Source: an uncultured Bacteroidales bacterium (lineage in GTDB: Bacteria > Bacteroidota > Bacteroidia > Bacteroidales > WCHB1-69). Taken from it: a stretch of DNA of 64,000 nt. A model generated the notes under the pieces. It saw nothing but the letters and a program-made list of their open reading frames with translations. It did not search any database and was not told the origin of the DNA. This document shows positions 1 through 64,000 of the stretch, piece by piece (the first letter of the stretch is position 1; every line of letters starts with the position of its first letter). The position numbers were made by a program, and so were the translations under genes. The stretch spans positions 39,299-103,298 of the forward strand of contig CAMVBK010000003.1 of the NCBI GenBank assembly GCA_947165685.1, given 5' to 3'.

Positions 1-1
1 C

Positions 2-235
2 AAACACGAGATTGTGGAACTGCCCGAGAATATCCGCCAATTCTGTCTTGCTTTCCTGCAACGGATGAAGCTGAACTTTGGTTGCTTCGACTTCATCGTC
101 ACGCCCGAAGGCGAGTATGTCTTCCTCGAATGCAATCCCAACGGCCAGTGGCTCTGGATTGAGATGGAGACCGGCTACGACATCTCCAAAATCATGGCAA
201 AAAATCTGGCCAAATACGAAAATTTGAATTTGTAG
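2..235 (+). CDS. ATP-grasp domain protein, C-terminal fragment (5' end outside window)
   Basis: Frame is open from the window edge. FDFIVTPEGEYVFLECNPNGQWLWIE resembles the C-terminal lobe of ATP-grasp peptide ligases (RimK/MvdD-like). Confidence 0.5.
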   Translation, partial: KHEIVELPENIRQFCLAFLQRMKLNFGCFDFIVTPEGEYVFLECNPNGQWLWIEMETGYDISKIMAKNLAKYENLNL

Positions 236-294
236 GGTATGTCGCCTAATGGCATACCCTTATGTTATTTTTGTCGCCATAAAAAAAAGAAACA

Positions 295-1047
295 ATGGGA
301 AAAATCGCATTCAGAATCATCTGTGCAGTGCTTTGCATTATCGCAAGCCTTGCCGCAAATGCAACCCCTTACCGCTGTATAGCTTCCAAACTCAACATCC
401 GCGACACTGCCGACAAGTCGGGGAGAGTCATCGGACAGATAGCCCAGAACGAAACTGTTGACATTCTGTCCGCTGACGGCAAATGGGGATCGGTCTTGAT
501 TAATGGCGATACGGGGTACGTGAGTATGGATTATATGGAGCCGTTTGAAACATCCTCCAATCAAGGAGAGAGTGTGGAGAAGCCGTGGACTGATGCACAG
601 CAAGCCATATTTTGGATTTGTGTTGTCATAGCCGTTGCCATCTATGCCTTCGCCGTGGTCAAGGTACGGCAAGGCGAAATGGTGGTCATCCGAGGCTGGC
701 TCGACTTTGCGCTGCTGATGTTTCCCTGGCTTGTGGTATTTCTGCACCTTTATGACGCTTTCTTGGGTGGAGTGATTTTCGGGAAGTATGTGATTATCGC
801 GCTTTATGTCATAGCAGGACTGTGTCTCATTGGCAGTTTGGCTCTTTCGGTCATCGCTAACTGGGGCAGTCCGTTTTACGTCATCTTCTCGTTGATCATG
901 AAATTGGTGGTCATTCCCATTATGGCCTTCGGATTCTTCTATTTGATTTTCAAAATTTGGGAAAACCGCGGATTGAGCCGCAAAGCCGTCATCATCTTCC
1001 TCATCCTCGGCATCCTCATCGGCGGGCTGATGAGCTTCGAGGAGTGA
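295..1047 (+). CDS. SH3b-domain membrane protein
   Basis: ATG ORF of 250 aa with an N-terminal signal-like segment. ASKLNIRDTADKSGRVIGQI..VDILSADGKWGSVLINGDTGYVSMDYM is bacterial SH3-like. The C-terminal half has about 5 hydrophobic helices. Confidence 0.65.
   Translation: MGKIAFRIICAVLCIIASLAANATPYRCIASKLNIRDTADKSGRVIGQIAQNETVDILSADGKWGSVLINGDTGYVSMDYMEPFETSSNQGESVEKPWTDAQQAIFWICVVIAVAIYAFAVVKVRQGEMVVIRGWLDFALLMFPWLVVFLHLYDAFLGGVIFGKYVIIALYVIAGLCLIGSLALSVIANWGSPFYVIFSLIMKLVVIPIMAFGFFYLIFKIWENRGLSRKAVIIFLILGILIGGLMSFEE
1008..1047 (+). repeat. Copy A of the 30-40 bp gene-end repeat (native 3' end of the SH3 gene)
   Basis: cggcatcctcatcggcgggctgatgagcttcgaggagtga; near-identical copies at 1819-1858 and 3192-3221. 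Confidence 0.9.
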
Positions 1048-1141
1048 CTTTATTCGCCGGTGTTTCAGTGTTTTATATTATGCGTATTAGAAAAACAGAC
1101 AAATTTTATTAAATACTTGTTGGAAAAACGGACAAAAAGTG

Positions 1142-1149
1142 TATTTTTG
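1142..1149 (+). promoter_or_regulatory. Bacteroidetes -7 box (TAtTTTTG) flanked by the 19-bp direct repeat tgttggaaaaacggacaaa
   Basis: Matches TAnnTTTG 23 nt upstream of ATG 1172. Repeat copies lie at 1118-1136 and 1151-1169. Confidence 0.45.
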
Positions 1150-1171
1150 CTGTTGGAAAAACGGACAAACT

Positions 1172-1815
1172 ATGCTTGGCAGAAAGATTGACAACTATTT
1201 AGAGAATTACTACGCCACAACAAATAAAGCGTTGCTCGTCACAGGCGCACGACACAACTGAAGTTTTCCCGCTATGAAAACAGTTTCTTATGGCTTAAAG
1301 AAGCAGGTGTCGCATTGCCGGTTTACAACGTGGAAGCCCCCGTTGTTCCATTGAGATTGTCCCAGTCAAGGAACTTGTTCAAGCTGTTTCAAAACGATGT
1401 CGGACTTTTGGCCAGCCAATACGACGGCGGAATACAGATTCAACTGCTGACAGACGAGAAAAGCATCAATTTCGGCGCCGTCTATGAGAATGCCGTGGCC
1501 CAAGAACTTCACGCACACGGGTTCGACCTTTACTACTTCAACAGCAAAAAACAGGGCGAACTGGATTTCGTCATTGAAAAAAACGGGGAGGTAATGCCCA
1601 TAGAAGTCAAATCGGGCAAGGATTATCAACGTCACAACGCTTTGACAAACGTTATGGCCAACGAGGAATATCAGATTCGCAAAGCCATTGTGTTCAGCAA
1701 CACAAATGTCCGTCAATCAGGTAAAATTCTTTACCTTCCCATCTATATGACAGCATTCCTGGTGAGGGAAATCCCCGACAATATCGTTTATACTATTGAT
1801 TTGTCGGGACTTTAA
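1172..1815 (+). pseudogene. DUF4143-type AAA ATPase, internally deleted
   Basis: N-terminus MLGRKIDNYLENYYATTNKALLVTGARHN stops at 1259-1261, just where Walker A (GxxGKT) should follow. A different frame resumes with KFSRYENSFLWLKEAGVALPVYNV..., the DUF4143-like C-terminus (ORF 1315-1815). About 200 aa are missing. Confidence 0.7.
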
Positions 1816-1818
1816 CCC

Positions 1819-1858
1819 CGGCATCCTCATCGGCGGGCTGCTGAGCTTCGAGGAGTAG
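1819..1858 (+). repeat. Copy B of the gene-end repeat
   Basis: cggcatcctcatcggcgggctgctgagcttcgaggagtag. It differs from copy A by a few substitutions and keeps the frame and a stop codon. Confidence 0.9.
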
Positions 1859-1897
1859 CTTTCCACTAACTTGCATGGTTGATTCAGAAAAAAAATG

Positions 1898-1905
1898 TAT
1901 CTTTG
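1898..1905 (+). promoter_or_regulatory. -7 promoter box TAtcTTTG upstream of the AAA ATPase gene
   Basis: Matches TAnnTTTG 48 nt upstream of ATG 1954. The word tctaaagta occurs twice between the box and the ATG. Confidence 0.45.
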
Positions 1906-1953
1906 CCAAATCTAAAGTATAACTTTAATTTTGTCTAAAGTACACATAAGGCT

Positions 1954-3099
1954 ATGTATAACAGAGTGTTAGAAAATGAAGTTTTACGCTTGTCTGAACT
2001 CTTCAAGGTTGTTACCATTACGGGACCGCGGCAATCGGGCAAAACCACATTGTGCAAAAAGACTTTCCCTCACCACGATTATGTCAATCTGGAGGACGAA
2101 ACCGTTGTAGGCGAGATGGAACTCAACAAAAAGGAGTTTCTGGTGAAACACAGGAAAGGCCTGGTGATTGACGAAGTGCAAAAAATGCCCGAGATCCTCT
2201 CCGCTGTACAGGTTGTGGTGGATGAGTATCCAGACGCCGCCTTCGTTCTCACAGGAAGCAACAACCTGCTTTTGATGCAGCGCATCACTCAGTCGCTGGC
2301 TGGTCGTACCGCCGTGCTGACACTTCTTCCTTTTTCCATCGCCGAACTGACAGAAGTGGACAAGTCAGCAGGATTATACAGCATAATGTTGAACGGTTTT
2401 TATCCTGCGGTATGGGCACAGAACATACCGCCACAAGATGTTTACCGCCAATATTTCTCCACATACCTGCAACGTGATGTACGACAGGTGATGAATATTC
2501 GTCATCTTTCTGAATTCAGGAGATTTATCGTGATCTGCGCTTCGAGGATTGGCTCTGAATTCAACGCACAAGGAATCTCTAACGAATTGGGTGTGTCGAT
2601 ACCCACAATCCAGGAGTGGATGAACGTATTGGAGACTTCCTACGTGGCTTTCCGTCTGCCCCCATTTTTTCGCAATATTGGGAAACGGTTGGTCAAGACC
2701 CCTAAAATCTACTTTTACGACGTGGGACTGGTATGCTATCTGTTGGGAATTCACACACCGCAGCAGTTGGAAACCCATCCGTTAAGAGGCTCTATATTTG
2801 AAAATATGGTGGTGTGTGATTTTCTCAAGAACCAGTATAATCATGGTTTGGACAACAATCTGTATTTCTACCGCGACAAAAGCCAGCATGAGGTCGATTT
2901 GGTTGTAGAAGACGGCTTACAACTTAATGCGTATGAAATCAAACTTTCATCAAACATACACCCTGACTTCTATAAGAATCTCAACTATTTCCGCAGTCTG
3001 TTTCCCAACGAAACTGTCACTACGCAAGTGATAAACACGGGCCAAGCAGAAAATAACAGCAGTGAAAACGGACATCGCTTCTATCTGAATGTACCATAA
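1954..3099 (+). CDS. AAA+ ATPase with DUF4143 C-terminal domain (AAA_14/DUF4143 family)
   Basis: 381 aa. Walker A is GPRQSGKTTL and Walker B-like is GLVIDEVQ. The layout is typical of this multi-copy Bacteroidales family. Confidence 0.85.
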   Translation: MYNRVLENEVLRLSELFKVVTITGPRQSGKTTLCKKTFPHHDYVNLEDETVVGEMELNKKEFLVKHRKGLVIDEVQKMPEILSAVQVVVDEYPDAAFVLTGSNNLLLMQRITQSLAGRTAVLTLLPFSIAELTEVDKSAGLYSIMLNGFYPAVWAQNIPPQDVYRQYFSTYLQRDVRQVMNIRHLSEFRRFIVICASRIGSEFNAQGISNELGVSIPTIQEWMNVLETSYVAFRLPPFFRNIGKRLVKTPKIYFYDVGLVCYLLGIHTPQQLETHPLRGSIFENMVVCDFLKNQYNHGLDNNLYFYRDKSQHEVDLVVEDGLQLNAYEIKLSSNIHPDFYKNLNYFRSLFPNETVTTQVINTGQAENNSSENGHRFYLNVP

Positions 3100-3191
3100 G
3101 CACTTCTCCCCAACCTCCCCACCGGCTCCACCATCAACAACTACTAAAATATCCGCGAGGAACAACGGAAAGACATTGAGCCAGACAGCCA

Positions 3192-3221
3192 ATCGGCGGG
3201 CCGATGAGCTTCGAGGAGTGA
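3192..3221 (+). repeat. Copy C of the gene-end repeat (shorter)
   Basis: atcggcgggccgatgagcttcgaggagtga; matches the last 30 bp of copies A and B. Confidence 0.85.
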
Positions 3222-3247
3222 CGTGCGGCCGCTACTGCCCTTGACGA

Positions 3248-3754
3248 CTATCTTTTTTCCGCTATAATGTTCATCTCCAGGCCGTTGATGGTAGAAGTGG
3301 GTGCGCCGCTTTGGCTGCCGGTCCAGGTCTCCCGAAGAATCAGCGACCCGTCGCGGAAGGTTCCGCCACCCGTTGCGGTGACCCGATAGACGAGGGACGG
3401 GGTCTCGTCTTGGTTGAGGCTCGGCAGCCAGCTGGAAGAGAGTACGTTCGTGCTGAAGGTGTGCTCGTCTAACAGCAGGGAGTCGCCGCGCAGCTCGGCG
3501 GTCATCGTGTAGCCGCCGCCGTTCATCTCGTTCATCGTTATCAAATACTTGGACTTCTGAGACTTGTCGCGCAGAATTTGCATCTGGCCGATGCGGTGGA
3601 TGAGTTGGTAGGTCACCTCGCCTTCCGCGTCCCTCAGCTCCACTTCGCCCGAGAGTTTGTAGTTGTAGTCTCCGGCCAGCTTCCGGGTGTCTTTCTGGCA
3701 CGAAAGGAGCATTAAGGCGGCCAGCAGGGTTGTCAGTATGATGTTTTTGTTCAT
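3248..3754 (-). CDS. Lipoprotein of unknown function
   Basis: 168 aa. MNKNIILTTLLAALMLLSCQKD is a lipoprotein signal with a Cys lipobox. No recognisable catalytic motif. Confidence 0.6.
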   Translation of the reverse strand: MNKNIILTTLLAALMLLSCQKDTRKLAGDYNYKLSGEVELRDAEGEVTYQLIHRIGQMQILRDKSQKSKYLITMNEMNGGGYTMTAELRGDSLLLDEHTFSTNVLSSSWLPSLNQDETPSLVYRVTATGGGTFRDGSLILRETWTGSQSGAPTSTINGLEMNIIAEKR

Positions 3755-3911
3755 TTTTTTTAGTTTTGGCTTGTTTTGTGAATCGTATCTTGTTGTAATT
3801 CAGTGCCCAAAATTGCCATTGGGGCATGAAAACAACCAGGGTGCGAAGATACGTTTTTTTTGAAACCGCCGAATAGTTGTCGAAAGGACTGGTGCGGTTC
3901 AAAAAAAATCG

Positions 3912-3919
3912 TATTTTTG
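3912..3919 (+). promoter_or_regulatory. -7 promoter box TAttTTTG
   Basis: Lies 15 nt upstream of ATG 3935. Confidence 0.4.
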
Positions 3920-3934
3920 CCGAAAAATGGAACT

Positions 3935-4516
3935 ATGGAATTGTACGACGACCTGCTGCACATAGAGCCCACTGGGTTGAAGCCCGAGGCGGGACGGTTG
4001 CTGGTGTCCACGCCCTATTTCAACGACCCGTTTTTCAACCATTCGGTGGTCCTGATCACAGACTATGAGATGGAACACACGGCGGGGCTGATCATCAACC
4101 GGCAGCTCCCGCACACGGTTTACGAGGTGGTGAACGACATCAAGGTGGACGACCCGGTCTGTTTCGGCGGGCCCGTGCTGACCGAAGCGGTCTTCCTGCT
4201 TCACAGCTTCGATTCCTGCCCGGAGGCCACCCGGCTGCTCCCCGGCGTCTATGTCGGCTACAATCCGGTGCTGATCGCCCTCATCGAGCAACACGCCATC
4301 CCCAACCTCAAGAGCAAGTTCCTGCTGGGCTACGCAGGCTGGTCGCCCGGACAGCTCGAAGACGAAATCCAGCGCAATATGTGGGTCGTCGCCCCGGCCA
4401 CCAAGTCCCTCGTGTTCGACACGCCCGCCGAGCAAATCTGGCCGCGCACCGTCGCCCGCCTCGGCAAACCCTACGAGCACTGGCTGAAAATACCAAAACA
4501 TATTGCGTATAATTAG
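3935..4516 (+). CDS. YqgE/AlgH family protein (UPF0301)
   Basis: GRLLVSTPYFNDPFFNHSVVLITDYEMEHTAGLIINR and GGPV...GYAGWSPGQLEDEI are family hallmarks. ATG at 3935 is preferred over the upstream alternative start at 3860. Confidence 0.85.
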   Translation: MELYDDLLHIEPTGLKPEAGRLLVSTPYFNDPFFNHSVVLITDYEMEHTAGLIINRQLPHTVYEVVNDIKVDDPVCFGGPVLTEAVFLLHSFDSCPEATRLLPGVYVGYNPVLIALIEQHAIPNLKSKFLLGYAGWSPGQLEDEIQRNMWVVAPATKSLVFDTPAEQIWPRTVARLGKPYEHWLKIPKHIAYN

Positions 4517-4590
4517 AGCTTAGAATTTAGAATTTAGAGCTTAGAACTTTGAACTTTGAACTTGAAACCTGAAACCTGAAACTTGAAACC
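4516..4590. repeat. Intergenic tandem heptamer tract (aatttag / aactttg / aaacctg series)
   Basis: gagcttagaatttagaatttagagcttagaactttgaactttgaacttgaaacctgaaacctgaaacttgaaacc, between yqgE and xseA. Confidence 0.9.
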
Positions 4591-4622
4591 AATAAAAACC
4601 GCCCTTTACGCGAACCATCCGC

Positions 4623-6020
4623 ATGGAACGAGAGATTTTTAACAACCATACTGTTTATTCGCTGTCGGATGTGGCCATGAGCATCCACAAGGTGATCGAA
4701 CGCACGTATAACCGGCCGTATTATATCAAGGCTGAGATCTTGAAGCTGAATTATTACCCTTACAGCGGGCATTGCTATCCGGAGCTCGTGGAACGGGACG
4801 GGAATGCTATCAAGGCGGAGTTGCGCGCGGTGATTTGGTCTTCCAACTTCCAGGACATCAACCGGCGTTTCGTGCAGATTACCGGCGAGCCGCTGAAGGA
4901 GAATATCCGCATCCTTTGTCTGGCCACGGTGCAGTTCAGTCCGAAGCACGGCTTGGCCCTGCATATCGAGGACATCGAGCCGACTTACACCTTGGGCGAC
5001 ATGATGCGGAACCGGCAGGAGGTCATCGACCGGCTCAAGCAGGAGCAGGTGTTCGACCTCAACCGCAACCTCCCGATGCCGCTGCTGCCCAAGCGTGTGG
5101 CCGTCATCTCCGTGGAGACCAGCAAAGGCTACAGCGATTTCATGCAGACGCTGCAGGGCAACGAATACGGCTACCGTTTCCATACGGAGCTGTTCCCGAC
5201 GATCTTGCAAGGCGAGAAGGCCATCACGGGGATTCAGAGCCAGCTGGAGAACATCCGGCGCAGGCTTGACCAGTTCGACGTGGCGGTTCTTGTGCGCGGT
5301 GGCGGCGGCGATGTGGGCATGAGCTGTTACGACGACTACGGGTTGACCCGCAGCGTGGCGACCTTCCCGCTGCCCGTGCTCACCGGCATAGGCCATTCCA
5401 CCAACCTCTCCGTCACCGACATGGTGGCCCACGCGCGGTTCATCACCCCCACGGAGGTGGCTTTCGCCCTGTTGGACGCCTTCCGGAAGTTCGACGAACA
5501 GCTCGGGGATATGGCTCAGCGGATGACGCAGCGCGTGCAGGCGCAGCTTGCGGAGGCGAGGCAGTCGCTGACGCATACGGAAACGCTTTGCCAGTACAAG
5601 TTGCCGAAGGCACTCGACGCGCACCGGAACCGCTTGTCGGAACTCTGCGGCGACTTGGCGCTTCGGTCGAAACAACTGACCATGAACCAGATGTTTCGGC
5701 TCCGTTCGTTGTCCCAGGAGATGGACAAAGGCGTGCGGCTGCGCGGACAACGGGAGCGGCAGTCCCTGGCGCGTCTTGAGGAGGCACTTCCGCGCGAAAG
5801 CCTGGCGATGCTGCGGAAACGCGGGCTGGAGTGCGACCGGGTGGAGGAAAAGCTCCGGCTGCTCAGTCCCGAAAACGTCCTTCGACGCGGCTACAGCATC
5901 ACCCTCAAAGACGGGAAGGCGGTGACTGACGCATCCGTATTGCACCCTGGGGACGCTCTCGTGACAAGGTTTTATGCCGGGGAGGCGATTCTTCGGGTGG
6001 AAGATGGGAAAAAAATGTAA
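4623..6020 (+). CDS. xseA: Exodeoxyribonuclease VII large subunit
   Basis: 465 aa with an N-terminal OB-fold region (YWIKAEI-like YYIKAEILKLN). VISVETSKGYSDF and VLVRGGGG are XseA catalytic-core motifs. Confidence 0.9.
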   Translation: MEREIFNNHTVYSLSDVAMSIHKVIERTYNRPYYIKAEILKLNYYPYSGHCYPELVERDGNAIKAELRAVIWSSNFQDINRRFVQITGEPLKENIRILCLATVQFSPKHGLALHIEDIEPTYTLGDMMRNRQEVIDRLKQEQVFDLNRNLPMPLLPKRVAVISVETSKGYSDFMQTLQGNEYGYRFHTELFPTILQGEKAITGIQSQLENIRRRLDQFDVAVLVRGGGGDVGMSCYDDYGLTRSVATFPLPVLTGIGHSTNLSVTDMVAHARFITPTEVAFALLDAFRKFDEQLGDMAQRMTQRVQAQLAEARQSLTHTETLCQYKLPKALDAHRNRLSELCGDLALRSKQLTMNQMFRLRSLSQEMDKGVRLRGQRERQSLARLEEALPRESLAMLRKRGLECDRVEEKLRLLSPENVLRRGYSITLKDGKAVTDASVLHPGDALVTRFYAGEAILRVEDGKKM

Positions 6021-6025
6021 CTTTG
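6018..6025 (+). promoter_or_regulatory. -7 promoter box TAacTTTG upstream of tpiA
   Basis: Matches TAnnTTTG 63 nt upstream of ATG 6089. Confidence 0.4.
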
Positions 6026-6088
6026 CCCACTTTTAGAACGTACATATAGCATATTATAAAATAAAGAAAATCAGATAAATAGAAAATT

Positions 6089-6874
6089 ATGACGAAACCC
6101 AAGATTGTTATCGGAAACTGGAAAATGAACAAGGACTTCGAAGAGGCCGAAGACCTGATCTCCACCATACAGGAAAATTTGGAGGGATACCAGCTCCAGA
6201 CGGAGGTGGTGCTCTGCCCCCCGGCCGTCTATGCCGAGTTGGTGACCGACCATGCCAGCGAGGAGGGCAGCCACTTCTACGCCGGACTGCAGAATGTCAG
6301 CGAGTTCCCGAACGGCGCCTACACCGGCGAAATCTCTGCCGAGATGCTCGCGGCCATGCAGGTGGATTTCTGCATCGTGGGCCACTCCGAGCGCCGCAAG
6401 TACTTCGGCGAGACCGATGAGGTGGTGCTCAAGAAGATGCACCGGCTGCTCGACAACAACATCGTTCCCGTGATGTGCTGCGGCGAGACCCTCGAAGAAC
6501 GCAAGGCGGGCAAACATTTTGAAATTGTCCAGAAGCAGATTGAGAACACCATCTGCACGCTCAAGCCCGAGGAACTCGAGCGCACGATGATCGCCTACGA
6601 ACCCATCTGGGCCATCGGCACCGGCGAGACCGCCACGCCCGCGCAGGCGCAGGAGATGCTCGCCTTCATCCGCTCCCTTATCGAGAAGAAGTTCGGCACC
6701 GAAGCCGCCGTCTATGCCTACATCCTCTACGGCGGCAGCTGCAACGCCAAAAACGCCCTCGAACTCTTCAGCCAACCCGATGTCGATGGCGGACTCATCG
6801 GCGGCGCCTCCCTCAAGGCCGACGACTTCATCAAGATCATCGAGGCCGCGGAAACAGTGGTGAAGGAGAATTAG
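6089..6874 (+). CDS. tpiA: Triose-phosphate isomerase
   Basis: GNWKMN, IVGHSERR, AYEPIWAIGTG and GGASLK motifs. Confidence 0.95.
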   Translation: MTKPKIVIGNWKMNKDFEEAEDLISTIQENLEGYQLQTEVVLCPPAVYAELVTDHASEEGSHFYAGLQNVSEFPNGAYTGEISAEMLAAMQVDFCIVGHSERRKYFGETDEVVLKKMHRLLDNNIVPVMCCGETLEERKAGKHFEIVQKQIENTICTLKPEELERTMIAYEPIWAIGTGETATPAQAQEMLAFIRSLIEKKFGTEAAVYAYILYGGSCNAKNALELFSQPDVDGGLIGGASLKADDFIKIIEAAETVVKEN

Positions 6875-6958
6875 TTTAGAAAGTTTAGGAGGTTTAGTAT
6901 GATTAGGTGGTTTAGGAGGTTAAACATACTAAACATACTAAACATCCTAAACTACTAA
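6874..6958. repeat. Intergenic TTTAGG tandem tract arranged as an imperfect palindrome
   Basis: gtttaggaggtttagtatg (6883-6901) is the reverse complement, with 1 mismatch, of catactaaacatcctaaac (6934-6952). Confidence 0.85.
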
Positions 6959-8986
6959 ATGCAAAGAATGAACCACCTCTACTATATGGCGTTCGTGCTT
7001 CTCATGGCATTCGCCTGTGCGGGTTTCGCGCAGGACGATGATCCGTGTGTGCAGACCATGGACAAGGTCACCGAAAAGACGTTCAAGAAGGCCCGCGACT
7101 TCCATAAGTCGGGGAAGAGGGACGAGGCATATGAACTCTACGAGGAGATTCTCGACGAGCATCCGGAGTATTTGGAGGTGAACTACTACTATGCGCTGGG
7201 CTATTACCTTCCGCTCGAAAACAACGATTTCGTCTCCAAGCGGAAGGACCGTTCGGACGTGACCAAGGCCATGGCCGCCTTCAACCGGATATACGAGACA
7301 TGTCCCCATTACAAACCGAATTGCCTTTTTTATGCGGCCAAATTGGCCTACTACAACGAAATGTACGGCGAGGCGGAGAAGTTCGCCAAGGCGGTCCTCG
7401 ACAACCAGGACCTTTTCACGGGCGACAAGGGTGAGGAGAAAATCCGGAAGGCGGCGACCATCCTCAAAAAAGCGCGTTTCTACGGCGGCATCCTCAACAG
7501 CCCGGTCCCGTTCGACCCGCACCCGGTGCCGAACATCTCAACCTCAGCCGACGAATACCTCGGCACACTCTCGCCCGACGGACAGCTCTTCTACTTCACC
7601 CGTCGAAAGTATGTGGCCGACAATTCCCCTTTCGGACAGGGCGGGAAGGTGCAGCGGGAGTTCTTCAGCTGCAGCGAGAAGAAAAACGGGCAGTTCGGCG
7701 AGGGCGACGCGCTTCCCGAACCGTTCAACAAGGCGGAAGGGGAGGGTAGCCCCACGGTCAACCTCACCAACGACCTGCTGGTCTTCACGCAGCGTCACAT
7801 GGTGAAGCTGCAAGGGGGTAGTTATCCGAATTATGATCTCTATTACGCTGAGTATGATGGCTTTGACTGGTCCGCGCCGAAACCATTGCCAGGCAAAATT
7901 AACCGCAACGACTCGTGGGAGTCGCAGCCTTCGCTCAGCTCCGACGGCAAAGTGCTCTTCTTCGCCAGCGACCGGCCGGGCGGCTACGGCGGCTCCGACA
8001 TCTGGTATGCCACGCGCAAGAGCGACGGCTCCTGGAGCGACCCCGTCAACATGGGGCCGGTCATCAACACCGACCGTAACGAACGCTCGCCGTTCCTGCA
8101 CACCGACAGCAAGACCCTCTACTTCTCGTCCAATGGTCACGACGGCCTCGGCAGACAGGACATCTTTTACTCCAAGATGAACGCCAAACGGCAGTGGACG
8201 GAGCCGAAGAACATCGGCTATCCCATCAACACGGAAAACGACGAGGTCGATTTCTTTGTCAGTTTAGACGGCAAGACCGGCTACTTCTCCTCCAACAACT
8301 ATGGCGACCAAGACTGGAACATCTACCAGTTTGACCTCTACGAGGATGCGCGGCCGCATACGATGGTCATCGTGAAGGGCAAGGTGACGGTGGATGAGGG
8401 CGATTTGGAGAACGCCGTGGTCGAGATTCGCGACACCAACGCCAACGTGGTCTCCACGGGCATCGTGAGCGCGAACACGGGCAAGTACGCGGTGGCGGCG
8501 GAAATCAAGCACGATGATCCGCAGCCACTCATCGTGAATGTAAAAAAAGAGGGTTATTCGTTTGATACTCAAATTATTAAGCCAGAAGAAATCAAGGATG
8601 AGATTGTGGAGAAGGATGCGGAGGTGAAAGCCGTGGAAACCGGGAAAGTGTGTGACCTCCGCGACATTTACTACGAGACCAACGATTTCAGTCTGACGCA
8701 GGAGTCGAAGATGCTGCTGGCCCTTTTCATCGAGTTTCTGAAAGAGAACCCTACGGTGAAGGTGGAGATTCAGGGACATACGGACGACATCGGGCGCGAT
8801 GCCGACAACCTCTTGCTTTCGGAGCGCCGTGCCAAGTCGGTGTATGAATATGTGATCGCACAGGGAATCAGTGCCGATCGTTTGAGATACAAGGGTTACG
8901 GTGAGACGATGCCGATAGCCGACAACAGCACGGCCGAGGGCAGAGCCAAGAACCGCAGGACCGTTTTCTTGATTTATGAAAAATAG
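6959..8986 (+). CDS. OmpA-family protein with TPR and TolB-like beta-propeller repeats
   Basis: Has a signal peptide and repeated S.S.DG..LYF.S.R.GG.G..DI units. The C-terminal OmpA domain reads IQGHTDDIGRDADNLLLSERRAKSVYEY...NRRTVF. Confidence 0.85.
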   Translation: MQRMNHLYYMAFVLLMAFACAGFAQDDDPCVQTMDKVTEKTFKKARDFHKSGKRDEAYELYEEILDEHPEYLEVNYYYALGYYLPLENNDFVSKRKDRSDVTKAMAAFNRIYETCPHYKPNCLFYAAKLAYYNEMYGEAEKFAKAVLDNQDLFTGDKGEEKIRKAATILKKARFYGGILNSPVPFDPHPVPNISTSADEYLGTLSPDGQLFYFTRRKYVADNSPFGQGGKVQREFFSCSEKKNGQFGEGDALPEPFNKAEGEGSPTVNLTNDLLVFTQRHMVKLQGGSYPNYDLYYAEYDGFDWSAPKPLPGKINRNDSWESQPSLSSDGKVLFFASDRPGGYGGSDIWYATRKSDGSWSDPVNMGPVINTDRNERSPFLHTDSKTLYFSSNGHDGLGRQDIFYSKMNAKRQWTEPKNIGYPINTENDEVDFFVSLDGKTGYFSSNNYGDQDWNIYQFDLYEDARPHTMVIVKGKVTVDEGDLENAVVEIRDTNANVVSTGIVSANTGKYAVAAEIKHDDPQPLIVNVKKEGYSFDTQIIKPEEIKDEIVEKDAEVKAVETGKVCDLRDIYYETNDFSLTQESKMLLALFIEFLKENPTVKVEIQGHTDDIGRDADNLLLSERRAKSVYEYVIAQGISADRLRYKGYGETMPIADNSTAEGRAKNRRTVFLIYEK

Positions 8987-10310
8987 GAACATTTACTTTT
9001 TAGGCATCGGTGGCATCGGGATGAGCGCGTTGGCGCAATATTTCCTGCAAAACGGTGACCGTGTTTTCGGCTACGACCTCACGCCTTCCCCGGTTACCGA
9101 CATGTTGCGGCAGAAGGGGGCGGAAATCCATTTTGAAGGCGATGTTGCGAAAATTCCTGCTTCGGTGGATTTTGTGGTCTATACCCCTGCGGTGCCGAGG
9201 GATTTTGTTGAATATCAATATTTTGAAAAAGTCGGTGTGCCGATATACAAGCGCTCGCAGGTGCTGGGGCACATCACGGACGAACTGCGGACGATAGCGG
9301 TGGCGGGCACGCACGGCAAGACCACCACCACGTCGATGATTGCGCACTTGCTCTATCCGGAGCAGCCCCTTGCGGCTTTCATCGGCGGCATTTCCAAGAA
9401 TCTGGGCGACAACTATGTGTGCAGTATGCACCCTGACACCGCCGTGGTGGAGGCCGACGAGTTCGACCGCTCGTTCCTGACGCTACACCCCGAGGTTGCC
9501 GTCATCACCTCCATGGATGCCGACCATTTGGACATCTACCGTGATGTGGAGGACCTGCGCGGGGCGTTCCGGCAGTTCGCCGCCCAGACGCAGCGGGCGG
9601 TGATGGTGGAGGAGGCCGTTGCGCAGCATATCGACCATCCGGGCAAGCGGGTCTATGGGGTAGGGGAGCGTTGCGACTACCGCGCCTTCAACCTCAACTA
9701 CCGGCAGGAGGTCTCGAGATTCTCTCTGCACACTCCCAAAGGGGATATTGCAGATTTGGAGCTTCCGGCGCATGGTCTATATAATATATTGAATGCCACA
9801 GCCGCCATTGGAGCGGTGTTGGAGGCTTTCCCCGAAATTCCGGAAGCGCAGATCCGGCAGAAAATCCGCACTTTCGCCGGCGTGAAGCGCCGTTTCGACT
9901 ACATCGTCCGTTGTCCCGACTTTGTTTATATCGATGACTACGCGCACCATCCCAACGAGATGCGCTCGTTCATCACGGCAGTGCGGGAAATCTATCCGGA
10001 CAAGGAGATTTGCGGGGTGTTCCAACCGCATCTCTATACACGCACCCGTGACTTTGCGGACGAGTTTGCCGCCGCGCTTGCCCTGCTCGACCGGGTCATC
10101 CTGCTGCCCATCTATCCCGCGCGGGAGAAGCCGATAGAGGGGATAACGTCGGAATTTCTCCTCGGCAAAATAAAGAACCCCAACAAGTTGGTACTTCAAA
10201 AGGATGAGCTTTTCTCTCATCTACAGTCTCATCGTCCCGACGTGTTGCTTACCATCGGCGCGGGCGACATCGACCGGTTGGTGGGGACGTTGGCCGGCCT
10301 CGGCGACTGA
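8976..10310 (+). CDS. murC: UDP-N-acetylmuramate--L-alanine ligase
   Basis: IYFLGIGGIGMSALAQ and AVAGTHGKTTTTSM (Mur ligase P-loop). 444 aa; overlaps the upstream gene by 11 nt. Confidence 0.95.
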   Translation: MKNRNIYFLGIGGIGMSALAQYFLQNGDRVFGYDLTPSPVTDMLRQKGAEIHFEGDVAKIPASVDFVVYTPAVPRDFVEYQYFEKVGVPIYKRSQVLGHITDELRTIAVAGTHGKTTTTSMIAHLLYPEQPLAAFIGGISKNLGDNYVCSMHPDTAVVEADEFDRSFLTLHPEVAVITSMDADHLDIYRDVEDLRGAFRQFAAQTQRAVMVEEAVAQHIDHPGKRVYGVGERCDYRAFNLNYRQEVSRFSLHTPKGDIADLELPAHGLYNILNATAAIGAVLEAFPEIPEAQIRQKIRTFAGVKRRFDYIVRCPDFVYIDDYAHHPNEMRSFITAVREIYPDKEICGVFQPHLYTRTRDFADEFAAALALLDRVILLPIYPAREKPIEGITSEFLLGKIKNPNKLVLQKDELFSHLQSHRPDVLLTIGAGDIDRLVGTLAGLGD

Positions 10311-10364
10311 GGTTGTCGAAGTCGTAGCCAATGTTTTCGCAACCCGATTGCAGAAAATATTGTG

Positions 10365-10372
10365 TATCTTTG
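10365..10372 (+). promoter_or_regulatory. -7 promoter box TAtcTTTG
   Basis: Lies 21 nt upstream of ATG 10394. Confidence 0.45.
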
Positions 10373-10393
10373 CCGCCGGAAAATATCGAGATT

Positions 10394-10591
10394 ATGGCAC
10401 ATAAAAAATTGTATAGAACGAGGAATGATGCCAAAATCGCCGGTGTCTGCGGCGGTCTGGCTGAATATTTGGACATAGACGTCACCATTGTCAGGATTGT
10501 CTTCCTGCTGTTGCTGCTGACCGGTTCGCTGGGTTTTTGGATCTACTTGATAATTTGGATTGTGGCACCGTGGGACTATATGGCGAGGTGA
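10394..10591 (+). CDS. PspC domain-containing membrane protein
   Basis: KLYRTRNDAKIAGVCGGLAEYLDIDVTIVRIVF followed by a TM helix. ATG 10394 was chosen inside the longer ORF. Confidence 0.8.
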   Translation: MAHKKLYRTRNDAKIAGVCGGLAEYLDIDVTIVRIVFLLLLLTGSLGFWIYLIIWIVAPWDYMAR

Positions 10592-10595
10592 TTAT

Positions 10596-12884
10596 ATGAA
10601 AAAGGCAGTTCTCTTGTTGATGCTGTTGGTGGCAGTGGCAGGTTCGTTTGCCCAGTCGCTGACAGGTAAGGTGTTGCAAATCAGTGAGAATGGAGATACT
10701 ACGGCGGTGTCGAACGCGGCGGTGCAGTGGCTGCACACGTCCGTCGGCACGCACACGGATCCGAATGGGAAGTTCACCATCCCGCGCTCCAAGACCGACT
10801 CCTTGGTCATCTCCTTCCCGACCTTTCTTCCCGACACGGTGAGGATTCCCGTCGGACAGAACTATATCACGGTGTTCCTGAACACGGCGCACAGCCTCAA
10901 CGAGGTGAGCATCGTGGCTCGTGATGGTTCGTATATATCAGTGCAACCCATTTTGACCCAGGTGATTAGTACGGAAGGCCTGCGTCGTGCCGCCTGCTGC
11001 AACCTCGCCGAAAGTTTCGAGAGCAGTGTGGCCATCGACTCGGAGTTCCCCGACGCGGTGAGCGGCGCCCGGCAGATCTCCATGCTTGGACTCGCCGGCA
11101 CTTACAGCCAAATCCTGCTGGAAAATGTGCCCTACATCCGACTTCTCTCGCACCAGTTCGGCCTTGGTTTCATCCCCGGTTCGTGGATGGAGTCCATCAG
11201 TCTCTCGAAAGGCACCTCCTCCGTGGTGAACGGCTTCGAGGCCATCACCGGGCAAATCAACGTTGATTACAAGAAGCCCGAGACGAATCTCGAACGCTTC
11301 TTCATGAACTTCTATGCCAACTCGATGGGCAAGGGCGAACTCGCCATGAACACGCGCATCCCAGTGGGCAAGGACGAGAAGGTGAGCACCAACTTCCTCG
11401 TGTTCTTGGCCGACCAGTTCGTGAAAATGGACATGAACCACGACGGTTTCATGGATGTGCCGCGCAGTCGGCAAGTCAACGTGATGAACCGCTGGGACTA
11501 TAAGTCGCCTGTGGTGGAGGGCCGCACGATGGTCGATTTCGTTTGGGACAACCGTTTCGGTGGGCAGATGGATTTCCGGCCGAATTACGCGGTGCTGAAT
11601 GATCTGCCGTATGGCTTTGTTGCCGACAACAAGCGGGTGGATGCCATCACGAAAAACGGATTTTTGCTCAAAGGCAAGAACGAGAGCATCGGAACCATCC
11701 TCTCTTACACCGGCCACTGGCTTAATTCCCGCTATGGAAATAACAACGCATACGAGGGAAATCAACACAGTGTGTATGCCAATGTAATGTATTCCAACAA
11801 GTTCGGAGCATTAGAACGTCACAAGCTCACCGCAGGTGCCAGCTTGCAGTACGATTGTCTGAATGAGCGTTATTATGACGATATGGATTTGTACTACTAT
11901 GACGTGCCGCATCACCACGAGTTGATCCCCGGTCTTTTTGCGGAATACGCTTACATCATCGATCCCAAATTTGTGCTTACGGCAGGGATGCGACTGGATT
12001 ACAACCTTGTGCGCGACAGGCAATATTCGTATGTATGGGAACGAAACAACCAGCTGTTTTGGACACCGCGAATCCATGCCAAATGGCAGGTTACGAAGGA
12101 TTTGTCGTTGCGGGCATCGGCAGGCAAGGGCTATCGCAATGCCCATTTCTTCGCTGAGAACCAGTCGCTGATGCTCTCATCGCGCACGTTCCATTTCGAT
12201 GGTCTGTCTAAGCCTGAGGAGGCCTGGAATACTGGTGCAAGCGTGGTCTGGCAGTTTAACATGCCGGGAGGGAAAGCCTCGTTGGCCGTCGATTACTTCT
12301 ACACCCATTTCCTGCAGCAGATGATTGTGGATTTGGACCAGGATGTCCATGCGGTACACTACTATGCGCTGAACGGCGAATATAACGGATACCACAACCG
12401 CTCGCGTTCCCATTCCGCGCAGGTGGAGCTGACACTCAAGCCGTTGCAGCGTTTCGAGATTTTGTTGGCCTACCGTTACAACGATGTCCGCTACATGCGC
12501 CACGGGGTGATGCACCAGAAGGACATGATGAGTCCGCACAAGGCACTCGTCAACCTCAACTACAGCACGCCCTACGACAAGTGGAAGTTCAATTTGAATT
12601 GCCAGGTTTATGGTCCGATGCCGCTGCCTAACACGCAGGGCAACCCCGAGCAGTACCGTCGGCCCGACACCTCGAAACCCTACGTGCTGCTCAATGCGCA
12701 AATCACCAAGAAGTTCCGCAGATGGGAGATTTACGTCGGTGGCGAGAACCTTTTGAATGTCAAGCAGAAAGACCCGATTGTTCAGGCGGAGAATCCTTTC
12801 GGGGAATACTTCGATGCCACGATGGTCTATATGCCGGTTACGGGCATTATGGGATATTTGGGTGTTCGGGTGATACTGAAGTAG
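10596..12884 (+). CDS. TonB-dependent receptor with carboxypeptidase-regulatory-like N-domain
   Basis: Signal peptide MKKAVLLLMLLVAVAGSFAQ. The plug-like region is NLAESFESS..SGARQISMLGL, followed by a long beta-barrel ending in an aromatic-rich C-terminus. Confidence 0.8.
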   Translation: MKKAVLLLMLLVAVAGSFAQSLTGKVLQISENGDTTAVSNAAVQWLHTSVGTHTDPNGKFTIPRSKTDSLVISFPTFLPDTVRIPVGQNYITVFLNTAHSLNEVSIVARDGSYISVQPILTQVISTEGLRRAACCNLAESFESSVAIDSEFPDAVSGARQISMLGLAGTYSQILLENVPYIRLLSHQFGLGFIPGSWMESISLSKGTSSVVNGFEAITGQINVDYKKPETNLERFFMNFYANSMGKGELAMNTRIPVGKDEKVSTNFLVFLADQFVKMDMNHDGFMDVPRSRQVNVMNRWDYKSPVVEGRTMVDFVWDNRFGGQMDFRPNYAVLNDLPYGFVADNKRVDAITKNGFLLKGKNESIGTILSYTGHWLNSRYGNNNAYEGNQHSVYANVMYSNKFGALERHKLTAGASLQYDCLNERYYDDMDLYYYDVPHHHELIPGLFAEYAYIIDPKFVLTAGMRLDYNLVRDRQYSYVWERNNQLFWTPRIHAKWQVTKDLSLRASAGKGYRNAHFFAENQSLMLSSRTFHFDGLSKPEEAWNTGASVVWQFNMPGGKASLAVDYFYTHFLQQMIVDLDQDVHAVHYYALNGEYNGYHNRSRSHSAQVELTLKPLQRFEILLAYRYNDVRYMRHGVMHQKDMMSPHKALVNLNYSTPYDKWKFNLNCQVYGPMPLPNTQGNPEQYRRPDTSKPYVLLNAQITKKFRRWEIYVGGENLLNVKQKDPIVQAENPFGEYFDATMVYMPVTGIMGYLGVRVILK

Positions 12885-12911
12885 CGGGTTCAGGGTGTCA
12901 ACTGCGCAGCG

Positions 12912-14192
12912 CTATTTGCTTGTCATGATGTCGAGTACCAGATTGTCGGTAGCGGCCATGCCCAGAAGGCCGATGTCCGCCATATTGCGTACGCACTGGT
13001 CCACATCATCGTCGATGATGCCTTCCGCCGATGTAACCACTTCGTCTTCAATAGCCAGCATTGAGGAAAGGACGGCCGTGGAGACGCCAGTGGCCACTTT
13101 CAGCGAACAGCTTGGTTTCGCGCCGTCGCAGATCATGCCCGTGATGTTGGCAATCATGTTTTTCACTGCATAGACGATTTGCTCGTAGGAGCCGCCCATT
13201 AGCCAAGTGAGGCCGCAAGCGGAACCGGTGGCGGCGACTACGCATCCGCATAAGGGCGACAGTCGTCCGAAGCTCTGCTTGATGTAGATAACAGTCAAAT
13301 GACTGAGCATCAATGCTCTGGCAAGTTCCTCCTCCGTTTTCAGACGCTCCTTGGCGAACACCCAGACGGGCAGCGTGGCCGCGATGCCCTGGTTGCCGCT
13401 GCCGGAGTTGCTCATCACGGGCACCTTCACACCGGCCATACGCGCGTCGCAGGCTGCCGATGTGTAGGAGAGGATCTTGGAATAGATGCCGTTGCCGAAA
13501 AACTGGCATTTGGGTTCCATGAAAATGGTGCGGCCGAGTCCGTGTCCATAATGGTTGCTCAGCGACATTTCCGCCGCGCGTTTGTTCAGTTCCGCCGTCT
13601 CCAGGATGAAGTGGATGTCATTTTCCGGCGCAGTGGTGGCGAAATCGTAAACCATGCGCATGGTGAGCGTCAAATCGTCCGAAAAAGACGAATCTGACGT
13701 TTGGCTTTCGTCTTGCAAAAGGGGTGTCCCGTTTTTGGAGATGCGGCTGAAGTGGGTGTGTGCCCCGCTGATCACCACCGAGACGCTGTCGTCGCCGTTG
13801 TGGCACTCCACCTCGATGTAAAGTTTCTCAGCCGTGTCTTTCTTCCGAAGGATGTGGATGCGCCCTTGCGCAATGTACTCCTTGCCTTGTTCCACACTCT
13901 CAGGGGTGAGGTCTTTCAGTACCTCTAAGCTGTATTCCGACTTCCCGACCAGCGCGCCGAGGGCGATGGCGATGGGCAGGCCAATCATGCCCGTGCCCGG
14001 GATTCCTACCCCCATGGCGTTTTTCAACATATTGGTGCTCAGCCATACCGTAATCTGTTTGGGTATGCAGCCAAGTACCTCCTTGGCTTTGGCGACCGCC
14101 AGGGCCACCGCCATGGGCTCGGTGCACCCGATAGCTGGCACCACTTCCCGTTTCACTAATGCGATTATACGCTCTCGTTCCTCTTTTGTCAT
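12912..14192 (-). CDS. UPF0597/L-cysteine desulfidase (serine dehydratase alpha-like) family protein
   Basis: VPAIGCTEPMAVALAVAKA at the N-terminus and a GSGNQG motif. 426 aa. Confidence 0.75.
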   Translation of the reverse strand: MTKEERERIIALVKREVVPAIGCTEPMAVALAVAKAKEVLGCIPKQITVWLSTNMLKNAMGVGIPGTGMIGLPIAIALGALVGKSEYSLEVLKDLTPESVEQGKEYIAQGRIHILRKKDTAEKLYIEVECHNGDDSVSVVISGAHTHFSRISKNGTPLLQDESQTSDSSFSDDLTLTMRMVYDFATTAPENDIHFILETAELNKRAAEMSLSNHYGHGLGRTIFMEPKCQFFGNGIYSKILSYTSAACDARMAGVKVPVMSNSGSGNQGIAATLPVWVFAKERLKTEEELARALMLSHLTVIYIKQSFGRLSPLCGCVVAATGSACGLTWLMGGSYEQIVYAVKNMIANITGMICDGAKPSCSLKVATGVSTAVLSSMLAIEDEVVTSAEGIIDDDVDQCVRNMADIGLLGMAATDNLVLDIMTSK

Positions 14193-14252
14193 TGCAATGA
14201 ATATGAAGTTGCAAAAATACGAATTATATCGGCGCAGGGGCAGTTAAGAACA

Positions 14253-15071
14253 TCATTGCAACAATTCGCCCCAGTGCCGCTCTATTGGAATGCCGTTGTC
14301 GGGATTGAAGAAGTGATGGTTCGCCTCAATGACATGCGCCACGAAGTTCATCGCCTTCAGTACGCTGTCTTCCAGGGTGTTACCTTTCAAGTAATGCCCC
14401 ACCGTCACGGAAGAGAACACATCTCCGGTGCCGGAGAACTGCGATTCTACCTGACGGTACGGGAGCACCTTGATTCGTCCGACACCCTTGTCATACAGCA
14501 TCGTACAGGTCTGGCCCTCCATCAGCATACTGGAGATGATTACCGAATTATCGCCAATGCTTTGAAGTGTCATAAGCAAATCCACCGCCTCGTCATACGA
14601 CAAGTTAAAATTATCCAAATATTTGTCAGTCAAAAATTTAGCTTCTGTAACATTGGGGACTATGACATCCGCCACCTCGCAGGCCTTGCGCATGTAGTCC
14701 ACCGTTTCAGCCGACGCGCCATTATAGAGTTTCCCGTCATCGGCCATTATGGGATCGACAAATATGAACGTGCCTCGCGCCTTCAGGCGTCGGCAGTAGT
14801 CCGTCACAATCCGCGTTTGTTCCTCGGAGACCAGATAGCCCGTACAAACGGCATCCACCATAAAACCTTGTTCCTCCCAGATTTCAATGCTCTGTCGCAT
14901 GTATTCCGTTGTGTCCAACACTGCGAACTTGCCATAGCTGAAGTTGTTGGATACCAACGACGAAGGCAATCGGAAGATTTCGAACTTCAGGTGCGAAAGG
15001 ATTGGAGCCATCACGGACATGCCCAAGTTGCCGTAGCCGACAATGTCACCAATAAGTAAGATGCTGCTCAT
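14253..15071 (-). CDS. Pyridoxal/pyridoxamine kinase family protein
   Basis: ILLIGDIVGYGNLGMSVMAPILS, a VDPIMADDGKLY-type segment, and GTGDVFSS (ribokinase-like anion hole). Confidence 0.75.
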   Translation of the reverse strand: MSSILLIGDIVGYGNLGMSVMAPILSHLKFEIFRLPSSLVSNNFSYGKFAVLDTTEYMRQSIEIWEEQGFMVDAVCTGYLVSEEQTRIVTDYCRRLKARGTFIFVDPIMADDGKLYNGASAETVDYMRKACEVADVIVPNVTEAKFLTDKYLDNFNLSYDEAVDLLMTLQSIGDNSVIISSMLMEGQTCTMLYDKGVGRIKVLPYRQVESQFSGTGDVFSSVTVGHYLKGNTLEDSVLKAMNFVAHVIEANHHFFNPDNGIPIERHWGELLQ

Positions 15072-15130
15072 TAGGGGTTTAGGGGTTTAGAAGTTTAGAA
15101 GTTTAGAAGTTTAGAAGTTTAGGGGTTTAG
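15072..15130. repeat. Tandem octamer tract (gtttaggg x2, gtttagaa x4, gtttaggg) filling an entire intergenic spacer
   Basis: ttaggggtttaggggtttagaagtttagaagtttagaagtttagaagtttaggggtttag. It spans exactly from the COG0523 stop codon to the kinase start codon. Confidence 0.95.
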
Positions 15131-16419
15131 TTTTCTAAGCAGTTGTCGAGTTCGCGGGTGAGTTGGGGAATGTCCATGTTTTGTCCGATGAAGACGATTT
15201 TGACCATGCGGTCGCCGTATTCGGGGTCCCAGTCGCGCATGAACGAGGGGTCTTCTTGCATCAGTTGCACAAGATCTTCCTGCGGGGCGGTGGCGTACCA
15301 AAGACCCGCCTCGGTGAGCTTCTGCTGTACACCCGCTTGTTCGTAGAGGTACGACATGTCGCGGTATTCCTTGAAGTAGCACACGCCCTTGGCTCGGATG
15401 ATGTTCTTCGGGCGCTTTTTCGAGAGGAACTTGTTGAATTCGGCTATTTTAAACGGTTTCCGACGGTAATAGACGAACGTTGAAATCCCATACTCCTCCA
15501 CTTCTCCACCTTCGTGGTCATGGTGGTGGTGGTGATGGTGACCGTGATGACCATGGTCTTCTTCATCCTCGTCATCGTCATGGTGATGATGTTCGTCCTC
15601 GTGGTCATGGTGGTGATGCTCATGTTCGTCCTCCTCATCATGATGGTGGTGGTCGGCGCGGGCTTCGCGCTCCTCCTCCTCGGTGGTTTCGCGCTCGAGT
15701 TCGCGCACCCAGCCGGTGGAGACGGCCACATGCTCGTAGTCGAAGGCGTGGGTGTCAACGATGCGTTCCAGATCAACTTGCGCGTAGTTGGTTTCAATGA
15801 TAGTGGCACCGGGGTTAAGGTGGGTGATAATCTGGCGGAGGTGTGTGATTTCGCCACGGCTCACTTCATCCACTTTGTTGAGCAGCACGATGTTGCAGAA
15901 CTCAATCTGCTGGACGAGCAGGTTTTCAATGTCCTCCTCGCCGATATCCTCGCGCTCAAGGTCGCCGCCGCAGGCGAACTCGCTCTGCATCCGCAGGGCA
16001 TCGACCACCGTGACGATGCAGTCGAGGCGCGGGGTACCAAACTCCGTGTATTTGGGATTCATACGCGGGATGGTGGAGATGGTGCGGGCGATGGGCTCCG
16101 GTTCGCAGATGCCGCTGGCCTCGATGACAATGTAGTCGAACTGCTGCGACTTGACCAAATCAGACAGCTGATCGACCAAATCCATTTTCAGCGTGCAGCA
16201 TATACACCCGTTCTGCAGTGCCACAAGGCTGTCGTCCTTTTGGGCCACCACGCCGCCTTTCTGGATGAGCGAAGCATCAATGTTCACCTCGCCTATGTCA
16301 TTGACTATCACCGCAAACTTGATGCCCTTGCGGTTCGTCAGAATATGATTGACCAACGTTGTCTTTCCGCTTCCTAAATAGCCCGTCAGCAGTAACACCG
16401 GCACATCTTTCTTCGTCAT
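15127..16419 (-). CDS. COG0523 (CobW/ZigA/YeiR-like) GTPase metallochaperone with His-rich insert
   Basis: P-loop GYLGSGKTTL and CXCC motif GCICCT. A His/Asp/Glu tract covers about aa 245-306, followed by a CobW_C-like end. Confidence 0.9.
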   Translation of the reverse strand: MTKKDVPVLLLTGYLGSGKTTLVNHILTNRKGIKFAVIVNDIGEVNIDASLIQKGGVVAQKDDSLVALQNGCICCTLKMDLVDQLSDLVKSQQFDYIVIEASGICEPEPIARTISTIPRMNPKYTEFGTPRLDCIVTVVDALRMQSEFACGGDLEREDIGEEDIENLLVQQIEFCNIVLLNKVDEVSRGEITHLRQIITHLNPGATIIETNYAQVDLERIVDTHAFDYEHVAVSTGWVRELERETTEEEEREARADHHHHDEEDEHEHHHHDHEDEHHHHDDDEDEEDHGHHGHHHHHHHDHEGGEVEEYGISTFVYYRRKPFKIAEFNKFLSKKRPKNIIRAKGVCYFKEYRDMSYLYEQAGVQQKLTEAGLWYATAPQEDLVQLMQEDPSFMRDWDPEYGDRMVKIVFIGQNMDIPQLTRELDNCLEN

Positions 16420-16566
16420 AATCTCTATTTTTTTCGGGCGGCAAAGGTACTAAATATTGCCGTATCTTTGAGATTCATTCCTAAATATAACGCACAATGG
16501 TTTTGCAGGCCGCCATTCATGGGTCGTGACATTGTTTCGCTTTCAAATGACCTTGGAAACCTCGTT

Positions 16567-17346
16567 CTATCGCCTCACGGCCACATCCGACACATCGACA
16601 ATTCGTTCGAGCGGCTCCCATTCGGAGAGGATTTCGGCAGAGATGGAGCCATCCTCCTTGACAATCTGATGGAGATAGGCGCCGTTGTCCGTTTTGTGGA
16701 GGACGCAGGAAAGTGTCTCTCCGAGGTACGACTCGTGCAGCCAGTGGATGACGTAGCGGTTGGTGCGGTGTGAGAGCAGGAACTCATCGGGCACGGTTAG
16801 CATAGCGATGCTGATATAGCTGCGGTTGTTGACGTGCCCGTTGAAGTCGAGGTCGAGTTGGTTGACCTTGTGGTCTGCCCGTTTGAGGATGTTGTCGCTT
16901 TTCGGGAAGCGCACCTTCTTGTGACTATCGGTCATCATTTCGGGCAGTGTCTCGATTTTCGGGGCCACGCTGTCGGTCGGTTCCAATTTGCGCGTGTCGG
17001 CGTTCATCAGGTTCCAGCAGCTGGTGCCCTTCGCAATCAGCGCGTGCGTGTCGGCGTTGGAGATGCGGTAGTCGGCATAGACTCGCAGCGCGGTGATCTC
17101 GCTGACCCAGATTTCCACCTCGATGTCATCGCCCCAGAAAGTGTCAGAAGGAGTCATTTCCGCGCTCATCTCGGTGATAATCCACATTTTGCGTTCTTTC
17201 ACCAGGTCGAATGCGGCCAGGTGCAGGCAGCCCATATAGCGGGCGAAGCTCTCCTGGAAGTAGAGCAACACCGCAGCAGGGCTCAGCCGGTAGTCCTTGT
17301 TCATGTCTTGACACGTTATCGTGTACTTATGGGTGTATTTGTTCAT
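16567..17346 (-). CDS. Acyl-ACP thioesterase family protein
   Basis: 259 aa with a double hot-dog layout. The N-terminal pattern Y.I...D.....LSP..L..YFQE is typical of FatA/B-like bacterial thioesterases. Confidence 0.65.
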   Translation of the reverse strand: MNKYTHKYTITCQDMNKDYRLSPAAVLLYFQESFARYMGCLHLAAFDLVKERKMWIITEMSAEMTPSDTFWGDDIEVEIWVSEITALRVYADYRISNADTHALIAKGTSCWNLMNADTRKLEPTDSVAPKIETLPEMMTDSHKKVRFPKSDNILKRADHKVNQLDLDFNGHVNNRSYISIAMLTVPDEFLLSHRTNRYVIHWLHESYLGETLSCVLHKTDNGAYLHQIVKEDGSISAEILSEWEPLERIVDVSDVAVRR

Positions 17347-17379
17347 ATTTTTTTAGGGGGTTTTAAAGGATGTGCCAGA

Positions 17380-18924
17380 TTATTCCACCACTTTCCAGTC
17401 CTGAATCTTGCGGGTTTCAGAGGAGAAGTTCACTCCGATCTTGTAGAGCTTGCGCGGGTCGTGGGCGAACGGCGCGGCGTATTGCCTCTCTTCGATCTGC
17501 GCCAGCGCCTCTTCGACGGATTTGTCTAACTTGAACTCGAACAGGTAGATGTAGTCGGCGGTCTGCACCACCATGTCCATGCGGCCGTCGGAAGTGTGCC
17601 GCTCGGTCTCCGTGTAGAAACCCAACATTTGGAAGATGAGGCTCACGGCATTGTGGAAGTAGAGCTCCGCGTCTCCGGCGATTTGGTAGTCTTGGTTGGC
17701 GAACAGGGACTCCAGACGTGCCATGAACTTCAAAGGCTCCCCTGCCTCTATCTCTTGCACGAAGTTCATCACAAACAGACCGGTCTTCTCTTTCCTGAGC
17801 GGCACGTAGTATGGGAACAGGAAGAGGTTGAACCCGCGTTCCACCTCTTGGTTCGGGAATCCGAGCTGGTAGGTTCGGAAACGTGCGTTGTAACTCTTGA
17901 TGGTAAGATAGCCGCTTTGGTAGAGCAGCGGTATTGGATTGGTGTCGATAGCGTCCAAACTCCCGAGCAAATCTGCCGTTACATTTTCGCGGGTGAGCTG
18001 CTCCAGGTCGTAATTATTGCGTTTCAGGACCTCCACCAGGAACGTGGGCGTGCCCGACTGGAACCACTGGTCGCCGAACTCCTTGCGTTTTAAGGCAGAC
18101 AACAGACTGAAAGGATTATACATCCCCGCGCTGTTGGGGTGGAAGTGGTAGCCGTCGTATTGTTCTTTCAGTCTCCCGTAGCACTCCTCCTTGGTCAGGC
18201 CGTTGGCCGCCGCCAGTTCCCCGACTTGTGCATCGATGTTGTCGCGGATTTCCTGCTCGGTGATGCCGCAGATTTCGGCATACTGCTCTGACAACGAGAT
18301 GTCTTCCAGGTTGTTGAGGTCGCTGAACACGCTCACTTTCGAGAACTTGGTCACACCGGTGAAGAAGGCGAGACGGATGCACGCATCCATGGTCTTGACC
18401 ACCCCGTAGAAACCTTTCAGAATCTTGCGGTAGTCGTCCTGAAGTTTCTCGTCGCCGATGGCCTGCAACAGCGGCTTGTCGTACTCATCCACCAGAATCA
18501 CCACCTGCCTGCCGGCTTGTTCGCAGGTGCGGCGGATGACGCCTTTGAATCGTTCGGAAAGAGTGTCTTCCGCCGGTTGTTTTCCGTAGGTTTCTTCAAA
18601 ACGTCGCAGATGCCCGTCAAGGATAGAGACCAGGGCTTCCTCGCTTCTGTAGTCGGCGGCGTTGAGGTCTATATGAAACACGGGATACGGGTTCCACTCG
18701 GTCTCTAATTTGCTGATGGCCAGTCCGTCGAACAATTCCTTTCGGCCTTGGAAGTAGGCCTCTAACGTGGTGATCAGCAGACTCTTGCCGAACCTGCGGG
18801 GACGGCTCAGAAAGAAGTATTTGCCGGAATTGGCCAAGTCATACACCAACTTCGTTTTGTCAATGTACAGAAAACCTTCTTTGATGATATTCGCGAATGT
18901 CTGTATGCCGATGGGGTATTTCAT
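17380..18924 (-). CDS. AAA-ATPase-like / PD-(D/E)XK nuclease family protein (DUF1703-type), copy 1
   Basis: MKYPIGIQTF...YIDKT...RPRRFGKSL (N-terminal ATPase-like domain). The C-terminal GRMDMVVQT..YIYLFEFK is a PD-(D/E)XK-like motif. Paralog at 28209-29753. Confidence 0.8.
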   Translation of the reverse strand: MKYPIGIQTFANIIKEGFLYIDKTKLVYDLANSGKYFFLSRPRRFGKSLLITTLEAYFQGRKELFDGLAISKLETEWNPYPVFHIDLNAADYRSEEALVSILDGHLRRFEETYGKQPAEDTLSERFKGVIRRTCEQAGRQVVILVDEYDKPLLQAIGDEKLQDDYRKILKGFYGVVKTMDACIRLAFFTGVTKFSKVSVFSDLNNLEDISLSEQYAEICGITEQEIRDNIDAQVGELAAANGLTKEECYGRLKEQYDGYHFHPNSAGMYNPFSLLSALKRKEFGDQWFQSGTPTFLVEVLKRNNYDLEQLTRENVTADLLGSLDAIDTNPIPLLYQSGYLTIKSYNARFRTYQLGFPNQEVERGFNLFLFPYYVPLRKEKTGLFVMNFVQEIEAGEPLKFMARLESLFANQDYQIAGDAELYFHNAVSLIFQMLGFYTETERHTSDGRMDMVVQTADYIYLFEFKLDKSVEEALAQIEERQYAAPFAHDPRKLYKIGVNFSSETRKIQDWKVVE

Positions 18925-19008
18925 AGGGATATATTTTCAGGCTGCAAAGATAGGATTTATTTCCGATAGCGGATGCCTTGTCGCTATGCTTTTGTGGTGT
19001 TTGGAATT

Positions 19009-19091
19009 ATGGCGCGAAGATAATGTTTTTTCGGGTTGGGGCGACAATTAAGATATTTTTTTGACGACAACAGAGACAACTTGGACAACAT
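19009..19091 (-). repeat. Inverted extra copy of the about-85-bp orphan-cassette leader element
   Basis: The reverse complement aligns at about 85% by eye with 23134-23216 (gttgtc..gttgtcgtcaaaaaa..atcttaattgt..ccaacccgaaaaaa..ttatcttcgcgccat). No toxin ORF follows it. Confidence 0.75.
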
Positions 19092-19164
19092 GATTGCCCC
19101 ATGGCGGGACGGGAGGATTTTGTCGGGTATGTGTCGGTGTGGATCATGGCGCGAACTATATTCA

Positions 19165-20415
19165 TCATCGTTTCGTAATAACAAATTCCACCCGCCGGTT
19201 CAGCCTGAAGTCATCATTGCCGAAACATTTCCTACATCCCTCTCCTGACAACTTGTTGCAATCGATTAAGGGATAGTAATCATAGCATTGCTTTCCCGTA
19301 ACGTAGGACGTGTCCACACCTTTATTCCCCAAATAGAAAATAATCTCTTCGTACATATACAACAACAAGCTTATAGAATAGGAGTCATCATATTCTTTAA
19401 GTGACAGGTGTATGTCAACCTCTACGGATTTCACATCTTTATGTGAGATCAAGTAAGCCGCAATCGAATCCAAGAGAACGCGATTCTGATAGTCGTTGGT
19501 GTCCAAATGCAGAGTTACAAACTGAAAACAAATATCATGCGTTCTGAGCATCACCTTTTTAGAATCAGAATGAGCCAGCTCGTGAACGGTTTTGACCACG
19601 GGAATGGTATCGTCTCGCAAAGTCGTCTGCGCACTTCTTTTGTTTGTTGATGAAAGACTATCGGCAACCGTCACCATTATGCGACTATTGTATTTCATCG
19701 CCTTGGATTTTTCATCTGCGGGGAGATTGCGTATAAACTCCTCGTCCAAAAGGTCCTTAAAATGAAAATAGTTGTCAAATTCCTCCGGATATACTATTTG
19801 ATAAGGTTCAAAAGGATGCATAAGGACATCTATCTTTGAAGAATCCACACCATGTTGTAACAATATGTTTTTCACGCAATTTATTCTTTGTTCGCACAGT
19901 GTCTGGTCTTCTGAAATACAAAAAGCATTTAGTTGTATGATGAAATTGTTGGCTTTCTGAATTTTCCCCAACCACAAAACCGGGTATGTATAAATAGTGT
20001 TGAAATTTGTGTCGGGAACGATGCTTGCACTGTCGAAAAAGAATGCAGGCAGTTGCGGTTCTGAAAAAATGTAGTTCATTTTAACATGAATAGTTGTATC
20101 AGATAAGTTTTTTGGAATCTTTAAGTCAAAGACTTTGTCATGATAGTGGAATTTGTGAACTCTGATTCTGAATGCGTGGTCTATGGCATTGTCCAACACG
20201 AAGTGTGCGACATGGGGTTCATCAAAAGAAGGGAATACAATAGAGTCGTCGATATAAACACTATAACTGGTAACAATCTCTTCTGTCAAAGAGTCTGTGG
20301 CAAATAACGTTAATTTAACCGATTGTGTTCTTGCTATACCTGGCAATATCAACAAGATGCTTAATCCAATCCATGCAAAGATACTATTGATTTGATTCCT
20401 GCTCATATAACGCAT
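19165..20415 (-). CDS. Exported protein with two degenerate OmpA-like (peptidoglycan-binding) regions
   Basis: Has an N-terminal signal/TM segment and ends in FRLNRRVEFVITKR (OmpA C-terminal signature). A second OmpA-like stretch lies around FFFDSASIV...LCEQRINCVKNILLQHGVD. The gene is AT-rich. Confidence 0.5.
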   Translation of the reverse strand: MRYMSRNQINSIFAWIGLSILLILPGIARTQSVKLTLFATDSLTEEIVTSYSVYIDDSIVFPSFDEPHVAHFVLDNAIDHAFRIRVHKFHYHDKVFDLKIPKNLSDTTIHVKMNYIFSEPQLPAFFFDSASIVPDTNFNTIYTYPVLWLGKIQKANNFIIQLNAFCISEDQTLCEQRINCVKNILLQHGVDSSKIDVLMHPFEPYQIVYPEEFDNYFHFKDLLDEEFIRNLPADEKSKAMKYNSRIMVTVADSLSSTNKRSAQTTLRDDTIPVVKTVHELAHSDSKKVMLRTHDICFQFVTLHLDTNDYQNRVLLDSIAAYLISHKDVKSVEVDIHLSLKEYDDSYSISLLLYMYEEIIFYLGNKGVDTSYVTGKQCYDYYPLIDCNKLSGEGCRKCFGNDDFRLNRRVEFVITKR

Positions 20416-20723
20416 TCCTTTCTGTTTGCTCTTTTTCCTTCATCTCTATCATATCAGATGGCGTTTCAACAAAATCAGAGTTACTTTAATCCCGTATATT
20501 TCTTTCAATTTTAGCTGTTGATAAACCAGCAAATCATTGTTGATAAATAAATTAGCAACAACTTGCTGTTCTCGTGTCTTTCACCTGTTTTTGCGATTGC
20601 TTACTACAACAAACAATTGGCGAGAAATAAACACGGCAGCAAAAATACAAATTAAAAACGACAGAATCAACAGTTTCGTTTTTTTTCATCATCGATCAAT
20701 TTCGTTCATCCAGGCTTGCCGAA

Positions 20724-22511
20724 TTGGCTAACAAGTCATTGGGAATCAAATGGATAAATGCGGGCAGCAACTATTTCAACGATTATTCGCAGGAGGCCGT
20801 TCCCCTTTACAACGGGAACATTTCCGCCCTTTCCGAAAGTATCTATAACTTATGGAACAGAGGGATTCTAAAACTTTTCCGTTACGACAAGTTGAACAGG
20901 ATCAAAAGGATGCGAACGGCCGCACATCATTTCGAGGGGTCTGGATGGGAGACACCCTCCGACAACTTTGCCACGGATTACACCTACGACTGGAACGGAA
21001 ATTTGCTATCTTTGCGGCGCAAAAACCAATACGGCGAGGAGATGCACGATATCCGATATACGTACCCGAATGGCAACAATCGCCTGGGAAGCATAGCTGC
21101 CACCGGTATTTCATCCAGTGTCTATCAGTACGATGCGTTGGGCAACCTGGTGCGCGACAATGCCGAGGGTTTGACCGTGGGCTGGAACGCCTTGGGAAAA
21201 GTGGATACCATCCGCAGGAACGGTAACCTCCTGTCCGCATTCCGCTACAGTCCCACGGGCCAGCGGCAGGTGAAGACCGACTCCTCGGGCACGGCCTTCT
21301 ACATCCACGACGCCACGGGCAACGTGATGTGCATTTACCGGCAGGATGGCGACACCCTGAGAGCCACGGAGCGGTATCTATATGGCAGCAAGCGTTTAGG
21401 CATGTTGGAGCAACAGGTGTGGATTGCCGCGGGCGGCGTGGCACGATTGCAGGATGCCAGCACCATAGGGGCCCGTGTTTACGAGTTTACCGACCATTTG
21501 GGCAATGTGACCTACACGGCACAAGACCGGAAATACCTTGTGCCGGACAGTTATGGCCAACTTCAATATCTCCCTTCCACGGTCACCTACACCGACTACT
21601 ACCCCTTCGGCTACCCCATGCCAGGCCGAAGTTCCTACATGGGGGGTTATCGGTACTTCTTCAATGGGCAGGAGTCTGATAATGAGGTGTTTGGGGAAGT
21701 GATGAGTTTGACCGCTGAATTCTGGCAGTACGATACGAGGTTGGGCCGGAGGTGGAATGTGGACCCCGTGTTCAAGGAGTACGAGAGTCCGTATGCGTGC
21801 TTCGCGGGGAATCCGGTGCGGTTTGCGGATCCGAGAGGAAAGGATGGACGCGTTACTTATACTGAGACTGAAAATGGAGGAGACATTGTTGTTGAAACAA
21901 AATTCTTCGTTTATGGCAAAGGTGCAGAGATTGCTGTAGAAAACGCGAACAAACAGTTTGCTAAGTTAAACACATCCACTTCTGTTGTGATTGATGGAAA
22001 GACATACAATATCAGGCTGAATATCACATGGGAGGTTCGTCAAGATCTTGCAGACATGGACATTGAGAATATGGATTATGCCGATCTTCAATCAATAGAA
22101 GGGTATCAGGAAGGGGACAATTTCCTAAAAGTAGGGGTTCCCGTAGGAGGAGGAAGAACTGGTTTCCTCGGTGAAGGATACAAGGGCGGAAATACAGGTT
22201 ATTCTTTGGTAACATCCGCAGATGCGGTACTCCATGAATCTTTCCACAATCTGGGATTTAAAGATACGTATTATCAAAAAGGATTCGAACGCGACGTAAT
22301 GTCAAGTGGAGCACTTGCGGGACAAGAAATCAATCAAATTCATTACGAGGCTTTGATTCCTATTATTTTGCAAAACTATAATTACATCAAAGAACGTGTC
22401 ATTGCCAATCAGACGTTGGGGACTAACTGGCCTGTCCATAAATTGGGACTGGACATTAACAATCCGAAACAGTTTCATATTTTGCTACGAAGTATCTATC
22501 TGGATTATTAA
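20724..22511 (+). CDS. RHS repeat-associated core protein, 5'-truncated, with an HExxH C-terminal toxin domain
   Basis: YD repeats YTYDWNGNLLSL and YQYDALGNLV, plus DHLGN and YYPFG. The core end is GGYRYFFNGQESDNE..RLGRRWNVDPV..FADPRGKDG, followed by an unrelated tail containing HESFH. An in-frame stop sits at 20628 and the first start is TTG, so the usual long N-terminal shell is absent. Confidence 0.8.
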   Translation: MANKSLGIKWINAGSNYFNDYSQEAVPLYNGNISALSESIYNLWNRGILKLFRYDKLNRIKRMRTAAHHFEGSGWETPSDNFATDYTYDWNGNLLSLRRKNQYGEEMHDIRYTYPNGNNRLGSIAATGISSSVYQYDALGNLVRDNAEGLTVGWNALGKVDTIRRNGNLLSAFRYSPTGQRQVKTDSSGTAFYIHDATGNVMCIYRQDGDTLRATERYLYGSKRLGMLEQQVWIAAGGVARLQDASTIGARVYEFTDHLGNVTYTAQDRKYLVPDSYGQLQYLPSTVTYTDYYPFGYPMPGRSSYMGGYRYFFNGQESDNEVFGEVMSLTAEFWQYDTRLGRRWNVDPVFKEYESPYACFAGNPVRFADPRGKDGRVTYTETENGGDIVVETKFFVYGKGAEIAVENANKQFAKLNTSTSVVIDGKTYNIRLNITWEVRQDLADMDIENMDYADLQSIEGYQEGDNFLKVGVPVGGGRTGFLGEGYKGGNTGYSLVTSADAVLHESFHNLGFKDTYYQKGFERDVMSSGALAGQEINQIHYEALIPIILQNYNYIKERVIANQTLGTNWPVHKLGLDINNPKQFHILLRSIYLDY

Positions 22512-22515
22512 AACC

Positions 22516-23130
22516 ATGAGACTGACTACGTTAATTTTATATTTGCTGTTACCCATATTCTGTATTGGGCAAAGCAGTGCTGAACAAAAGTTCTGTTTCT
22601 GCTTTTTTGACAAATTTGGAGCAGAAGTAACCCCTTCTGAAATGCTGGTGCTGGACAACACAGGGGGTGTTTTTAATTTAGACAGTTCCAAATGTTTTCG
22701 TCATAAGGCCGACACGTCTTATTCTTTTATTTTGCAGGTGATAGACAGAAATTATTACTTTTCCCAAAAACAGTATGATGCCAATGAGATGTCGGGCTGT
22801 GACACGGTTCGATTGGAAAACATGGAGTGTATTAACAAACTCGCCTTCAGCTCTCACCGATTGAAACTGAACAACCGTCAGAAAAAGCAGATCGCCTCCT
22901 TCTTCTCAAACAGTAGGCGCGGGTTCCATCGCATTGCCATTCTTGTAGGGAAACCAACACGTGCGAAAACAGAAGCGAAACAGTGCGTCAACGATATCAT
23001 CAGATTATACGAAAAGGATTTGAAAGCAAGAAACATTCAGCAAACGCCCGAAGTGATGGTGCATTTCTACAATTTGCCTGAGGGGGGAAATACTTTTACG
23101 TTTGAGATTGAAGCGTATGATTACAAATAA
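22516..23130 (+). CDS. Putative immunity protein 1 (exported)
   Basis: Starts 5 nt after the toxin stop. Signal peptide MRLTTLILYLLLPIFCIGQSS. AT-rich with no known motif; assigned by position. Confidence 0.5.
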   Translation: MRLTTLILYLLLPIFCIGQSSAEQKFCFCFFDKFGAEVTPSEMLVLDNTGGVFNLDSSKCFRHKADTSYSFILQVIDRNYYFSQKQYDANEMSGCDTVRLENMECINKLAFSSHRLKLNNRQKKQIASFFSNSRRGFHRIAILVGKPTRAKTEAKQCVNDIIRLYEKDLKARNIQQTPEVMVHFYNLPEGGNTFTFEIEAYDYK

Positions 23131-23201
23131 CTGTTGTTCCGCGTTGTCCCCGTTGTCGTCAAAAAACACATCTTAATTGTTTCACCAACCCGAAAAAAAC
23201 T

Positions 23202-23209
23202 TATCTTCG
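23202..23209 (+). promoter_or_regulatory. -7-like box TAtcTTCG 4 nt upstream of the orphan-1 ATG
   Basis: cttatcttcgcgccATG. The same arrangement occurs at 25152-25159, with a degenerate version at 26585-26594. Confidence 0.4.
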
Positions 23210-23213
23210 CGCC

Positions 23214-24155
23214 ATGAACCACACCTCCACATACCCGCCAAAATTCCCCCGTCCCGCCATGGGGGGTTATCGGTACTTCTTCAACGGGCAGGAGGCTGAT
23301 AATGAGGTGCTTGGAGAAGGGATGAGTTTGGCCGCTGAATTTTGGCAGTACGACACGAGATTGGGCAGGAGGTGGAATGTGGACCCTGTGTTCAAGGAGT
23401 ACGAGAGTCCGTATGCGTGCTTCGCGGGGAATCCGGTATGGTTTGCGGACAGATTTGGAGCGGATACCGCATTCGACGATAACATAGCTAGAAATAATTT
23501 CTTAGAAAGTTATCAGTGGATTATTGGCCAAATATCATCAATCGAGAATAAAACTGCTGCTATTCGAGCGCAAGCTGCCCAGAAAGGATGGAATGACAAT
23601 AAAACAAATAGTAAAATCGACAAATTATTTGGTAAATACGACTACAACACGCTTCTTGAGATGAGGCAAGGATTTGAGGAAATCATGAGAGATCCTAACA
23701 TAATCGTCACATATTCAACAAACGAAGATATGATAGAAGACTTTACCGGGGGGCACACAAAACATGTTGACGACCTACATGTGAATGTATATTTCCGACG
23801 AAACAAGTTAGGGACCCTCATTCATGAATCCCGTCACGCATGGGGAGTGATAAGAAAAGAGTGGTCATTTAGAGGCGGATATGATACCACAGACGAACTA
23901 GTTGCTTTCACTTGGCAAAGTGTTAAAGATCCGACCGCAGTGAATTTATTTAAAGAAACCGTTTCAAAAATATACTATCGGAATGATTTGAGCCAAATGA
24001 TTGAAATGAGCTTGAGCAGTGCCATCAACTATTATTACATTGAAGTCTTGCATAAGAACATGACCAGAAGTGCTATACCTATACCAGAACCCTTCACTCA
24101 AATAAAAAACATTCAAACCGCAGGTTCTTATATCAGAAAACTCCTGAAAAGATAA
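23214..24155 (+). CDS. Orphan RHS C-terminal module 1 (core end plus an HExxH-containing tail)
   Basis: MNHTSTYPPKFPRPAMGGYRYFFNGQEADNE..RLGRRWNVDPVFKEYESPYACFAGNPVWFADRFG, then a unique tail containing LIHESRHAWG. Confidence 0.75.
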   Translation: MNHTSTYPPKFPRPAMGGYRYFFNGQEADNEVLGEGMSLAAEFWQYDTRLGRRWNVDPVFKEYESPYACFAGNPVWFADRFGADTAFDDNIARNNFLESYQWIIGQISSIENKTAAIRAQAAQKGWNDNKTNSKIDKLFGKYDYNTLLEMRQGFEEIMRDPNIIVTYSTNEDMIEDFTGGHTKHVDDLHVNVYFRRNKLGTLIHESRHAWGVIRKEWSFRGGYDTTDELVAFTWQSVKDPTAVNLFKETVSKIYYRNDLSQMIEMSLSSAINYYYIEVLHKNMTRSAIPIPEPFTQIKNIQTAGSYIRKLLKR

Positions 24156-24203
24156 CTTTAGTTTAGAAGAAGTATTCAATGTCCTCAAATAGTCACATAT
24201 AAA

Positions 24204-25151
24204 ATGAAACGTGCTCTTTATAATCTTGTAACATTCCTCTGTTTTCTAAACTTGCCATCGCTGCATGCACAAAACCAACCACCCGTTTGGATAGAAATTG
24301 TTCAGGGTGGCTTCCCCAATTACATAATCTTTTCACGTTATGGGGTGATTGTGTCAACGTTTGATTATAATCTCAATGACCGCTTGCACCTTTTTAATAC
24401 CTCATACTACCCGACAAGGACATTAGGTAACAGTCACATAGATAGTCTGCTTGAATATGTCGTTTTTCAGTATCAAAACTCAGAGCACAAAAAATTTATC
24501 ACTCATGATGTGTTGATATTGGATGGCTCTTATACAGAAATCAGAATCCATAACGGTCATTCAATTAACACATTAAGGACAACCGAAGAGTGCTACAGCA
24601 AAGAGATGGATATTATTGAACGAATGGCAAATCAAATCCTTAGCGAATTATCGGACTCTAACAGAATAGATCTCGGTGGGTATTGCGATCATTGTGAAAT
24701 CGTCAAAGCATCGCCTTATTGTCATTTCAAAACAATGGAGAATCCGACATTCTATGGATTTTTCTTCCAAATGATTGTTGATGACGAAGTTCTTCTTACT
24801 CTTCATGATGACCTTGGCATATTATATCAAGATACCGATGTGATTTTCATACCACGATTCCCGAACCGCGTCAAAAGGCATGAGTTCATGAATTGGAGAA
24901 AGCTGCTTTATCAAACGATAAGAACGGATATCCTCCAAAGTCAATTTGACACAACACCTTCATATACAGGTGGCTATTTGTTGGTTCGACTTGATGACAA
25001 GTGGGCATATATGAATCACGTGGACAGAAAAGTTATTAATAAATGGCTGAACAAAATGGAATGCGTCGTGCCACGCGCTTATCGCAAATCCTTCAAACGC
25101 AAAAAAACAATGATACTCCAATCGTGGAATAAAAATGTATCTAATATTTAG
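24204..25151 (+). CDS. Putative immunity protein 2 (exported)
   Basis: Signal peptide MKRALYNLVTFLCFLNLPSLHAQ. Assigned by its position after the orphan toxin. AT-rich. Confidence 0.5.
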   Translation: MKRALYNLVTFLCFLNLPSLHAQNQPPVWIEIVQGGFPNYIIFSRYGVIVSTFDYNLNDRLHLFNTSYYPTRTLGNSHIDSLLEYVVFQYQNSEHKKFITHDVLILDGSYTEIRIHNGHSINTLRTTEECYSKEMDIIERMANQILSELSDSNRIDLGGYCDHCEIVKASPYCHFKTMENPTFYGFFFQMIVDDEVLLTLHDDLGILYQDTDVIFIPRFPNRVKRHEFMNWRKLLYQTIRTDILQSQFDTTPSYTGGYLLVRLDDKWAYMNHVDRKVINKWLNKMECVVPRAYRKSFKRKKTMILQSWNKNVSNI

Positions 25152-25159
25152 TATCTTCG
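25152..25159 (+). promoter_or_regulatory. -7-like box TAtcTTCG 4 nt upstream of the orphan-2 ATG
   Basis: agtatcttcgcgccATG. Confidence 0.4.
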
Positions 25160-25163
25160 CGCC

Positions 25164-26219
25164 ATGATCCGCACCGCCACATACCCGCCCCAGCCCCCTC
25201 GTTACTATAAGGGGGGGTATCGGTACTTTTTCAACGGGCAAGAGGGAGATAACGAGGTGCTTGGGGAGGGGACTCTGCACGCCTTCGAGTACCGCATGCA
25301 CGACACGCGCACCGGGCGGTTCTGGAGCGTTGATCCCTTGGCGGGGAAGTTCCCGTGGTGGTCCACTTATCAGTTCGCAGGACTTATGCCAACATGGAGC
25401 AGAGAGCTGGAAGGGTTGGAACCGCTTAATAAAGGGAGTTATAATGGTCAAGGTGCTTATGCTCCTGTATTGGACGAAAACAATAATCCCGTTGATGGTA
25501 CAGAAGACCAAACTTGGATATGGAACAACGACACTTGGAATCAATCTGAATATGCCATTGTATATGAAATAATGAACAGTGTTTTCAAAAACGCCAAACC
25601 CTCGTTATTGAGAGGTGCCGAAGTCGCAGTAAATTTGTATGGCTCCACGTTTGGCATAAATAATCGGGAGGCTATTTGTCATTTCTTTGCGCAAGCAGGA
25701 CATGAAAGTGCTGGATTCACTAAAGTCGAAGAGAGTTTCAATTACACTGTCAAAGGTCTGTTGGGAACCTTCGGTAAATATTTCTACGTAGGAGCTCCTG
25801 TGGAAGGCAAATTTAATGCTGAAGAATATGGCCGAACAAACGATCATCCGGCAAACTATGAAGGTATTGCCAATATTGTTTATGACAATCGAATGGGTAA
25901 TGGGAAAAATGAAGGCTATTTGTATCGAGGTCGAGGATTAATACAATTAACAGGAAAGTCAAATTATCAAGCTTTTACGAACTACTTGAATAAAACGTTC
26001 ACGAACAATACAGTTGATTTTGTCCAATCACCTCAACTGGTGGCAACAGATCAATATGCGGTATTAAGTGCCATGTGGTTTTTCAAAAAGAACGTTATTG
26101 ACAAGATTGACATTGATAATGCAAGTGTAAAAGATGTGACGAAAATTGTTAATGGAGGGTATAATGGGTTGAAAGACCGCGAGAGTAAATATGAACAACT
26201 AAAAAACACTCTAAAGTGA
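25164..26219 (+). CDS. Orphan RHS C-terminal module 2 with a GH19/COG3179-like peptidoglycan hydrolase (chitinase/lysozyme) tail
   Basis: The core end is diverged: GGYRYFFNGQEGDNE..TRTGRFWSVDPLAGKFPWWSTYQFAG. The tail has ICHFFAQAGHESAGF, YRGRGLIQLTGKSNYQAF and LSAMWFF, which are GH19-type motifs. Confidence 0.75.
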   Translation: MIRTATYPPQPPRYYKGGYRYFFNGQEGDNEVLGEGTLHAFEYRMHDTRTGRFWSVDPLAGKFPWWSTYQFAGLMPTWSRELEGLEPLNKGSYNGQGAYAPVLDENNNPVDGTEDQTWIWNNDTWNQSEYAIVYEIMNSVFKNAKPSLLRGAEVAVNLYGSTFGINNREAICHFFAQAGHESAGFTKVEESFNYTVKGLLGTFGKYFYVGAPVEGKFNAEEYGRTNDHPANYEGIANIVYDNRMGNGKNEGYLYRGRGLIQLTGKSNYQAFTNYLNKTFTNNTVDFVQSPQLVATDQYAVLSAMWFFKKNVIDKIDIDNASVKDVTKIVNGGYNGLKDRESKYEQLKNTLK

Positions 26220-26581
26220 AACAATACATCTTCATTTTATTTTGGACATTAATTGGGGTATTCGTTTCTTCTGCTCAAGTCAGGATAGATTGCAATACAA
26301 AAGATTTGTATGATAATATTCAAGGCGTGTGGAGGCAAACTGATGGTTCTGGAAATGCTCTGGCAATAGTAGATAGCAATGCGTATTTTTTGTATGGCAC
26401 AGATCAAAGTGTTTGGCAAGATGATGTTGGAAACTTATTCAGCATAGTGAAAAATGACAAAGAAGAATCATTTTTTATATGGTGGTTAGATATGTTAGTT
26501 CAAGAATTTGTTTTGGAAAAAGATACATTGCTGCTGTTGGATTTTAAAGGACGTTCTGAAACGTATATTCGAATTAAGTAA
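26216..26581 (+). CDS. Putative immunity protein 3 (exported)
   Basis: GTG start overlaps the toxin stop (gtga). Signal peptide MKQYIFILFWTLIGVFVSSAQ. Confidence 0.5.
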   Translation: MKQYIFILFWTLIGVFVSSAQVRIDCNTKDLYDNIQGVWRQTDGSGNALAIVDSNAYFLYGTDQSVWQDDVGNLFSIVKNDKEESFFIWWLDMLVQEFVLEKDTLLLLDFKGRSETYIRIK

Positions 26582-26594
26582 AAACTATCGCGCC

Positions 26595-27517
26595 ATGAAT
26601 TTCACGACCACATACCCGCCAAAATCCTCCCGTTCCGCTATGGGGGTATATTGGTATTTCTTCAACGGGCAGGAGGCTGATAATGAGGTGCTTGGAGAGG
26701 GGCGAGTTTGACCGCGGAATTCTGGCAGTACGACACGAGGCTGGGCCGGAGGTGGAATGTGGACCCTGTTTTCAAGGAGTATGAAAGTCCGTATGCGTGC
26801 TTTGCAGGGAACCCGGTGTGGTTTGCGGATCCGAATGGAGACAGTAGTGTTGTTGATGCTAAAGGGTACATGATTTATTATGATGAGAACGACAAGGATT
26901 TGCGAGTTTTCATTAATGAGAACGGTAAGTTAAGACAAATTGGAGAATTAGGAAAGACAATTGAAGCAGACACTTGGTTCGCTAATTTGCTAAAAGAAAA
27001 TGCTGCCGCCGCGAAAGATTCTTGGAATCCTGTTAGCTTCAGGAACAAAGTGAAGCAGTATGGTGAGTGGGATTATAAATATGCTAGTAAAGGCAATAAA
27101 GAAAATGAGAACATCCGTTATCACTTGTTAGGCATTGCCTTTTACAGAAAAGACAAAAACAACAAGGACGCTGATTTGCCAGAGACCTATTTCTCGTTTA
27201 ATGGAATGATAGGAAGAGCCGAAGATTTGAACAACTTTCACTTTGGTGTTGTTGGCAAAGCATTCGGATGGTTCCCTGAGACCTTTATGCTAAAACAGGC
27301 TGGAAAAGCCGAAATGGATAAATGGGCGGAAGAAGGGCGGACTGTTCCTGCTGAATGGACCCCAAGAATAGAAGTTATCAAATTTCGAGGCGGAATGATA
27401 CCAACCTCTTATACCACAACAAAGTTACTGCCTCCTTACGGGGATAACCCTATTGACCATGAGTGGATAAAACGCGGATTTGAATATTATAATAATATGA
27501 CACTATCAAATGACTGA
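26595..27517 (+). pseudogene. Orphan RHS C-terminal module 3, frameshifted
   Basis: MNFTTTYPPKSSRSAMGVYWYFFNGQEADNEVLGEG stops at 26709-26711. The core continues in another frame (AEFWQYDTRLGRRWNVDPV...FADPNGDS). Compared with orphan 1, 1 nt is missing near 26697-26702. Confidence 0.7.
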
Positions 27518-27520
27518 AAG

Positions 27521-28132
27521 ATGAACCGTATCCCACGTATAATCGTCCTATCAATTCTGATTGTCATAGGTGTCGTAGGTGTAGCTTATGTGGCAATTAT
27601 GGCGTATATACACTATGATGTGTTCGGAAAAAGTCCGTCGTATGAAGGGACCAGACAAAATTTCATCAATAATGAGTTATATTTTCAGAAGACAGAAGAT
27701 TGTTTTCAGAAAATTTTCCAATGCTGTTCTTCCGTCGATTCAACAATGGAACTCATTAGATTCACTATTGACAATTCTAGCAACAATTTTGTGTTTTTTC
27801 AATATTTTTCGATAGAAGACAGAAGGCAACTTCTATTCCCGATTAGGGATTCTGGTCTTGAAATAAGCCAAAATCAAAAAGAAACATTGCAGTCCAACGG
27901 CATCACTCCTCAAATGATAGAAACACTTTATTCTAATCTAAAAAAAACAAATTGTCGTTCGGTGGAGAAAGATAAACTAAATTCTAACAACACGATATTT
28001 ATGACTTTTAAAATACTCGATTATTGTTCTATTCAATATATGTTTTATCCTCAACCTTTTGAAGAAGATTCCATTAAGAGTCATATCTCCAACACGCCAC
28101 TCGGTCGGCGAGTAAGGATCTATGTCGAATAA
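27521..28132 (+). CDS. Putative immunity protein 4 (N-terminal membrane anchor)
   Basis: Starts 3 nt after the toxin stop. TM helix IIVLSILIVIGVVGVAYVAIMAY. Confidence 0.45.
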   Translation: MNRIPRIIVLSILIVIGVVGVAYVAIMAYIHYDVFGKSPSYEGTRQNFINNELYFQKTEDCFQKIFQCCSSVDSTMELIRFTIDNSSNNFVFFQYFSIEDRRQLLFPIRDSGLEISQNQKETLQSNGITPQMIETLYSNLKKTNCRSVEKDKLNSNNTIFMTFKILDYCSIQYMFYPQPFEEDSIKSHISNTPLGRRVRIYVE

Positions 28133-28181
28133 TTCCACAAATGTTGTCCAAGTTGTCCAAGTTGTCTTTCTAAATAAATTG

Positions 28182-28189
28182 TATCTTTG
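28182..28189 (+). promoter_or_regulatory. -7 promoter box TAtcTTTG for ATPase copy 2
   Basis: Lies 19 nt upstream of ATG 28209. Confidence 0.45.
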
Positions 28190-28208
28190 CGGCAAAAATT
28201 TTGTCATT

Positions 28209-29753
28209 ATGAAATACCCCATCGGTATACAGACATTCGCCGAAATTATCGACAAAGGATACGTCTATATAGATAAAACGGCATTGGTGTATAAACTGGC
28301 CAACAGCGGATGCTACTATTCCCTGCATCGTCCCCGCAGGTTCGGCAAGAGTCTGCTGATCACCACGTTGGAGGCCTACTTCCAAGGCCGAAAGGAATTG
28401 TTCGACGGACTGGCCATCAGCAAGTTAGAGACCGAGTGGAACCCGTATCCCGTGTTTCATATAGACCTCAACGCCGCCGACTACAGAAGCGAGGAAGCCC
28501 TGGTCTCTATCCTTGACGGGCATCTGCGACGTTTTGAAGAAACCTACGGAAAACAACCGGCGGAAGACACTCTTTCCGAACGATTCAAAGGCGTCATCCG
28601 CCGCACCTGCGAACAAGCCGGCAGGCAGGTGGTGATTCTGGTGGATGAGTACGACAAGCCGCTGTTGCAGGCCATCGGCGACGAGAAACTTCAGGACGAC
28701 TACCGCAAGATTCTGAAAGGTTTCTACGGGGTGGTCAAGACCATGGATGCGTGTATCCGTCTCGCCTTCTTCACCGGTGTGACCAAGTTCTCGAAAGTGA
28801 GCGTGTTTAGTGATCTTAACAACCTGAAAGACATTTCGTTGGACAACAGGTATGCTGAGATTTGCGGTATCACGGAGAAAGAAATCCATGACAACATTGA
28901 CGCGGAGGTGGAAAGCATGGCCTCGGCTAACGGGATGAGCAAGGACGAGTGCTATGAGAAACTGAAAAAACAGTACGACGGCTACCATTTCAGCAAGAAC
29001 GGCACAGGAATGTACAATCCTTTCAGCCTGCTTAACGCGCTTGACAGCCAAGAGTTCGGCGACCAGTGGTTCCAGTCAGGTACGCCCACATTCTTAGTGG
29101 AGGTGATGAAGCGCAACCACTATGACCTGGAACAGCTCGCCCGCGAGGAGGCCACGGCCGACCTGTTGGGCAGTCTGGATGCCATCGACACCAACCCGAT
29201 CCCGCTGCTTTATCAGAGCGGCTATCTCACCATAAAAGGCTATGACCCTGAGTTTTGCACCTATCGACTGGGGTTCCCAAACCAAGAGGTGGAACGAGGC
29301 TTTTCCCGTTTTCTATTCCGATACTACACCCCTGCTTCCCAAGGACAGGGCAGCTTTGTAAAGGATTTCGTCTTGGCGGCGCGAGCCGGCCAGACCGACG
29401 AGTTCATGAAACGGCTGGAGACATTATTCGCCGGACAAGACTACCAGATAGCGGGTGACGCGGAGCTCTACTTCCACAACGCCGTCGCGCTCATCTTCAA
29501 GATGGTGGGCTTCTACACGGAGACCGAGCGGCACACTTCCGACGGCCGCATGGACATGGTGGTGCAGACCGCCGACTACATCTACCTGTTCGAGTTCAAG
29601 TTAGACAAATCCGTCGAAGAGGCGCTGGCGCAGATCGAAGAGAGGCAATACGCCGCGCCGTTCGCCCACGACCCGCGCAAGCTCTACAAGATCGGAGTGA
29701 ACTTCTCCTCTGAAACCCGCAAGATTCAGGACTGGAAAGTGGTGGAGCGGTAA
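28209..29753 (+). CDS. AAA-ATPase-like / PD-(D/E)XK nuclease family protein (DUF1703-type), copy 2
   Basis: Colinear with copy 1 and starts with the same MKYPIGIQTF. The 28122 start of the ORF track was rejected because it runs through the promoter box. Confidence 0.8.
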   Translation: MKYPIGIQTFAEIIDKGYVYIDKTALVYKLANSGCYYSLHRPRRFGKSLLITTLEAYFQGRKELFDGLAISKLETEWNPYPVFHIDLNAADYRSEEALVSILDGHLRRFEETYGKQPAEDTLSERFKGVIRRTCEQAGRQVVILVDEYDKPLLQAIGDEKLQDDYRKILKGFYGVVKTMDACIRLAFFTGVTKFSKVSVFSDLNNLKDISLDNRYAEICGITEKEIHDNIDAEVESMASANGMSKDECYEKLKKQYDGYHFSKNGTGMYNPFSLLNALDSQEFGDQWFQSGTPTFLVEVMKRNHYDLEQLAREEATADLLGSLDAIDTNPIPLLYQSGYLTIKGYDPEFCTYRLGFPNQEVERGFSRFLFRYYTPASQGQGSFVKDFVLAARAGQTDEFMKRLETLFAGQDYQIAGDAELYFHNAVALIFKMVGFYTETERHTSDGRMDMVVQTADYIYLFEFKLDKSVEEALAQIEERQYAAPFAHDPRKLYKIGVNFSSETRKIQDWKVVER

Positions 29754-29833
29754 AAGTTTGTCATCGCGCCAAGACTCCCACAATCACTGAGCGTGGACAA
29801 CTTCTGTTTTCAGACCTGCAAGGCCAGAATCCC

Positions 29834-32800
29834 TTATTTCAGCTTCTTCGACTGCTCCTTCAACTGCTTGGTGAGTTTGGCAATCTCGGCGGTGTTGGCG
29901 GCCTTGTCCTTTCCGAGGATCTCGATGAGCTGGGCGAGGGCGGCAACGTAGGCAGCGGAGACTTCGCCGGACTCAATCTTCTCACCGTATTCGATGGCCG
30001 TGCGGAGGTTCTGGATGGCCTTCTCCTCGTTGTTGACCTCCTGATAGACTACCCCCTTGAGGAAGTAATTTTGGATGATGTCGTCCTCCACTTCGGCCTT
30101 GTACTCGCTGTTGTAGAGCATCAGCAGCAGCTCGTTGGATTTGTCGAAGTAGTCTTGTGCAGATGGGACCATGTCGAGTTTGTAGAAGAGGGCGCCGTTG
30201 TTACGGTATTGCACGGCGGTGCGGTAGGTCAGGTTCACGTCGCCGTCGTTGTTGAGTTCCTTCATCAGGTCGATGAGGGTGTCGCGGGTGTCGATAGCGC
30301 GGTAGTACCAGTTCTCGGAATGGGCGGTGTCCACCTCCTCGGCCATCATCTCGTAGCAGGATGCCAGCTTCGAATAGACCTCGGCCATGTTCCCTTGGTA
30401 GGTGCTCATAGCCGTGTCTTTGAACATGAACTCGTTGATGTTCAGGCAGTCTTTGTAGAGGTCGATGGCCTGCTGCACGGAGTCGTTATCGACATAGACG
30501 CGGGCGAGGTTGAACAGGCTGCGCAAGTAGGGGAGGTCCACCTCCTCGCCGGCATCGTTCAGCTCGATGATGCCGTTGGTGATGTCGTGGGCGTAAGTCA
30601 GGGCCTCCTCCTTGGAGATGTTTTCGCTGCCGAGCATGATTTCCGCGTTCTGCACCAGTCCCACGGCATAGTCGCTGCCGTATTCATAGAACTTGCGGTA
30701 ATAGTCGGTAAGACCGGCGATGGTGCGGTAGTAGCCGGCGACATTCTTCTCTTCCTTGTAGAAGTCGCCCATGATGGACTTGGCGCGCTCGTAGGTTTTC
30801 AGCGGTATGCGGAGATCGGTGCCTTCGTAGCAGGCCACCGACTTCTCCACCATCTGGCGGCACTTCTTGAGATCCTTGTTCTGGGCAGCCACCACGGCTT
30901 TGCCCCAGTACATCTCGCCCATTGAGGCGTTGGCATCCGTGTAGCCCAAGGCCACTGCCTTCCTGAAGAGTTTTTCGGCCTGCTTGTACTCCTTTTCGGC
31001 GGCGGTCATGTCGCCGGTGGCCTTGCGCACGTCGCCGATGTAGTAGTGCACGTTGCCCTTCATGCGGATATACTGCGGCATCATGCTGGTGGGGATTTGC
31101 GACTCGAAGTCGAGGATTTTCTGGTAAGTCATTACCGCTTTGTCGTATTGGTTCTGGTAGAGGTGCGCATCGCCCATTTGCAGGTAGTTGCGCAGGTAGG
31201 GCTCCCACAGGTCGGGGTCGTTCGGGATGGCTTTTTCATAAAACTCGCAAGCCTGCATATAATAGCCCACGGCCTCGTCGTAGGCCTCCTCCTTGTAGAG
31301 CGACTCGGCCAGTCCGTTGGCGTATTCGGCCTTGCTCACGAGGAACTTCTGCGGGTCGTTTCCGGTCTGGATGCGCAGCAGCCGGTCGGTGAAATCGGTG
31401 AATTCATCAGTGAGTATGAACTGCTGGCTGGCGGTCAGATAGCCGTCAACCATGGCGTTGAAGCGCTGGTAGGTCCTGACGAAAGTCCCGGGGTAGAGGG
31501 CGTTCACGGCGTCGAAGCTGCGCTCGTAGCGGCGGAAGGCCTCCAAGGTCTTTTCATTGTCGCACTGCAGCATCAGGCAGGAGGCGAGCAACTGCGAGGC
31601 AACCTGCACGTTCTGCAGTGTGAAGAGGTCTGGGAAGTCCTTTGACAGGCTGGTCGCCACGTCGTTGAGTTGCCGGATAATCTCCATCCGGCGGTTCTCG
31701 CCACCCTCCATCTGCGGAGCCTCTTGCAGCCAGGCGAGGGCGGTCTCGGCCAGCTGGAGTTTCTGGAACAGGCTGGCGGTGTCGCGGTCGTAGTTCGCCT
31801 TGGCGGCGTTGTAAATCCCGTTGCACAGTTCAGACACGATGGAATCCGAGATATATTTCGGGAAATCCTTCACCATATTCAGCATGTGGCGATAGTTGTC
31901 GATAATCTCTTGGTTGTGAATGTAAGAATCTGATTCATAATGCTTCAGATATTGCTTCAGGTCGGTCTTGGAGGCCTCTATCGTGTGGGTGGCCGACACG
32001 CTGTCTTCTAAAAGGCTATAGACGGCGTAGAGGTTTTTCTGTAGCCAGTAGAGGTTGCCCAGCGTCTTGTAGTGCGGATAATCGTGGTAGGACTTCTGGC
32101 TCGCGTTCAGCTGCATTTCGGCAGTGGATTTCAGCATGGCCTTGTCCAATGGTGCCATATACTGCGCGGGTGAAGGCTGGAAGACGGTGGAGAAGCGTGG
32201 GTTGCGGTTCTTGGGCCGTTCAATTTGAGCGATAGAGTCCGCGAGGTTGTAATGCAGGTTGCCTCTCAGGTCGAGGATGTATTCAACTGCCGCATCTGGG
32301 TTGTAGTGGTTTTCGTACAGGAGGCGGGTGTAGTCGCTGAGCTGTCCGTCATCCTTGGTGCCGAGGTTCAGTTCCTTCAGTTTGCGGTACAGGGAAATCC
32401 ATTCGAGGTTCGCGCGGCTGTTGTCGGTGGTGTCGATTTGTCTCCTGACCATGGCCACTGCGCTATCGACATCGCCGGTGCGGAGCACGCGCAGCGCTTC
32501 GGCGAATTGCGGTTTCTCAAACATATAGCAGGAGTAACGGCTCACGTCGTTGTTCACGTCTATCCAGCGCCACCAAAGCTGGGTGCCGGTGCCCATGACC
32601 GCCGACACGAGGTCGTTGTCGAGAGTGAGCCCTTCGTCTGGATGATTGCGGATGGAGTCCTTCACTTTGTTGAGGTAGTCCATCACCGCATCGTCGTACC
32701 AGAAACGGTAGAACTGCACCGACAGGTCCTCCACTTCCTTGCGGTATTTGTCCCTTTCGGCCAGATAGTATTTGATGGTGTCCGTCGTTTGGAATTCGGT

Positions 32801-33079
32801 GTAGTAAGACTCCGGCGTGCGGCCAATCTGGACGTATCCGTCGAGTTTCCACTGTTCCAACGGCAGGTAGGCCCCTTTCTTGTCAACAGTGAGGTTGGCC
32901 ACGGCCACGCCCTTAGCATTGGTGGTGAGTTGCTGCCCGTAAAGCGAGGAGACGGCCCCCGCAATGGGTTGCCTGGTGTCGAAGTCCAGCACTTGATATA
33001 CCTGTTTGACCTGGGCGGAGGCGGTCATCGCCAGCGCTGAAAGTGCCAACACTATGATTGCTTTTGCCATGTTTTTCAT
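29834..33079 (-). CDS. Large exported TPR-repeat protein
   Basis: 1081 aa. Signal peptide MKNMAKAIIVLALSALAMTASAQ. Many TPR-like A..Y..A / Y..G.Y.eA units. Confidence 0.65.
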   Translation of the reverse strand: MKNMAKAIIVLALSALAMTASAQVKQVYQVLDFDTRQPIAGAVSSLYGQQLTTNAKGVAVANLTVDKKGAYLPLEQWKLDGYVQIGRTPESYYTEFQTTDTIKYYLAERDKYRKEVEDLSVQFYRFWYDDAVMDYLNKVKDSIRNHPDEGLTLDNDLVSAVMGTGTQLWWRWIDVNNDVSRYSCYMFEKPQFAEALRVLRTGDVDSAVAMVRRQIDTTDNSRANLEWISLYRKLKELNLGTKDDGQLSDYTRLLYENHYNPDAAVEYILDLRGNLHYNLADSIAQIERPKNRNPRFSTVFQPSPAQYMAPLDKAMLKSTAEMQLNASQKSYHDYPHYKTLGNLYWLQKNLYAVYSLLEDSVSATHTIEASKTDLKQYLKHYESDSYIHNQEIIDNYRHMLNMVKDFPKYISDSIVSELCNGIYNAAKANYDRDTASLFQKLQLAETALAWLQEAPQMEGGENRRMEIIRQLNDVATSLSKDFPDLFTLQNVQVASQLLASCLMLQCDNEKTLEAFRRYERSFDAVNALYPGTFVRTYQRFNAMVDGYLTASQQFILTDEFTDFTDRLLRIQTGNDPQKFLVSKAEYANGLAESLYKEEAYDEAVGYYMQACEFYEKAIPNDPDLWEPYLRNYLQMGDAHLYQNQYDKAVMTYQKILDFESQIPTSMMPQYIRMKGNVHYYIGDVRKATGDMTAAEKEYKQAEKLFRKAVALGYTDANASMGEMYWGKAVVAAQNKDLKKCRQMVEKSVACYEGTDLRIPLKTYERAKSIMGDFYKEEKNVAGYYRTIAGLTDYYRKFYEYGSDYAVGLVQNAEIMLGSENISKEEALTYAHDITNGIIELNDAGEEVDLPYLRSLFNLARVYVDNDSVQQAIDLYKDCLNINEFMFKDTAMSTYQGNMAEVYSKLASCYEMMAEEVDTAHSENWYYRAIDTRDTLIDLMKELNNDGDVNLTYRTAVQYRNNGALFYKLDMVPSAQDYFDKSNELLLMLYNSEYKAEVEDDIIQNYFLKGVVYQEVNNEEKAIQNLRTAIEYGEKIESGEVSAAYVAALAQLIEILGKDKAANTAEIAKLTKQLKEQSKKLK

Positions 33080-33093
33080 ATCGACGTGTTTTT

Positions 33094-33115
33094 AATGTAC
33101 AATGTATAATGTATA
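33094..33115. repeat. Left arm of the inverted repeat flanking the four-helix-bundle gene
   Basis: aatgtacaatgtataatgtata. Its reverse complement matches 33443-33462 over 20 nt. Confidence 0.85.
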
Positions 33116-33120
33116 GGGGG

Positions 33121-33384
33121 TTATTGATGCGTTTGTCTGGATTTAGTTTCTTTTTTCAAGGATTCGCGTGCAGACTTGATGATGGATATGTTCATTTTGG
33201 CAATAAACGCAGCCTTGGACTGTGCCAGCGACGCTTCCTTTGCATTCGCACCAATGCTCAATCCCGAACGCACTATTTGTTTCGAAATGACAAACTCCTT
33301 TTTCTCCTTCTGCAAATATTCGTACAACCTAATCATTCTCAAAGCAAACGCCTTGCTCTTTCCCAAAATCAAATTCTCTCTCAT
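33121..33384 (-). CDS. Four-helix-bundle protein (23S rRNA intervening-sequence protein family), probably C-terminally truncated
   Basis: MRENLILGKSKAFALRMIRLYEYL....SKQIVRSGLSIGANAKEA...SK..FIAKMNIS...ARES matches this family. At 87 aa it lacks the usual ETxYWL end. Confidence 0.7.
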   Translation of the reverse strand: MRENLILGKSKAFALRMIRLYEYLQKEKKEFVISKQIVRSGLSIGANAKEASLAQSKAAFIAKMNISIIKSARESLKKETKSRQTHQ

Positions 33385-33440
33385 TTCTCAAACCTTTTAG
33401 TTTTTTACAAGCCAAACATTGAACATTGCTCATTATTCAC

Positions 33441-33462
33441 TGTACATTATACATTGTACATT
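33441..33462. repeat. Right arm of the inverted repeat
   Basis: tgtacattatacattgtacatt. Confidence 0.85.
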
Positions 33463-33464
33463 GA

Positions 33465-34199
33465 TCACCTCCTCAGCTCGAAGTTCGATCCGAGATAGAC
33501 CTTTTTCACCACGGGGTCGGCGGCAAGTTCCTCGGCGGTGCCGTCCTTGAGCACGCGGCCTTCGAACAGGAGGTAGGCGCGGTCGGTGATGGAGAGGGTT
33601 TCGTGGACGTTGTGGTCGGTGATGACGACCCCGATGTGACGTTCCTTCAGTTTGCGGATGATGCCCTGGATGTCCTCCACGGCGATGGGATCGACCCCGG
33701 CGAAGGGCTCGTCGAGGAGGATGAACTTGGGGTCGGAGGCGAGGCAGCGGGCGATCTCCACGCGCCGGCGCTCACCGCCGGAAAGGTTGTTTCCCTTGTT
33801 CTTGCGCACTTTTTCGATGTTGAACTCCGCGATCAGGCTCTCCAGTTTCTCCTTTTGCTGGGCCTTGGTCATGCCGCTGAACTCGAGGATGGCCCGGATG
33901 TTGTCCTCCACGGTCAGCTGCCGGAACACCGATGCCTCCTGCGGCAGGTAGGCGATGCCCATCTGCGCGCGCTTGTACATCGGTTCCTCCGAAATGTCCT
34001 TGTCGTCGAGGAAGATGCGGCCCGAGAATGGTTTGATCAGCCCCACGATCATGTAGAACGAGGTGGTCTTGCCCGCGCCGTTCGGTCCGAGCAGCCCCAC
34101 GATCTCGCCCTGCGTGAAGTTGATGGAGACCTCGTTGACGACTGTCCTGCTCTTGTATTTCTTGACTAACTTGTCGGTGCGGATGACGTGGTTTTCCAT
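33465..34199 (-). CDS. lptB: LPS export ABC transporter ATP-binding protein
   Basis: Walker [10 protein letters not shown], signature [13 protein letters not shown], Walker [13 protein letters not shown]. 244 aa. Confidence 0.9.
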
Positions 34200-34200
34200 A

Positions 34201-34605
34201 TCAGTTCTTTTCGATATACGTCTTCAGATATTGCAGGGCGGTGTCCATGAACTTGTCCACCAGCCCTTTGACCATGGGCTTCAGGAAGAACGGCACGTCG
34301 ATGTCGGCCTGTCCCCACAGACGGCTTTCCTCGCCGCACGGGGCGATGTCGAACGTCACTTTCGCCGAGACGGGCTTGTCGGTTTCCGCCATATAGACGA
34401 CCCGGCTGCAGGGCACCTGTTCGGCGAGGGTGAGCTGGCATTGGATTTGGTCCTGCACGTTGAAGCGGCAGCCGTTCTCCAGCCGCTCGAACCCCGTGAC
34501 CCCGGGGATGTTGTCCAACGGGTTTTGGAAGAACTGTGTCAGCACCCGATAGACCTTTTCGGCGCTGGCCTCGATGACCTGTTCTGAACTGTTGATTTGA
34601 AGCAT
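34201..34605 (-). CDS. Small SRPBCC-like protein (function unknown)
   Basis: 134 aa, tightly coupled upstream of lptB. The fold guess comes only from length and the alternating beta/alpha pattern. Confidence 0.35.
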
Positions 34606-34746
34606 ATCTTACTCGTTAAATGAACTTGCAAAAATACATTTTTTTCGAGGTGGAACGGCACAAGGGGATTTTTCCGCAGGGCTTGCGCGTCGTTTTTTTT
34701 GACTTGGACTATTGACGATGGCTCAAACTTCTGTGAACGCCTTTTT

Positions 34747-35211
34747 TTATTGCCTTTTTGGGCGAGCCGTCACAGGGGGGCGGCGCTTCCAAGCGTCGCC
34801 AAAATTACTAATTTCTAATTGCGGCAGCTTGTTGTTCGAGACCCTCCCGTCGGCGTAGTAGTAGCGCATCTCGCCGTTGCTGGAGAACACGCCCTCGTTG
34901 CCGAGAAATTGTCCTGACCCCGGCATGTCGTCCACCGAGCCAATCCCGTGCACAAAACCGACAAAGTCACGGTACCACGGAAAAAATACCTCCTCCCCGC
35001 TCGGGTCCACCCACTGCAGCGGGTTGTTCAAACAGTACGAGTACCGGTTGTAGCTCTGCGTGAAGTCGGGCAGTTGCACGAAATTGTCGGGGGAGAAGAA
35101 GCGGGCGATCACGGGGTCGTACAGGCGGCCGTTCATGTTGATGACCTTCAGGCCGTCGTAGTGCTCGTGGCCGGTGAAGTTATGTGTGTGATTTCTAACA
35201 ACTTTATTCAT
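34747..35211 (-). CDS. Orphan RHS core-end fragment with a short truncated tail
   Basis: FTGHEHYDGLKVINMNGRLYDPVIARFFSPDNFVQ..NRYSYCLNNPLQWVDPSGE. About 187 bp are near-identical to 37592-37778. The tail shares SSNGEMRYYxADGRVSNNKLPQ with ORF 35671-36384. Confidence 0.7.
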   Translation of the reverse strand: MNKVVRNHTHNFTGHEHYDGLKVINMNGRLYDPVIARFFSPDNFVQLPDFTQSYNRYSYCLNNPLQWVDPSGEEVFFPWYRDFVGFVHGIGSVDDMPGSGQFLGNEGVFSSNGEMRYYYADGRVSNNKLPQLEISNFGDAWKRRPPVTARPKRQ

Positions 35212-35216
35212 TTCCT

Positions 35217-35669
35217 TTATAAGACTTTCGCATTGATTAATAACGACAGCATAAAGAAAGCAACAATTATCATAGTATGTAAGAGGGCAATGGCTACAAC
35301 GAGAACCATCGGTAAGACTCTTTTCAAGTTTTCAATAGATTTAACAAAAGATTCCCCGGCATAAGACAAGAACACTTCCTTTTTTTTTGCTGATGATTTT
35401 ATGGTGTAATGATCGATTACAGACAGTGAAATTACAACTAAAAGCACACCTATAAAAACAAAAAGGTAATATTCACTGTAATATTGCAATACAAGATTTG
35501 GAAAGAAAAAAGGAACAATACTCCACAACACGATCCAAATATGAAATCCCAATAATCCCAAAGCACTTGATAGTGTGGAATACATTATTTCAAGAGAAAG
35601 CCATTGATACGCTCTACTAAGCCATTTCAACCACCATGAAAAGTGAATATTTTTTGCTTGAGAATCCAT
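35217..35669 (-). CDS. Putative immunity protein (polytopic membrane protein)
   Basis: Its ATG lies 2 nt after the upstream toxin stop. It has 3-4 hydrophobic helices and is AT-rich. Confidence 0.45.
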   Translation of the reverse strand: MDSQAKNIHFSWWLKWLSRAYQWLSLEIMYSTLSSALGLLGFHIWIVLWSIVPFFFPNLVLQYYSEYYLFVFIGVLLVVISLSVIDHYTIKSSAKKKEVFLSYAGESFVKSIENLKRVLPMVLVVAIALLHTMIIVAFFMLSLLINAKVL

Positions 35670-35670
35670 G

Positions 35671-36384
35671 TTAATACATCTTTCCAAAACCGCCGAAGCT
35701 ATCTGTTGATACGTCTAATATAAAATATGTAGTACTAATTGCAAATCCTAAAGGACCGCCAAAGACACCTAAACAAGTCATGGCAAAATCTATCCCGAAT
35801 TTTGTTGTTGCCTCCCATGAAAATCCATGATTGTTGGTATATGTAAATAAATCATATCCTTCAAGACCAATAGATACAGCTGCCAATCCATTTCCTGTCC
35901 ACTTTGCCACGCTTTTGAGTGCTTTACCTGACTGTCCGATAGAATGGTTATATCTCCATGTCCTTTTAGATTCAGAAAGATTTTTAAACTTACGCCATGT
36001 CCTAGCAGATTTATACTTGCTCCTGGCTGCAAATTCAATCAGATGATACTGCGTTCCAACAGAGACTGATAACCCGTTCAACCCGTTGATATATCCGGGA
36101 TTTATGGGAGCCATATATTGGAAAGTGGTAGAGAAGCTGCCCGTCTGTCCGGAGGGGTCGCCGATGCGGTAGAAGCCCGCGCCGCGCATGGGGAAAGAGG
36201 GGAAGGCAAGCTCCGATGGATTCCCCCGGTCGATGAACACCTGCGGCAGCTTGTTGTTCGAGACCCTCCCGTCGGCGAAGTAGTAGCGCATCTCGCCGTT
36301 GCTGGAGAAGCCGTGTGTCTCCGCGTATCGCACGGATCGCGCGGATAATTCCTCAGGGCTGTATGTTCGGGGCGGGTTCGTCAT
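35671..36384 (-). CDS. Orphan toxin module with a Gly-rich hydrophobic C-terminus (putative membrane-active toxin)
   Basis: The N-terminus shares the linker SSNGEMRYYFADGRVSNNKLPQ. The C-terminus GLAAVSIGLEG...FAMTCLGVFGGPLGFAISTTYFIL..FGGFG is glycine-zipper-like. ATG 36384 was chosen, with a -7 box upstream. Confidence 0.55.
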   Translation of the reverse strand: MTNPPRTYSPEELSARSVRYAETHGFSSNGEMRYYFADGRVSNNKLPQVFIDRGNPSELAFPSFPMRGAGFYRIGDPSGQTGSFSTTFQYMAPINPGYINGLNGLSVSVGTQYHLIEFAARSKYKSARTWRKFKNLSESKRTWRYNHSIGQSGKALKSVAKWTGNGLAAVSIGLEGYDLFTYTNNHGFSWEATTKFGIDFAMTCLGVFGGPLGFAISTTYFILDVSTDSFGGFGKMY

Positions 36385-36402
36385 TTTTCTACAATTCCGT
36401 CG

Positions 36403-36410
36403 CAAAAGTA
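36403..36410 (-). promoter_or_regulatory. -7 promoter box TActTTTG (minus strand) for the orphan toxin
   Basis: The plus strand reads caaaagta, 18 nt upstream of ATG 36384. Confidence 0.4.
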
Positions 36411-36525
36411 CGATTTATTTGGTTTGATGTGCGAAATTTGTAGCGTAATATATGAACACTTCTGATGGCTTCTGATGATTCGGTTGATTCTTCTGGCAAT
36501 TATGGCATTGACCACTCGTTTTGCA

Positions 36526-37197
36526 TTAAGGTTCAAAGATGTCATCGTCAAATTCAATGTCAAAGATATTACCTTGAGGAGATGTTGGGTCGTCTGATGT
36601 TTGTGTTTTAATCAACCACCGTTCGTCGAAAGAGGTTGGATAAGGACAGCGTTTTCTGTATTTCAATTTATCTTTTTCATAATATGGGGCTTTAAGAGTG
36701 TTGTATTTGAGAATCTCATATTCATTTGTTTTTTCATCAAAATAAAGCAGGGAGATGGAACCTTTCAATATTGAAATAATTTTGTTGCTGGCCAGTTTTA
36801 TATCTTCTATGATAATTTTTTTATCACAAGGAAGAACTTCATCTGAAAATGCCGCCACTAACCAAGCTGAAGACACACTGTTTGATTTTCGAATTGTTTC
36901 ATCACAAGTAATAAAGGGTATTGTGTCCTTGCTGTTGTTAAAAAGAAGGAAAAAAGGAGTCTTGTCGTTGTCTAACAATGATGAGTCTTCAGTTTGGATT
37001 TTCATATATAATAGGTGGTAATAGATTTGGTACAAATTAATGTTGAGTCTCACGGATGATTCCCCGATATAATTTACCCTATCGAATTCATCGTTTACAT
37101 ATACAACTTCTTTTACGGTTATTGCTGCTTGAGCATTCACTCGAACAGATAATACTGAAACAATAGACGCCATCAGCGCAACCAAGATCCTGTTCAT
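36526..37197 (-). CDS. Putative immunity protein (exported)
   Basis: Signal peptide MNRILVALMASIVSVLSVRVNAQA. Lies directly downstream of the RHS tail. AT-rich. Confidence 0.5.
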   Translation of the reverse strand: MNRILVALMASIVSVLSVRVNAQAAITVKEVVYVNDEFDRVNYIGESSVRLNINLYQIYYHLLYMKIQTEDSSLLDNDKTPFFLLFNNSKDTIPFITCDETIRKSNSVSSAWLVAAFSDEVLPCDKKIIIEDIKLASNKIISILKGSISLLYFDEKTNEYEILKYNTLKAPYYEKDKLKYRKRCPYPTSFDERWLIKTQTSDDPTSPQGNIFDIEFDDDIFEP

Positions 37198-37208
37198 ACG
37201 ACAATTGC

Positions 37209-37427
37209 TTAATACTTTTTATATAATTGAGGATTTCCACTGACGACTTTTTTGAATTTTGCACTGGTTTTGGCATATATTTCTTGTGCTCGTTGATAAG
37301 CGACAGCATAAGATTCTCTTTGGAAAGGTGTCAAATTATTGAATTCCACTATGCCTAATTCCTTACATTGTTTCATGTGCCCTATTTCATTATCATAACT
37401 GCTTTTTATATCGTAATAGTTGTCCAA
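37209..37427 (-). other. Out-of-frame continuation of the RHS toxin tail (72 codons)
   Basis: Starts (TTG) inside the T6 run at the end of ORF 37406-38188 and ends 11 nt before the immunity ATG. One extra T would fuse the two frames. Confidence 0.5.
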
Positions 37428-38188
37428 AAAAGAAAATTGCGAGAAATCATTCGCACACCATCGTTACCTACCCAAGACATGTTGTCCTTGATTTGATTCC
37501 AAAAATCACGATTGATGATGTGAATTTTACCATCATCAATCCCATCTGTGCCTAAAAACACGCCATATTGGTCAAAATAATCCCCAAACATCTCCCCGCT
37601 CGGGTCCACCCACTGCAGCGGGTTGTTCAAACAGTACGAGTACCGGTTGTAGCTCTGCGTGAAGTCGGGCAGTTGCACGAAATTGTCGGGGGAGAAGAAG
37701 CGGGCGATCACGGGGTCGTACAGGCGGCCGTTCATGTTGATGACCTTCAGGCCGGCGTAGTGCTCGTGGCCGGTGAAGCCGCGGTCGAAACGGAAGGTCT
37801 CTGCCAATTGGCCTGGCTCGCCCTCTGCAAACACCGTCCAGTCGGCATCGGTCTTCACGTTGCCCCACGGGTCGAAGTGCAAAGCGCGGACCACCTGCTT
37901 GCCGCTGTTGGTGATGTGCGTGTAGCTGCCGAAACGGTCGGGATGCACGTAGTACATACTGTCAATGCCGTTGCGGCGCACGCAGATGGCGGCGAGGCCG
38001 TTTACACCATAGACGTAGTTGTAATGGGTGGTCACCCCGCCGGCTTCCACCTCCTTCTCGTAGTTGGAGCTGATGTGGTAGCGGGTGCGCACCACATGCC
38101 CGTGGTATTTGAACACTGCCTTCACCCGCTGTCCGTCGGCACCGTACTCCAACAGGAACGGCTGCTTGATTACGTGTCGTGTTTTCAT
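37406..38188 (-). CDS. RHS repeat-associated core fragment plus short tail (probably frameshifted toxin gene)
   Basis: YYVHPDRFGSYTHITN..LHFDPWGN..FTGHEHYAGLKVINMNGRLYDPVIARFFSPDNF..NRYSYCLNNPLQWVDPSGE. Only about 200 aa of the shell are present. Confidence 0.75.
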   Translation of the reverse strand: MKTRHVIKQPFLLEYGADGQRVKAVFKYHGHVVRTRYHISSNYEKEVEAGGVTTHYNYVYGVNGLAAICVRRNGIDSMYYVHPDRFGSYTHITNSGKQVVRALHFDPWGNVKTDADWTVFAEGEPGQLAETFRFDRGFTGHEHYAGLKVINMNGRLYDPVIARFFSPDNFVQLPDFTQSYNRYSYCLNNPLQWVDPSGEMFGDYFDQYGVFLGTDGIDDGKIHIINRDFWNQIKDNMSWVGNDGVRMISRNFLFWTTITI

Positions 38189-38195
38189 GACTATG

Positions 38196-38525
38196 CTACT
38201 TTTTCACGATTTTCCAGGTCTCCGTTTTTCCGTTCAATGCGATGGTCAGCATATAAACTCCTGTTTTATACGCTGAAAGATCTATGGTTATCGTTGTTCC
38301 GGTAATCCACGCCTCTGAAAGCAGCTGTCCTGCCAGATTGGAAAGCCGGTAATAGCTGCCGGCAACAGGCTGCCCGAACTGCAACGATTTAGCATCGACC
38401 TCAATCGTGGATCGCAGAATGCGGTTGCCTGCGGCGTCGTAGTCATAGGTGCGGGGGAGGTTTTCCTGGGCGAGGCACGAAAGAACGATAAACGATGCCA
38501 GCGACAACACGATGATTTTCTTCAT
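38196..38525 (-). CDS. Mini-protein: signal peptide + single YD repeat + T9SS type-A C-terminal sorting domain
   Basis: MKKIIVLSLASFIVLSCLAQ, then TYDYDAAGNRILR, then YRLSNLAGQLL...IDLSAYKTGVYMLTIALNGKTETWKIVKK (Por secretion tail pattern). Its stop lies 7 nt before the RHS fragment ATG. Confidence 0.55.
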   Translation of the reverse strand: MKKIIVLSLASFIVLSCLAQENLPRTYDYDAAGNRILRSTIEVDAKSLQFGQPVAGSYYRLSNLAGQLLSEAWITGTTITIDLSAYKTGVYMLTIALNGKTETWKIVKK

Positions 38526-38741
38526 TGTTTCTTATTTCTTGAGATTTAATTGGGTGAGCTCCCGTAGGGGAAATTCCGCATATTCACCTTTCACCCAGTC
38601 TCCGGCAACAGTGCGAAGCCCACCAAACAGTATGAAAGAAAAATATCGCGGCAAAATTAATACAAAATACAATACACTAAGCCAAGCATTTTTCGAAAAA
38701 TTTCATACCAACAGCAACGGAGTGCTGTGCGGCCTTTCCGT

Positions 38742-40931
38742 TCAGCGGGTCACCACTACCCGTACGACTTCGCCCAGTGACGACCGCAGAAAATACACTC
38801 CCGCAGGAAGCCTCGACACGTCCAGCACCGCCGCTGTCTGCGCCGCGCCAGAAGCCATCACCAGCCGGCCATAAAGGTCGTAAACGGCAATCTGCTGCAG
38901 CGGGCGGTCGCTCTCGACATGCAACACGCCGCTTGACGGGTTTGGATAGACACGCAGCGAAGCCTGTTTTTCATACGTCCCCGCGGACGTGTGCGCTGGA
39001 GGAATCGCCCCGCGGAAAAAGGCCGCTCCGCCGGCATAGTTGCCGATTAACAGCTCGGGTCGCCCGTCGCCGTTGAGGTCGGCCGCTGCCGGAGCCGTTC
39101 TCCTGCCCTCACGGAAACCGTGCGCAGTTCCGGCAATGGTCTCTGCCAAGTTCGCCTCCGACTTCTCGAAAACACCCGACAGATTGCCGTCAATTTGCTT
39201 GTAATAAGCGATTTCGCCCTGCTCGCCCCCGCAGAACAACACGGTTCCGCGCTGCGCGTCCCGATAGAGGCACGGCACGCTGTAACCGAAATAGGACTGC
39301 GTGAAGTCGCGCATGTCAACCCCCCCAAGTGTGTCGGTGATCTTTTGGAAGACACTGGCTGCCGAGCCGTCACCCCGATAATAGGACAGCAGTCCGCGCC
39401 TGTTGCCTATGACCAAGTCCGCATTCCCGTCCCCGTCCAAATCGAAGCACTGCGGGGTTGCGCATTCGCCGACATCCACTCCCGCATAGTTCATCACCAC
39501 CGAAGCGTCCCCGAACAGCAGACGGTCGTGCGGCACCAACATTAAGGAGCCGTCTTGCAACCCGCAGAGCATATCCGGCTGCCCGTCTCCGTCAAAATCT
39601 CCGAAAGTGGGATGCAATGCATTGAGACCCATTGTTTTCAGATTCCCGAAGTCGCGGGTCTGCAACGAAAATGCCGGCATGGAGGATGTCCCGACATTCC
39701 GATAGTAGCTCACCGATGCCGAGAAATGGGAGGTCAGCCACCCGTTCACCACCTGTGCGCTGTCGAACCGGCCGTAGTTCCCGACAAACAAGTCCAGAAG
39801 CCCGTCTCCGTCAAAGTCGTAAAGCACGGGATGGCAGCCGCTGCCCACATCCAGCATCTCCCGTTGCAGGAAATCCGTCTGGGTGAGAATGTACTGCTGA
39901 ATCTGCGTGTCGTAATCGAAGACCCACACGCTGTTCAGATCCTGCGACTTGGTGAGGGAAGGGTCCGACGGCGACACCACAAGCGACGGGGCGTCATGTC
40001 CGGGCAGTGACACGAAGGATGCCGCCGGCATGGAGTAGAGCTTGATGGGCGTGAAAGTCGGAAACGCCGTGTCCTGCTCGGTCATCCGCGCATCCGAAAG
40101 CGTGCCGTGGTTATATAATAATATATTGTAAGGGGAATCGACATCGCCAAGCAGCAGGTCGGGCAGGCCGTTGCCGTCGAAGTCGTGCAACAGCATGGAG
40201 GAGCCGGTGTGCCGTGTAGGACCGTCGCCGGACTTGTCGGCGCAATCCGTGAAAAGGGTGACGACGTTGTTGTCGGCCGCCTCCGAAAAATGGCCCCAGC
40301 ATTCATTTTCCAAGCGGAAGTCAAACGGTTCGCCGTCGGAGGCGTAATTTCGCAGCTGATGGACATATCTGCCTAAAACCCAGAAGTTCAGGATGTCCAA
40401 GTGGCCGTCATCATCCACATCGTCCACCACCAAATAGTCGTCGGGGGAGGCGTAGATGTTAGTATAGCCGTTATAGTAGTAGGCCTGTAAGGCATCCGTG
40501 ACCGGGCGGAAGCGCAGCGTGTCTGTGGAAATGTTCTCGAAGACGCGGATGGAGGCGAGTCCGTAGGTGAAGATGTCGGGCTTGCCGTCATGGTTGTAGT
40601 CGTGGAGGATGGCCCAATCATGCAAATCCGGGAAACAATGCGCATACTGCGGCGCAAACACATAGTCATCGTCCCTGCGGAGAAACGGCAGAAGCCGGTT
40701 GCCGTGCTTCTCGAAGCCGAGGAGGTCGGGGGTGCCGTCCAAATCCAGGTCTATTTCCGAGAAACGCACGGAGTTGAGGCCGCCTGCCCACGGGAACTTC
40801 AACACGCGACAATTCTCTTCCACTTGGACGTGTCCGTCCCGCTCAAAGCCAAAGTCGTAAAAGGTATTCTGCGCGGCGAGGAAGCCCGGCAGAAGACAAA
40901 GGAGGAGACCAAAAAGGAGAGTCCGGCCCAT
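38742..40931 (-). CDS. FG-GAP/VCBS repeat protein with T9SS C-terminal sorting domain
   Basis: Signal peptide MGRTLLFGLLLCLLPGFLAAQ. Repeats include DFDGDGLLDLFVGN, DLDGDGNADLVIGN and DLNGDGRPELLIGN. The CTD is LRVYPNPSSGVLHVE...VYDLYGRLV...LPAGVYFL. Confidence 0.8.
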   Translation of the reverse strand: MGRTLLFGLLLCLLPGFLAAQNTFYDFGFERDGHVQVEENCRVLKFPWAGGLNSVRFSEIDLDLDGTPDLLGFEKHGNRLLPFLRRDDDYVFAPQYAHCFPDLHDWAILHDYNHDGKPDIFTYGLASIRVFENISTDTLRFRPVTDALQAYYYNGYTNIYASPDDYLVVDDVDDDGHLDILNFWVLGRYVHQLRNYASDGEPFDFRLENECWGHFSEAADNNVVTLFTDCADKSGDGPTRHTGSSMLLHDFDGNGLPDLLLGDVDSPYNILLYNHGTLSDARMTEQDTAFPTFTPIKLYSMPAASFVSLPGHDAPSLVVSPSDPSLTKSQDLNSVWVFDYDTQIQQYILTQTDFLQREMLDVGSGCHPVLYDFDGDGLLDLFVGNYGRFDSAQVVNGWLTSHFSASVSYYRNVGTSSMPAFSLQTRDFGNLKTMGLNALHPTFGDFDGDGQPDMLCGLQDGSLMLVPHDRLLFGDASVVMNYAGVDVGECATPQCFDLDGDGNADLVIGNRRGLLSYYRGDGSAASVFQKITDTLGGVDMRDFTQSYFGYSVPCLYRDAQRGTVLFCGGEQGEIAYYKQIDGNLSGVFEKSEANLAETIAGTAHGFREGRRTAPAAADLNGDGRPELLIGNYAGGAAFFRGAIPPAHTSAGTYEKQASLRVYPNPSSGVLHVESDRPLQQIAVYDLYGRLVMASGAAQTAAVLDVSRLPAGVYFLRSSLGEVVRVVVTR

Positions 40932-40933
40932 GG

Positions 40934-41887
40934 CTAACGCACGCGCAGCCGCTGGCCCTCACGGATGAAATCGCCGCGCAGGCGATTGAGTTTCTTGATT
41001 TTCGAGACCGTGGTGTGGTACTTGATGGCAATCCTGCCCAAGTTTTCTCCTTTGCGCACCCTGTGGTATTGCGCCGAGGCAGCCGGTTTCTTGGGCTTCT
41101 GTTGCTGTTGGATGTCCTGTGCGGTCGGGTTCGGCACGGAGACCGTGTATCCGGAGATGAACAGGGTGTCGTACTTCACCTTGAAGTTGTCGAAGTCGAT
41201 GAGGCGGTTGGGGTTGATGTCGTTGCCGAGATAGCGGACCTCGAAATGGAGGTGCGAGCCGTAAGAGCGGCCGGTGTTGCCGCCGAGGCCGATGATGTCG
41301 CCGGCCTTCACCATTTGTCCGGGGTTGACCAGGCGGCGGGAGAGGTGGCCGTAGTAGGTCTCCAAGCCGTTTTCGTGGCGGATGACCACCAGGTTGCCGT
41401 AGCCGCCGGTGTTGGCCGTGCCTTTGGAGATGCGGACGATGCCGTCCCAGGCGGCCGCCACGGGGGTGCCCTCCGGGTAGCCGAGATCGACGCCGCGGTG
41501 CATGCGGCGGTGACGGTAGCCGTAGTTGGAGGTGATGCGGTATTGGGCCGGATGGTGGTAGCCCGTCAGGTCGATGGTGTCACGCGCCGCCGAACCCGTG
41601 TGACGGTAGTGGATGGTCACGATGTCGAAGTTCTGGTACAGGTTGAAGCCTGGCATCCAGTTGAAGTAGGTGAACAGCAGGCCGTTGCCGTGGTCCACGT
41701 TGTCAAGGTTGGAGTCATACATCGAGTTGATGAGGTTGCCTAAGGAATCCTCCTCAATGTCGGCATCAATGTGCGCGGTGTCGTTCACCACGTTGAACTG
41801 GATAATGTTCTCCTGCGCCGACATCTGTCCGAAAAGAAGCAGGCACAGCGGCAACAGGAGGATATAACGGATTAACATTCTGCTCAT
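40934..41887 (-). CDS. M23 family metallopeptidase with C-terminal LysM domain
   Basis: HRGVDL, GNTGRSYGSHLHFEV, and a LysM YHRVRKGENLGRIAIKYHTTVSKIKKLN. Confidence 0.85.
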   Translation of the reverse strand: MSRMLIRYILLLPLCLLLFGQMSAQENIIQFNVVNDTAHIDADIEEDSLGNLINSMYDSNLDNVDHGNGLLFTYFNWMPGFNLYQNFDIVTIHYRHTGSAARDTIDLTGYHHPAQYRITSNYGYRHRRMHRGVDLGYPEGTPVAAAWDGIVRISKGTANTGGYGNLVVIRHENGLETYYGHLSRRLVNPGQMVKAGDIIGLGGNTGRSYGSHLHFEVRYLGNDINPNRLIDFDNFKVKYDTLFISGYTVSVPNPTAQDIQQQQKPKKPAASAQYHRVRKGENLGRIAIKYHTTVSKIKKLNRLRGDFIREGQRLRVR

Positions 41888-41890
41888 AGA

Positions 41891-42175
41891 CTAACGTTTG
41901 CTGGTTTTGCCGGGACGGCGCTGGTTTTTCTTGTTTGCCTTGTGCTTGATCGTCTTCCCGTCGTGGCTCTTGCGCGTGGAGCGCTTCTTGATGTAGTAGG
42001 TCGTGTTCTGCGAGGTGGTGGCGTTGCGCTTGGGCGTGTGGTTGGTGCGAACCTTTTGATAACGGGTAGATTTATGTACGTGGTTGCGAGAGCTATTGCA
42101 CGCGCACAGCGACAACACCAGCATGGTGCAGAGGAACAAGACAACGCTCTTCAAATATCTGTTTTTTGCATTCAT
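41891..42175 (-). CDS. Small, highly basic lipoprotein
   Basis: Lipobox LSLCAC. Of 94 aa, about one third are K/R/H. Confidence 0.45.
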   Translation of the reverse strand: MNAKNRYLKSVVLFLCTMLVLSLCACNSSRNHVHKSTRYQKVRTNHTPKRNATTSQNTTYYIKKRSTRKSHDGKTIKHKANKKNQRRPGKTSKR

Positions 42176-42288
42176 TTTCCTGAGAATTTAAGCCGCAAAG
42201 ATACACTTTTTCACAACAGCCTCGGCGAAAAAACGAAAATAAAACTGGAAAAAACTAAGAATCAAACACTTAAAAATCTTACCCGCAA

Positions 42289-42350
42289 TAATCTTTCTAA
42301 TCTTTCTAATCTTTCTAAACCTCCTAAACCTCCTAAACTTCCTAAACCTC
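42289..42350. repeat. Tandem nonamer tract (aatctttct x3, then aaacctcct-type x4)
   Basis: taatctttctaatctttctaatctttctaaacctcctaaacctcctaaacttcctaaacctc, 40 nt upstream of the MFS start. Confidence 0.9.
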
Positions 42351-42389
42351 AAAATTTCGTATTTTTGCCGCCCGAAAATAAAGAAAGAA

Positions 42390-43577
42390 ATGTCGGAGAC
42401 CAAAGAAGTTTTATGGAATCGGGAATACATCAAGGTGATGGTGGCGAATTTCTCGCTTTTTTTTGCTTTCTACATCCTCACGCCGTTGCTCCCGATTTAC
42501 CTTAGCGAGCATTTCGGGGCCAGCAAGGATGTGATCGGGCTGGTGCTGTCGGGCTACACGGTGGCGGCGCTGCTGTTCCGCCCGTTCAGCGGCTATGTGG
42601 TCGATTCCTTTGACCGGAAAAAGGTGCTGGTGTTCTTCATGCTGCTGAGCTTCCTGTTCTACGGCCTTTACCTGCTGGCGGGCACGCTGCTGCTCTTCGC
42701 CCTGGTGCGCACGCTCCACGGCGGGCCGTTCGGGGGGTGCACCGTCGCCAACTCCACCGTCGCCATCGACGTGCTGCCCTCCTCGCGCCGCAACGAGGGC
42801 ATCGGCTACTACGGGCTGAGCAACAACATCGCCACGGCCATCGCCCCGACGGCCGGCATCGCCCTCTACAAATACTTCGACGACTTCAACATCCTGTTCG
42901 TCGTCGCCCTGCTCTTCGCTCTGCTCAGCACAGTCGTCGCCGCATCCGTGAAACTGCCCACACGTCCAGTCCTCGCCGACAAGAAGAAGCTGTCGCTCGA
43001 CCGGTTCTTCCTCATCCGGGGCTGGTTCATTGGCGCCAACATGATTTTCTTCGCCATCTGCTACGGCGTGATGAGCAATTATTTGGCCATCTACGCCAAG
43101 GAGACGCTGGGCATTACCAGTGGCTCGGGTACCTTCTTCCTGCTGCTCTCCATCGGGCTGATTCTGTCTCGATTGCAAGGAGGTAAGTCTTTGAGGGAAG
43201 GGAAGTTGGTGCGAAATGCCGGCGTCGGCATCCTCATCTCCACCGTTGGCTACACCGTTTTCATCATCTCGCCGCACCCGGTCTGCTTCTACGCCTCCGC
43301 CCTGTTGGTGGGGCTCGGCAACGGGCACCTCTGGCCGGCTTTCCAGAACATGATCATCTCGGTGGCGCACCACAACGAGCGCGGCACCGCCAACTCGACG
43401 CTGCTCACCAGCTGGGACCTCGGCATGGGGATTGGCATCGTCCTCGGAGGAGTCATCGCTGAATACCTCGGCTACGCTGCGGCCTTCTGGACCGTGGTGG
43501 CCGTGCACGTCGCCGGCGTGGCCATGTTCTTCTCCACCACACGGAAAATGTTCGTACAACGTAGATTAGATATATAA
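42390..43577 (+). CDS. MFS transporter
   Basis: 395 aa with about 12 TM helices. The loop 2-3 motif is PFSGYVVDSFDRKKV. Confidence 0.85.
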   Translation: MSETKEVLWNREYIKVMVANFSLFFAFYILTPLLPIYLSEHFGASKDVIGLVLSGYTVAALLFRPFSGYVVDSFDRKKVLVFFMLLSFLFYGLYLLAGTLLLFALVRTLHGGPFGGCTVANSTVAIDVLPSSRRNEGIGYYGLSNNIATAIAPTAGIALYKYFDDFNILFVVALLFALLSTVVAASVKLPTRPVLADKKKLSLDRFFLIRGWFIGANMIFFAICYGVMSNYLAIYAKETLGITSGSGTFFLLLSIGLILSRLQGGKSLREGKLVRNAGVGILISTVGYTVFIISPHPVCFYASALLVGLGNGHLWPAFQNMIISVAHHNERGTANSTLLTSWDLGMGIGIVLGGVIAEYLGYAAAFWTVVAVHVAGVAMFFSTTRKMFVQRRLDI

Positions 43578-43621
43578 GTGATAACGCCGTCGTATTACGG
43601 TATCCAAAAAATGATAAGATT

Positions 43622-45964
43622 ATGATGACAACGCGTAAATGGACAGGCAGGCGGATGCTGCCGGTGTTCTTTGTCTTAAGCCTTATGGCAGGTCTTCTCG
43701 AAGGGTATGGCCAGAATTCCATGCTGGTCAACCAAAGCTACGACCCAGTCGCTGACTCGCTCTTCTTCAAGGAGATGCAGGAGCGGATGGCGAAGATCCG
43801 CCGCACCCAGCACCGTCCGACCGTGGCCTTGGCACTGGCGGGCGGCGGGGCGCGCGGCACCGCCCACATCGGCGTGCTGCAATATTTGGAGGAGAAGGGC
43901 ATCCCTGTGGACTTTGTCGTCGGCACCAGCATGGGCGGACTGATGGGCGGCCTCTATTCCCTCGGCTACAGTGTGCATGAAATCGACTCCCTCATCCGCG
44001 GCATCGACTGGAATGTGATGATGAGCGACGAGATTCCGGCGGAGTACTACTCCTACGACCAGAAACGCTACAAATCCACTTACCTGCTGGACTTCCCCTT
44101 TGACCGGAAGAAATTTGTCAAGAGCCTCCCGTCCGGCATCAAATACGGGTTGAACATCTATAACTTGATGAGTTCCAAGACCGTGGATTATCAGGGCAAA
44201 ATCGATTTCGCCGACCTCCCGTTGCCCTTCTGCTGTGTGGCCACGGAGATCGTGACCCAAACCGAGAAGCACTGGAGCTCCGGCGACCTGATCAGTGCGC
44301 TGCGCTCCACCATGTCCATCCCGGGCTACTTCCGCCCTGTGCGGGTCGATTCCATGATCCTGTCGGACGGCGGCACCAAGAACAACTTCCCTGCGGATGT
44401 CGCTAAGGCTGCCGGCGCGGACGTCATCATCGGCGTGGAGCTCTATATGCCTCGCGACTACGACGAGGTGAACAACATTGCGGAGGTGCTGATGCAGACC
44501 ACCCAATACTCCGGCAGTTTGGAGGCGCACAAGCGCAACGTGCAATACTCCACAATCTATGTCACACCGAATCTGGCCGGCTACGGCTCGCTGAGCTTCA
44601 GTACCGAGGAAATCGACAAGATGATCCGCATCGGATACGCGGCGGCGGCGCAGCACGAGCGGGAGTTCGACAGCCTGGCCGACATCGTGGGCCATGGCGG
44701 GAGAGTGCTGCAAAGTCCCAAGGCCATAGACCTCGCCACCACGAAGGTGCTGATCTCCAAAGTGCGGTTCGACGGTCTCAGTGACAAGGAGATGAACTAT
44801 TTCAAAGACAAGCTCCGCATAGTTCCGGGCACGCGCTACGGCAAGCACGAGATCGAGATTGCGCAGTCGGTCATCTACAGCACCATGGCCTTCTCGCAGG
44901 TCACCTACGAACTCGTGGCCGACAGCACCGGCGAGGGCTACTCGCTGGTTTACGACTGCGTGAAGCGTCCGATCAACGCCTTGGGCATCGGCATCAGGGC
45001 GGACACGGAGGAGTGGATGGCCATCCTGCTGAACGGCGGCTTCGGCCGCAACCGCATCTTCGGTCCAAGGCTCGATGTTACGGCGCGGTTCTCCATCTCC
45101 CCCTACCTGCGCCTCGACTTCTGCTACATCCCCGTCCGCGGACCCATGTTCGGCATCGCGCTGAAGTCGCAGTACCGCACCCTGAACGGCGCCTTCAGCT
45201 TTGACTTCGACGGTATAGGGGACGACCCCGACGCGGAATACGAGCCCGCCCAATACTACCAGAAAACCTGGCGCAACGTCCTCGACATCTACGGGGCCGA
45301 CACCCACTGGAGCCGCCTCGACCTGCGGGTGGGCTTCCGTCTCGAACACACCCCCTATTACAACATTTTCTCGACCTTCGGGCTGGTGAAGGGCTGGGAT
45401 TGGGCGAACTTCCACCCCTACCTCTATTTCCGGCTCACGTTCGACAACCAGAGCGACCGCTACTTCCCGGACAAAGGCCTCCGCGTCACCGCCAGCTACG
45501 ACTACAAGCCGGTCAATACACATTACGCGGCGGCCAGCATACAGGGCACCATCCCCGTGTGCCGCTTCTTCCACATCATCCCCTCGCTGAGAGGCCGCTA
45601 CATCCTGGGACATGCTGACGGCAACGACTACATGTACAACTTCGTGGGCGGCGTGTTGGAAGGACGGTATTTTGACCACCAGATGCCGTTCATCGGCTTC
45701 AACGGGAGCACCAACTGCCAGGACTTCCTTACGATGGTCGATGTCGATTTCCGTTTCAAGGTCTATAAGAACCTGTACCTCTCCCTCGTGGGTGCGGCGA
45801 TGCACGACGGCAACGTAAACGGGATGAGCGAGCACGCCATCTACGCCGCCGGGCTGAAGGTCGCCTACAAGAGCAAGATAGGGCCGATACAGGCCAATGC
45901 CCACTGGAACAGCAAGAACAAGAAACGGGTGGGATTCTATGTGGGGGTAGGGTATGACTTCTGA
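43622..45964 (+). CDS. Patatin-like phospholipase with C-terminal Omp85/surface-antigen-like beta-barrel
   Basis: ALALAGGGARGTAHIGVL (oxyanion GGGxRG), GTSMGG (GxSxG) and DGG. The long C-terminal beta-rich region ends in GVGYDF. Confidence 0.85.
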   Translation: MMTTRKWTGRRMLPVFFVLSLMAGLLEGYGQNSMLVNQSYDPVADSLFFKEMQERMAKIRRTQHRPTVALALAGGGARGTAHIGVLQYLEEKGIPVDFVVGTSMGGLMGGLYSLGYSVHEIDSLIRGIDWNVMMSDEIPAEYYSYDQKRYKSTYLLDFPFDRKKFVKSLPSGIKYGLNIYNLMSSKTVDYQGKIDFADLPLPFCCVATEIVTQTEKHWSSGDLISALRSTMSIPGYFRPVRVDSMILSDGGTKNNFPADVAKAAGADVIIGVELYMPRDYDEVNNIAEVLMQTTQYSGSLEAHKRNVQYSTIYVTPNLAGYGSLSFSTEEIDKMIRIGYAAAAQHEREFDSLADIVGHGGRVLQSPKAIDLATTKVLISKVRFDGLSDKEMNYFKDKLRIVPGTRYGKHEIEIAQSVIYSTMAFSQVTYELVADSTGEGYSLVYDCVKRPINALGIGIRADTEEWMAILLNGGFGRNRIFGPRLDVTARFSISPYLRLDFCYIPVRGPMFGIALKSQYRTLNGAFSFDFDGIGDDPDAEYEPAQYYQKTWRNVLDIYGADTHWSRLDLRVGFRLEHTPYYNIFSTFGLVKGWDWANFHPYLYFRLTFDNQSDRYFPDKGLRVTASYDYKPVNTHYAAASIQGTIPVCRFFHIIPSLRGRYILGHADGNDYMYNFVGGVLEGRYFDHQMPFIGFNGSTNCQDFLTMVDVDFRFKVYKNLYLSLVGAAMHDGNVNGMSEHAIYAAGLKVAYKSKIGPIQANAHWNSKNKKRVGFYVGVGYDF

Positions 45965-46012
45965 TGTTGAAAAATATTTTTCAACAACCCTTGACAATAT
46001 CAAAAAAAAGTC

Positions 46013-46020
46013 TATTTTTG
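46013..46020 (+). promoter_or_regulatory. -7 promoter box TAttTTTG upstream of rplM-rpsI
   Basis: Matches TAnnTTTG 111 nt upstream of ATG 46132. The leader contains the hairpin at 46081-46106. Confidence 0.4.
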
Positions 46021-46131
46021 CGCGCTTAAAAAAACTCGATTATTATCCTTAAGTTAGCAAAGGAAAAAAATTAAAAATCAGAGAGATATGGGTGAAGATA
46101 TCTCTCGCAAAAAAAAGACAAAACTGAAAAA

Positions 46132-46587
46132 ATGGATGCAGTAAGTTACAAAACAATTTCGGCGAATGAGAAAATCGTCAAGAAAGAATGGGTGGTCGTT
46201 GACGCCCAGGAGATGGTTGTGGGCCGCCTTGCTACACAGGTGGCGCGCATTCTGAAAGGCAAGAACAAGCCTTATTACACGCCTCACTTCGACTGCGGCG
46301 ACAATGTGATCATCATCAACGCGGAGAAGGTGAAGTTCACGGGCCACAAGTGGACGGACAAGCAGTATGTCCACCACACCACGTATCCCGGCGGACAGCG
46401 TTTCGCGACCCCGCGGGAGCTGATGCGCAAGGACCCGAGACGCATTCTGGAACACGCCATCAAGGGCATGCTCCCGAAAAACAGACTCGGTGCCCAACTG
46501 TTCCGCAACCTCCACGTCTATGTGGGACCCAACCATCCGCACGAGGCCCAGCAACCCAAAGTCATTAACATTAAGGATATTAAATAA
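46132..46587 (+). CDS. rplM: 50S ribosomal protein L13
   Basis: WVVVDAQEMVVGRLA and the HTTYPGG pattern. 151 aa. Confidence 0.95.
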   Translation: MDAVSYKTISANEKIVKKEWVVVDAQEMVVGRLATQVARILKGKNKPYYTPHFDCGDNVIIINAEKVKFTGHKWTDKQYVHHTTYPGGQRFATPRELMRKDPRRILEHAIKGMLPKNRLGAQLFRNLHVYVGPNHPHEAQQPKVINIKDIK

Positions 46588-46589
46588 CA

Positions 46590-46976
46590 ATGGAAGTAAT
46601 CAATACATTAGGCAGAAGAAAAACCGCCGTCGCGCGCTTGTACATGAAACCCGGCAGCGGCCAAATCACGGTCAACAACCGCGACTATAAGGAATATTTT
46701 TGCGTTCCCACCCTGCAGTACAAGGTCGAGCAACCCCTCCAGGTGGCCAACCTGATGGGTCAGTATGACATCAAGGCTAACCTCGACGGCGGCGGCGTGA
46801 CCGGCCAGGCCGAGGCCCTCCGCATGGCCATCGCCAAGGCGCTCACCCAAATCGACCCCGAACTCCGCCCCGCACTGAAAGCCCAGGGCTTCCTGCGCCG
46901 CGACCCGCGTATGGTGGAACGTAAGAAACCCGGTCAGCCCAAGGCCCGTAAGAGATTCCAATTCTCCAAACGTTAA
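46590..46976 (+). CDS. rpsI: 30S ribosomal protein S9
   Basis: GRRKTAVARLYMKPGSG...GGGVTGQAEALR...RRDPRMVERKKPG..KARKRFQFSKR. Confidence 0.95.
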   Translation: MEVINTLGRRKTAVARLYMKPGSGQITVNNRDYKEYFCVPTLQYKVEQPLQVANLMGQYDIKANLDGGGVTGQAEALRMAIAKALTQIDPELRPALKAQGFLRRDPRMVERKKPGQPKARKRFQFSKR

Positions 46977-47082
46977 TCGGAATTTCACTTGGACAGTGTT
47001 TAGTATCGAAACGGTGAAGATTCCCGCTTAGAGACTACTCCACCGTTGCTTTCAAGAATGTAAACAAATCAAAAAAAAGAAA

Positions 47083-47895
47083 ATGTCAAACGTACAATTT
47101 GAAGAACTTTTAGAAGCTGGTTGTCACTTCGGACACCTGAAAAGAAAATGGAACCCCGCCATGGCTCCCTACATCTTCATGGAGAAGAATGGCATCCACA
47201 TCATCGACCTCTACAAGACGATGGACAAGCTTGAGGAAGCCTGCAGCGCCGCCAAGAGCATCGCACGCTCCGGCCGCAAGATCCTCTTCGTCGCCACCAA
47301 GAAACAAGCTAAGGAAACCGTAGCCAGCATGGTCAAGGAAGTGAACATGCCCTACGTGACCGAGCGCTGGCCCGGCGGCATGCTCACCAACTTCTTCACC
47401 ATCCGCAAGGCTGTCAAGAAAATGAGCGACATCGACCGTCTGATCGAAAGCCCCCAATTCCAGAACATCTCCAAACGCGAGCGCCTGCAAATCAGCCGCG
47501 AGCGCGCTAAACTGGAAAAGAACCTCGGCTCCATCAGCGACCTGTCTCGCCTTCCTGCAGCCGTCTTCATCGTGGATATCATGAAAGAGCACATCGCCCT
47601 GGCCGAGGCCCGCAAACTCGCCATCCCCACCTTCGCCATCGTCGATACCAACTCCGACCCGCGCATGGTCGATTTCCCCATCCCGGCCAATGACGACGCA
47701 TCCAAGTCAATCGCCGTGGTCCTCAAAGCCATCTGCGACAGCATCCGCGAAGGACAGGCCGAGCGCGAGATGAACAAGGACCGCATGGAAGAGGAAATCG
47801 CTGAGATGAACGCCGAGAACGACGGCGAAGAGCGCGAGAACGACGACCGCGACGGCGGCAGACGCAGAAGAGTGTCCCGCAAAAACAACGAATAA
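47083..47895 (+). CDS. rpsB: 30S ribosomal protein S2
   Basis: LLEAGCHFGHLKRKWNPAMAPYIF, ILFVATKKQAK, with an acidic C-terminal extension. Confidence 0.95.
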   Translation: MSNVQFEELLEAGCHFGHLKRKWNPAMAPYIFMEKNGIHIIDLYKTMDKLEEACSAAKSIARSGRKILFVATKKQAKETVASMVKEVNMPYVTERWPGGMLTNFFTIRKAVKKMSDIDRLIESPQFQNISKRERLQISRERAKLEKNLGSISDLSRLPAAVFIVDIMKEHIALAEARKLAIPTFAIVDTNSDPRMVDFPIPANDDASKSIAVVLKAICDSIREGQAEREMNKDRMEEEIAEMNAENDGEERENDDRDGGRRRRVSRKNNE

Positions 47896-47925
47896 TTTTT
47901 AATCACGAAAAAAACTTACAACAAT

Positions 47926-48933
47926 ATGGCTAATATTACCGCAGCTGATGTTAACAAACTCAGACAAGAGACCGGTATCGGCATGATGGACTGCAAGAAA
48001 GCCCTCGTGGAAGCCGACGGCGACTTCGAGAAAGCACGCGACATCCTCCGCAAGAAAGGACAGAAAGTGGCCGCCAAGCGCGCCGACCGCGCCTCCAACG
48101 AAGGACGCATCATCGCCAAGACCAACGCCGACAGAACTAAGGGCTACATGCTCGCCATGGCCTGCGAGACTGACTTCGTGGGCAAGGGCGAGGAATTCGT
48201 CAACTTCACTGACAGCGTCCTCGACAAAGCTATGGCCGCTGACATCAAGACCAAGGACGAACTGCTCAACATGAACTTCGACGGACAAACCGTGGCCGAG
48301 AAACTGATCGAGATGACCGGCAAGACCGGCGAGAAGATCGAATGCCCCGACTATGAGGTGATCGAGGCCGCCTACGTGGAGGCTTACAACCACATGGGCA
48401 ACCACAAAGCCACCCTCGTGGGCTTCAACAAGACTGGCGAAAAGGTTGCCGAAGTAGCCCACAACGTCGCTATGCATATCACTGCCATGGCTCCCGTCGC
48501 CCTCGACGAGAATGCCATCCCGCAAGATGTGAAAGACCGCGAACTCGCCATCGGCATCGAGAAGACCCGTCTCGAAATGATCCAAAGAGCCGTTGATTCC
48601 GCCCTGCACAAAGCCGGCATCAACCCCGCCCACGTCGATAGCGACGACCATATCAACTCCAATATGGCCAAGGGTTGGATCACCGAGGAACAGGCTGAAC
48701 TGGCCCGCAAAATCAAGGCTGAGGAAGCCGAAAAGGCTGCCGCTAACCTTAACGAGAAACAAATCCAGCAAATCGCACAAGGCCGCTTGGTGAAGTTCTT
48801 CAAGGAAAGCACCCTCACCTATCAAGTGCTCGTGATGGGCAGCGACGGCAAAGAAAGCGTCGGTGACTACATCAAGAGAATGGAAAAAGGATTGGCCTGC
48901 ACAGGTTTTATCCGCAGACAAATTGGTGAATAA
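47926..48933 (+). CDS. tsf: Elongation factor Ts
   Basis: ITAADVNKLRQETGIGMMDCKKALVEADGDFEKARDILRKKG is the UBA-like N-domain. Confidence 0.95.
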   Translation: MANITAADVNKLRQETGIGMMDCKKALVEADGDFEKARDILRKKGQKVAAKRADRASNEGRIIAKTNADRTKGYMLAMACETDFVGKGEEFVNFTDSVLDKAMAADIKTKDELLNMNFDGQTVAEKLIEMTGKTGEKIECPDYEVIEAAYVEAYNHMGNHKATLVGFNKTGEKVAEVAHNVAMHITAMAPVALDENAIPQDVKDRELAIGIEKTRLEMIQRAVDSALHKAGINPAHVDSDDHINSNMAKGWITEEQAELARKIKAEEAEKAAANLNEKQIQQIAQGRLVKFFKESTLTYQVLVMGSDGKESVGDYIKRMEKGLACTGFIRRQIGE

Positions 48934-48965
48934 TAATCGCCAATTGTTTTGGTAATATGATGGAA

Positions 48966-48990
48966 GCGCGAAGAGATTCGCGCTTTTTTT
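48966..48990 (+). terminator. Rho-independent terminator after tsf
   Basis: Stem gcgcgaa / ttcgcgc with a short loop, followed by T7. Confidence 0.7.
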
Positions 48991-49015
48991 ATGGAATACC
49001 TAATCGAAAAAAAAG

Positions 49016-49023
49016 TATCTTTG
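49016..49023 (+). promoter_or_regulatory. -7 promoter box TAtcTTTG upstream of fba
   Basis: Matches TAnnTTTG 63 nt upstream of ATG 49087. Confidence 0.45.
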
Positions 49024-49086
49024 CCACCCAATTAGCATTCATTGAACATAGAACAATAAACAGTAATTAGTAAACAATAAACAGAC

Positions 49087-50166
49087 ATGTCAGAGAAAAT
49101 CTTATCCAAAGTGAAACCCGGTGTGGTTTATGGCAAGGATCTCCAGGAGATCTTCCACATTGCAAAAGCTAACAAGTTCGCTCTTCCGGCAGTGAACGTG
49201 GTCGGTACCGACTCGATCAACGCCGTCATGGAGGCCGCCAAGGCGGTGAACTCCCCGGTGATGATCCAGTTCTCGAACGGCGGCGGCGTGTTCTGCGCCG
49301 GCAAATCGTTGAGCAACGACGGCCAGGCGGCTGCCATCGCCGGTTCCATCTCCGGAGCCATGCACATCCACCGCATGGCCGAGATGTATGGCATTCCCGT
49401 GGTCGTGCACACCGACCATGCCGCCAAGAAACTCCTCCCCTGGATCGACGGGCTGCTCGACGCAGGTGAGAAATACTACGCCGAGAATGGCAAACCGCTC
49501 TTCAGCTCCCACATGCTCGACCTCTCGGAAGAGCCTCTGAAAGAGAATATTGAAATCTGCAAGAAGTATCTGGCCCGCATGGCCAAGATCGAGATGACTC
49601 TCGAAATCGAGCTCGGCATCACCGGTGGCGAGGAAGACGGTGTCGATAACACCGGCATCGACAGCGCACGTCTCTACACTCAACCTGAAGATGTGGCCTA
49701 CGCCTACGAAGAACTCAGCAAGATCAGCCCCAACTTCACCATCGCCGCCTCCTTCGGCAACGTCCATGGTGTCTATAAACCCGGCAATGTGAAGCTGGAG
49801 CCCATCATCCTGCACAACTCCCAGGAATACATCCAGAAGAAGTTCAACACCGAAGCGAATCCTGTGAACTTCGTTTTCCACGGCGGCTCCGGATCCGAAC
49901 CCGCCAAAATCAAGGAGGCTATCAGCTACGGTGTCATCAAGATGAATATCGACACCGACACGCAATGGGCGTTCTGGGAAGGCGTGATGAACTACTACAA
50001 GAAAAACGAAGCCTACCTGCAAAGTCAGATTGGCAACCCTGAAGGCGAAGACAAACCCAACAAGAAGTACTACGACCCGCGCATGTTCCTGCGTGAAGGC
50101 GAAAAGTCCATGGTCGAGCGCCTCAAAGTGGCGTTCAGCGATTTGAACTGCATCGACAGACTGTAG
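49087..50166 (+). CDS. fba: Class II fructose-bisphosphate aldolase
   Basis: FALPAVNVVGTDSINAVMEAA, VVVHTDHAAK, LEIELGITGGEEDGV, FHGGSGS. Confidence 0.95.
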   Translation: MSEKILSKVKPGVVYGKDLQEIFHIAKANKFALPAVNVVGTDSINAVMEAAKAVNSPVMIQFSNGGGVFCAGKSLSNDGQAAAIAGSISGAMHIHRMAEMYGIPVVVHTDHAAKKLLPWIDGLLDAGEKYYAENGKPLFSSHMLDLSEEPLKENIEICKKYLARMAKIEMTLEIELGITGGEEDGVDNTGIDSARLYTQPEDVAYAYEELSKISPNFTIAASFGNVHGVYKPGNVKLEPIILHNSQEYIQKKFNTEANPVNFVFHGGSGSEPAKIKEAISYGVIKMNIDTDTQWAFWEGVMNYYKKNEAYLQSQIGNPEGEDKPNKKYYDPRMFLREGEKSMVERLKVAFSDLNCIDRL

Positions 50167-50167
50167 T

Positions 50168-50222
50168 CGGCTGTTGGCTGTTGGCTGTTGGCTGTTGGCA
50201 GATATGCCAAACGCCAACAGCT
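50168..50222. repeat. Tandem heptamer (ggctgtt x4) plus inverted copy, forming a hairpin between convergent genes
   Basis: cggctgttggctgttggctgttggctgttggcagatatgccaaacgccaacagc. gctgttggc pairs with gccaacagc. Probably a bidirectional terminator for fba and rnhA. Confidence 0.8.
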
Positions 50223-50238
50223 AATGGCTAAAAGCCCA

Positions 50239-50880
50239 TTATTTCCTTCCGAAATCCGCCGGAATTTCGCCCCATAGCGTCGTATTCCACTTGTAGATGG
50301 GGGTGTCGTAGGTGTTGCTGCGCAGCCAATTCTCGGCACGGGCCAACAGGTTGATGACTTCCGCCGTCTCAGCGGTGGGGCGAATCACGGAGTTGTGTTT
50401 CTTCTTGCGCACCCACGACAGGGCGGTCATGCTGTCGGTATAAATCGGAATGTCAAAGCCTTGCTGTTTGATTAGCGCAAGGCCATGCACGATGGCCAGG
50501 AACTCGCCCACGTTGTTGGTGGCATGGGGGAACGGCCCCTTGTGGAACCACTCCTTGCCGGTCTCGGTATAGACTCCGCGGTACTCCATCACTTTCGTCA
50601 CGGAATTCCACGCCGCGTCCACGGAGAGACTCCGCAAGATGGGTTTCTGCTGGTCCTGGAGCAGAAGCAACTGTTTCGCGGAATTGTTCGGGGATGGATT
50701 CTCCTTGTAGAACTTCTTGTAACCCTGCTTGAAAGCCGCCATCGCGTCAGCGCGGCTCTCAAACGACTTGTACTTGGCGTTCTCGAAATGATAGACCTGG
50801 TTCTTGCAGTCATTCCAGTTGTCGTAAACCCCAGGCGTCACCCCTTCCCACACCACATAGTATTTTTGTTGCTTTGCCAT
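50239..50880 (-). CDS. rnhA: Ribonuclease HI with N-terminal hybrid-binding (viroplasmin-like) domain
   Basis: N-domain YYVVWEGVTPGVYDNWNDCKNQV..F.NAKYKSFESRADA. RNase H core SVDAAW...TNNVGEFLAIVHGL...IYTDS. ATG 50880 was chosen. Confidence 0.8.
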   Translation of the reverse strand: MAKQQKYYVVWEGVTPGVYDNWNDCKNQVYHFENAKYKSFESRADAMAAFKQGYKKFYKENPSPNNSAKQLLLLQDQQKPILRSLSVDAAWNSVTKVMEYRGVYTETGKEWFHKGPFPHATNNVGEFLAIVHGLALIKQQGFDIPIYTDSMTALSWVRKKKHNSVIRPTAETAEVINLLARAENWLRSNTYDTPIYKWNTTLWGEIPADFGRK

Positions 50881-51037
50881 CTTAAAAATGTTATTTTTGC
50901 CGTTGCTTTTTTTCGTTTTTTGGGGTGGCAAAAGTACACAAATTTCGAATACGGGAAAAAGCAACGGAAGAGAAGCGAATCAGCGTGTTATGGCTGTGTA
51001 AATTATTGACAATAAAACAATTAAAATAGCAATTAGT

Positions 51038-51556
51038 ATGAAGAAGATAGGTTTTCAACGAGGGATTTGTGCGGCTTTCACCGCGGTCTTTCTGCTTTTT
51101 GGCATCGCTGCGTGCGACAGCTTGTCCAACCGGCGCGGCGGCAACGACATTCAGGAGGTGCGCCATGAGTTCCCGAACACCAACTGGGCTTTCGAGGAAG
51201 AGGTGCTGGACTTCAACTTTACCATCGAAGACACCGCCAAATACTATGACGTGTCCGTCGCATTGGTTTACGACACCACCGTGGCCGCTTTGCCGGACAT
51301 CCCGCTCTCCCTCACCTTGAGCACCCCCGACGGCATGAAATCATTCTCCACCAGCCATTTCCTGCTCAACCGAAAAGAGAATCCGGGCATCAAGCCCACG
51401 GGAGACGGCAACAATGCGGAAATCGACGTGGTCGTTTATCCGCGGCGCAAGTTCAAAGTCCCCGGCACCTACACCCTCACCGTCTATCGCCGCGCCGACA
51501 AAGCTGACAATTTCGGATTCGTCAGTTTGAGCGCGAAAGTCCGTGCCGTTAAATAG
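51038..51556 (+). CDS. Lipoprotein, GldH-like (tentative)
   Basis: Lipobox FGIAAC. Size and pattern (W.f...l.F.F.i.D....Y.v.v.l.......P.G) resemble gliding-motility lipoprotein GldH. Not verifiable here. Confidence 0.4.
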   Translation: MKKIGFQRGICAAFTAVFLLFGIAACDSLSNRRGGNDIQEVRHEFPNTNWAFEEEVLDFNFTIEDTAKYYDVSVALVYDTTVAALPDIPLSLTLSTPDGMKSFSTSHFLLNRKENPGIKPTGDGNNAEIDVVVYPRRKFKVPGTYTLTVYRRADKADNFGFVSLSAKVRAVK

Positions 51557-51589
51557 CATGTCATTGAATCCTGAACCTTGAACCAGCCA

Positions 51590-53194
51590 ATGCGTACCAA
51601 ATTCAACATCCCCCATACTTTCACCATTGTCTTCGGCATCATCGCCGTGTGCGCGGTCCTGACTTGGATTGTGCCTGCCGGACAATTTGACCGTCAGACG
51701 GTTACAGTTGATGGACACGAGCGCAACGTGGTGGTGGCCGACTCCTACCATCGCGTGGATTCCGCGCCCCAGACTTGGCAGGTTTTCACCGCCTTTTTCA
51801 AAGGGTTTGAGCGCACCTCCGGCATCATCGTCTTCATTTTGATGATCGGTGGCGCATTCTGGGTGATGAACGAAACCGATGCCATCAACCGGGGCATCTG
51901 GCTTTTCTTGGACAAAACCCAGCGGATGCAGCAGCACGTCCTTTTCCGAAAGGTCGGGGTCAATAATCTGTTGATTATTGCCATAATGCTGATGTTCAGT
52001 CTGTTCGGGTCGGTGTTCGGGATGAGCGAGGAGACCATCGCCTTCATTGTAGTCTTTGTACCGCTGGCCGTCTCGATGGGCTACGATTCCATCACGGGCG
52101 TACTGATGTGCTACGTGGCCGCGCACGTGGGCTTCGCGGGCGCCATGCTCAACCCCTTCACCATCGGCATTGCGCAGGGACTGTCCGGGCTGCCCACTTT
52201 CTCGGGCCTCGGCTATCGGCTGCTCTGTTGGATCATCCTGACGGTTATCGCCATTGTCTTCACGCTGATATATGCCAATTACATCAAGAAAAATCCCGAA
52301 AAGTCGCTGACATACAGCATCGACAGCTATTGGCGCGAGAAAACGGCCGTGACGGATTCGCAACGCGAGATGGTGAAATCCGGCATTCCCGCCTGGATCG
52401 TCTATGGCTGCATTTCCGCAGTCTTGATATACTGCGCCGTCGCGATGCCCTACACCGACATCACCGTCGGCATGGGCAGCCGTCGCGTGATGCTTTTCCC
52501 GATTTGGGCGGCTTTGTTCGTCGTTATCGGCTTCTTCGCAACCCGGAAATCCGTCCACCATCTGATACTTACGCTGTTGCTGTTCACGATTCTGATTCTC
52601 GTGACGGGCGTGTTGGGTTATGGCTGGTATGTGATGGAGATTGCGGGCCTCTTCTTCGCGATGGGCGTCTCCGCTGGCATCGCCTTCGGGATGAAATTCG
52701 ACAAGGTGGTCCGCAGCTTCCTGGAAGGTTGCAAAGACATTCTCGTGGCCGCGCTCGTGGTCGGTTTGGCCGGCGGCATCATCATCATTCTGGAAGACGG
52801 TCACATCATCGACACCATCCTTTACGCCGTGGCGCAGGGGATGCAAGGGGCCGGCCGCGTCGGCAGCACGGCCACCATGTACGTGATGCAGAACCTGTTG
52901 AACCTGATTATCCCGTCAGGCTCCGCCAAGGCCGCGCTCACCATCCCGATGATGGCCGAATGGTCGGATCTGATGGAGATTCCGCGGCAGCTGACGGTCC
53001 TGGCCTTCCAGTTCGGCGATGGTTTCACCAACATGATTACCCCCACGTCCGGTGTGCTTATCGGCGTGCTCGGCGTGGCGCGGATTCCCTATGCCACTTG
53101 GTTCAAGTTCATCTGGAAGTTCCTTTTGGTGCTTATCGTGTTGGGCTTCCTCTTGTTGCTCCCGCCGCTGTTCATGCCGTTCGCAGGTTTCTGA
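51590..53194 (+). CDS. YfcC family (DcuC-like) membrane transporter
   Basis: About 534 aa and polytopic. The opening MRTKFNIPHTFTIVFGIIAV..LTWIVPAGQFDR is typical of YfcC. ATG 51590 is preferred over TTG 51578. Confidence 0.8.
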   Translation: MRTKFNIPHTFTIVFGIIAVCAVLTWIVPAGQFDRQTVTVDGHERNVVVADSYHRVDSAPQTWQVFTAFFKGFERTSGIIVFILMIGGAFWVMNETDAINRGIWLFLDKTQRMQQHVLFRKVGVNNLLIIAIMLMFSLFGSVFGMSEETIAFIVVFVPLAVSMGYDSITGVLMCYVAAHVGFAGAMLNPFTIGIAQGLSGLPTFSGLGYRLLCWIILTVIAIVFTLIYANYIKKNPEKSLTYSIDSYWREKTAVTDSQREMVKSGIPAWIVYGCISAVLIYCAVAMPYTDITVGMGSRRVMLFPIWAALFVVIGFFATRKSVHHLILTLLLFTILILVTGVLGYGWYVMEIAGLFFAMGVSAGIAFGMKFDKVVRSFLEGCKDILVAALVVGLAGGIIIILEDGHIIDTILYAVAQGMQGAGRVGSTATMYVMQNLLNLIIPSGSAKAALTIPMMAEWSDLMEIPRQLTVLAFQFGDGFTNMITPTSGVLIGVLGVARIPYATWFKFIWKFLLVLIVLGFLLLLPPLFMPFAGF

Positions 53195-53290
53195 GGCAGC
53201 GTGAACAATAAATTGGAAAGCGTCACCGACTGGATATTTCCCCAAAAAACTACCAAAACAAACGCAACCTGAAAAATCTTCCAACTGATT

Positions 53291-54220
53291 ATGAAGAAGA
53301 AACTGAAACTTAAAGAGAAAATCCAGAAGTTCCGGGCATGGCGCGAGCGGCCCTGCAAGGTCGCGCCGATGTCAACCGAAGAGCACGAGTGCCTGAACTG
53401 TCATGACCATTATATCGGAAAGTACTGTCCCCGTTGTGGGCAGGCCGCAACCACACAGCGCTTTTCCATGAAGGTGGCGGCAGAGAATTTTGTCAATGAA
53501 TACGGCATGGGCGAGCGCGGAATGTTCCGTACCATCCGGGACATTATCCTGCGCCCCGGCTTTTTGATTCTCGATTACCTCCGCGGCATGAGAATGTCCT
53601 ATTTTGCCCCCTTCAAGATGTATTTTCTGCTCGCCGCCATCTCCCTCCTCGTAACCCACGGGCTGAACATCACGGGCCAGCCTCTCCAAGACGATTCCGA
53701 AGCCGACAAAGTGGAGGTGTCTGCGGGAAAGGATGCGGAAGGAACTGACAAAACGGAAACAGATGCCGCTAAAAGCTTCAAAGAAGAATATCCAAGACAA
53801 GCGAAAATACATTCCATTGTGTATGGAGTGGTAAACAAAATGGAACGTTTCGCGCAAAAATACCCCAGCATAAACATCTTGCTGATACTGATGCTCATTT
53901 CGGGAAACCTATATTTCTTTTTCCGCCACAGCCCGAACATCCCCGACCTGCGCTATCCCGAGTTGTTCATCTCGTTGGTTTATATCGCCAACATGTACAC
54001 CATCTATTCTATCGTGTTTAGTTTCTTCGGCCTGACAAAGCTGACCTCGTACGCCATTTTTCTCACGATAATCCCTCTCAAACAGATGAGCGGCTACAGC
54101 TGGTGGCGCACTATCCTGAAGACCGTGACCGCCTTCACCATCATGTTTGTACTTTTTGTCCTGTTCGTCGTAATAGCGGTGTTCTGCATCTCTATGCTCG
54201 TGAGAGCATTCGGAAGTTGA
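53291..54220 (+). CDS. DUF3667-like zinc-ribbon membrane protein
   Basis: N-terminal CLNCHDHYIGKYCPRCGQ followed by several TM helices. Confidence 0.65.
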   Translation: MKKKLKLKEKIQKFRAWRERPCKVAPMSTEEHECLNCHDHYIGKYCPRCGQAATTQRFSMKVAAENFVNEYGMGERGMFRTIRDIILRPGFLILDYLRGMRMSYFAPFKMYFLLAAISLLVTHGLNITGQPLQDDSEADKVEVSAGKDAEGTDKTETDAAKSFKEEYPRQAKIHSIVYGVVNKMERFAQKYPSINILLILMLISGNLYFFFRHSPNIPDLRYPELFISLVYIANMYTIYSIVFSFFGLTKLTSYAIFLTIIPLKQMSGYSWWRTILKTVTAFTIMFVLFVLFVVIAVFCISMLVRAFGS

Positions 54221-54243
54221 GGCCTGTGCCTCCTCCATATCCC

Positions 54244-56703
54244 TTAATTTCCCATTCCGCCGCCACTGCCTTCGCTGGCCGCGCCCTGGCGTGCCTGCTG
54301 CTCCAGCTCCATCTTGCCGAATCGCAGCGTGAAGCCCAACGACACTGAACGGGAGTTGTACTTGTAGGTGCTGTGCGAGACATAGTACGGACTGTCGTTG
54401 TTCTGGCCCCAGCGGTTCCAGTTGAAGATGTCGTTGGCGTTCAGATAGACCGACAGCTTCTTGTCGAAGAAGTCGCAACGCAGTCCCGCGTTAATGCTGT
54501 AGTAGGGCAGGGTTGTGCTGAACAACGACAAGGAGGGCGACTGATAATATCCGGACACGCTGATTTCCAGACGTTTCCATAGCTTCGCCCACACGCTGGC
54601 ATTGAAGCTGTAGGTCCACTTGTCGGCCTTGTACATCTCGCCGTTATACATCGTCTCCAAATAGGAGTAATAGACGTTCGCGTAGAAGCGGACGTTGAGC
54701 ATGGCGTTCGGGCGGTACATCGTGTTGAACTCCAGTCCCGTGTTCGACGATTTGCCGACATTCACCGGATAGGAGTAACGCACCAGTTCGCCGTAGAGGT
54801 CGTGGTAGGCGGGGACGCTGATGGTGTTGATGTCGCGGTCTTTGGCGCGGAAGTAGAGGGTGAGGCCCACTGAGCCGTACTTGGTCCAGTATTTCTGCCA
54901 GCCGGCCTCCAAGGAGTGCGTCAGGATGGACTTCAACTCCGGGTTGCCGCTGCTGAAGTCCTCCTCGTCGAATTCCACGAAGCGCGTGAGCTGGTCGGCG
55001 TCGGGGTTGCTGCTGCGGAAAGTGTAGCTCAGGCGGAAGTTGTGCATCGACTTGGTGCGGTACGACAGGTGCAGCGACGGCCGGATGTGGAAATAGTGCT
55101 TGCGGATGCCGAAGGTGTCGGGCACGATGTCGGGATAGCGCAACGTGACGTATGTGTGTTCGAGGCGCACGCCCGGCTTGATGGTGAAGTTGCCGAACTT
55201 GTGCTGCAGCGTGAAGAAGACTTGGTTTTCGAACTGCGGCGACAGGTGGAAATAGCTGCGGACAGAATCGCGCACCCACGCGCCCGCCTGCATCGTATCG
55301 ACATAGTTATAGCCTTTGTCACGCTCTATGGCGCCGTAGTAGCCCAAGGAAATCTCGCCATTCTCGGAGTAGGGCCGGTTGTAGGTCAGCTCGCCCGAGA
55401 CATTGAACGAGCTGCCGTCGTAGTCCATGAGGCGGTCGCGCTTGCTCTCGACCGGCTGGAGGAAGAGCTTGTGTAGCTCCGACTTGCTCATCCAGCCCCA
55501 CGTGCTGCCGTTCAGATCCACGGAGAGGTTGTGCCCCTTGTTGTCGAACTTGTGCTGGTAGTATGCGCCGAAACCGCCCCAGTGGCTGCGGTTACGCCCC
55601 GTTGCGTTCTCTTTGTAGAAAACGGTGTCCGGGATCAGGAAGAATTCCTGCAACTGCTCGTTGTAGCCCTTGCTGTCTCCCCAGCTCGGCCAATAGCTGC
55701 CCCAGAAGGAGAGGGTGTTCGCCGTGTCAATGTCATAGTCGAGGCTGAAGTGGATGCCGGCGCCGTACCGGTTGCCCTTGGAATAGGTCGAGTCTGTCTC
55801 GAAACTCACCATCTCGCGGCCCTCTTCGCCGGGTTGGTAGATGGTCTGGTCTCCCTTCCCGAAGTGCTTGTCCATCGAGTAGGAGAAGTTGCTGTAGAGG
55901 TTGATGGATATCTTGTCGTTGCTCCAGACGTAGGAAATCCACGGGCTCACGTATGGTTTGATGGAGGCGTTGGCACCGAAGCTGATGAACTGGTTCTTCT
56001 TGATTTTGCTGTTCGTCACGATGTTGATGATGCCGTCGGCCTTGGAACCGTAGCGGGCCGACGGGTTGGTGATGACCTCCACGTGGTCGATGCTGTTGGC
56101 GGGCATCTGCTGGAGGTAGGTCTTGAGGTTTTCTTCCGTGAGGTGCGACGGCTTGTCGTTGATCCAGACCTCGACGCTGGAGGTGCCGCGCAGGGTGACG
56201 TTGCCCTCCACGTCCACCGACACGCCCGGCGCGTTCTGCAGCACGTCGGAGGCGGTACCGGTCTGCACGGTCGGGTCCTCGGCGGTGTTGTAGTAGGTCT
56301 TCTCGCCATCCACCGCGAACAGCGGCCGCTCGCCCTTCACCACCACCTCGCCGATGGTGGCTGTCCCCGGGGTGATCTTGAGCGTGCCGAGGTCAACGTC
56401 CTTTTTGACGGAAATCATCTGCACGTAATTCTCGTAGCCCACGAAAAAGACCACCAGGCGGTAGTCGTCGTTCGGGACCATCTGCAGCTGGAAAGCGCCC
56501 TTCTCGTCGGCGGAAGTGTAGCCCACCAGCACGCTGTCGCTCTGCCGCAGCAGGCTCACATTCGCGTACTGCACGGGCTTCCCGGTTTTTACGTCCTGTA
56601 TCACGCCGGAAATTGTGTTTTGAGAAAATGCTGACAAACAGAAAGTTGTTGTTAGCAAAAAGAGGACAACTGCTTTTGAAACTGCTTTTCTTTGTTGTGT
56701 CAT
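54244..56703 (-). CDS. Outer-membrane beta-barrel (TonB-dependent-receptor-like) protein with carboxypeptidase-regulatory-like domain
   Basis: Signal peptide, then ISGVIQDVKTGKPVQYANVSL (CarbopepD_reg). The plug-like region is DVLQNAPGVSVDVEGNVTLRG, and the barrel ends in FTLRFGK. ATG 56703 was chosen. Confidence 0.8.
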   Translation of the reverse strand: MTQQRKAVSKAVVLFLLTTTFCLSAFSQNTISGVIQDVKTGKPVQYANVSLLRQSDSVLVGYTSADEKGAFQLQMVPNDDYRLVVFFVGYENYVQMISVKKDVDLGTLKITPGTATIGEVVVKGERPLFAVDGEKTYYNTAEDPTVQTGTASDVLQNAPGVSVDVEGNVTLRGTSSVEVWINDKPSHLTEENLKTYLQQMPANSIDHVEVITNPSARYGSKADGIINIVTNSKIKKNQFISFGANASIKPYVSPWISYVWSNDKISINLYSNFSYSMDKHFGKGDQTIYQPGEEGREMVSFETDSTYSKGNRYGAGIHFSLDYDIDTANTLSFWGSYWPSWGDSKGYNEQLQEFFLIPDTVFYKENATGRNRSHWGGFGAYYQHKFDNKGHNLSVDLNGSTWGWMSKSELHKLFLQPVESKRDRLMDYDGSSFNVSGELTYNRPYSENGEISLGYYGAIERDKGYNYVDTMQAGAWVRDSVRSYFHLSPQFENQVFFTLQHKFGNFTIKPGVRLEHTYVTLRYPDIVPDTFGIRKHYFHIRPSLHLSYRTKSMHNFRLSYTFRSSNPDADQLTRFVEFDEEDFSSGNPELKSILTHSLEAGWQKYWTKYGSVGLTLYFRAKDRDINTISVPAYHDLYGELVRYSYPVNVGKSSNTGLEFNTMYRPNAMLNVRFYANVYYSYLETMYNGEMYKADKWTYSFNASVWAKLWKRLEISVSGYYQSPSLSLFSTTLPYYSINAGLRCDFFDKKLSVYLNANDIFNWNRWGQNNDSPYYVSHSTYKYNSRSVSLGFTLRFGKMELEQQARQGAASEGSGGGMGN

Positions 56704-56747
56704 AATCCAAAATAATAAGATTGTTGCAAACAATTGTTTGTAATCGG

Positions 56748-56755
56748 CAAAGATA
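56748..56755 (-). promoter_or_regulatory. -7 promoter box TAtcTTTG (minus strand) with a downstream 14-bp palindrome
   Basis: The plus strand reads caaagata. The palindrome caaacaattgtttg at 56727-56740 lies between the box and ATG 56703. Confidence 0.4.
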
Positions 56756-56815
56756 TAATTTTTACCTATACGGACCGTTTCCGTTTATCCCGAAAAATTG
56801 ATCTGGGGAAATCAA

Positions 56816-57004
56816 TTAGCGTTTTCTGGGGATTCCGAGCTGTTTGCAGATTGCGTCTGCCAGCTCTTCGTCAATGTCAGCGTGCCTCGGAATGGTCGTT
56901 TTCACTTTTGTTTCCGTGTTGATGTAAACATCGTGTTTTTTGCCGTGGTTTAGAAATTCGCACTTGTATGCTTTCAGATGGTTGATGAGGACTTTTCTTT
57001 TCAC
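56816..57004 (-). CDS. hicA: Type II toxin HicA
   Basis: 62 aa. LINHLKAYKCEFLNHGKKHDVY....KTTIPRH.DI is the HicA/YcfA mRNA interferase pattern. Confidence 0.85.
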   Translation of the reverse strand: MKRKVLINHLKAYKCEFLNHGKKHDVYINTETKVKTTIPRHADIDEELADAICKQLGIPRKR

Positions 57005-57216
57005 AGTATGGCTATTTTCTTTCGGATGAATTTGTTGCCCTTTGATTTCTTTTGCGTTTCTTCTGTTTCTGTTTCCAAGATGAGGTCTATGGCGTCATGC
57101 AGGTTCTCCATGGCTTCTTCCTCCGTGTCTCCCTGGGTGAGCGCCGCCGGTAGCTGCTCACATTGGGCTATGTAATGCCCGCTTTTGGTCTTTTTCACGA
57201 TGGCTGTATATTCCAT
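57001..57216 (-). CDS. hicB: Type II antitoxin HicB
   Basis: MEYTAIVKKTKSGHYIAQCEQLPAALTQGDTEEEAMENLHDAI. Overlaps hicA by 4 nt. Confidence 0.8.
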   Translation of the reverse strand: MEYTAIVKKTKSGHYIAQCEQLPAALTQGDTEEEAMENLHDAIDLILETETEETQKKSKGNKFIRKKIAIL

Positions 57217-57294
57217 ATTTTTGCTTTTTATTAAAGAATTATTTTACGGCTGCAAAAATAATATTTTTTCATTTCAGTGCCTCAAATCTTTTTG

Positions 57295-57302
57295 TATCTT
57301 TG
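57295..57302 (+). promoter_or_regulatory. -7 promoter box TAtcTTTG
   Basis: Lies 21 nt upstream of ATG 57324. Confidence 0.45.
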
Positions 57303-57323
57303 TCCCGTTAAAATTTCAATACG

Positions 57324-58265
57324 ATGCCCCGAGGAAAATCCACATGCAAGGTCCTGAAGGAGGTGCGGCGGAGGGTCGCCGAAGCCAACAACATCCCGCT
57401 GCAGGAGCGCGAATGCACTCACACGGGCGACTGCGCGGGCACGTGCCCCTACTGCGAGTCGGAGGTGCGCTACCTCGAACGCGAACTGTCGAAACGCCGC
57501 GCCCTCGGCAAGGCCGTCGCAGTGGCGGGCATCGCGATGCTGTCGGTGGCACCGGCGGTCGCGCAGACACCGGAGACCCCTGAAGCCGGCACCGGACCGC
57601 AAAAACACGCCGGCCCGACTATCCCTGCGGCTCCGGATTCCGCGAAACCCTGCGACACCTACCGGATGATGGGCATCGTCCCGAAAGAGGTTGCTGAACA
57701 GGAAGTTGACACAGCCGCTGAATCAGACCTCCCGACAAGTTTGGACACTATAGAGGTGGTTTTTGAACCGCCTGAATTTGCTATGGACGGCACGGTGTCG
57801 GCCCCACGATCGGTCAGAAAAGACGTGTGGCGTTTCCCTTCTGAATATGGCACATTCAAGTCTTTCATGCACCGTCAATTGAAAAACAATCCGGAATTGC
57901 GGAAGTGGCTCAAGGGAAAAACGAAACTGGATCATGCAAAACGGTCAGAAATAAAACACTCCCGTGATCCTATTGAGCGTATGATGGAAAAACAATGGAA
58001 AAAAGAAAGACGTCAATATCGGAAAGAGGAGCGTTCCTCGAAGTACAAATCCGTCAATGACAATGCTTTCCTTCTGGAATTCAATCAAGACGGCGAGGTG
58101 GTGGATGTCCGTCTGCGTTTTGCGATTTCAGGAGAAGAGGACGAGCGCATGTTTGGCGCCTTTTACCGTATTATCGACAACATGCCCCGTTGGACACTCA
58201 ACCCCAAGATGTCCCCACCTACGGATATGATATTCCAGGAATATCCTTATTGGATCTTGCGGTGA
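57324..58265 (+). CDS. Cys-rich N-terminal domain / single TM / TonB-C-like periplasmic domain protein, paralog 1
   Basis: MPRGKSTCKVLKEVRRRVAEANNIPLQERECTHTGDCAGTCPYCESEVRYLE, then TM AVAVAGIAMLSVAPAVA. The C-terminus LLEFNQDGEVVDV....MPRWT resembles the TonB_C fold pattern. Confidence 0.55.
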   Translation: MPRGKSTCKVLKEVRRRVAEANNIPLQERECTHTGDCAGTCPYCESEVRYLERELSKRRALGKAVAVAGIAMLSVAPAVAQTPETPEAGTGPQKHAGPTIPAAPDSAKPCDTYRMMGIVPKEVAEQEVDTAAESDLPTSLDTIEVVFEPPEFAMDGTVSAPRSVRKDVWRFPSEYGTFKSFMHRQLKNNPELRKWLKGKTKLDHAKRSEIKHSRDPIERMMEKQWKKERRQYRKEERSSKYKSVNDNAFLLEFNQDGEVVDVRLRFAISGEEDERMFGAFYRIIDNMPRWTLNPKMSPPTDMIFQEYPYWILR

Positions 58266-58379
58266 TTATCCCGGCAGAAAAAGCGCCTTTAAACGCCATT
58301 CTTGTGTTAAAATCGGTTAAAAGTGTGGTTTGGGACGGTTTTTGAAGGAACTGGAGAAGAGTTGTGTGAGAAAAATTTA

Positions 58380-58387
58380 TACTTTTG
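58380..58387 (+). promoter_or_regulatory. -7 promoter box TActTTTG for the TA pair
   Basis: Lies 36 nt upstream of ATG 58424. Confidence 0.4.
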
Positions 58388-58423
58388 CGGCATCATTATA
58401 TCGAACGACAAAATAAACATATT

Positions 58424-58627
58424 ATGTGTACGGTAACCATTACATACGACAACAATGACACTGTCATTGCGGACTTGATTGCCAAAATCAAAAGCAGAGG
58501 GGCCGTTGTGGTGTCAAATGATGAACTGGAATATAATCCAGAATTTGTGGCAAAGGTCCAACGGGGACACGCGGCTTATTTGAACGGAGAATGTGTGAAA
58601 GTTGATGTGGATAACCTATGGAGTTAA
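58424..58627 (+). CDS. Putative antitoxin partner of the YoeB/Txe toxin
   Basis: 67 aa; overlaps the toxin start by 10 nt. No Phd/YefM motif recognised, so it is assigned by position. ATG 58424 was chosen. Confidence 0.55.
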   Translation: MCTVTITYDNNDTVIADLIAKIKSRGAVVVSNDELEYNPEFVAKVQRGHAAYLNGECVKVDVDNLWS

Positions 58628-58890
58628 TGTTTTCACCCGATGCGTTGGATGATTTGAACTATTGGAAACAATCCGGAGCGGTCATAAACCAGCGAAAAAT
58701 ACAAAAGATTTTGAAGTCCATGAAAACTGACGCGTGTTCAGGGTTAGGTCATCCGGAGCCATTGACGGGTAATTTATCCCGATATTGGTCTCGCAGGATA
58801 GATAAGAAAAACCGCATTGTGTACGAAATCTTCGAAGAGGAACAGGTAATCAACGTGGTCTCATTACGAGGTCATTATTTTGACAAGTAG
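58618..58890 (+). CDS. Txe/YoeB family type II toxin
   Basis: FSPDALDDLNYWKQSG...GLGHPEPLTGNLSRYWSRRIDKKNRIVYEI....INVVSLRGHY. Confidence 0.85.
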   Translation: MELMFSPDALDDLNYWKQSGAVINQRKIQKILKSMKTDACSGLGHPEPLTGNLSRYWSRRIDKKNRIVYEIFEEEQVINVVSLRGHYFDK

Positions 58891-58899
58891 TTATTAACG

Positions 58900-59838
58900 A
58901 TGCCCCGAGGAAAATCCACATGCAAAGTACTGAAGGAGGTGCGGCGGAGGGTCGCCGAAGCCAACAACATCCCGCTGCAGGAGCGCGAATGCACTCACAC
59001 GGGCGACTGCGCGGGCACGTGCCCCTACTGCGAGTCGGAGGTGCGCTACCTCGAGCGCGAGCTGTCGAAACGGCGCGCCCTCGGCAAGGCCGTGGCGGTG
59101 GCGGGCATCGCCCTCTCGGCGGTGACGATGGCCGGTTGCGCGACTTCCGAGCCCGTGAGTTCCGATTCTTCGAACAACCCCAGAAAGACTCCTTTCCGGG
59201 ATATAAAGTCTGCTCTTTCTTGGATGGGCGCCATTGTTGTAGAAAACAATGACAAGCCGGACGCTTGTAATCCGGAAAAGAACAAGTCGAAGAAAAAGAA
59301 GCGGCAGGAAAATTGCGATACCTTGCAGTTGCGGGGAATTGTACTCGACCCTGAATCAAGGCACGATACGGCCCAAAAGGAGATCACTTTCGATGAAAGT
59401 CTTCTGCTCGATGAGGGTGAGGATAAGCAAAAAACGGGAAATGACGAAGTCATTGTTGGCTTGGTGGATGATCAGGGTTTTCAAAATCGGATCTTCAACG
59501 AAGAACAACGAATTGCTTCTGAGTCAATTCCGGGTTTTACACCGGCCGTTTTCATGGAAGGCCAGTTCGAGGAATGGCTGCGCGGCCAGCTTCAAAAGTT
59601 CCAGTCTTACATGCAGGATCCGCGTCTTGATCCCGTGGAAATCCGCTTTTTCGTGGAAGAAGACGGTTCCGTGTCGTTGATCAACGTCCAGAACATGCCG
59701 GAAATTTACAAACAGGAAGACGAGGCGTTCCGCGCGAAAGTTACCGCAGTGGTCAGCGGTTCCGAATGGACACCGGCGACCGTTTCAGGCAAGCCCATCT
59801 CCTCCATCGTCACCGTCCACCTGCGGGATCTTCGGTAA
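58900..59838 (+). CDS. Cys-rich N-terminal domain / TM / TonB-C-like protein, paralog 2
   Basis: The first 212 nt are near-identical to 57324-57535. The C-terminus AVFMEGQFEEWLRGQL....VEIRFFVEEDGSVSLINV....EAFRAKV...SEWTPATVSGKPISS is TonB_C-like. Confidence 0.55.
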   Translation: MPRGKSTCKVLKEVRRRVAEANNIPLQERECTHTGDCAGTCPYCESEVRYLERELSKRRALGKAVAVAGIALSAVTMAGCATSEPVSSDSSNNPRKTPFRDIKSALSWMGAIVVENNDKPDACNPEKNKSKKKKRQENCDTLQLRGIVLDPESRHDTAQKEITFDESLLLDEGEDKQKTGNDEVIVGLVDDQGFQNRIFNEEQRIASESIPGFTPAVFMEGQFEEWLRGQLQKFQSYMQDPRLDPVEIRFFVEEDGSVSLINVQNMPEIYKQEDEAFRAKVTAVVSGSEWTPATVSGKPISSIVTVHLRDLR

Positions 59839-59855
59839 TCAGCAAATTGTTACAT

Positions 59856-59890
59856 AAACTCCTAAACTCCTAATCTCCTAAACTCCTAAT
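59856..59890. repeat. Tandem aaactcct/aatctcct octamer tract (CYYCTAAA family)
   Basis: taaactcctaaactcctaatctcctaaactcctaa. Overlaps the last codons of the minus-strand gene 59878-60288. Confidence 0.85.
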
Positions 59891-60288
59891 TCACGAATCC
59901 TCCCATTCTCAAAATCAATCTCAAACACCTTCTTCTCCAGCCCGTTCGTCACGCACAGCAGAGGGGCCTTTAGGACGCTGTTGTAGCGGGCGGCCTGTTC
60001 CGCTACCTTCTGCGTGAGCTTCACATGCGGGGCCTTGCATTCCACCACCATGTACGGCTGCAACGCATCATCGAAGATCACCAGGTCGTAACGCTGGGTC
60101 ATCCCGTTGACCGTCACGGCGTGCTCGACGGAGAGGTGCGACAACGGGAACCCCTTGACATTCAGCAGGTAGAGGATGAAAATCTGTCGGACACGCTCCT
60201 CGGGCGTGAGCACGACCCACTTCTGCCGCACGGGGTCGAAAACCTCCTGCTGTGCATCGTTTTCCCGTATTTTCAATGTAAATGCCAT
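59878..60288 (-). CDS. Type I restriction enzyme HsdR N-terminal domain-like stand-alone protein
   Basis: 136 aa. PEERVRQ.F..YL......P...L.VE.......RYDLVIFD....YMVVECKAP is the HsdR_N (PD-(D/E)XK-like) pattern common as a solo gene in Bacteroidota. Confidence 0.7.
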   Translation of the reverse strand: MAFTLKIRENDAQQEVFDPVRQKWVVLTPEERVRQIFILYLLNVKGFPLSHLSVEHAVTVNGMTQRYDLVIFDDALQPYMVVECKAPHVKLTQKVAEQAARYNSVLKAPLLCVTNGLEKKVFEIDFENGRIRELGV

Positions 60289-60334
60289 TTCTGCTGTCCT
60301 CTATCCTTGTTTATTTACCATTCCTAATTCATAG

Positions 60335-61486
60335 TTACCCTAATTTCGCCTTGTACGAGGCGTAGTCGCCGGGTTGCGCGAGCATCTCGAACTGGCCGTC
60401 CTGGTGGATGACCCCGATGGCGGGATGCGCCACCCCGTTGAAGAAGGTGGTTTTCACCATCGTGTAGTGGATCATGTCGTCGAAGACGATGCGGTCGCCG
60501 ATCTCCAACGGCTCCTTGAAGGCGAAGTCGCCCATGCCGATGAAGTCGCCGGCGAGGCAGGAGCAGCCGCCTAAACGATAGACGTACTTGCTGTGTTCGT
60601 CGGGTTCGGAGGCGTCCAAGACCGTCGGCTTGTAGGGCATTTCAAGGCAGTCGGGCATGTGGCAGGCGAAGGAGACGTTGAGCATTGCGATTTTGATGCC
60701 CTTGTTCACCACGATGTCCTCCACGGTGGAGGTCAGCACGCCGGTCTGCCAGCCCACGGCCTCGCCCGGTTCGAGAATCACCTCTTGGAGGTTGGGGTAG
60801 CGTTTTCGGAAGTCCTGCAGCAGGCCGATGAGGTGCGGGATGTCGTAGTCGGCGCGGGTGATGTGGTGGCCGCCGCCCATGTTGAACCACTTGCACTGCC
60901 GGATGAGGTCGGAGAATTTCTCCTCCACGGCCTTCAGGCAGCGTTCGAGGGCGTAGCTGTCGTTTTCGCAGAGCACGTGGAAATGCAGCCCCTCGATGCC
61001 TTCGGGCAGCGTGTCGGGCATGTCCTCGCGCAGGATGCCTAAGCGCGACCCGGGCACGGCGGGGTTGTAGAGATCGGTCTCGATTTCCGAATATTCGGGG
61101 TTGATGCGCAGTCCGAGCGAGACCTTCTTGGAAAAGGCCATCGCCTGTTCGCGGAACCTCTCGTACTGTCCCAACGAGTTGAACGTCAGGTGACTGCTGT
61201 ACATGAGCAGCTGTTCGAAGTCTTGGTCGGTATAGACGGGGGCGTAGGTGTGGGCCTCGCAGCCCATCTCCTCGGCGATGAGCCTCGCTTCGTTGAGGGA
61301 GCTGGCGGTGGCGCCGCTGAGCCACTCGCGGATGAGCGGGAACGACGGCCAGAAAGCGTAGCCTTTGAGGGCGCAGATGATCCTCACGCCGGCCTCTTTC
61401 TGCACGAGGTCCAGCAGTTGCAGGTTGGCTAACAAGGCTTCCTCCGAGAGGATGTAGCACGGGGAGGGTAGGGTGTTGTAATTCAT
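60335..61486 (-). CDS. nspC: Carboxynorspermidine/carboxyspermidine decarboxylase
   Basis: 383 aa. TLPSPCYILSEEALLANL, ICALKGYAFW, and HFHVLCEN...FNMGGGHHIT is an Orn/DAP/Arg decarboxylase fold lacking the PLP lysine context of LysA. Confidence 0.8.
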   Translation of the reverse strand: MNYNTLPSPCYILSEEALLANLQLLDLVQKEAGVRIICALKGYAFWPSFPLIREWLSGATASSLNEARLIAEEMGCEAHTYAPVYTDQDFEQLLMYSSHLTFNSLGQYERFREQAMAFSKKVSLGLRINPEYSEIETDLYNPAVPGSRLGILREDMPDTLPEGIEGLHFHVLCENDSYALERCLKAVEEKFSDLIRQCKWFNMGGGHHITRADYDIPHLIGLLQDFRKRYPNLQEVILEPGEAVGWQTGVLTSTVEDIVVNKGIKIAMLNVSFACHMPDCLEMPYKPTVLDASEPDEHSKYVYRLGGCSCLAGDFIGMGDFAFKEPLEIGDRIVFDDMIHYTMVKTTFFNGVAHPAIGVIHQDGQFEMLAQPGDYASYKAKLG

Positions 61487-61706
61487 AAATCAGGAATTAT
61501 ATGGGGTTCTGGGATTGGGGGAGGGGAGTTGGGCGAGTTTGACGGGGCGGCAAAGATAGCATATTTTTGTATTGAATAATTGTGTAGTTTTGCACGTTGA
61601 TATTCCGGCTCTTTTGGCGGGGCGGCAACCTCCGGAAATTCAGGAGGCCGCCAGAATAACCGGGACTGGATAAATGGCAATTTTTAACATCAAATAATAA
61701 TATCGT

Positions 61707-62939
61707 ATGAGACAAGAAAAACTCTTCAACGGCAAAACATTGGCGATTCTTTCCGGCGGCGGCGACACCCCGGCCATCAATTCCAGCATCGAGGCGGTGC
61801 GCAACCGTGCCTCCATGCTCGGCTTCCGCGTCTATGGCGTGCTGCGCGGCTGGAAGGGCCTGCTCGGCGACGGCGACATCGTCGATTTGACCAATATCCC
61901 CTACAACGGCCTCTACGGCGGCACCGCGCTGCTCTCCTCCCGCACCAACCCCTTCCCGAGCAAGAAGAGCCCCGAGGACCGTTCCCAGCAGATTCTCCGC
62001 AACATCGAACGCTACAAGATCGACGTTTTGGTGACCATCGGCGGTGACGACACCAACGGCGCGGCCAAGAAGATGTACGAGAAATACGGCATCCCGGTCA
62101 TCGGCTTCCCGAAGACCATCGACAACGACCTTCGCACCCACACCTACCACCACTACAACGGTCAGCAGCACGAGACGGTGCTCTGTCCGGGTTTCCCGTC
62201 CGGTGCCATGGCCATCAAGAAGCTGACCGCCAAGCTGCACACCACCAACGAGTCGCACCAGCGCATCATGGTGCTTGAGGTGATGGGCCGCGACGCGGGT
62301 TGGCTCACCGGCACGGCCTCCTTCGGCGGCGCCCAGCTGGCCCTCGTGCCCGAGGTGGAGATGACCAAGGAACGTAAGGAGTTCTTCTTCGAGACGGTCA
62401 AGGAGATGTACATGCGTTCCCCGAAGCACAGCCTCATCATCGCCGCCTCCGAGGGTGTGCGCTGGTGGGATGACGAGAAGGAGGAACTCGGCATGGTGTA
62501 TGCCAGCTCCGATCTTGACGAGTACGGTCATCCGCGCTTCGGCGGTGTGAGCGGCGTCATCGCATCGGAAATCAACAAGAAGCTCGGCATCGAGGCCCGC
62601 GGCCAGATCTCCGGCTACATCCCGCGCTCCGGCAAGTGCTACGAGTACGACCGCCGGCTGACCTCCACGTTGGCCGACAAGGTCGTCGATCTGCTGCTCC
62701 GCGAGGACTACGGCAAGATGCCCGTTTTGCGCGACATCGTGCCCTACGACGAGCTTGAGGAGTTCCACACCGACGCCATCGAGATGGGCAACGTCGGCAA
62801 CTTCCCGCTGCCCGCCGCCTACTACGACCCCAACAAGTTCATGTTCACCGACCAATACACCGACTTCCTGACCAACATCATCGGTGCACCCTACCGCATG
62901 GAGTTCACGCAGAATTTCCCGATTGTAATCCCGGAATAA
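61707..62939 (+). CDS. pfp: Pyrophosphate-dependent phosphofructokinase (PPi-PFK)
   Basis: ILSGGGDTPAIN, IGGDDTNG (Asp where ATP-PFKs have Gly), GFPKTIDNDL (Lys where ATP-PFKs have Gly), and MGR.AGW. Confidence 0.8.
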   Translation: MRQEKLFNGKTLAILSGGGDTPAINSSIEAVRNRASMLGFRVYGVLRGWKGLLGDGDIVDLTNIPYNGLYGGTALLSSRTNPFPSKKSPEDRSQQILRNIERYKIDVLVTIGGDDTNGAAKKMYEKYGIPVIGFPKTIDNDLRTHTYHHYNGQQHETVLCPGFPSGAMAIKKLTAKLHTTNESHQRIMVLEVMGRDAGWLTGTASFGGAQLALVPEVEMTKERKEFFFETVKEMYMRSPKHSLIIAASEGVRWWDDEKEELGMVYASSDLDEYGHPRFGGVSGVIASEINKKLGIEARGQISGYIPRSGKCYEYDRRLTSTLADKVVDLLLREDYGKMPVLRDIVPYDELEEFHTDAIEMGNVGNFPLPAAYYDPNKFMFTDQYTDFLTNIIGAPYRMEFTQNFPIVIPE

Positions 62940-62973
62940 GTGATTGGTGATTAGTGATTGGTGATTAGTGAAT
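62940..62973. repeat. Tandem heptamer tract gtgattg/gtgatta x4
   Basis: gtgattggtgattagtgattggtgattagtgaat, immediately after the pfp stop. Confidence 0.9.
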
Positions 62974-63079
62974 AAAACAATTAACTTAAAAATAATTCCT
63001 TGAGCAGCCCTGTAAGGGCAAGATATGTCAGCCCAGAGTAAAGCCGGAGGCCGCAGCCCTGGGTTAAAATGAAAAAGTC

Positions 63080-64000
63080 ATGGCAGAATTTATCATCGAA
63101 GGCGGCCATCGGTTGCACGGCGAGATCACCCCGCAGGGCGCGAAGAACGAAGCCCTGCAGGTGCTCTCGGCCGTCTTGCTGACGCGTGAGCCCGTCACCA
63201 TTTCCAATATCCCCGACATCCTCGACACGCGGCGTTACATGGACATCCTGAAGCTGATGGGGGTGAAAGTGACCCGCATTGACGCGCACACGTTCACTTT
63301 CCAGGCCGAGGACGTCGATTTCGAGCAGTTGCACACGGAAGAGTTTGTGCGGCTGTCGGCCAAGATCCGTGCCTCCATCATGGTGCTCGGCCCGCTGTTG
63401 GGCCGATACGGCAAGGCCTACTCTGGCAAGCCCGGCGGCGACCAGATCGGGCGCCGCCCGCTGACCACCCACTTCGAAGGCTTGGAGAAGTTAGGCGCAG
63501 TGATTTCCACTTCGCCCGACGAGAAGTTCTTCGAGTTGGAGGCCAAGCAATTGAAAGGCTGCTATATGCAGCTGAACGAGCCCTCCGTGACGGGCACCGC
63601 CAACATTGTGATGGCGGCGGTGCTGGCGGAAGGGGAGACCACCATCTTCAACGCCGCCTGCGAACCCTATCTCTACCAGCTTTGCACCATGCTCAACAAG
63701 ATGGGCGCGAGGATTGAAGGTATCGGTTCTAATCTGCTCAAAATAAAGGGCGTCAAGGAGTTGCACGGATGCGAACACCGCATCTTCCCCGACATGATCG
63801 AGGTGGGCAGCTTTATCGGCATGGCTGCGATGACCCAGTCGGAGCTTACCATCAAGGAGTGCGCCTGCGACCATCTCGGGCTCATCCCCTACACGTTTGC
63901 GAAGATGGGCGTGAAGTTCGACCGGGTGGGCGACGACCTCGTGGTGCACGGGCAGGAGCCGTACAGCATCTACACCAACCCGATGGATGCCTCCATCCTG
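63080..64000 (+). CDS. murA: UDP-N-acetylglucosamine 1-carboxyvinyltransferase, 3' end outside window
   Basis: Absent from the ORF track because no stop falls in the window. MAEFIIEGGHRLHGEITPQGAKNEALQVLSAVLLT...KPGGDQIGRRPLTTH. The frame stays open to 64000. Confidence 0.9.
   Translation, partial: MAEFIIEGGHRLHGEITPQGAKNEALQVLSAVLLTREPVTISNIPDILDTRRYMDILKLMGVKVTRIDAHTFTFQAEDVDFEQLHTEEFVRLSAKIRASIMVLGPLLGRYGKAYSGKPGGDQIGRRPLTTHFEGLEKLGAVISTSPDEKFFELEAKQLKGCYMQLNEPSVTGTANIVMAAVLAEGETTIFNAACEPYLYQLCTMLNKMGARIEGIGSNLLKIKGVKELHGCEHRIFPDMIEVGSFIGMAAMTQSELTIKECACDHLGLIPYTFAKMGVKFDRVGDDLVVHGQEPYSIYTNPMDASIL

Follow-up and report, generated by a model that had tools for sequence, protein, structure and literature searches.

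Orphan RHS toxin cassettes of Bacteroidales share a 5' head with their own start codon and, plausibly, their own promoter

Three orphan RHS toxin modules in the window (the whole 64,000-nucleotide stretch of an uncultured Bacteroidales genome analyzed here) open with the same head string, TCGCGCC-ATG-A....CAC..CCACATACCCGCC, at 23214, 25164, and 26595. We put at about even the chance that this head is the conserved 5' end of a family of autonomous, independently expressed RHS-CT/immunity cassettes that fills arrays in rumen-type Bacteroidales. The view that the orphan cassettes have their own start codon is supported, that they have their own promoter is plausible, and the cassettes are probably expressed as independent genes instead of lying silent as spares.

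The three strings lie where a sequence-only reading of this DNA had placed them, and CACNNCCACATACCCGCC has three exact occurrences in the window versus 0.03 expected. At 23214 and 25164, the ATG is the earliest start downstream of an in-frame stop; at 26595, it is likewise the earliest start, with the closest in-frame stop 32 codons upstream. A promoter-like box had been assigned to all three orphans; it is present on orphans 1 and 2, but in orphan 3 its TT is missing (ctatcgcgcc). Nor is the junction limited to three copies, since the minus strand at 19008-19163 carries a fourth (truncated, cut off after ...CCATGGGG) and a fifth (ATA for ATG). The box of head 2 is directly abutted by the TAG stop of immunity gene 1. 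The element upstream of head 1 recurs on the minus strand at 19023-19096 and in other loci, and the sequence that precedes the AAA-ATPase gene promoters is related to it. Loci L063, L151, and L167 carry an intact head after the AAA-ATPase gene where the window has a remnant (Table 1).

Table 1. Heads, cassettes, and flanking genes of the array (window positions)
Feature	Position	Strand	Description
Second AAA-ATPase_like/PDDEXK_9 gene	17380..18952	-	Opposite orientation to the first; Pfam E 7e-72 and 1e-21; canonical box TATCTTTG 18952-18945, ATG 18924
GTTGTC-repeat spacer and ORF-less head	19008..19090	-	Box 19022-19015; decayed start codon ATA 19010-19008
Head stub	19091..19163	-	TATAGTTCGCGCC-ATG (ATG 19147-19145) and ~50 nt of orphan 5' end
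416-aa signal-peptide protein	19165..20415	-	OmpA-like C-terminal tail; head stub directly after
"Lead" gene, 5'-truncated RHS fragment	20757..22511 (ORF 20724-22511)	+	HExxH-containing C-terminal toxin region
Presumed immunity gene 0	22516..23130	+	Signal peptide (MRLTTLILYLLLPIFCIGQSS)
Long-form upstream part of head 1	23131..23197	+	Three GTTGT(C/T) repeats, A-run, ATCTTAATTGT, CCAACCCGAAAAAAA
Head 1	23198..23239	+	Box TATCTTCG 23202-23209, linker CGCC, ATG 23214-23216, then AACCACACCTCCACATACCCGCC
Orphan 1	23214..24155	+	313 aa: ~85 aa of RHS core end, then HExxH-containing toxin region
Presumed immunity gene 1	24204..25151	+	Signal peptide
Head 2	25148..25189	+	Box TATCTTCG 25152-25159, ATG 25164
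Orphan 2	25164..26219	+	351 aa: core end and GH19/lysozyme-like toxin region
Presumed immunity gene 2	26216..26581	+	Signal peptide; start overlaps orphan 2 stop
Head 3	26583..26620	+	Degenerate box (CTATCGCGCC, 2 nt missing), ATG 26595
Orphan 3	26595..27517	+	Pseudogene; Ntox44 toxin region (Pfam, E 1.7e-9)
Presumed immunity gene 3	27521..28132	+	N-terminal membrane anchor
AAA-ATPase_like/PDDEXK_9 gene, end of array	28143..29753	+	Pfam E 4e-70 and 2e-21; GTTGTCC repeats 28143-28166, canonical box TATCTTTG 28182-28189, ATG 28209
Degenerate head remnant (TGTCATCGCGCCAA)	29759..29772	+	5 nt past the AAA-ATPase stop codon

The "lead" gene proved to be a 5'-truncated fragment that comprises the last ~350 residues of shell and core, followed by the toxin region. 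Residues 1678-2030 of the 2249-aa RHS protein P0086 match this fragment at 78% identity, and the frame of the fragment is closed upstream at ~20628. Matches to the TIGR03696 profile fell below the curated cut-off for the lead gene (residues 292-372, profile positions 1-75, E 1.6e-5), orphan 1 (residues 20-82, positions 16-75, E 4e-4), and orphan 2 (positions 16-69), as did the match of orphan 2 to Pfam Glyco_hydro_19 (E 1e-4). The toxin cluster of orphan 1 is common to three other contigs. Orphan 3 is a pseudogene because a 1-nt deletion near 26698 shifts the frame into a TGA at 26709-26711.

All four immunity ORFs of the window carry a signal peptide or a membrane anchor, which makes the envelope, or in any case a site outside the cytoplasm, the probable place of toxin action. 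Immunity gene 0, whose role is inferred from gene position, has no match in Pfam or NCBIfam; its homologues occur in two other arrays (L147 and L171). Homologues of immunity gene 1 (51-99% identity) lie downstream of orphans in ~15 other loci, those of gene 2 occur in L137, L147, and L228, and copies of gene 3 that are 98-99.5% identical occur in L140, L204, and L225. On the minus strand, the 416-aa protein gave no match in a Pfam search, and its homologues adjoin heads or orphans in 8 other loci; its gene is probably the final gene of a decayed minus-strand array. The cassettes are low in GC (0.37-0.38, versus 0.52 for the window).

A survey of other Bacteroidales arrays for the junction, as the sequence-only reading had proposed, recovered ~200 copies of the head, spread over 6 Bacteroidales genomes plus 108 rumen-type metagenome contigs (114 foreign loci in all). 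One head type carries at least 32 toxin clusters from unrelated families, and 89 of the 111 complete head-borne ORFs are ≥250 aa long (about 80% intact). Heads also occur on other genes: some stand directly on signal-peptide (immunity-like) genes, stub-plus-immunity fusions are found, and non-RHS genes bear heads whose homology stops exactly at the ATG. In certain divergent gene pairs, a perfect 36-nt back-to-back double-head palindrome is the sole separator of the two ATGs. ORF-less stubs, with breakpoints scattered at +21, +30, +45, and +57, lie inside arrays and beside flanking genes; the stub at 5864 in L101 is immediately upstream of an unrelated 390-aa ORF. A second orphan head ("type-2") has a perfect TATCTTTG promoter ~52 nt upstream of its own ATG, with a 5' UTR. 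AAA-ATPase_like/PDDEXK_9 genes are present in 30 of the 114 loci, and their stop codon often lies 5 nt before a head. Arrays without an intact main gene nearby exist, as in the window and L101.

Conservation of the start codon across modules with different toxins, as proposed, was borne out over these toxin clusters and extends to the 12 to 16 nt upstream. The ATG was kept in 142/142 heads with an RHS ORF downstream, and an ascertainment-corrected sample of 53 siblings retained the ATG in 53, the linker in 40, and the box in 35; the ATG had decayed to ATA in some ORF-less copies. Codons 1-18 exhibited no pattern of protein-level constraint, all three codon positions being equally conserved. 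Since 7 of the 10 nt at -10..-1 are G or C, compared with a mean of 3.0 in 28 window genes, the CGCGCC context of the head is unlike the leadered starts of this genome. Leaderless mRNAs amount to 3.7-5.5% in Bacteroidota.

The box, TATCTTCG, occupies -12..-5 relative to the A of the ATG, which is the published position of the sigma-A TAnnTTTG (-7) box of Bacteroidota (PMC9723704), as would fit the -7 assignment made earlier; this position predicts a leaderless transcript. Most copies have C in place of the consensus T. The TA was lost in 11/53 siblings, all of which retained the ATG, and a perfect TTTG was present in 5/53. Identity at -16..-1 was 0.85, versus 0.78-0.88 at flanking coding positions, third codon positions included. 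The earlier suggestion that conservation reflects selection for independent expression is thus partly supported: the ATG is invariant, but the box does not exceed its flanks in conservation and could be explained by common descent and gene conversion. No conserved -33 element was found; TTG occurred at -40..-36 in about one-third of the heads, no more often than in the control interval. A canonical box lies at -27..-30 before 8 of the 28 window genes.

At the junction position, the lead gene has TYTDYYPFGYPMPGRSSYMGGYRYFF. The claim that it lacks the head string holds for the exact string but not for its homologue: a diverged string lies in the same register (20 to 22 of 39 nt identical, in frame, the best of ~1750 offsets), which agrees with the description of the head as homologous to, yet distinct from, the lead sequence. 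The alignment of the head 39-mer with lead codons YLPSTVTYTDYYP would also suit the idea that the junction is internal sequence of another full-length RHS allele, with the ATG as an internal Met codon. We regard this idea as very improbable. The head was found in none of the 18 full-length or long lead genes in the loci and in no long protein within the top 150 of 13,041 representatives; all of these carry TYTDYYPFG where the head would stand. Most of the ~200 copies have in-frame stops 4 to 50 codons upstream of the ATG. Five long open stretches (L063, L161, L186 2898, L197, and L198 5832) were followed upstream and enter an AAA/PDDEXK_9 gene, not RHS sequence; a further copy, L186 5761/L198 8695, has 139 open codons. 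Moreover, homology among the copies ends sharply on the 5' side at ~-16.

From ~+2 onward, the head is decayed RHS core: its codons YLRAM-NHTSTYPP can be aligned in frame to the YLPST-VTYTDYYP of full-length genes. Positions -12 to +1, TATCTTCGCGCC followed by A, nearly duplicate the canonical promoter of the neighboring AAA-ATPase genes, TATCTTTGCGGC followed by A. Sequence comparison thus shows the head to be a chimera of decayed RHS core and a half that resembles the AAA-ATPase gene promoter, and all copies descend from one truncation and fusion event, because every copy has the same sharp 5' boundary. Over the core end (~codons 17-90), the cassettes are 80-90% identical to one another and to full-length RHS genes.

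With a co-directional upstream gene before 89 of 90 heads, often within 20 nt (median gap to the previous stop, 54 nt; ≤20 nt in 29%), read-through with internal initiation is a live alternative. The head would then have no promoter of its own but be a frozen 5' border inherited from a single ancestral orphan, in arrays transcribed as operons from upstream promoters; its similarity would be kept by common descent and gene conversion as a left homology arm for cassette exchange, and the ATG would be used, if at all, through re-initiation after the preceding immunity gene. The unexceptional conservation of the box, the equal conservation of the three codon positions, and the missing -33 element all fit this explanation, as do the 92% identity of the lead and orphan 1 core ends over 199 nt, sufficient for homologous recombination, and the scattered stub breakpoints, which suit illegitimate deletions. 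However, the ATG is clearly better conserved than linker and box and decays only in ORF-less copies; the palindromic double heads leave both genes without a co-directional upstream gene; and non-RHS genes bear heads that stop at the ATG. Positions -3, -6, and -11 are A-enriched in Bacteroidota, which makes the GC-rich context unfavorable to internal initiation, and a canonical box lies between the upstream gene and the head in just 2 of the 89 cases, so a read-through promoter would have to lie far upstream. We consider operon read-through possible, if somewhat doubtful.

The sharp 5' boundary and the tight packing, with the previous stop codon touching the head, are also what a site-specific recombination or cassette-capture site might show, comparable to integron attC/attI or rAID-1 repeats. 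Promoter likeness would then be secondary, and the head would be the substrate of a dedicated enzyme, for which the adjacent AAA-ATPase/PD-(D/E)XK nuclease is a candidate. The ORF-less stubs, the minus-strand copies immediately before the window's AAA-ATPase gene, the palindromic double head, the recurrent AAA-ATPase genes close to heads, and the low GC of the cassettes, as in rAID-1, are consistent with such a site. Nevertheless, Pfam revealed no tyrosine or serine recombinase in 20 window ORFs (~7-34 kb, array and flanks), and the varied stub breakpoints give no single crossover point. The AAA/PDDEXK_9 gene is missing from 74% of the loci, has its own promoter, resembles one more cassette, and belongs to a family without known recombinase activity, for which no functional study was found in the literature. 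Homologous recombination through the 250-nt core end is also sufficient, and we think a dedicated site improbable.

In Salmonella Typhimurium, the closest precedent, a conserved internal promoter drives both main and orphan Rhs-CT toxins; Starsta et al. (2020, PMC7043789) found it ahead of at least 50 toxins from several genera, so that the notion of orphans as always silent is outdated. In both systems a conserved expression signal, here a predicted one, lies in the core end ahead of many Rhs toxins, and it yields (in the present case, would yield) a shell-less toxin with immunity from a start codon of its own, separately from the delivery part. The Salmonella signal, however, is a promoter of sigma-70 type that lies 89 nt before PxxxxDPxGL inside an otherwise continuous rhs frame and has a 5' UTR and a CTG start, and its toxin has been shown experimentally to act in the cytoplasm like a toxin-antitoxin module. 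The present heads have a Bacteroidota -7-like box 4 nt from the ATG (leaderless geometry) ~80 codons before DPxG, are confined to the 5' edge of orphans, being absent from full-length genes, and accompany immunity proteins with export signals.

Classical orphan rhs-CT/rhsI and cdiA-CT/cdiI modules (Poole et al. 2011, PMC3150448; C-terminal displacement model) likewise form toxin/immunity arrays after a main gene, with low-GC variable parts and a conserved core piece able to recombine with that gene. Their upstream core is of variable length and translation initiation signals are generally missing (PMC3150448), whereas the orphans here have an identical 5' edge and an invariant ATG, and their arrays can lack an intact main gene nearby. 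Among Bacteroidales themselves, recombinase-associated orphan-immunity clusters of the rAID-1 type (Ross et al. 2019, bioRxiv 10.1101/471110) are also co-directional, low-GC interbacterial-defense arrays with repetitive intergenic sequences, in which orphan immunity has selective value; in contrast, the cassettes described here keep intact toxin ORFs, and their repeat is an RHS-derived head with a start codon. Solo toxin cassettes, each toxin preceding its immunity gene, beside full-length polymorphic toxin genes were viewed by Zhang et al. (2012, PMC3482391) as recombination substrates, and a conserved start-codon/promoter head is not described there.

Independent expression from the head agrees with its resemblance to the AAA-gene promoter, the type-2 orphans with a perfect box, the heads on signal-peptide genes, the palindromic double heads, and the Salmonella precedent; counted against it are box conservation equal to that of the flanks, the lack of a -33 element, and the operon-like arrays. 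The head would have moved onto its many toxin families, likely by homologous recombination in the core end, and would turn each cassette into a self-contained gene with the ATG as start codon. Its box is probably a weak sigma-ABfr-type promoter, from which transcription would begin at the A of the ATG to give a leaderless mRNA. The shell-less toxin probably has no delivery route, and given toxins that probably act in the envelope, a cytoplasmic mini-RHS would have no evident activity or role. The selected benefit would most likely be expression of the downstream immunity gene, while the toxin ORF may stay readable as a reservoir for swaps into full-length RHS genes.

The stretch from 20.7 to 28.1 kb is a co-directional array consisting of an RHS fragment (the "lead"), a signal-peptide ORF and then three orphan RHS toxin modules, each with a small ORF. 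The orphans share a conserved 5' junction, here called the head, which comprises a -7-like box, a 4-nt linker, an ATG and decayed RHS core; head positions are counted from the A of the ATG. The junction strings quoted in the sequence-only reading were located exactly at 23214, 25164 and 26595, where the alignment shows TCGCGCC-ATG-A to be common to all three orphans, and CACNNCCACATACCCGCC occurs three times in the window versus 0.03 occurrences expected. The claim that each orphan carries both box and ATG holds for the ATG but not for the box, which has lost two bases in orphan 3. Since a 1-nt deletion stops the frame of orphan 3 after 38 codons, this module is a pseudogene.

The gene previously regarded as the lead turned out to be a fragment, as it aligns at 78% identity with residues 1678 to 2030 of an RHS protein that is 2249 aa long and has a signal peptide, and it lacks ~1665 N-terminal residues. 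No intact delivery gene was found in the window, where no ORF exceeds 1081 aa; in other loci carrying the head, full-length-type rhs genes with 1100 to 1976 open codons lie upstream (e.g., L149, L194, L200, and L222). The "lead" matches positions 1 to 75 of the TIGR03696 (Rhs_assc_core) profile, while orphans 1 and 2 match positions 16 to 75 (E = 4e-4) and 16 to 69 (E = 2e-5), respectively, with all three matches scoring less than the curated cut-off (32.5 bits). At the DNA level, orphan 1 is 92% identical to the core end of the "lead" over 199 nt. At 0 to 48 nt behind each orphan lies an ORF that presumably confers immunity and whose product has a signal peptide or a membrane anchor; such ORFs accompany orphans in other loci too, and near-identical genes occur on rumen-type metagenome contigs, which points to a rumen Bacteroidales. 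The G+C content is 0.37 to 0.38 in the toxin-specific and immunity parts (23480-26219), lower than in the window as a whole (0.52) and in the head and core end (0.56). Horizontally exchanged RHS tips typically have a low G+C content, and these low-GC variable parts are consistent with the classical contrast between RHS core and tip and with a horizontal origin of the cassettes.

Features of the orphan RHS array and its surroundings in the window
Feature	Position	Strand	Remarks
AAA-ATPase_like/PDDEXK_9 gene	17380-18924	-	
Head stub, first minus-strand copy		-	TTCGCGCC-ATG plus ~50 nt of orphan 5' end
Spacer between minus-strand copies			~85 nt; GTTGTC repeats, ATCTTAATTGT, CCAACCCGAAAAAA; same spacer as before orphan 1
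Second minus-strand head		-	after the spacer; ATA as start codon; no ORF
RHS fragment ("lead")	20724-22511		
Signal-peptide ORF	22516-23130		
Orphan 1	23214-24155		toxin region with HExxH
Orphan 2	25164-26219		GH19/lysozyme-like match, weak
Orphan 3	26595-27517		Ntox44
AAA-ATPase_like/PDDEXK_9 gene	28209-29753	+	

The survey of other Bacteroidales RHS arrays that the sequence-only reading had proposed revealed that the junction recurs, with ~200 head copies counted across 114 loci. Among metagenome contigs, a scan with a specific pattern detected the head on 108, and a genome-contig scan with the loose pattern CACNNCCACATACCCGCC yielded 120 loci, 114 of which were chance matches in unrelated phyla and six of which were true Bacteroidales loci, including sheep-rumen and RUG-series MAGs. 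Carriage by phages was rejected, as no match was found in viral contigs. In about two-thirds of the copies, the head is followed by M.xTxTYPP...GGYRYFFNGQE and an ORF; of the 111 head ORFs that do not run off a contig, 89 encode at least 250 aa. The 92 intact head ORFs (78 unique) have C termini that fall into at least 32 unrelated clusters, and therefore one head serves many toxins.

When one exact match per contig was dropped to correct for ascertainment, 53 unique copies ("siblings") were left, of which all 53 retain the ATG, whereas the 4-nt linker is intact in 40 and the box in 35. Over all head copies with RHS core after them, the ATG is present in 142 of 142, and it is the first start following an in-frame stop. 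True head copies that lack an ORF have ATA in three or four cases (window position 19010, L148, L152, and L223). This conservation is as expected under selection as a start codon, although the relatedness of the copies inflates its apparent significance. Of the self-expressed design put forward for the orphans, the start codon is well supported, while a leaderless promoter of their own is only plausible.

Had the junction been the inside of a different full-length RHS allele, its ATG would be an internal Met codon. No allele of this kind was found in 18 lead-type genes of the loci (60 to 1976 open codons upstream), all of which read ...TYTDYYPFG.PM.. at the position of the head, or among the best 150 of 13,041 matches from an exhaustive HMMER search against 1.84 billion representative proteins, in which the M.xTxTYPP end finds its counterpart only in residues 1 to 5 of ~280- to 320-aa proteins. 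(This search replaced, for the question of a full-length allele, one for homologues of the 84-aa head region that yielded short proteins [<150 aa] only.) Two representatives of >2000 aa, P0086 and P0192, have DYYPFG or DYYAFG in place of the head, and in three others of this size (P0115, P0167, and P0217), the alignment starts only at query residue 20 or 21, past the M.xTxTYPP segment. Most head copies are also preceded by in-frame stops 4 to 50 codons upstream.

The head nevertheless resembles the core at the syntenic place: TATCTTCGCGCCATGAACCACACCTCCACATACCCGCCA (YLRAMNHTSTYPP) of the head aligns ungapped and in frame with TATCTCCCTTCCACGGTCACCTACACCGACTACTACCCC (YLPSTVTYTDYYP) of the "lead". 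The alignment has 20 to 22 of 39 nt identical, the best of ~1750 offsets, while the 30 nt upstream of it match at chance level (8/30). Judged from this alignment, the head is a derivative of the RHS core. Its positions -12 to +1 (TATCTTCGCGCCA) match the canonical promoter of the adjacent AAA-ATPase genes (TATCTTTGCGGCA) at 11 of 13 positions versus 8 of 13 for the RHS sequence, and the long-form upstream part of the head (TTGTCTTTCTAA...) is also common to AAA-ATPase gene promoters. The head would then be a chimera between a promoter region and a truncated RHS core end, and since homology ends in all copies at the same 5' limit, ~-16, this chimera would have been created in a single event.

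Two more head copies lie on the minus strand of the window (19163-19008), where the interval 19008-20415 is a decayed array that encodes a protein of 416 aa with a signal peptide and an OmpA-like tail, followed by the head stub, the spacer and the ATA head. This array faces the 5'-truncated RHS fragment over an AT-rich 300-nt gap (20416-20756), an arrangement that suggests that an old inversion or deletion removed the RHS shell. Two AAA-ATPase_like/PDDEXK_9 genes in inverted orientation flank the entire locus, each with GTTGTCC tandem repeats just 5' of its canonical TATCTTTG promoter. We know of no function for this family.

As the sequence-only reading had noted, the box is one mismatch from TAnnTTTG, with TATCTTCG matching at 7 of 8 positions; most copies have C at a consensus T. 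The sigma-A box TAnnTTTG has been reported at -12 to -5 (PMC9723704). Given that TATCTTCG occupies the same interval relative to the A of the ATG, the ATG itself would be the start of transcription. In B. thetaiotaomicron, 3.7% of mRNAs are leaderless or nearly so, and in F. psychrophilum, 5.5% are. In the window, TAnnTTTG precedes 8 of 28 long genes at -27 to -30 (e.g., those at 295, 1954, 14192 [-], 16419 [-], 18924 [-], 42390, and 57324), and CCGCCCGAAAA often follows these boxes. The uniform distance implies a very uniform 5' untranslated region of ~16 to 18 nt in the source organism. Ordinary window genes are A/T-rich before the ATG (a mean of 3.0 G+C in 10 nt), relative to 7 of 10 in the head; such a G+C-rich sequence makes a poor leadered start and fits a leaderless design. 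Several independent hints thus make it plausible that the head contains its own leaderless promoter, as predicted from sequence; if so, changing TATCTTCG to TATCTTTG would raise expression, whereas changing it to GCTCTTCG would lower it.

Among the siblings, TTTG is perfect in 5 of 53 and TA is missing in 11 of 53. The box showed no more conservation than neutral sites when positions -16 to -1 (identity, 0.85) were compared with the adjacent coding sequence (0.85, 0.78, and 0.82 at the three codon positions of codons 1 to 18; 0.88, 0.88, and 0.78 for codons 19 to 40). Nor is a -33 element conserved, as TTG at -40 to -36 occurs in about one-third of 154 unique heads, a frequency not above that in a control interval; a TTTG-like -33 element is reported to be weak or variable in this phylum. 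Since the gene upstream of the head points the same way in 89 of 90 cases (median gap, 54 nt; gaps of ≤20 nt in 29%), read-through transcription is always possible, and the orientation of the upstream gene is uninformative on this point. A structured leader or other RNA element was rejected: Rfam returned nothing significant, and head regions fold no better than shuffled sequences (z, -0.5 to +0.4).

The sole head of the 90 that is not co-directional with its neighbor led us to palindromic double heads. Back-to-back heads occur at L150 78-119, L165 144-185, L171 3466-3507, L171 10543-10584, and L201 1575-1616 and form a perfect 36-nt palindrome, CAT-GGCGCGAAGATAGCAAAT|ATTTGCTATCTTCGCGCC-ATG, in three of the five copies, with few-base differences in the other two. 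They separate divergent genes of different kinds (an RHS orphan and signal-peptide proteins). Because neither gene has a co-directional neighbor, any promoter must lie within the 36 nt or inside the opposite gene, and the double head may be a leaderless promoter that works in both directions, an operator or a site of recombination. Heads also sit directly on non-RHS genes, namely signal-peptide/lipoprotein-like ORFs that start at the head ATG (L171 3505, L171 10582, and L220), and a head stub is fused to the same lipoprotein family in L165, L196, and L217; these cases resemble cassettes from which the toxin was deleted, leaving an immunity-like gene under the head.

Another kind of orphan head (type 2), unrelated to the first, contains a block of conserved upstream sequence, ...TGTCAACAAAGTGGTAACATGGTGATT..AAAAAAGTGTATCTTTGCC, in which AAAAAAGTGTATCTTTGCC is a perfect -7 box ~52 nt upstream of its own ATG; a ~45-nt leader follows the box, and then ATGACTAATTGTCAACAATATAAC and the RHS core end. 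It occurs at L098 2521, L137, L142 439, L156 9827, L184, L192 8290, and L199 (plus L078 1320 and L170), with none in the window, and 8 of 10 type 2 ORFs encode 291 to 317 aa, the other two being broken or incomplete. Given the perfect box of type 2, autonomous expression signals on orphans are not unique to the first head.

Several features suggest that the head may instead be a site-specific recombination site. Its boundary is sharp, head stubs occur inside arrays and at array edges, double heads are palindromic, and AAA-ATPase/PD-(D/E)XK genes, found in 30 of the 114 loci, are strongly enriched beside heads, with their stop codon often 5 nt before the head. However, a Pfam scan of 20 window ORFs around the array identified no recombinase and no Phage_integrase match, the breakpoints of the stubs are scattered (+21, +30, +45, and +57), and the core end, ~250 nt at 80 to 92% identity, offers a substrate for ordinary homologous recombination. 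A broader proposal is that the head is the boundary element of an undescribed gene-cassette system of rumen Bacteroidales: a portable module of ~40 nt, sometimes palindromic and bidirectional, that marks the joins of toxin/immunity pairs, immunity-only genes and AAA-ATPase/PD-(D/E)XK genes and supplies a leaderless promoter and start, integron-like but lacking an integrase and possibly serviced by the AAA-ATPase/PD-(D/E)XK nuclease. We consider this proposal quite improbable.

Head stubs have other neighbors as well. Those ending ...CCACATA join TAGACAAAAAAGTGTATCTTTGCC, the promoter of a small three-gene unit (74, 161, and 74 aa), in several contigs (L101 3533-4540, L132, L130, and L204 5331); another array-end join, ACATATAGACCTGATTTCC, has its first 5 nt in common with TAGACAAAAAAGTGTATCTTTGCC. 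Stubs ending ...TYPPQ join a gene with its own perfect TACTTTTG box (L127 2853, L151 2106, L189 4919, and L215 3577), whose product starts MSRTGIVDRIKAVA..., contains GSEARGD...DIDLLV and, by these motifs, looks like an MNT-like nucleotidyltransferase. Therefore, non-toxin cassettes also sit between heads.

[quoted passage not shown] The array resembles rAID-1 in being low in G+C, co-directional and repetitive (heads recur between cassettes) but lacks the defining recombinase, and membership was rejected on the basis of the 20 ORFs scanned. Membership in the integrons (IntI, attI, and attC hairpins) was likewise rejected, as these ORFs include no integrase, the head regions do not outperform shuffled sequences in folding and Rfam yielded no match.

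Classical orphan cdiA-CT modules "generally lack translation initiation signals," a model that extends to rhs orphans (PMC3150448); in contrast, the orphans described here carry their own ATG. In Salmonella, main and orphan Rhs-CTs have a conserved internal promoter and a CTG start and behave as TA-like modules (PMC7043789). By analogy, this internal expression is the closest functional precedent for the head, which differs in its promoter type, leaderless geometry and ATG (all read from sequence), in its restriction to orphan 5' edges, in its reuse on immunity-only genes and in the existence of a palindromic bidirectional form.

The predicted orphan product consists of ~85 aa of core end plus the toxin and retains the DPxG region within the TIGR03696 match; as a cytoplasmic protein, it has no evident delivery route. 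Since export signals are found on each of the window's four presumed immunity ORFs and one toxin is lysozyme-like, the toxins probably act in the envelope. Expression from the head would chiefly benefit the immunity gene behind the toxin, which is the most economical benefit; a second would be that the toxin frame is kept open.

Orphan toxin modules are usually seen as silent spares that become relevant only once recombined into a delivery gene. The motif TATCTTCGCGCCATGA-N11-ACATA is sharp enough to serve as a search key for arrays of the type described here, and the promoter reading predicts primary 5' ends exactly at the head ATG, which is directly testable with existing methods. If this reading is true, the head would provide a small, naturally occurring leaderless promoter/start module for use in Bacteroidales, with a bidirectional version of 36 nt. 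Expression driven by the head would make these arrays in rumen and gut Bacteroidales actively expressed repertoires of immunity genes, and of toxins as well, and their ecological role and metatranscriptome signals would need to be reread.

Follow-up and report, generated by a model that had tools for sequence, protein, structure and literature searches.

An RHS array in a rumen Bacteroidales genome is probably a degenerating remnant of a T9SS-associated polymorphic toxin locus

Within the 64-kb stretch of genome analysed here (the window), which belongs to an uncultured rumen Bacteroidales bacterium, array B is very likely what a T9SS-associated polymorphic toxin locus, of the Tc-toxin-like RHS kind, has left behind as it degenerates. 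It is an ordinary relic, made of an eroded large toxin gene and spare toxin/antidote cassettes, and does not represent a new class of short toxins; its most likely retained function lies in the immunity genes.

Results

Organization of array B

Array B consists of six minus-strand ORFs and two near-identical direct repeats that link its pieces (Table 1). The ORF calls confirm the gene order and positions given by an earlier sequence-only reading, and its identification of an RHS toxin/immunity array is supported; the RHS profile scan that it had proposed matched TIGR03696 to the lead piece (E 3e-17) and to the second core end (E 3e-16). The GC content of the toxin/immunity parts is about 35%, compared to 55–60% in the flanks, and inspection of ORFs and domain matches gave no recombinase gene in or adjoining the array.

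Table 1. Features of array B, in window positions
Feature	Position	Strand	Remarks
Bacteroidetes-type -7 promoter-like motif TAATTTTG	38652–38659	-	134 nt upstream of mini-protein ATG; consensus match only
Mini-protein, 109 aa	38196–38525	-	signal peptide, invariant YD motif TYDYDAAGNRILR, truncated T9SS type A C-terminal sorting domain
RHS piece (lead ORF), 260 aa	37406–38188	-	TIGR03696 RHS core, 62.9 bits vs cutoff 32.5
First 7 codons (MKTRHVI) of ancestral ~2000-aa SpvB-RHS gene	38168–38188	-	7 nt after mini-protein stop
Remnant: last ~190 residues of RHS shell plus RHS-associated core	37592–38167	-	TIGR03696 match, residues 106–198 = 37873–37595
Toxin 1, N-terminal 50 residues, then frameshifted tail and premature stop	37406–37591	-	vs intact 398-aa allele P0001 and vs L016, L017, L019, L022
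Junction of 217-nt frameshifting deletion in toxin 1	37436–37439	-	4-nt microhomology; blastn coordinates
Out-of-frame C-terminal part of toxin 1	37209–37427	-	[H/N]ExxH...E motif (NEIGH)
Immunity candidate 3, 223 aa	36526–37197	-	N-terminal signal peptide; exported
Orphan leader element	36310–36440	-	-7 promoter-like TACTTTTG at 36410–36403, ATG 36384, 25 codons ending ...RSVRYAETHG
Orphan toxin 4, leader plus toxin domain	35671–36384	-	no RHS shell or core; glycine-rich hydrophobic C-terminus
Immunity candidate 5, 150-aa polytopic membrane protein	35217–35669	-	~3–4 hydrophobic segments
Piece 6, start of further orphan cassette	34747–35211	-	core end from FTGHEHY plus first ~60 residues of toxin-4-type C-terminus, cut after ...NNKLPQ
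Repeat 1, core end	34993–35179 = 37592–37778		187 nt, 99%
Repeat 2	34820–34887 = 36242–36309		68 nt, 99%
Segment missing in L001, L003, L015 (nearly in L014)	34675–37870	-	3196-nt deletion takes whole array

The lead gene is a deletion stub of a full-length gene common in relatives

In relatives the mini-protein is 149 aa long and combines a signal peptide with a YD hairpin and a T9SS sorting domain. Its gene lies 7–8 nt upstream of genes for proteins of 1986 aa and ~2000 aa that contain the domains SpvB, FG-GAP, TcdB_toxin_midN and RHS_repeat; the full architecture of the ~2000-aa protein is signal peptide, SpvB, FG-GAP, TcdB-mid, RHS cocoon and toxin. A GTDB genome scan placed the match inside a 1900–2200-aa ORF at about 45 of 77 related loci, with the mini gene directly upstream at 30 or more of the 77, mostly in rumen and termite-gut Bacteroidales; comparative genomics, which the sequence-only reading had suggested as a check, thus tells against short pieces as the unit. 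At a different genomic site, L103 displays a mini gene 95–98% identical at the DNA level, followed by an intact full-length gene (MKTQHVINRSGLIMLLCLLGLVVKAQNTSLPVG..., with intact signal peptide and SpvB start). The intact system, as observed in relatives, comprises the 149-aa protein; the large protein, with an FG-GAP propeller, a core after the cocoon and a variable C-terminal toxin; a cognate immunity gene; and, downstream, orphan cassettes that each combine part of the shell or core with a toxin and an immunity gene.

In the window, the first seven codons of the large gene continue in frame into the last ~190 shell/core residues. About 1540 codons (~4.6 kb) are missing and no other part of the gene was found in the 64 kb; an in-frame deletion of this size joined codon 7 to the remnant. 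The N-terminus (MKTRHVI; MKTQHVI is also written) matches the intact L103 gene and the junction is visible in the DNA, where identity with L103 ends at ~38166 and a second in-frame deletion, of 27 nt, is seen as well. The stub aligns to residues 1550–1738 of the 1986-aa L005 protein and 1566–1755 of the 2059-aa L023 protein (73–82% identity); LLEYG lies at residues ~1550–1570 of full-length proteins, and the RHS core of the lead gene ends in DPSGE at 37606–37592. All same-species contigs covering the gene start share the main-gene deletion. The lead gene had been described as decapitated, with about 200 aa of shell left; it is indeed truncated, but by an internal in-frame deletion that spared its start. 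Hydrophobicity revealed no hydrophobic N-terminus on the lead product and no signal peptide or other export signal; with signal peptide and cocoon gone, the product would be neither exported nor able to encapsulate a toxin.

The mini-protein carries a deletion of its own

The mini-protein ORF stands as first read and can now be specified as a T9SS sorting-domain protein with its own deletion. It matches TIGR04183 (E 7.8e-9, 35.4 bits) over profile positions 17–72 only and scores 24.5 bits against Pfam PF18962, under the cutoff of 27; an AF2 model of the 149-aa form gave fold matches to T9SS sorting domains. Alignment with 149-aa homologues identifies it as a 40-codon in-frame deletion derivative of this family, the 120-nt deletion in the sorting domain having 9-nt microhomology at 38386–38378, while the 149-aa form is kept in the same-locus strains L100–L102; in L016 the 5' end of the mini gene is lost. 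With 11 synonymous and 3 non-synonymous polymorphisms (pN/pS 0.09), the mini-protein still looks constrained despite its truncated sorting domain, a point that runs counter to decay. The promoter pattern TAnnTTTG has 5 minus-strand sites in 4.1 kb, compared to ~1.8 expected from its window-wide density.

Toxin 1 is frameshifted while its immunity candidate is intact

The out-of-frame continuation of the lead ORF, already seen by the sequence-only reading, is present because of the 217-nt deletion, which is common to the strain contig L020 and absent in L016, L017, L019 and L022. Homologues of intact toxin 1 pass the gathering score of Pfam Tox-MPTase2 (PF15638; 27.6–37 bits vs 25), and toxin 1 is predicted to be Tox-MPTase2-like and metallopeptidase-like. 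The intact 398-aa allele shows 5 synonymous and 3 non-synonymous changes and no clear relaxation, again a counter-point to decay. Immunity candidate 3, for which profile searches gave no family match, is intact in every strain that has array B and its pN/pS is flank-like (0.15). In L027, comparison of N-termini by eye revealed a similar signal-peptide protein after a toxin-1-like C-terminus, while tblastn at E<=1e-4 returned no immunity-3 homologue behind the L027 toxin; candidate 3 is likely the cognate of toxin 1.

Pieces 4 and 6 are incomplete cassettes of one toxin type

The orphan leader shows DNA-level conservation with the starts of orphans from other species (L009, L023, L104–L109), in which it joins different points of the RHS C-terminus. 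Orphan toxin 4 is 68% identical to residues 1774–1985 of the full-length L005 protein, which form its C-terminal toxin; weak matches to the Bfe1 family, over its C-terminal ~100 residues, recur. Homologues of immunity candidate 5 directly follow toxin-4 homologues (79–91% identity in L023, about 30% in L005 and L093), a gene order by which it is the predicted cognate of toxin 4; it holds a single polymorphic site, synonymous, among 6 sequences. Piece 6 aligns to L005 residues 1677–1799, and the single full-length L005 gene spans first the stub, then piece 6 and then piece 4. The description of piece 6 as a core-end copy with a truncated tail was borne out, with the addition that piece 4 belongs to the same toxin type: the two are incomplete cassettes of one membrane-toxin type. 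In other strains piece 6 carries frameshifts or a stop.

Strain variation and selection

Several strains of this species, whose MAGs include GCA_045112015.1 and GCA_018396375.1, have lost both immunity genes. At the array end of L017, a second copy of the shell segment 38027–37871 is joined to 34674, and the 3196-nt deletion (Table 1) would fit recombination between shell copies. Compared to a flank pN/pS of 0.13, values were 0.25 for the stub (p 0.016), 0.39 for toxin 4 (Fisher p 0.004 vs flanks) and 0.42 for piece 6 (p 0.0006), on polymorphism counts that are small and in a setting where recombination with paralogues may distort the ratio. The toxin fragments are under relaxed constraint, 0.25–0.42 being relaxed and not neutral, while constraint on the mini-protein and both immunity genes looks similar to that on the genes of the flanks. 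Decaying pseudogene remnants with elevated dN/dS, the outcome that the sequence-only reading had named as a refutation, are close to what was found; the two immunity genes, which look conserved, are the exception. At 37 sites per 130 synonymous sites, the stub has about double the synonymous diversity of the flanks.

Discussion

Erosion of the locus is seen in a frameshifted toxin 1, a truncated sorting domain, a toxin 4 without its RHS part and a last cassette cut short, and in other strains the whole array has gone, probably by recombination. The immunity genes, one exported and one a membrane protein, would probably protect from the same toxins of neighbours, and may be transcribed from the mini-protein promoter and the promoter-like motif in the orphan leader. 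The in-frame deletions in the main gene and orphan 4, together with the leader's ATG and promoter-like motif, could mean that some expression is selected.

It is rather unlikely, though compatible with decay and not opposed to it, that the unexpressed array serves as a silent store from which an intact SpvB-RHS gene at another site of the same genome takes up toxin 1 or toxin 4, with their immunity genes, by homologous recombination through the shell/core homology. Salmonella orphan rhs fragments act in this manner, and the mechanism of orphan recombination is established (PMC3967940, PMC3150448). An intact full-length gene does lie behind the near-identical mini gene of L103, some close relative and not necessarily the same species, and the doubled synonymous diversity of the stub suggests exchange with paralogous copies; however, the window holds no full-length copy, toxin 1 is frameshifted, toxin 4 has lost the core homology for such recombination and the array is gone from several strains. 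That the repeats and truncations stem from mis-assembly of a repetitive RHS region can practically be dismissed: such regions are repeat-rich and many related contigs are short, but independent assemblies show the same structure. Across the mini/stub junction L002 has 99.97% identity, L020 matches collinearly between 38157 and 33401 with the 217-nt deletion included, and in L016, L019 and L022 toxin 4, immunity 5 and piece 6 follow one another in the same way.

The sequence-only reading favoured short RHS C-terminal pieces as the functional or selectable unit, and we consider it very improbable that such proteins (~200 aa of shell, core, toxin) are working toxins made from their own starts. 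The in-frame deletions, the orphans with conserved ATG leader and promoter-like motif, and many 300–450-aa core-bearing ORFs in relatives would agree with it. Against this, ~190 out of roughly 1300 residues are too few to close an RHS cocoon, given the RHS/TcB-TcC shell structure. The number of residues that short ORFs keep upstream of the core end ranges from 12 to 312, therefore there is no preferred unit, and the GTDB genome scan, with its majority of full-length genes, did not reproduce a listing of short forms only. Export signals are absent along with ~1540 residues, the toxin is frameshifted here, other strains have deleted the array and pN/pS is elevated.

A degenerating polymorphic toxin locus also agrees with known systems. 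As in the Enterobacteriaceae arrays of main rhs and orphan rhs-CT/immunity genes, whose rearrangement is described by Jackson 2009 (PMC2935791), Poole 2011 (PMC3150448) and Koskiniemi 2014 (PMC3967940), array B has tandem same-strand cassettes, each of a piece of conserved core, a variable C-terminal toxin and an immunity gene. It also shares their low GC in the toxin/immunity parts, their near-identical repeats of the core that promote deletion and rearrangement, and their strain variation. In contrast, its main gene is gutted and the locus therefore has no functional acceptor, and its RHS protein has a Sec signal peptide and belongs to the SpvB/TcdB (Tc-toxin-like) type, theirs being PAAR/VgrG-linked and of T6SS type. 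The array B orphans have a conserved leader, ATG and promoter-like motif, unlike the Salmonella orphan, which lacks translation-initiation signals according to PMC3967940. Apibacter SpvB/TcdB-domain Rhs proteins adjoin T9SS type A sorting-domain genes (Steele and Moran 2021, PMC8125069); that paper gives adjacency only, whereas the partner is defined here as a protein of ~149 aa that carries an invariant YD motif and is encoded upstream of the RHS gene at 30 or more GTDB loci, and the window holds a broken copy of the pair. The ancestral protein resembles the TcB-TcC cocoon of Photorhabdus/Yersinia ABC toxins in its SpvB, FG-GAP propeller, TcdB middle, RHS shell, autoproteolytic core and C-terminal toxic domain. 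Unlike Tc toxins, it is a single polypeptide with a signal peptide and no TcA partner was seen; its downstream immunity genes point to bacterial targets, and in the window only the last ~190 shell/core residues survive.

Ross et al. are said to have described, in Nature in 2019, orphan immunity genes and acquired interbacterial defence islands in gut Bacteroidales. Array B likewise keeps immunity genes without a usable cognate toxin, apparently under purifying selection, but it has two such genes and no recombinase gene seen adjoining, its toxins are RHS-borne and not T6SS effectors, the protection is putative and several strains have lost both genes. Such orphan immunity and defence islands are also treated in PMC12247911.

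The sequence-only reading held that array B and the other RHS array of the window, array A, are independent lineages. Full-length array-B-type proteins gave no tblastn match to array A at E<=1e-3 and the array A ORFs match TIGR03696 weakly; therefore the two core lineages are truly different, as claimed. The array A lead (595 aa) aligns to residues 1678–2047 of a 2249-aa protein, and array A is likewise the C-terminal quarter of a ~2250-aa protein. Two truncated loci had been taken as a hint of function; both leads are truncated, yet this fits a lineage in which RHS weapons were lost and remnants kept.

Array B retains pieces of a larger toxin locus

All six ORFs first described on the minus strand between 34747 and 38525 are present, and the RHS core that the sequence-only reading had expected in the stub (the 260-aa lead RHS ORF, which carries the start of toxin 1) and in piece 6 was recovered above the cutoff in both by a TIGR03696 HMM scan (table). 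Two near-perfect direct repeats tie the pieces of the array together, and the toxin/immunity parts have a GC content of ~35%, compared with 55-60% in the genome. No recombinase gene was seen among the ORFs and domain matches in or adjoining array B, which speaks against a recombinase-driven cassette system. We consider it highly likely that array B represents the decay of an SpvB-RHS toxin locus, T9SS-associated and equipped with orphan cassettes, and that its immunity genes are probably what remains functional; both immunity ORFs are intact, with pN/pS values of 0.15 (immunity 3) and about 0 (immunity 5), and would be candidate orphan immunity genes, protective against a toxin not deployed by the cell itself.

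Features of array B, its flanks and other segments of the window
Feature	Position	Strand	Remarks
Mini-protein	38196-38525	minus	109 aa
260-aa RHS ORF (stub)	38188-37406	minus	TIGR03696 RHS core, E 3e-17, 62.9 bits (cutoff 32.5)
Cleavage motif DPSGE	37606-37592	minus	end of stub core
154-aa ORF (piece 6)	35211-34747	minus	TIGR03696, E 3e-16, 59.7 bits (cutoff 32.5)
Direct repeat, 187 nt	34993-35179 and 37592-37778		99%, core end
Direct repeat, 68 nt	34820-34887 and 36242-36309		99%
T9SS-sorted FG-GAP protein	40931-38742		flank, one side of array B
Polyketide_cyc2 gene and lptB			flank, opposite side of array B
-7-like motif (TAnnTTTG, Bacteroidetes)	134 nt before mini ATG	minus	
-7-like motif (TAnnTTTG, Bacteroidetes)	26 nt before toxin-4 ATG	minus	
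Orphan leader	window 36310-36440; L009 17334-17470; L023 11939-12075; L104-L109		~130 nt
AAA-ATPase_like/PDDEXK_9 gene	17380-18924	minus	
AAA-ATPase_like/PDDEXK_9 gene	28122-29753	plus	
416-aa ORF	19165-20415	minus	beside array A; no Pfam or NCBIfam match
Direct repeat, 228 nt	57321-57548 and 58897-59124		94%
~313-aa ORFs	57324-58265 and 58900-59838		no Pfam or NCBIfam match
47-nt repeat	1005-1051, 1816-1862 and 3179-3225		72-100% identity

Intact relatives carry a conserved gene pair

Elsewhere among the Bacteroidales, only 7-8 nt separate the mini gene from a downstream gene for a protein of ~2000 aa (1986 aa in the relative L005) with a signal peptide, SpvB, FG-GAP repeats, TcdB_toxin_midN, RHS repeats, the same core as the stub and a variable C-terminus; the SpvB, FG-GAP and TcdB middle domains were found in L005 and in the relatives L009-L013. 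When one genome for each GTDB species was scanned, 77 related loci emerged, mostly in rumen and termite-gut Bacteroidales MAGs; the best match had 81% protein identity. The match falls inside an ORF of 1900-2200 aa at about 45 of these loci, and a mini-protein homologue is directly upstream at 30 or more of them, at least. The idea that short pieces are the norm is thus not borne out by the comparative check, in which full-length genes form the majority. The best 120 homologues of the stub in a word-indexed search are all ≤455 aa, as a family of short proteins would be, but the GTDB scan, with its mostly ~2000-aa genes, speaks against this; we therefore take that list to reflect the bias of the word-index search together with orphans and contig fragments. 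It is not representative, and its length distribution should not be taken as biology. In intact relatives the two genes form a widespread, conserved pair, in which that for the ~149-aa protein with YD motif and T9SS sorting domain precedes that for the ~2000-aa SpvB-RHS protein.

In the mini-protein of the window a signal peptide and the motif TYDYDAAGNRILR are accompanied by a truncated T9SS type A sorting domain, which is matched by TIGR04183 (E 7.8e-9, 35.4 bits, cutoff 23) at profile positions 17-72 only and by PF18962 below its cutoff (24.5 against 27 bits, positions 24-74 of 75 covered). Aligned homologues are 148-149 aa long. Compared with the 149-aa form, which is kept in three same-locus contigs (L100-L102), the window copy is shorter by 40 internal residues, among them the first conserved strands of the sorting domain (KVFPNPTHG...), and the corresponding 120-nt deletion shows 9 nt of microhomology. 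The AlphaFold2 model of the 149-aa form has a beta-hairpin (residues 20-43, pLDDT 80-85), a disordered linker (residues 47-62) and a beta-sandwich (residues 65-148, pLDDT about 90), and its top fold matches include the T9SS sorting domains of mirolase (8qb1), of NucA in the translocon (8glk_D) and of PorZ (5m11). Across the window and strain contigs L001-L017 the mini gene shows 11 synonymous and 3 non-synonymous polymorphisms, despite the loss of part of the sorting domain and of the RHS partner. This constraint may mean that a function is retained, that the deletion is recent, or that gene conversion has occurred from an intact paralogue such as the one on contig L103.

The SpvB-RHS cocoon protein has its own signal peptide and no sorting domain of its own. 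It is conceivable, although we regard it as unlikely, that the 149-aa partner is a trans-acting secretion adaptor, whose invariant YD hairpin would dock on the SpvB-RHS cocoon so that the partner carries the ~220-kDa capsule via the T9SS, and that promoter-bearing orphan leaders would keep the immunity genes expressed; were this true, the window would amount to a series of knockouts of this system made by nature. The adjacency of the two genes has already been noted once, in Apibacter, where SpvB/TcdB-type Rhs genes adjoin genes for T9SS sorting domains and no mechanism accompanies the observation (PMC8125069).

The lead gene is an in-frame fusion

On the 1529-nt contig L103 the mini gene is intact and shares 95% DNA identity with the 149-aa allele of this locus; after it comes an SpvB-RHS gene of the full-length type with its N-terminus undamaged (MKTQHVINRSGLIMLLCLLGLVVKAQNTSLPVG...). 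Its identity to the window stops 22 nt into the RHS ORF; the window reads MKTRHVIKQPFLLEYGADGQRVK, and LLEYG is located at residues ~1550-1570 in full-length proteins. In the lead gene, codons 1-7 are therefore joined in frame to the last ~190 shell/core residues, with ~1540 codons (~4.6 kb) gone, and a second in-frame deletion of 27 nt is present at the joint. The main-gene deletion is common to every same-species contig covering the gene start, and an exact-sequence look-up of the 260-aa stub returned no record. Upstream of the mini gene, L103 has a different flank, with a P-loop NTPase-like gene recognised by eye from its GKTT motif. L103 may represent a second, functional locus in the same or a sister species.

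The stub begins with MKTRHVIKQPFLLEYG, in which no hydrophobic segment is found, while its intact relative on L103 has a signal peptide. Only ~185 residues precede the core end, Pfam RHS_repeat has no match in the stub, and tblastn with two full-length relatives located no other shell segment, nor anything else of the big gene, in the 64-kb window. The core and cleavage motif of an RHS polymorphic toxin are thus present without the closed shell of >1000 residues and the N-terminal export region, and the SpvB, FG-GAP and TcdB middle domains that lie N-terminal to the shell, and that would mark a Tc-toxin-like TcB-TcC fusion, are absent from the window. A shell of ~200 aa is not a unit: across 34 short core-bearing ORFs of related loci, the number of residues kept upstream of the core end varies continuously from 12 to 312.

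Strains have lost different parts of the locus

Look-ups with LptB and the mini-protein yielded the strain series, every contig of which has an LptB identical to that of the window or else the same mini-protein. In the commonest form (L017 and nine similar contigs) an intact 398-aa stub and toxin 1 allele (P0001) is followed by immunity 3 and, after it, by further cassettes. The window and strain contig L020 share a 217-nt frameshifting deletion in toxin 1, with 4 nt of microhomology at 37439-37436, which explains the out-of-frame 72-aa ORF; a programmed frameshift at the T-run near 37425 was ruled out, as the intact alleles reveal the deletion at this place. The 5' half of the mini gene is lost in L016, and 37870-34675, the whole array, is absent from L001, L003, L015 and nearly so from L014, where a 127-aa stub is directly joined to the cyc2 flank. 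Since a second copy of the shell segment 38027-37871 is joined to the same flank position at the array end of L017, the whole-array deletion likely occurred via recombination between shell copies. The same-species contigs provide an unusually clean record of disarmament, in which the main gene was gutted first, different strains then lost the sorting domain, a toxin or the array as a whole, and the immunity genes stayed constrained.

Selection was assessed by counting segregating sites among the strain contigs and by Fisher tests against the pooled flanks (pN/pS 0.13; 184 synonymous, 82 non-synonymous). With polymorphism counts that are small, pN/pS is raised in the RHS stub (0.25, p 0.016), toxin 4 (0.39, p 0.004) and piece 6 (0.42, p 0.0006), the last of which is also interrupted by frameshifts or a stop elsewhere among the strains, while immunity 3 and the mini-protein (0.09) do not differ significantly and immunity 5 has 1 polymorphic site only. 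In the intact toxin 1 allele (5 synonymous, 3 non-synonymous) relaxation is not clearly evident. The stub has twice the synonymous diversity of the flanks, a pattern suggestive of exchange with rhs paralogues. Another strain-variable insertion near the locus is a 141-aa DUF559 gene, present between a 23S_rRNA_IVP gene and a TPR gene in L016 (11261-11686) and L019 (5221-5646) and absent from the window (equivalent position about 33100).

Toxin and immunity cassettes

Homologues of the intact toxin 1 are 38-61% identical, and five of the eight tested pass the gathering score of PF15638 (Tox-MPTase2; 27.6-37 bits against 25), while window toxin 1 and P0001 fall below the profile. The E, H and E of the toxin 1 motif [H/N]ExxH...E are invariant; it reads NEIGH in this lineage and is out of frame in the window. 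The toxin-then-immunity gene order is present, with toxin 1 broken, and conserved adjacency suggests that the toxins and immunity genes are cognate pairs. Immunity 3 is a signal-peptide protein, and its export suggests a periplasmic target. By eye, from N-termini only, a similar protein follows the toxin-1-like C-terminus of the full-length gene in the relative L027; tblastn (E≤1e-4) detected no immunity 3 homologue at this locus.

Toxin 4 shares 68% identity with the toxin at the C-terminus of the full-length L005 protein (residues 1774-1985), in which residues 1677-1799 are those matched by piece 6. Pieces 4 and 6 are hence two incomplete cassettes of one toxin type, one without its 5' end and the other without its 3' end, which accounts for the 68-nt repeat; circular permutation of a single toxin was also considered, and two successive cassettes of the same type are the simpler solution. 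The junction of immunity 5 with a core fragment is the same in the related loci L023 and L028. Immunity 5 is a polytopic membrane protein, as judged from its hydrophobic segments, and its homologues follow those of toxin 4 in L023 (79-91% identity), L005 and L093. The toxin 4 family repeatedly gives weak matches to the Bfe1 family of T6SS effectors (NF053698), over the C-terminal ~100 residues of Bfe1 (E 2e-4 to 0.09), which at 12-21 bits against a curated cutoff of 315, and at profile positions ~205-305 only, fall short of membership. These positions overlap the predicted transmembrane portion at the C-terminus of Bfe1 (PMC13035841), and our best guess for toxin 4 would be a membrane-damaging activity. 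Searches of the window toxins and immunity proteins against Pfam, NCBIfam, PADLOC and PDB sequences gave nothing significant. The cassettes conform to orphan rhs-CT/immunity modules, which are found downstream of a main rhs gene on its own strand, keep part of the core, have no export signals and precede an immunity gene: piece 6 keeps the core from FTGHEHY, and toxin 4 and immunity 5 match orphan pairs in L023, L005 and L027; toxin 4 departs from such modules in that its core is lost and a conserved ATG leader is present.

Three elements make up this orphan leader, a promoter-like TACTTTTG, the ATG and a stretch of ~25 codons with RYAETHG at its end (peptide pattern ...R[S/Y]xRYAE[T/I][H/N]G), and their DNA is conserved between species. 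The in-frame fusion of the leader occurs at three places, namely at LAAICVRR in the shell, at FTGHEHY in the core and, in the window, at the toxin linker; we read the core and toxin-linker fusions as putative internal deletions of the shell fusion. The leader may keep the downstream immunity gene transcribed.

Array A and other features of the window

The proposal that array A and array B represent two independent RHS lineages holds, as TIGR03696 matches array A ORFs only weakly and array-B-type proteins do not detect array A. The 595-aa lead of array A is 78% identical to residues 1678-2047 of a 2249-aa protein and matches similar positions in many proteins of 2200-3700 aa, and its gene is the truncated C-terminal quarter of one encoding ~2250 aa. 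Two truncated loci had been seen as a hint that short forms are the working ones; they fit instead a lineage that gave up its RHS weapons and kept remnants.

Array B might still serve as a source for recombination with an intact paralogue elsewhere in the genome, for which the orphan rhs of Salmonella is a precedent (PMC3967940). In its present state array B is of little consequence, a further degenerate rhs locus that can be placed in an uncultured Bacteroidales lineage of the rumen.

Array A (about 20588-27517) lies between two inverted paralogous AAA-ATPase_like/PDDEXK_9 genes within 17380-29753. Its segment is inverted in strain contig L018 compared with the window, and thus array A is on a segment that flips between strains. 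Window positions 19032-20587, which contain the 416-aa ORF and abut the 5' end of the truncated lead gene of array A, are absent from L018. Elsewhere in the window, the 228-nt direct repeat marks two paralogous ~313-aa ORFs, and the first two copies of the 47-nt repeat span the ends of ORFs 295-1047 and 1315-1815.

What the first reader, a model, noticed from the sequence alone, without database searches (positions are those of the whole stretch)
37209..37431. RHS toxin tail of array B is split at a T6/A6 homopolymer; one extra base would restore a 72-codon extension ending 11 nt before the immunity gene
The lead ORF ends ...ISRNFLFWTTITI* at 37406. A second frame opens inside the run cttttttgg (plus strand A6 at 37426-37431) and reads DNYYDIKSSYDNEIGHMKQCKELGIVEFNNLTPFQRESYAVAYQRAQEIYAKTSAKFKKVVSGNPQLYKKY*. 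It stops at 37209, just before the immunity ATG at 37197. Inserting one T gives a continuous ...RNFLFLDNYYDIK... protein. The geometry (tail end abutting the immunity start) indicates the extended form is the ancestral toxin. The homopolymer makes this a candidate slipped-strand ON/OFF switch rather than irreversible decay. A sequencing error is the trivial alternative.
Basis: seen in the sequence. Interest (0 to 1): 0.55.

Follow-up and report, generated by a model that had tools for sequence, protein, structure and literature searches.

The report
Deletion-broken orphan RHS toxin, no switch
The split toxin reading frame is real, but it was caused by a 217-base deletion that removed the middle third of a metallopeptidase-type RHS toxin, not by slippage in the T6/A6 run, so it is an ordinary dead toxin cassette beside an intact immunity gene and not an ON/OFF switch.

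Summary
On the minus strand a 260-codon RHS fragment (38188..37406) ends ...ISRNFLFWTTITI*. A 72-codon frame (37427..37209) follows in the -1 frame and stops 11 nt before a 223-codon ORF.

A syntenic contig from a near-identical strain (L003, 98.8% nt identity in the flanks) carries the uninterrupted 398-aa gene. The window lacks 217 nt of it, which is 72 codons plus 1 nt, with the junction at 37436|37435. The T6 run lies 4 nt downstream of that junction. It is also T6 in the intact allele and in every other allele recovered.

Adding one T would therefore restore the frame but not the protein. The product would still lack residues 58-129 of the roughly 200-aa toxin domain, including the family-invariant Y88 and N89, a helix and the predicted beta-sheet.

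Two independent metagenome contigs carry the identical junction with T6, so sequencing error is excluded. No length variant of the run was found.

Relatives belong to Pfam Tox-MPTase2 (13 of 16). Across strains the locus exists as an intact allele (14 contigs), this deletion allele (3), and alleles lacking the whole array (8 or more). This is ordinary decay of an orphan toxin cassette with the immunity gene retained. Interest is low.

The parts
37406..38188 (-). Truncated lead ORF (260 aa). It comprises an N-terminally truncated RHS core fragment, the first 53 residues of the toxin domain after DPSG (EMFGDY...VRMISRN), and a 9-residue out-of-frame tail (FLFWTTITI).
   Evidence: ORF and translation. 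TIGR03696 Rhs_assc_core, E=3.7e-17, residues 106-198; collinear with residues 1-251 of the intact 398-aa P0003.
37595..37606 (-). DPSG motif (within ...NNPLQWVDPSGE...) at the end of the RHS-associated core. It marks the boundary between the conserved core and the variable toxin domain.
   Evidence: Sequence. It aligns with DPxG in 15 of 16 family members. It is the end of the TIGR03696 match.
37435..37436 (-). Junction of the 217-nt deletion (CGCAAT|TTTCTTTTTTGG). In the intact allele, 72 codons plus 1 nt lie between these two bases. The flanking microhomology is imperfect (CAAT on one side, CAAC on the other).
   Evidence: blastn and base-by-base comparison with L003 10754-10970. The identical junction is present in L004 and L007.
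37426..37431 (-). T6 run (A6 on the plus strand). It is native sequence encoding part of Ser-Phe-Leu in the ancestral frame, and it is not the lesion.
   Evidence: It is T6 in L003 (intact), L001 (intact frame), L004 and L007. A collection scan that allowed 4-9 bases at this position found no other length.
37209..37433 (-). Stranded C-terminal remnant of the toxin in the ancestral frame (SFLDNYYD...NEIGH...RESYAVAYQ...KKY*, 74 codons plus stop). It holds the NExxH motif and the downstream invariant Glu. The 72-codon TTG ORF 37427..37209 lies within it.
   Evidence: It matches residues 325-398 of P0003, P0043 and P0045 (the full remnant from S325; the 72-codon ORF itself matches 327-398). In the predicted structure it forms the helical bundle at domain residues 130-204.
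36526..37197 (-). Intact 223-aa ORF with an N-terminal signal peptide. It is the presumed cognate immunity gene, an assignment made by position only.
   Evidence: It has the same length and position in L003 and L004. Its 90%-identity cluster has 10 members on about 26 contigs, nearly all 223 aa. It has no Pfam, NCBIfam or PADLOC match.
34747..36405 (-). Further orphan fragments of the same array: a 244-aa toxin fragment (36405..35671), a 156-aa membrane ORF (35687..35217), and a 154-aa RHS core end with a truncated toxin start (35211..34747). They are linked to the module above by 187-nt (99%) and 68-nt (99%) repeats.
   Evidence: TIGR03696, E=3e-16, for the 154-aa ORF.

Best explanation
This is an orphan RHS toxin cassette (an RHS core fragment, a Tox-MPTase2-type C-terminal toxin, and an immunity gene) whose toxin domain has been broken by a 217-bp internal deletion.

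The deletion most likely arose by replication slippage or illegitimate recombination at a short imperfect repeat (CAAT/CAAC). That mechanism is inferred. The deletion removed domain residues 58-129 and one extra base. Translation from the RHS fragment therefore runs 9 codons out of frame and stops, and the last 74 codons of the toxin are left stranded in the -1 frame just upstream of the intact immunity gene.

The T6 run is ordinary coding sequence (Ser-Phe-Leu) that happens to lie 4 nt past the junction. Its length is the same in intact and deleted alleles. Gaining one T would restore the frame but would give a protein without the conserved central helix, the beta-sheet and the invariant Tyr, so it is not a functional ON state.

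The likely biological outcome is a disarmed toxin remnant next to a retained immunity gene. That gene may still protect against the intact toxin carried by most conspecific strains. This last point is inferred and not tested.
For: Shown directly:
1. P0003 (398 aa) is the uninterrupted homolog (E=3.6e-71). Its contig L003 is syntenic with window 48050-38378 at 98.8% nt identity.
2. The window lacks L003 10754-10970, which is 217 nt, with the junction at 37436|37435. The T-run is identical (T6) in both.
3. All 14 full-length relatives contain the segment missing here, so the event is a deletion in the window's lineage and not an insertion in L003. The missing block holds the invariant Y88 and N89.
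4. An AlphaFold2 model of the intact domain (pLDDT 87, pTM 0.85) places the deleted residues 58-129 on helix 78-87, strands 95-97, 103-110 and 114-121, and helix 123-128.
5. L004 and L007 carry the identical junction with T6. They differ from the window at 20 of 596 positions in the RHS core, so they are independent copies.
6. Exact-sequence clusters show the intact 398-aa alleles on 14 contigs and the 260-aa deletion allele on 3. The 127-aa alleles, in which the whole array is gone, are on 8 contigs.
7. Thirteen of 16 relatives match Pfam Tox-MPTase2. Its published signature is 'Y, HExxH', found in Bacteroidetes with RHS repeats (PMC3482391).
Against: - No read-level data are available, so minority T7 sub-populations cannot be excluded.
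- The remnant C-half carries no further stops or indels in any of the three deletion-allele copies. This is expected for a recent deletion but does not prove loss of function.
- P0003 and the window remnants do not themselves reach a Pfam threshold, so family assignment rests on homology to members that do.
- The immunity role of the 223-aa ORF rests on position only.
- Even the intact 398-aa allele lacks the RHS N-terminus, so the activity of either allele in this genome is unknown.
Confidence: 0.92

Rival explanations
1. Slipped-strand ON/OFF switch. The T6/A6 tract expands and contracts, toggling between a truncated toxin and an extended one.
For: A single added T does join the two frames. 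The tract lies inside the window in which both frames are open.
Against: - The tract is T6 in every allele recovered, both intact and deleted: L001, L003, L004, L007 and the window.
- A scan of 241 million metagenome records and 32 million genome contigs, allowing 4-9 bases at the tract, found no other length in a related sequence.
- The intact proteins P0043, P0045 and P0046 read RLQLSFLDNYYD, which requires T6.
- The ON product would lack 72 core residues, including the invariant Y88 and N89.
- T6 is short for a contingency tract (general knowledge), and such runs are common here, with 70 in the window.
Confidence: 0.03
2. Sequencing or assembly error in a homopolymer. On this view the true genome has T7 and an intact gene.
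For: Homopolymer miscalls are common in some sequencing chemistries.
Against: - The discrepancy with the intact allele is 217 nt, not 1 nt.
- The same junction and T6 are found in two independent JGI metagenome contigs.
- The window's 260-aa product is itself on record from NCBI and ENA.
Confidence: 0.01
3. Programmed -1 ribosomal frameshifting or transcriptional slippage at the T-run produces some fusion protein without any DNA change.
For: The frame relation is -1, and a T-rich run is present.
Against: - In the zero frame the codons are CTT TTT TGG. The canonical X XXY YYZ phase is therefore not met, because the A-site codon is TGG (read from the sequence).
- The 111 nt from the run onwards fold no better than shuffled sequence (MFE -8.8 kcal/mol against a shuffle mean of -12.7, z=+1.42).
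- The overlap was created by a deletion and is absent from the intact majority allele, so it cannot be an evolved recoding site.
- Any product would lack the domain core.
Confidence: 0.02
4. The 72-codon ORF is an independent small gene, for example an accessory or second immunity protein, translated from its TTG start.
For: Gene callers have called it as a separate 72-aa protein (P0001). It forms a self-contained helical bundle in the model.
Against: - In L001 the same frame is open upstream and continues into homologous toxin sequence (...HYNTTIYPLQKG...SQWRLQLSFLDNYYD), so P0001 is a gene-caller artefact on a short contig.
- In every relative the segment is the C-terminus of a larger toxin domain.
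- The 72-aa product with Met start is not on record for the window's sequence.
Confidence: 0.03

Closest known systems
Orphan rhs-CT/rhsI modules downstream of or apart from main rhs genes (for example Salmonella Typhimurium LT2; Koskiniemi et al. 2014, PMC3967940)
   Same: It is a gene fragment that begins inside the RHS core, and the equivalent orphans are described as lacking translation-initiation and export signals (PMC3967940 abstract). It carries a variable C-terminal toxin followed directly by a candidate immunity gene. It shares near-identical core-end repeats with neighbouring modules (187 nt at 99%), which could mediate recombination.
   Different: The host is a Bacteroidota-type genome with T9SS-related genes nearby. 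No full-length rhs gene of this family lies in the window. The toxin is additionally broken by an internal deletion, so recombination onto a main gene would not yield a working toxin.
Tox-MPTase2 (Pfam PF15638; Zhang et al. 2012, PMC3482391)
   Same: Thirteen of 16 aligned relatives match the model. The domain sits C-terminal to the RHS core in Bacteroidota-type contigs, as described for the family. The E-x-x-H plus downstream Glu pattern is conserved.
   Different: The intact close homolog and the window remnants do not themselves reach the Pfam threshold. The first His of HExxH is Asn here and in 7 of 16 relatives. The conserved Tyr lies in the part deleted from the window. No solved structure resembles the model.
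Homopolymer-based phase-variable (contingency) genes
   Same: The only shared feature is a mononucleotide run inside a region where two reading frames overlap.
   Different: There is no length polymorphism among alleles, the tract is short, and the 'ON' length does not regenerate the ancestral protein.

Membership tests
RHS/YD polymorphic-toxin orphan cassette | RHS repeat-associated core domain immediately upstream of the variable C-terminal domain | tested here: met
   TIGR03696 Rhs_assc_core, E=3.7e-17, 62.6 bits (cut-off 32.5), residues 106-198 of the ORF. It ends at the DPSG motif.
RHS/YD polymorphic-toxin orphan cassette | A fragmentary gene that lacks the N-terminal region and most of the RHS shell | tested here: met
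   The ORF is 260 aa (398 aa in the intact allele) and starts about 190 residues before the core end. The upstream ORFs are a 109-aa T9SS-tail protein and a 729-aa FG-GAP protein, not RHS.
RHS/YD polymorphic-toxin orphan cassette | A cognate immunity gene directly downstream that neutralises the toxin | not testable with these tools
   A conserved 223-aa signal-peptide ORF starts 11 nt after the toxin stop in both the window and L003. No family match was found. Its function was not assayed.
RHS/YD polymorphic-toxin orphan cassette | A full-length main rhs gene with which the orphan can recombine | not testable with these tools
   None of this family is present in the 64-kb window. Only the inter-module repeats are seen.
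Tox-MPTase2 (PF15638) | Match to the family HMM above the gathering score | tested here: inconclusive
   The repaired window protein and P0003 give no hit. Thirteen of 16 homologs do (best E=5e-10; P0004, P0006, P0007, P0017, P0020 and P0024 score above 25 bits). The query is linked to P0004 at E=1.3e-25.
Tox-MPTase2 (PF15638) | The conserved Tyr of the published signature 'Y, HExxH' (PMC3482391) | tested here: not met
   The invariant Y88 (in the HYN motif) is present in the intact P0003 but lies inside the 217-nt deletion, so it is absent from the window. Identifying Y88 with the published 'Y' is my inference.
Tox-MPTase2 (PF15638) | HExxH zinc-binding motif | tested here: not met
   The window and P0003 have NEIGH, with the first His replaced by Asn. 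The Glu and the second His are invariant in the family. Seven of 16 relatives share the Asn.
Homopolymer phase-variable (contingency) locus | Tract length differs between alleles or sub-populations | tested here: not met
   The tract is T6 in the window, L001, L003, L004 and L007. No 4-9-base variant was found in two collection scans. Read-level data are not available.
Homopolymer phase-variable (contingency) locus | One tract length yields the full functional protein | tested here: not met
   T7 would give a protein missing domain residues 58-129, which include the conserved block and the predicted beta-sheet.
Programmed -1 ribosomal frameshift site | A slippery heptamer X XXY YYZ in the zero frame, plus a downstream stimulatory structure | tested here: not met
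   The zero-frame codons are CTT TTT TGG. The RNA from the run onwards gives z=+1.42 against shuffles.

The most novel reading that the evidence does not exclude
The deletion allele is not dead. Occasional T6-to-T7 slippage, or a ribosomal -1 slip, fuses the N-terminal beta-hairpin module directly to the C-terminal NExxH helical bundle. The resulting 'mini' protein would have some retained function, for example as a decoy that binds the immunity protein or as an altered-specificity toxin, and this would explain why the remnant frame is still open in three diverged copies.
Probability: 0.03. Interest if true: 0.5.

Novelty: new member of a known kind. Interest (0 to 1): 0.12.

Why it matters
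The matter is mainly one of annotation. The two small ORFs (260 aa and 72 aa) should be annotated as a single pseudogene: an orphan RHS / Tox-MPTase2 toxin with a 217-bp internal deletion. They are not a phase-variable gene.

The case also shows that a homopolymer lying inside a frame overlap is not evidence of slippage unless an intact allele is available for comparison.

A modest biological point follows. Within one species this orphan locus exists as an intact allele, an internally deleted allele and wholly deleted alleles, while the putative immunity gene stays intact wherever the module is present. A related toxin in another lineage has independently lost its catalytic core through a 336-nt in-frame deletion. 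This fits the known pattern of toxin loss with immunity retention in polymorphic-toxin loci, but it adds nothing categorically new.

Tried and rejected
- **Word-indexed protein search** with the one-T-repaired C-terminal domain gave only two hits, P0001 and P0002. They suggested a lesion upstream of the run. I first suspected a 2-nt TC insertion from the L001 comparison. That idea was superseded once the exhaustive HMMER search found the intact P0003.
- **BLASTP of the C-half against the P0002 tail** showed no significant similarity. This was later explained, because P0002 is itself an internal-deletion derivative of a P0006-like toxin.
- **Family scans of the window ORFs.** Pfam found nothing for the toxin or immunity ORFs (only a sub-threshold Por_Secre_tail match on the 109-aa ORF and Polyketide_cyc2 on the flanking 134-aa ORF); PADLOC found nothing. 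NCBIfam matched only the RHS core.
- **Structure and profile searches.** Foldseek of the confident AlphaFold2 model against the PDB gave no match with E<0.001. A profile search of PDB sequences gave nothing better than E=0.94. The zincin assignment therefore rests on Pfam and the literature, not on a structural match.
- **The genome-contig scan** returned only chance matches in unrelated taxa, so the organism was not identified. The look-up of encoding contigs had no record for the window's own 260-aa product.
- **The two putative immunity proteins** (window 223 aa, L002 198 aa) showed no similarity to each other.
It was rerun without that row.

Full report
**1. Observation**

On the minus strand, ORF 38188..37406 (260 aa) ends ...NDGVRMISRNFLFWTTITI*. 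The -1 frame reads ...SQFSFLDNYYDIKSSYDNEIGHMKQ...NPQLYKKY* and is listed as a 72-codon TTG ORF at 37427..37209. A 223-codon ORF with a signal peptide starts at 37197, 11 nt after that stop. The run cTTTTTTgg occupies 37431..37426.

**2. Context**

- The lead ORF is not a full RHS protein. It begins about 190 residues before the end of the RHS-associated core (TIGR03696, E=3.7e-17, residues 106-198). That core ends in ...NNPLQWVDPSGE, after which the variable C-terminal domain begins.
- Upstream lie a 109-aa ORF (signal peptide, one YD repeat, a T9SS sorting tail), a 729-aa FG-GAP/T9SS protein and an M23 peptidase.
- Downstream lie more orphan fragments (36405..35671, 35687..35217, 35211..34747). 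They share 187-nt and 68-nt near-identical repeats with each other and with this module.
- The GC content falls from about 60% in the RHS core to about 34% in the toxin and immunity part. This is typical of a swapped-in cassette.

**3. Finding the intact gene**

A word-indexed search with the repaired domain returned only a 72-aa call (P0001, on the 724-nt contig L001) and a 191-aa protein (P0002). In L001 the frame is open through the same T6 run into upstream homologous sequence. That was the first sign that the run is not the lesion.

An exhaustive HMMER search then found P0003 (398 aa, E=3.6e-71) together with about 20 more distant relatives. The contig carrying P0003, L003, is syntenic with the window. 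L003 1-9691 matches window 48050-38378 at 98.8% identity, with the same order of MFS, M23, FG-GAP, T9SS-tail ORF, RHS fragment and 223-aa ORF.

**4. The lesion**

Base-by-base comparison shows that the window lacks L003 10754-10970. This is 217 nt, or 72 codons plus 1 nt.

- Intact allele: ...ATT TCT CGC AAT | CTT GCA ... TTA CAA C | TT TCT TTT TTG GAC...
- Window: ...ATT TCT CGC AAT | TT TCT TTT TTG GAC...

The junction therefore lies at 37436|37435, flanked by imperfect CAAT/CAAC microhomology. The T6 run has identical sequence in both alleles and encodes part of Ser-Phe-Leu in the ancestral frame.

The polarity of the event is clear. All 14 full-length relatives contain the missing block (consensus ...FSxKPSEANLSDxAIxNIxxHYNxTG...), so the window's lineage suffered a deletion.

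**5. What the deletion removes**

An AlphaFold2 model of the intact domain, built on a 16-sequence alignment, is confident (pLDDT 87, pTM 0.85). Numbering the domain from the D of DPSG, residues 58-129 were lost. They cover helix 78-87, strands 95-97, 103-110 and 114-121, and helix 123-128. They include the family-invariant Y88 and N89.

What remains is the N-terminal beta-hairpin module (residues 1-57) and the C-terminal helical bundle (residues 130-204). The bundle carries NEIGH (145-149) and the invariant E170. A T7 allele would therefore encode a frame-continuous protein whose core is gutted.

**6. Family**

Thirteen of the 16 aligned relatives match Pfam Tox-MPTase2 (best E=5e-10). Zhang et al. 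2012 describe this family as a zincin-like metallopeptidase toxin with the signature 'Y, HExxH', found in Bacteroidetes and associated with RHS repeats (PMC3482391).

P0003 and the window pieces do not reach the Pfam threshold on their own. Their first His is Asn, as it is in 7 of 16 relatives. No solved structure resembles the model, either by Foldseek (no hit with E<0.001) or by profile search of PDB sequences.

**7. Is it an artefact, and does the run vary?**

I scanned the metagenome and genome collections with TTTC-N{4,9}-GGACAACTATTACGAT. This pattern would catch intact and deleted alleles with any run length from 4 to 9. It recovered two further copies of the deletion allele: L004 (Ga0310697_10017361) and L007 (Ga0247609_10139737). 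Both have the identical junction and T6. Every other hit was unrelated.

L004 and L007 differ from the window at 20 of 596 RHS-core positions. L004 also lacks the upstream small ORF. They are therefore independent genomes.

Exact-sequence cluster look-ups give the following allele counts:
- intact 398-aa alleles on 14 contigs (P0003, P0043, P0045);
- the 260-aa deletion allele on 3 contigs;
- 127-aa alleles on 8 contigs, and a 139-aa allele on 1 contig.

In the 127-aa alleles the RHS stub abuts the Polyketide_cyc2 gene, which means the entire orphan array is absent. The 223-aa ORF is conserved at full length wherever the module exists.

**8. Rival readings**

- *Phase variation.* There is no length polymorphism, the tract is short and commonplace (70 A/T runs of 6 or more in the window), and the 'ON' state is not functional.
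- *Sequencing error.* The difference from the intact allele is 217 nt, and the junction is replicated in independent assemblies.
- *Programmed -1 frameshifting.* The zero-frame codons are CTT TTT TGG, which is not an X XXY YYZ heptamer. The RNA from the run onwards folds no better than shuffles (z=+1.42). The frame overlap itself is a by-product of the deletion.
- *Independent 72-aa gene.* The only such call (P0001) is an artefact on a short contig whose frame continues upstream into toxin sequence.

**9. Mechanism and verdict**

*Shown:* the two ORFs are the halves of an orphan RHS / Tox-MPTase2 toxin gene split by a 217-bp out-of-frame deletion. The homopolymer is a bystander.

*Inferred:*
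- The deletion arose by slippage or illegitimate recombination at short repeats.
- The cassette is non-functional as a toxin. Like other orphans, it may never have been expressed without recombination onto a main rhs gene (compare PMC3967940).
- The retained 223-aa ORF may act as an immunity gene against the intact toxin that is common in conspecifics (compare PMC10539506 abstract).

This is an ordinary example of decay at a rearrangement hot spot. It is a new member of a known kind, and its interest is low.

Noticed in passing
window 38378-38386 (within ORF 38525..38196, minus strand): The small ORF just upstream (signal peptide, YDYDAAGNR repeat, T9SS sorting tail) is 109 aa here but 149 aa in L003. 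The difference is a 120-nt in-frame deletion between 9-nt direct repeats CGTTGCAGT. L004 lacks this ORF entirely. This is a second, independent structural polymorphism at the same locus.
   Followed up: partly
L002 845-1420 compared with L012 4001-4834: P0002 (191 aa) is an internal-deletion derivative of a P0006-like Tox-MPTase2 toxin (277 aa). The deletion is 336 nt, in frame, lies between imperfect ACATA/ACAAA repeats, and removes the HEEQH motif. The downstream 198-aa signal-peptide ORF is kept at 99.8% identity. It is an independent case of the same toxin family being disarmed by an internal deletion.
   Followed up: partly
window 37359-37373 (NEIGH), and alignment A2/A3: Seven of 16 Tox-MPTase2 relatives, including this toxin, have NExxH instead of HExxH. 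The Glu, the second His and a downstream Glu are invariant. It is unknown whether this sub-clade is still a metallopeptidase.
   Followed up: no
L014 6001-6792 and L015 172-963, corresponding to window ~37870 and 34605: In at least 8 contigs from related strains the RHS fragment is cut to 127 aa and abuts the Polyketide_cyc2-like gene directly. The whole roughly 3.2-kb orphan array (toxin, immunity gene and the further fragments) is therefore absent in those strains.
   Followed up: partly
window 34747-36405 (minus strand): The 154-aa ORF (35211..34747) has the RHS core end plus the start of a toxin (...SSNGEMRYYYADGRVSNNKLPQ) and then diverges. The continuation of that toxin (SSNGEMRYYFADGRVSNNKLPQVFIDRG...) lies in the 244-aa ORF 36405..35671, which lacks any core. 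The two share a 68-nt 99% repeat (34820-34887 and 36242-36309). This looks like a cassette split by rearrangement.
   Followed up: no
window 20724-28132 (plus strand): A second array, from a different RHS family with core end YRYFFNGQExDNEV. It has a 595-aa RHS fragment carrying an HExxH-type tail (VLHESFHNLG), followed by three further modules starting at 23214, 25164 and 26708. These share 121-199-nt repeats. One has HESRH and one looks like a chitinase or lysozyme-type domain. Small signal-peptide ORFs are interleaved.
   Followed up: no
model m29b249d81cd2 (P0003 residues 195-398): The intact Tox-MPTase2-type domain gives a confident AlphaFold2 model (pLDDT 87, pTM 0.85). It has no Foldseek neighbour in the PDB at E<0.001 and no profile hit to PDB sequences. 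The family has no solved structural representative that these tools can detect.
   Followed up: partly
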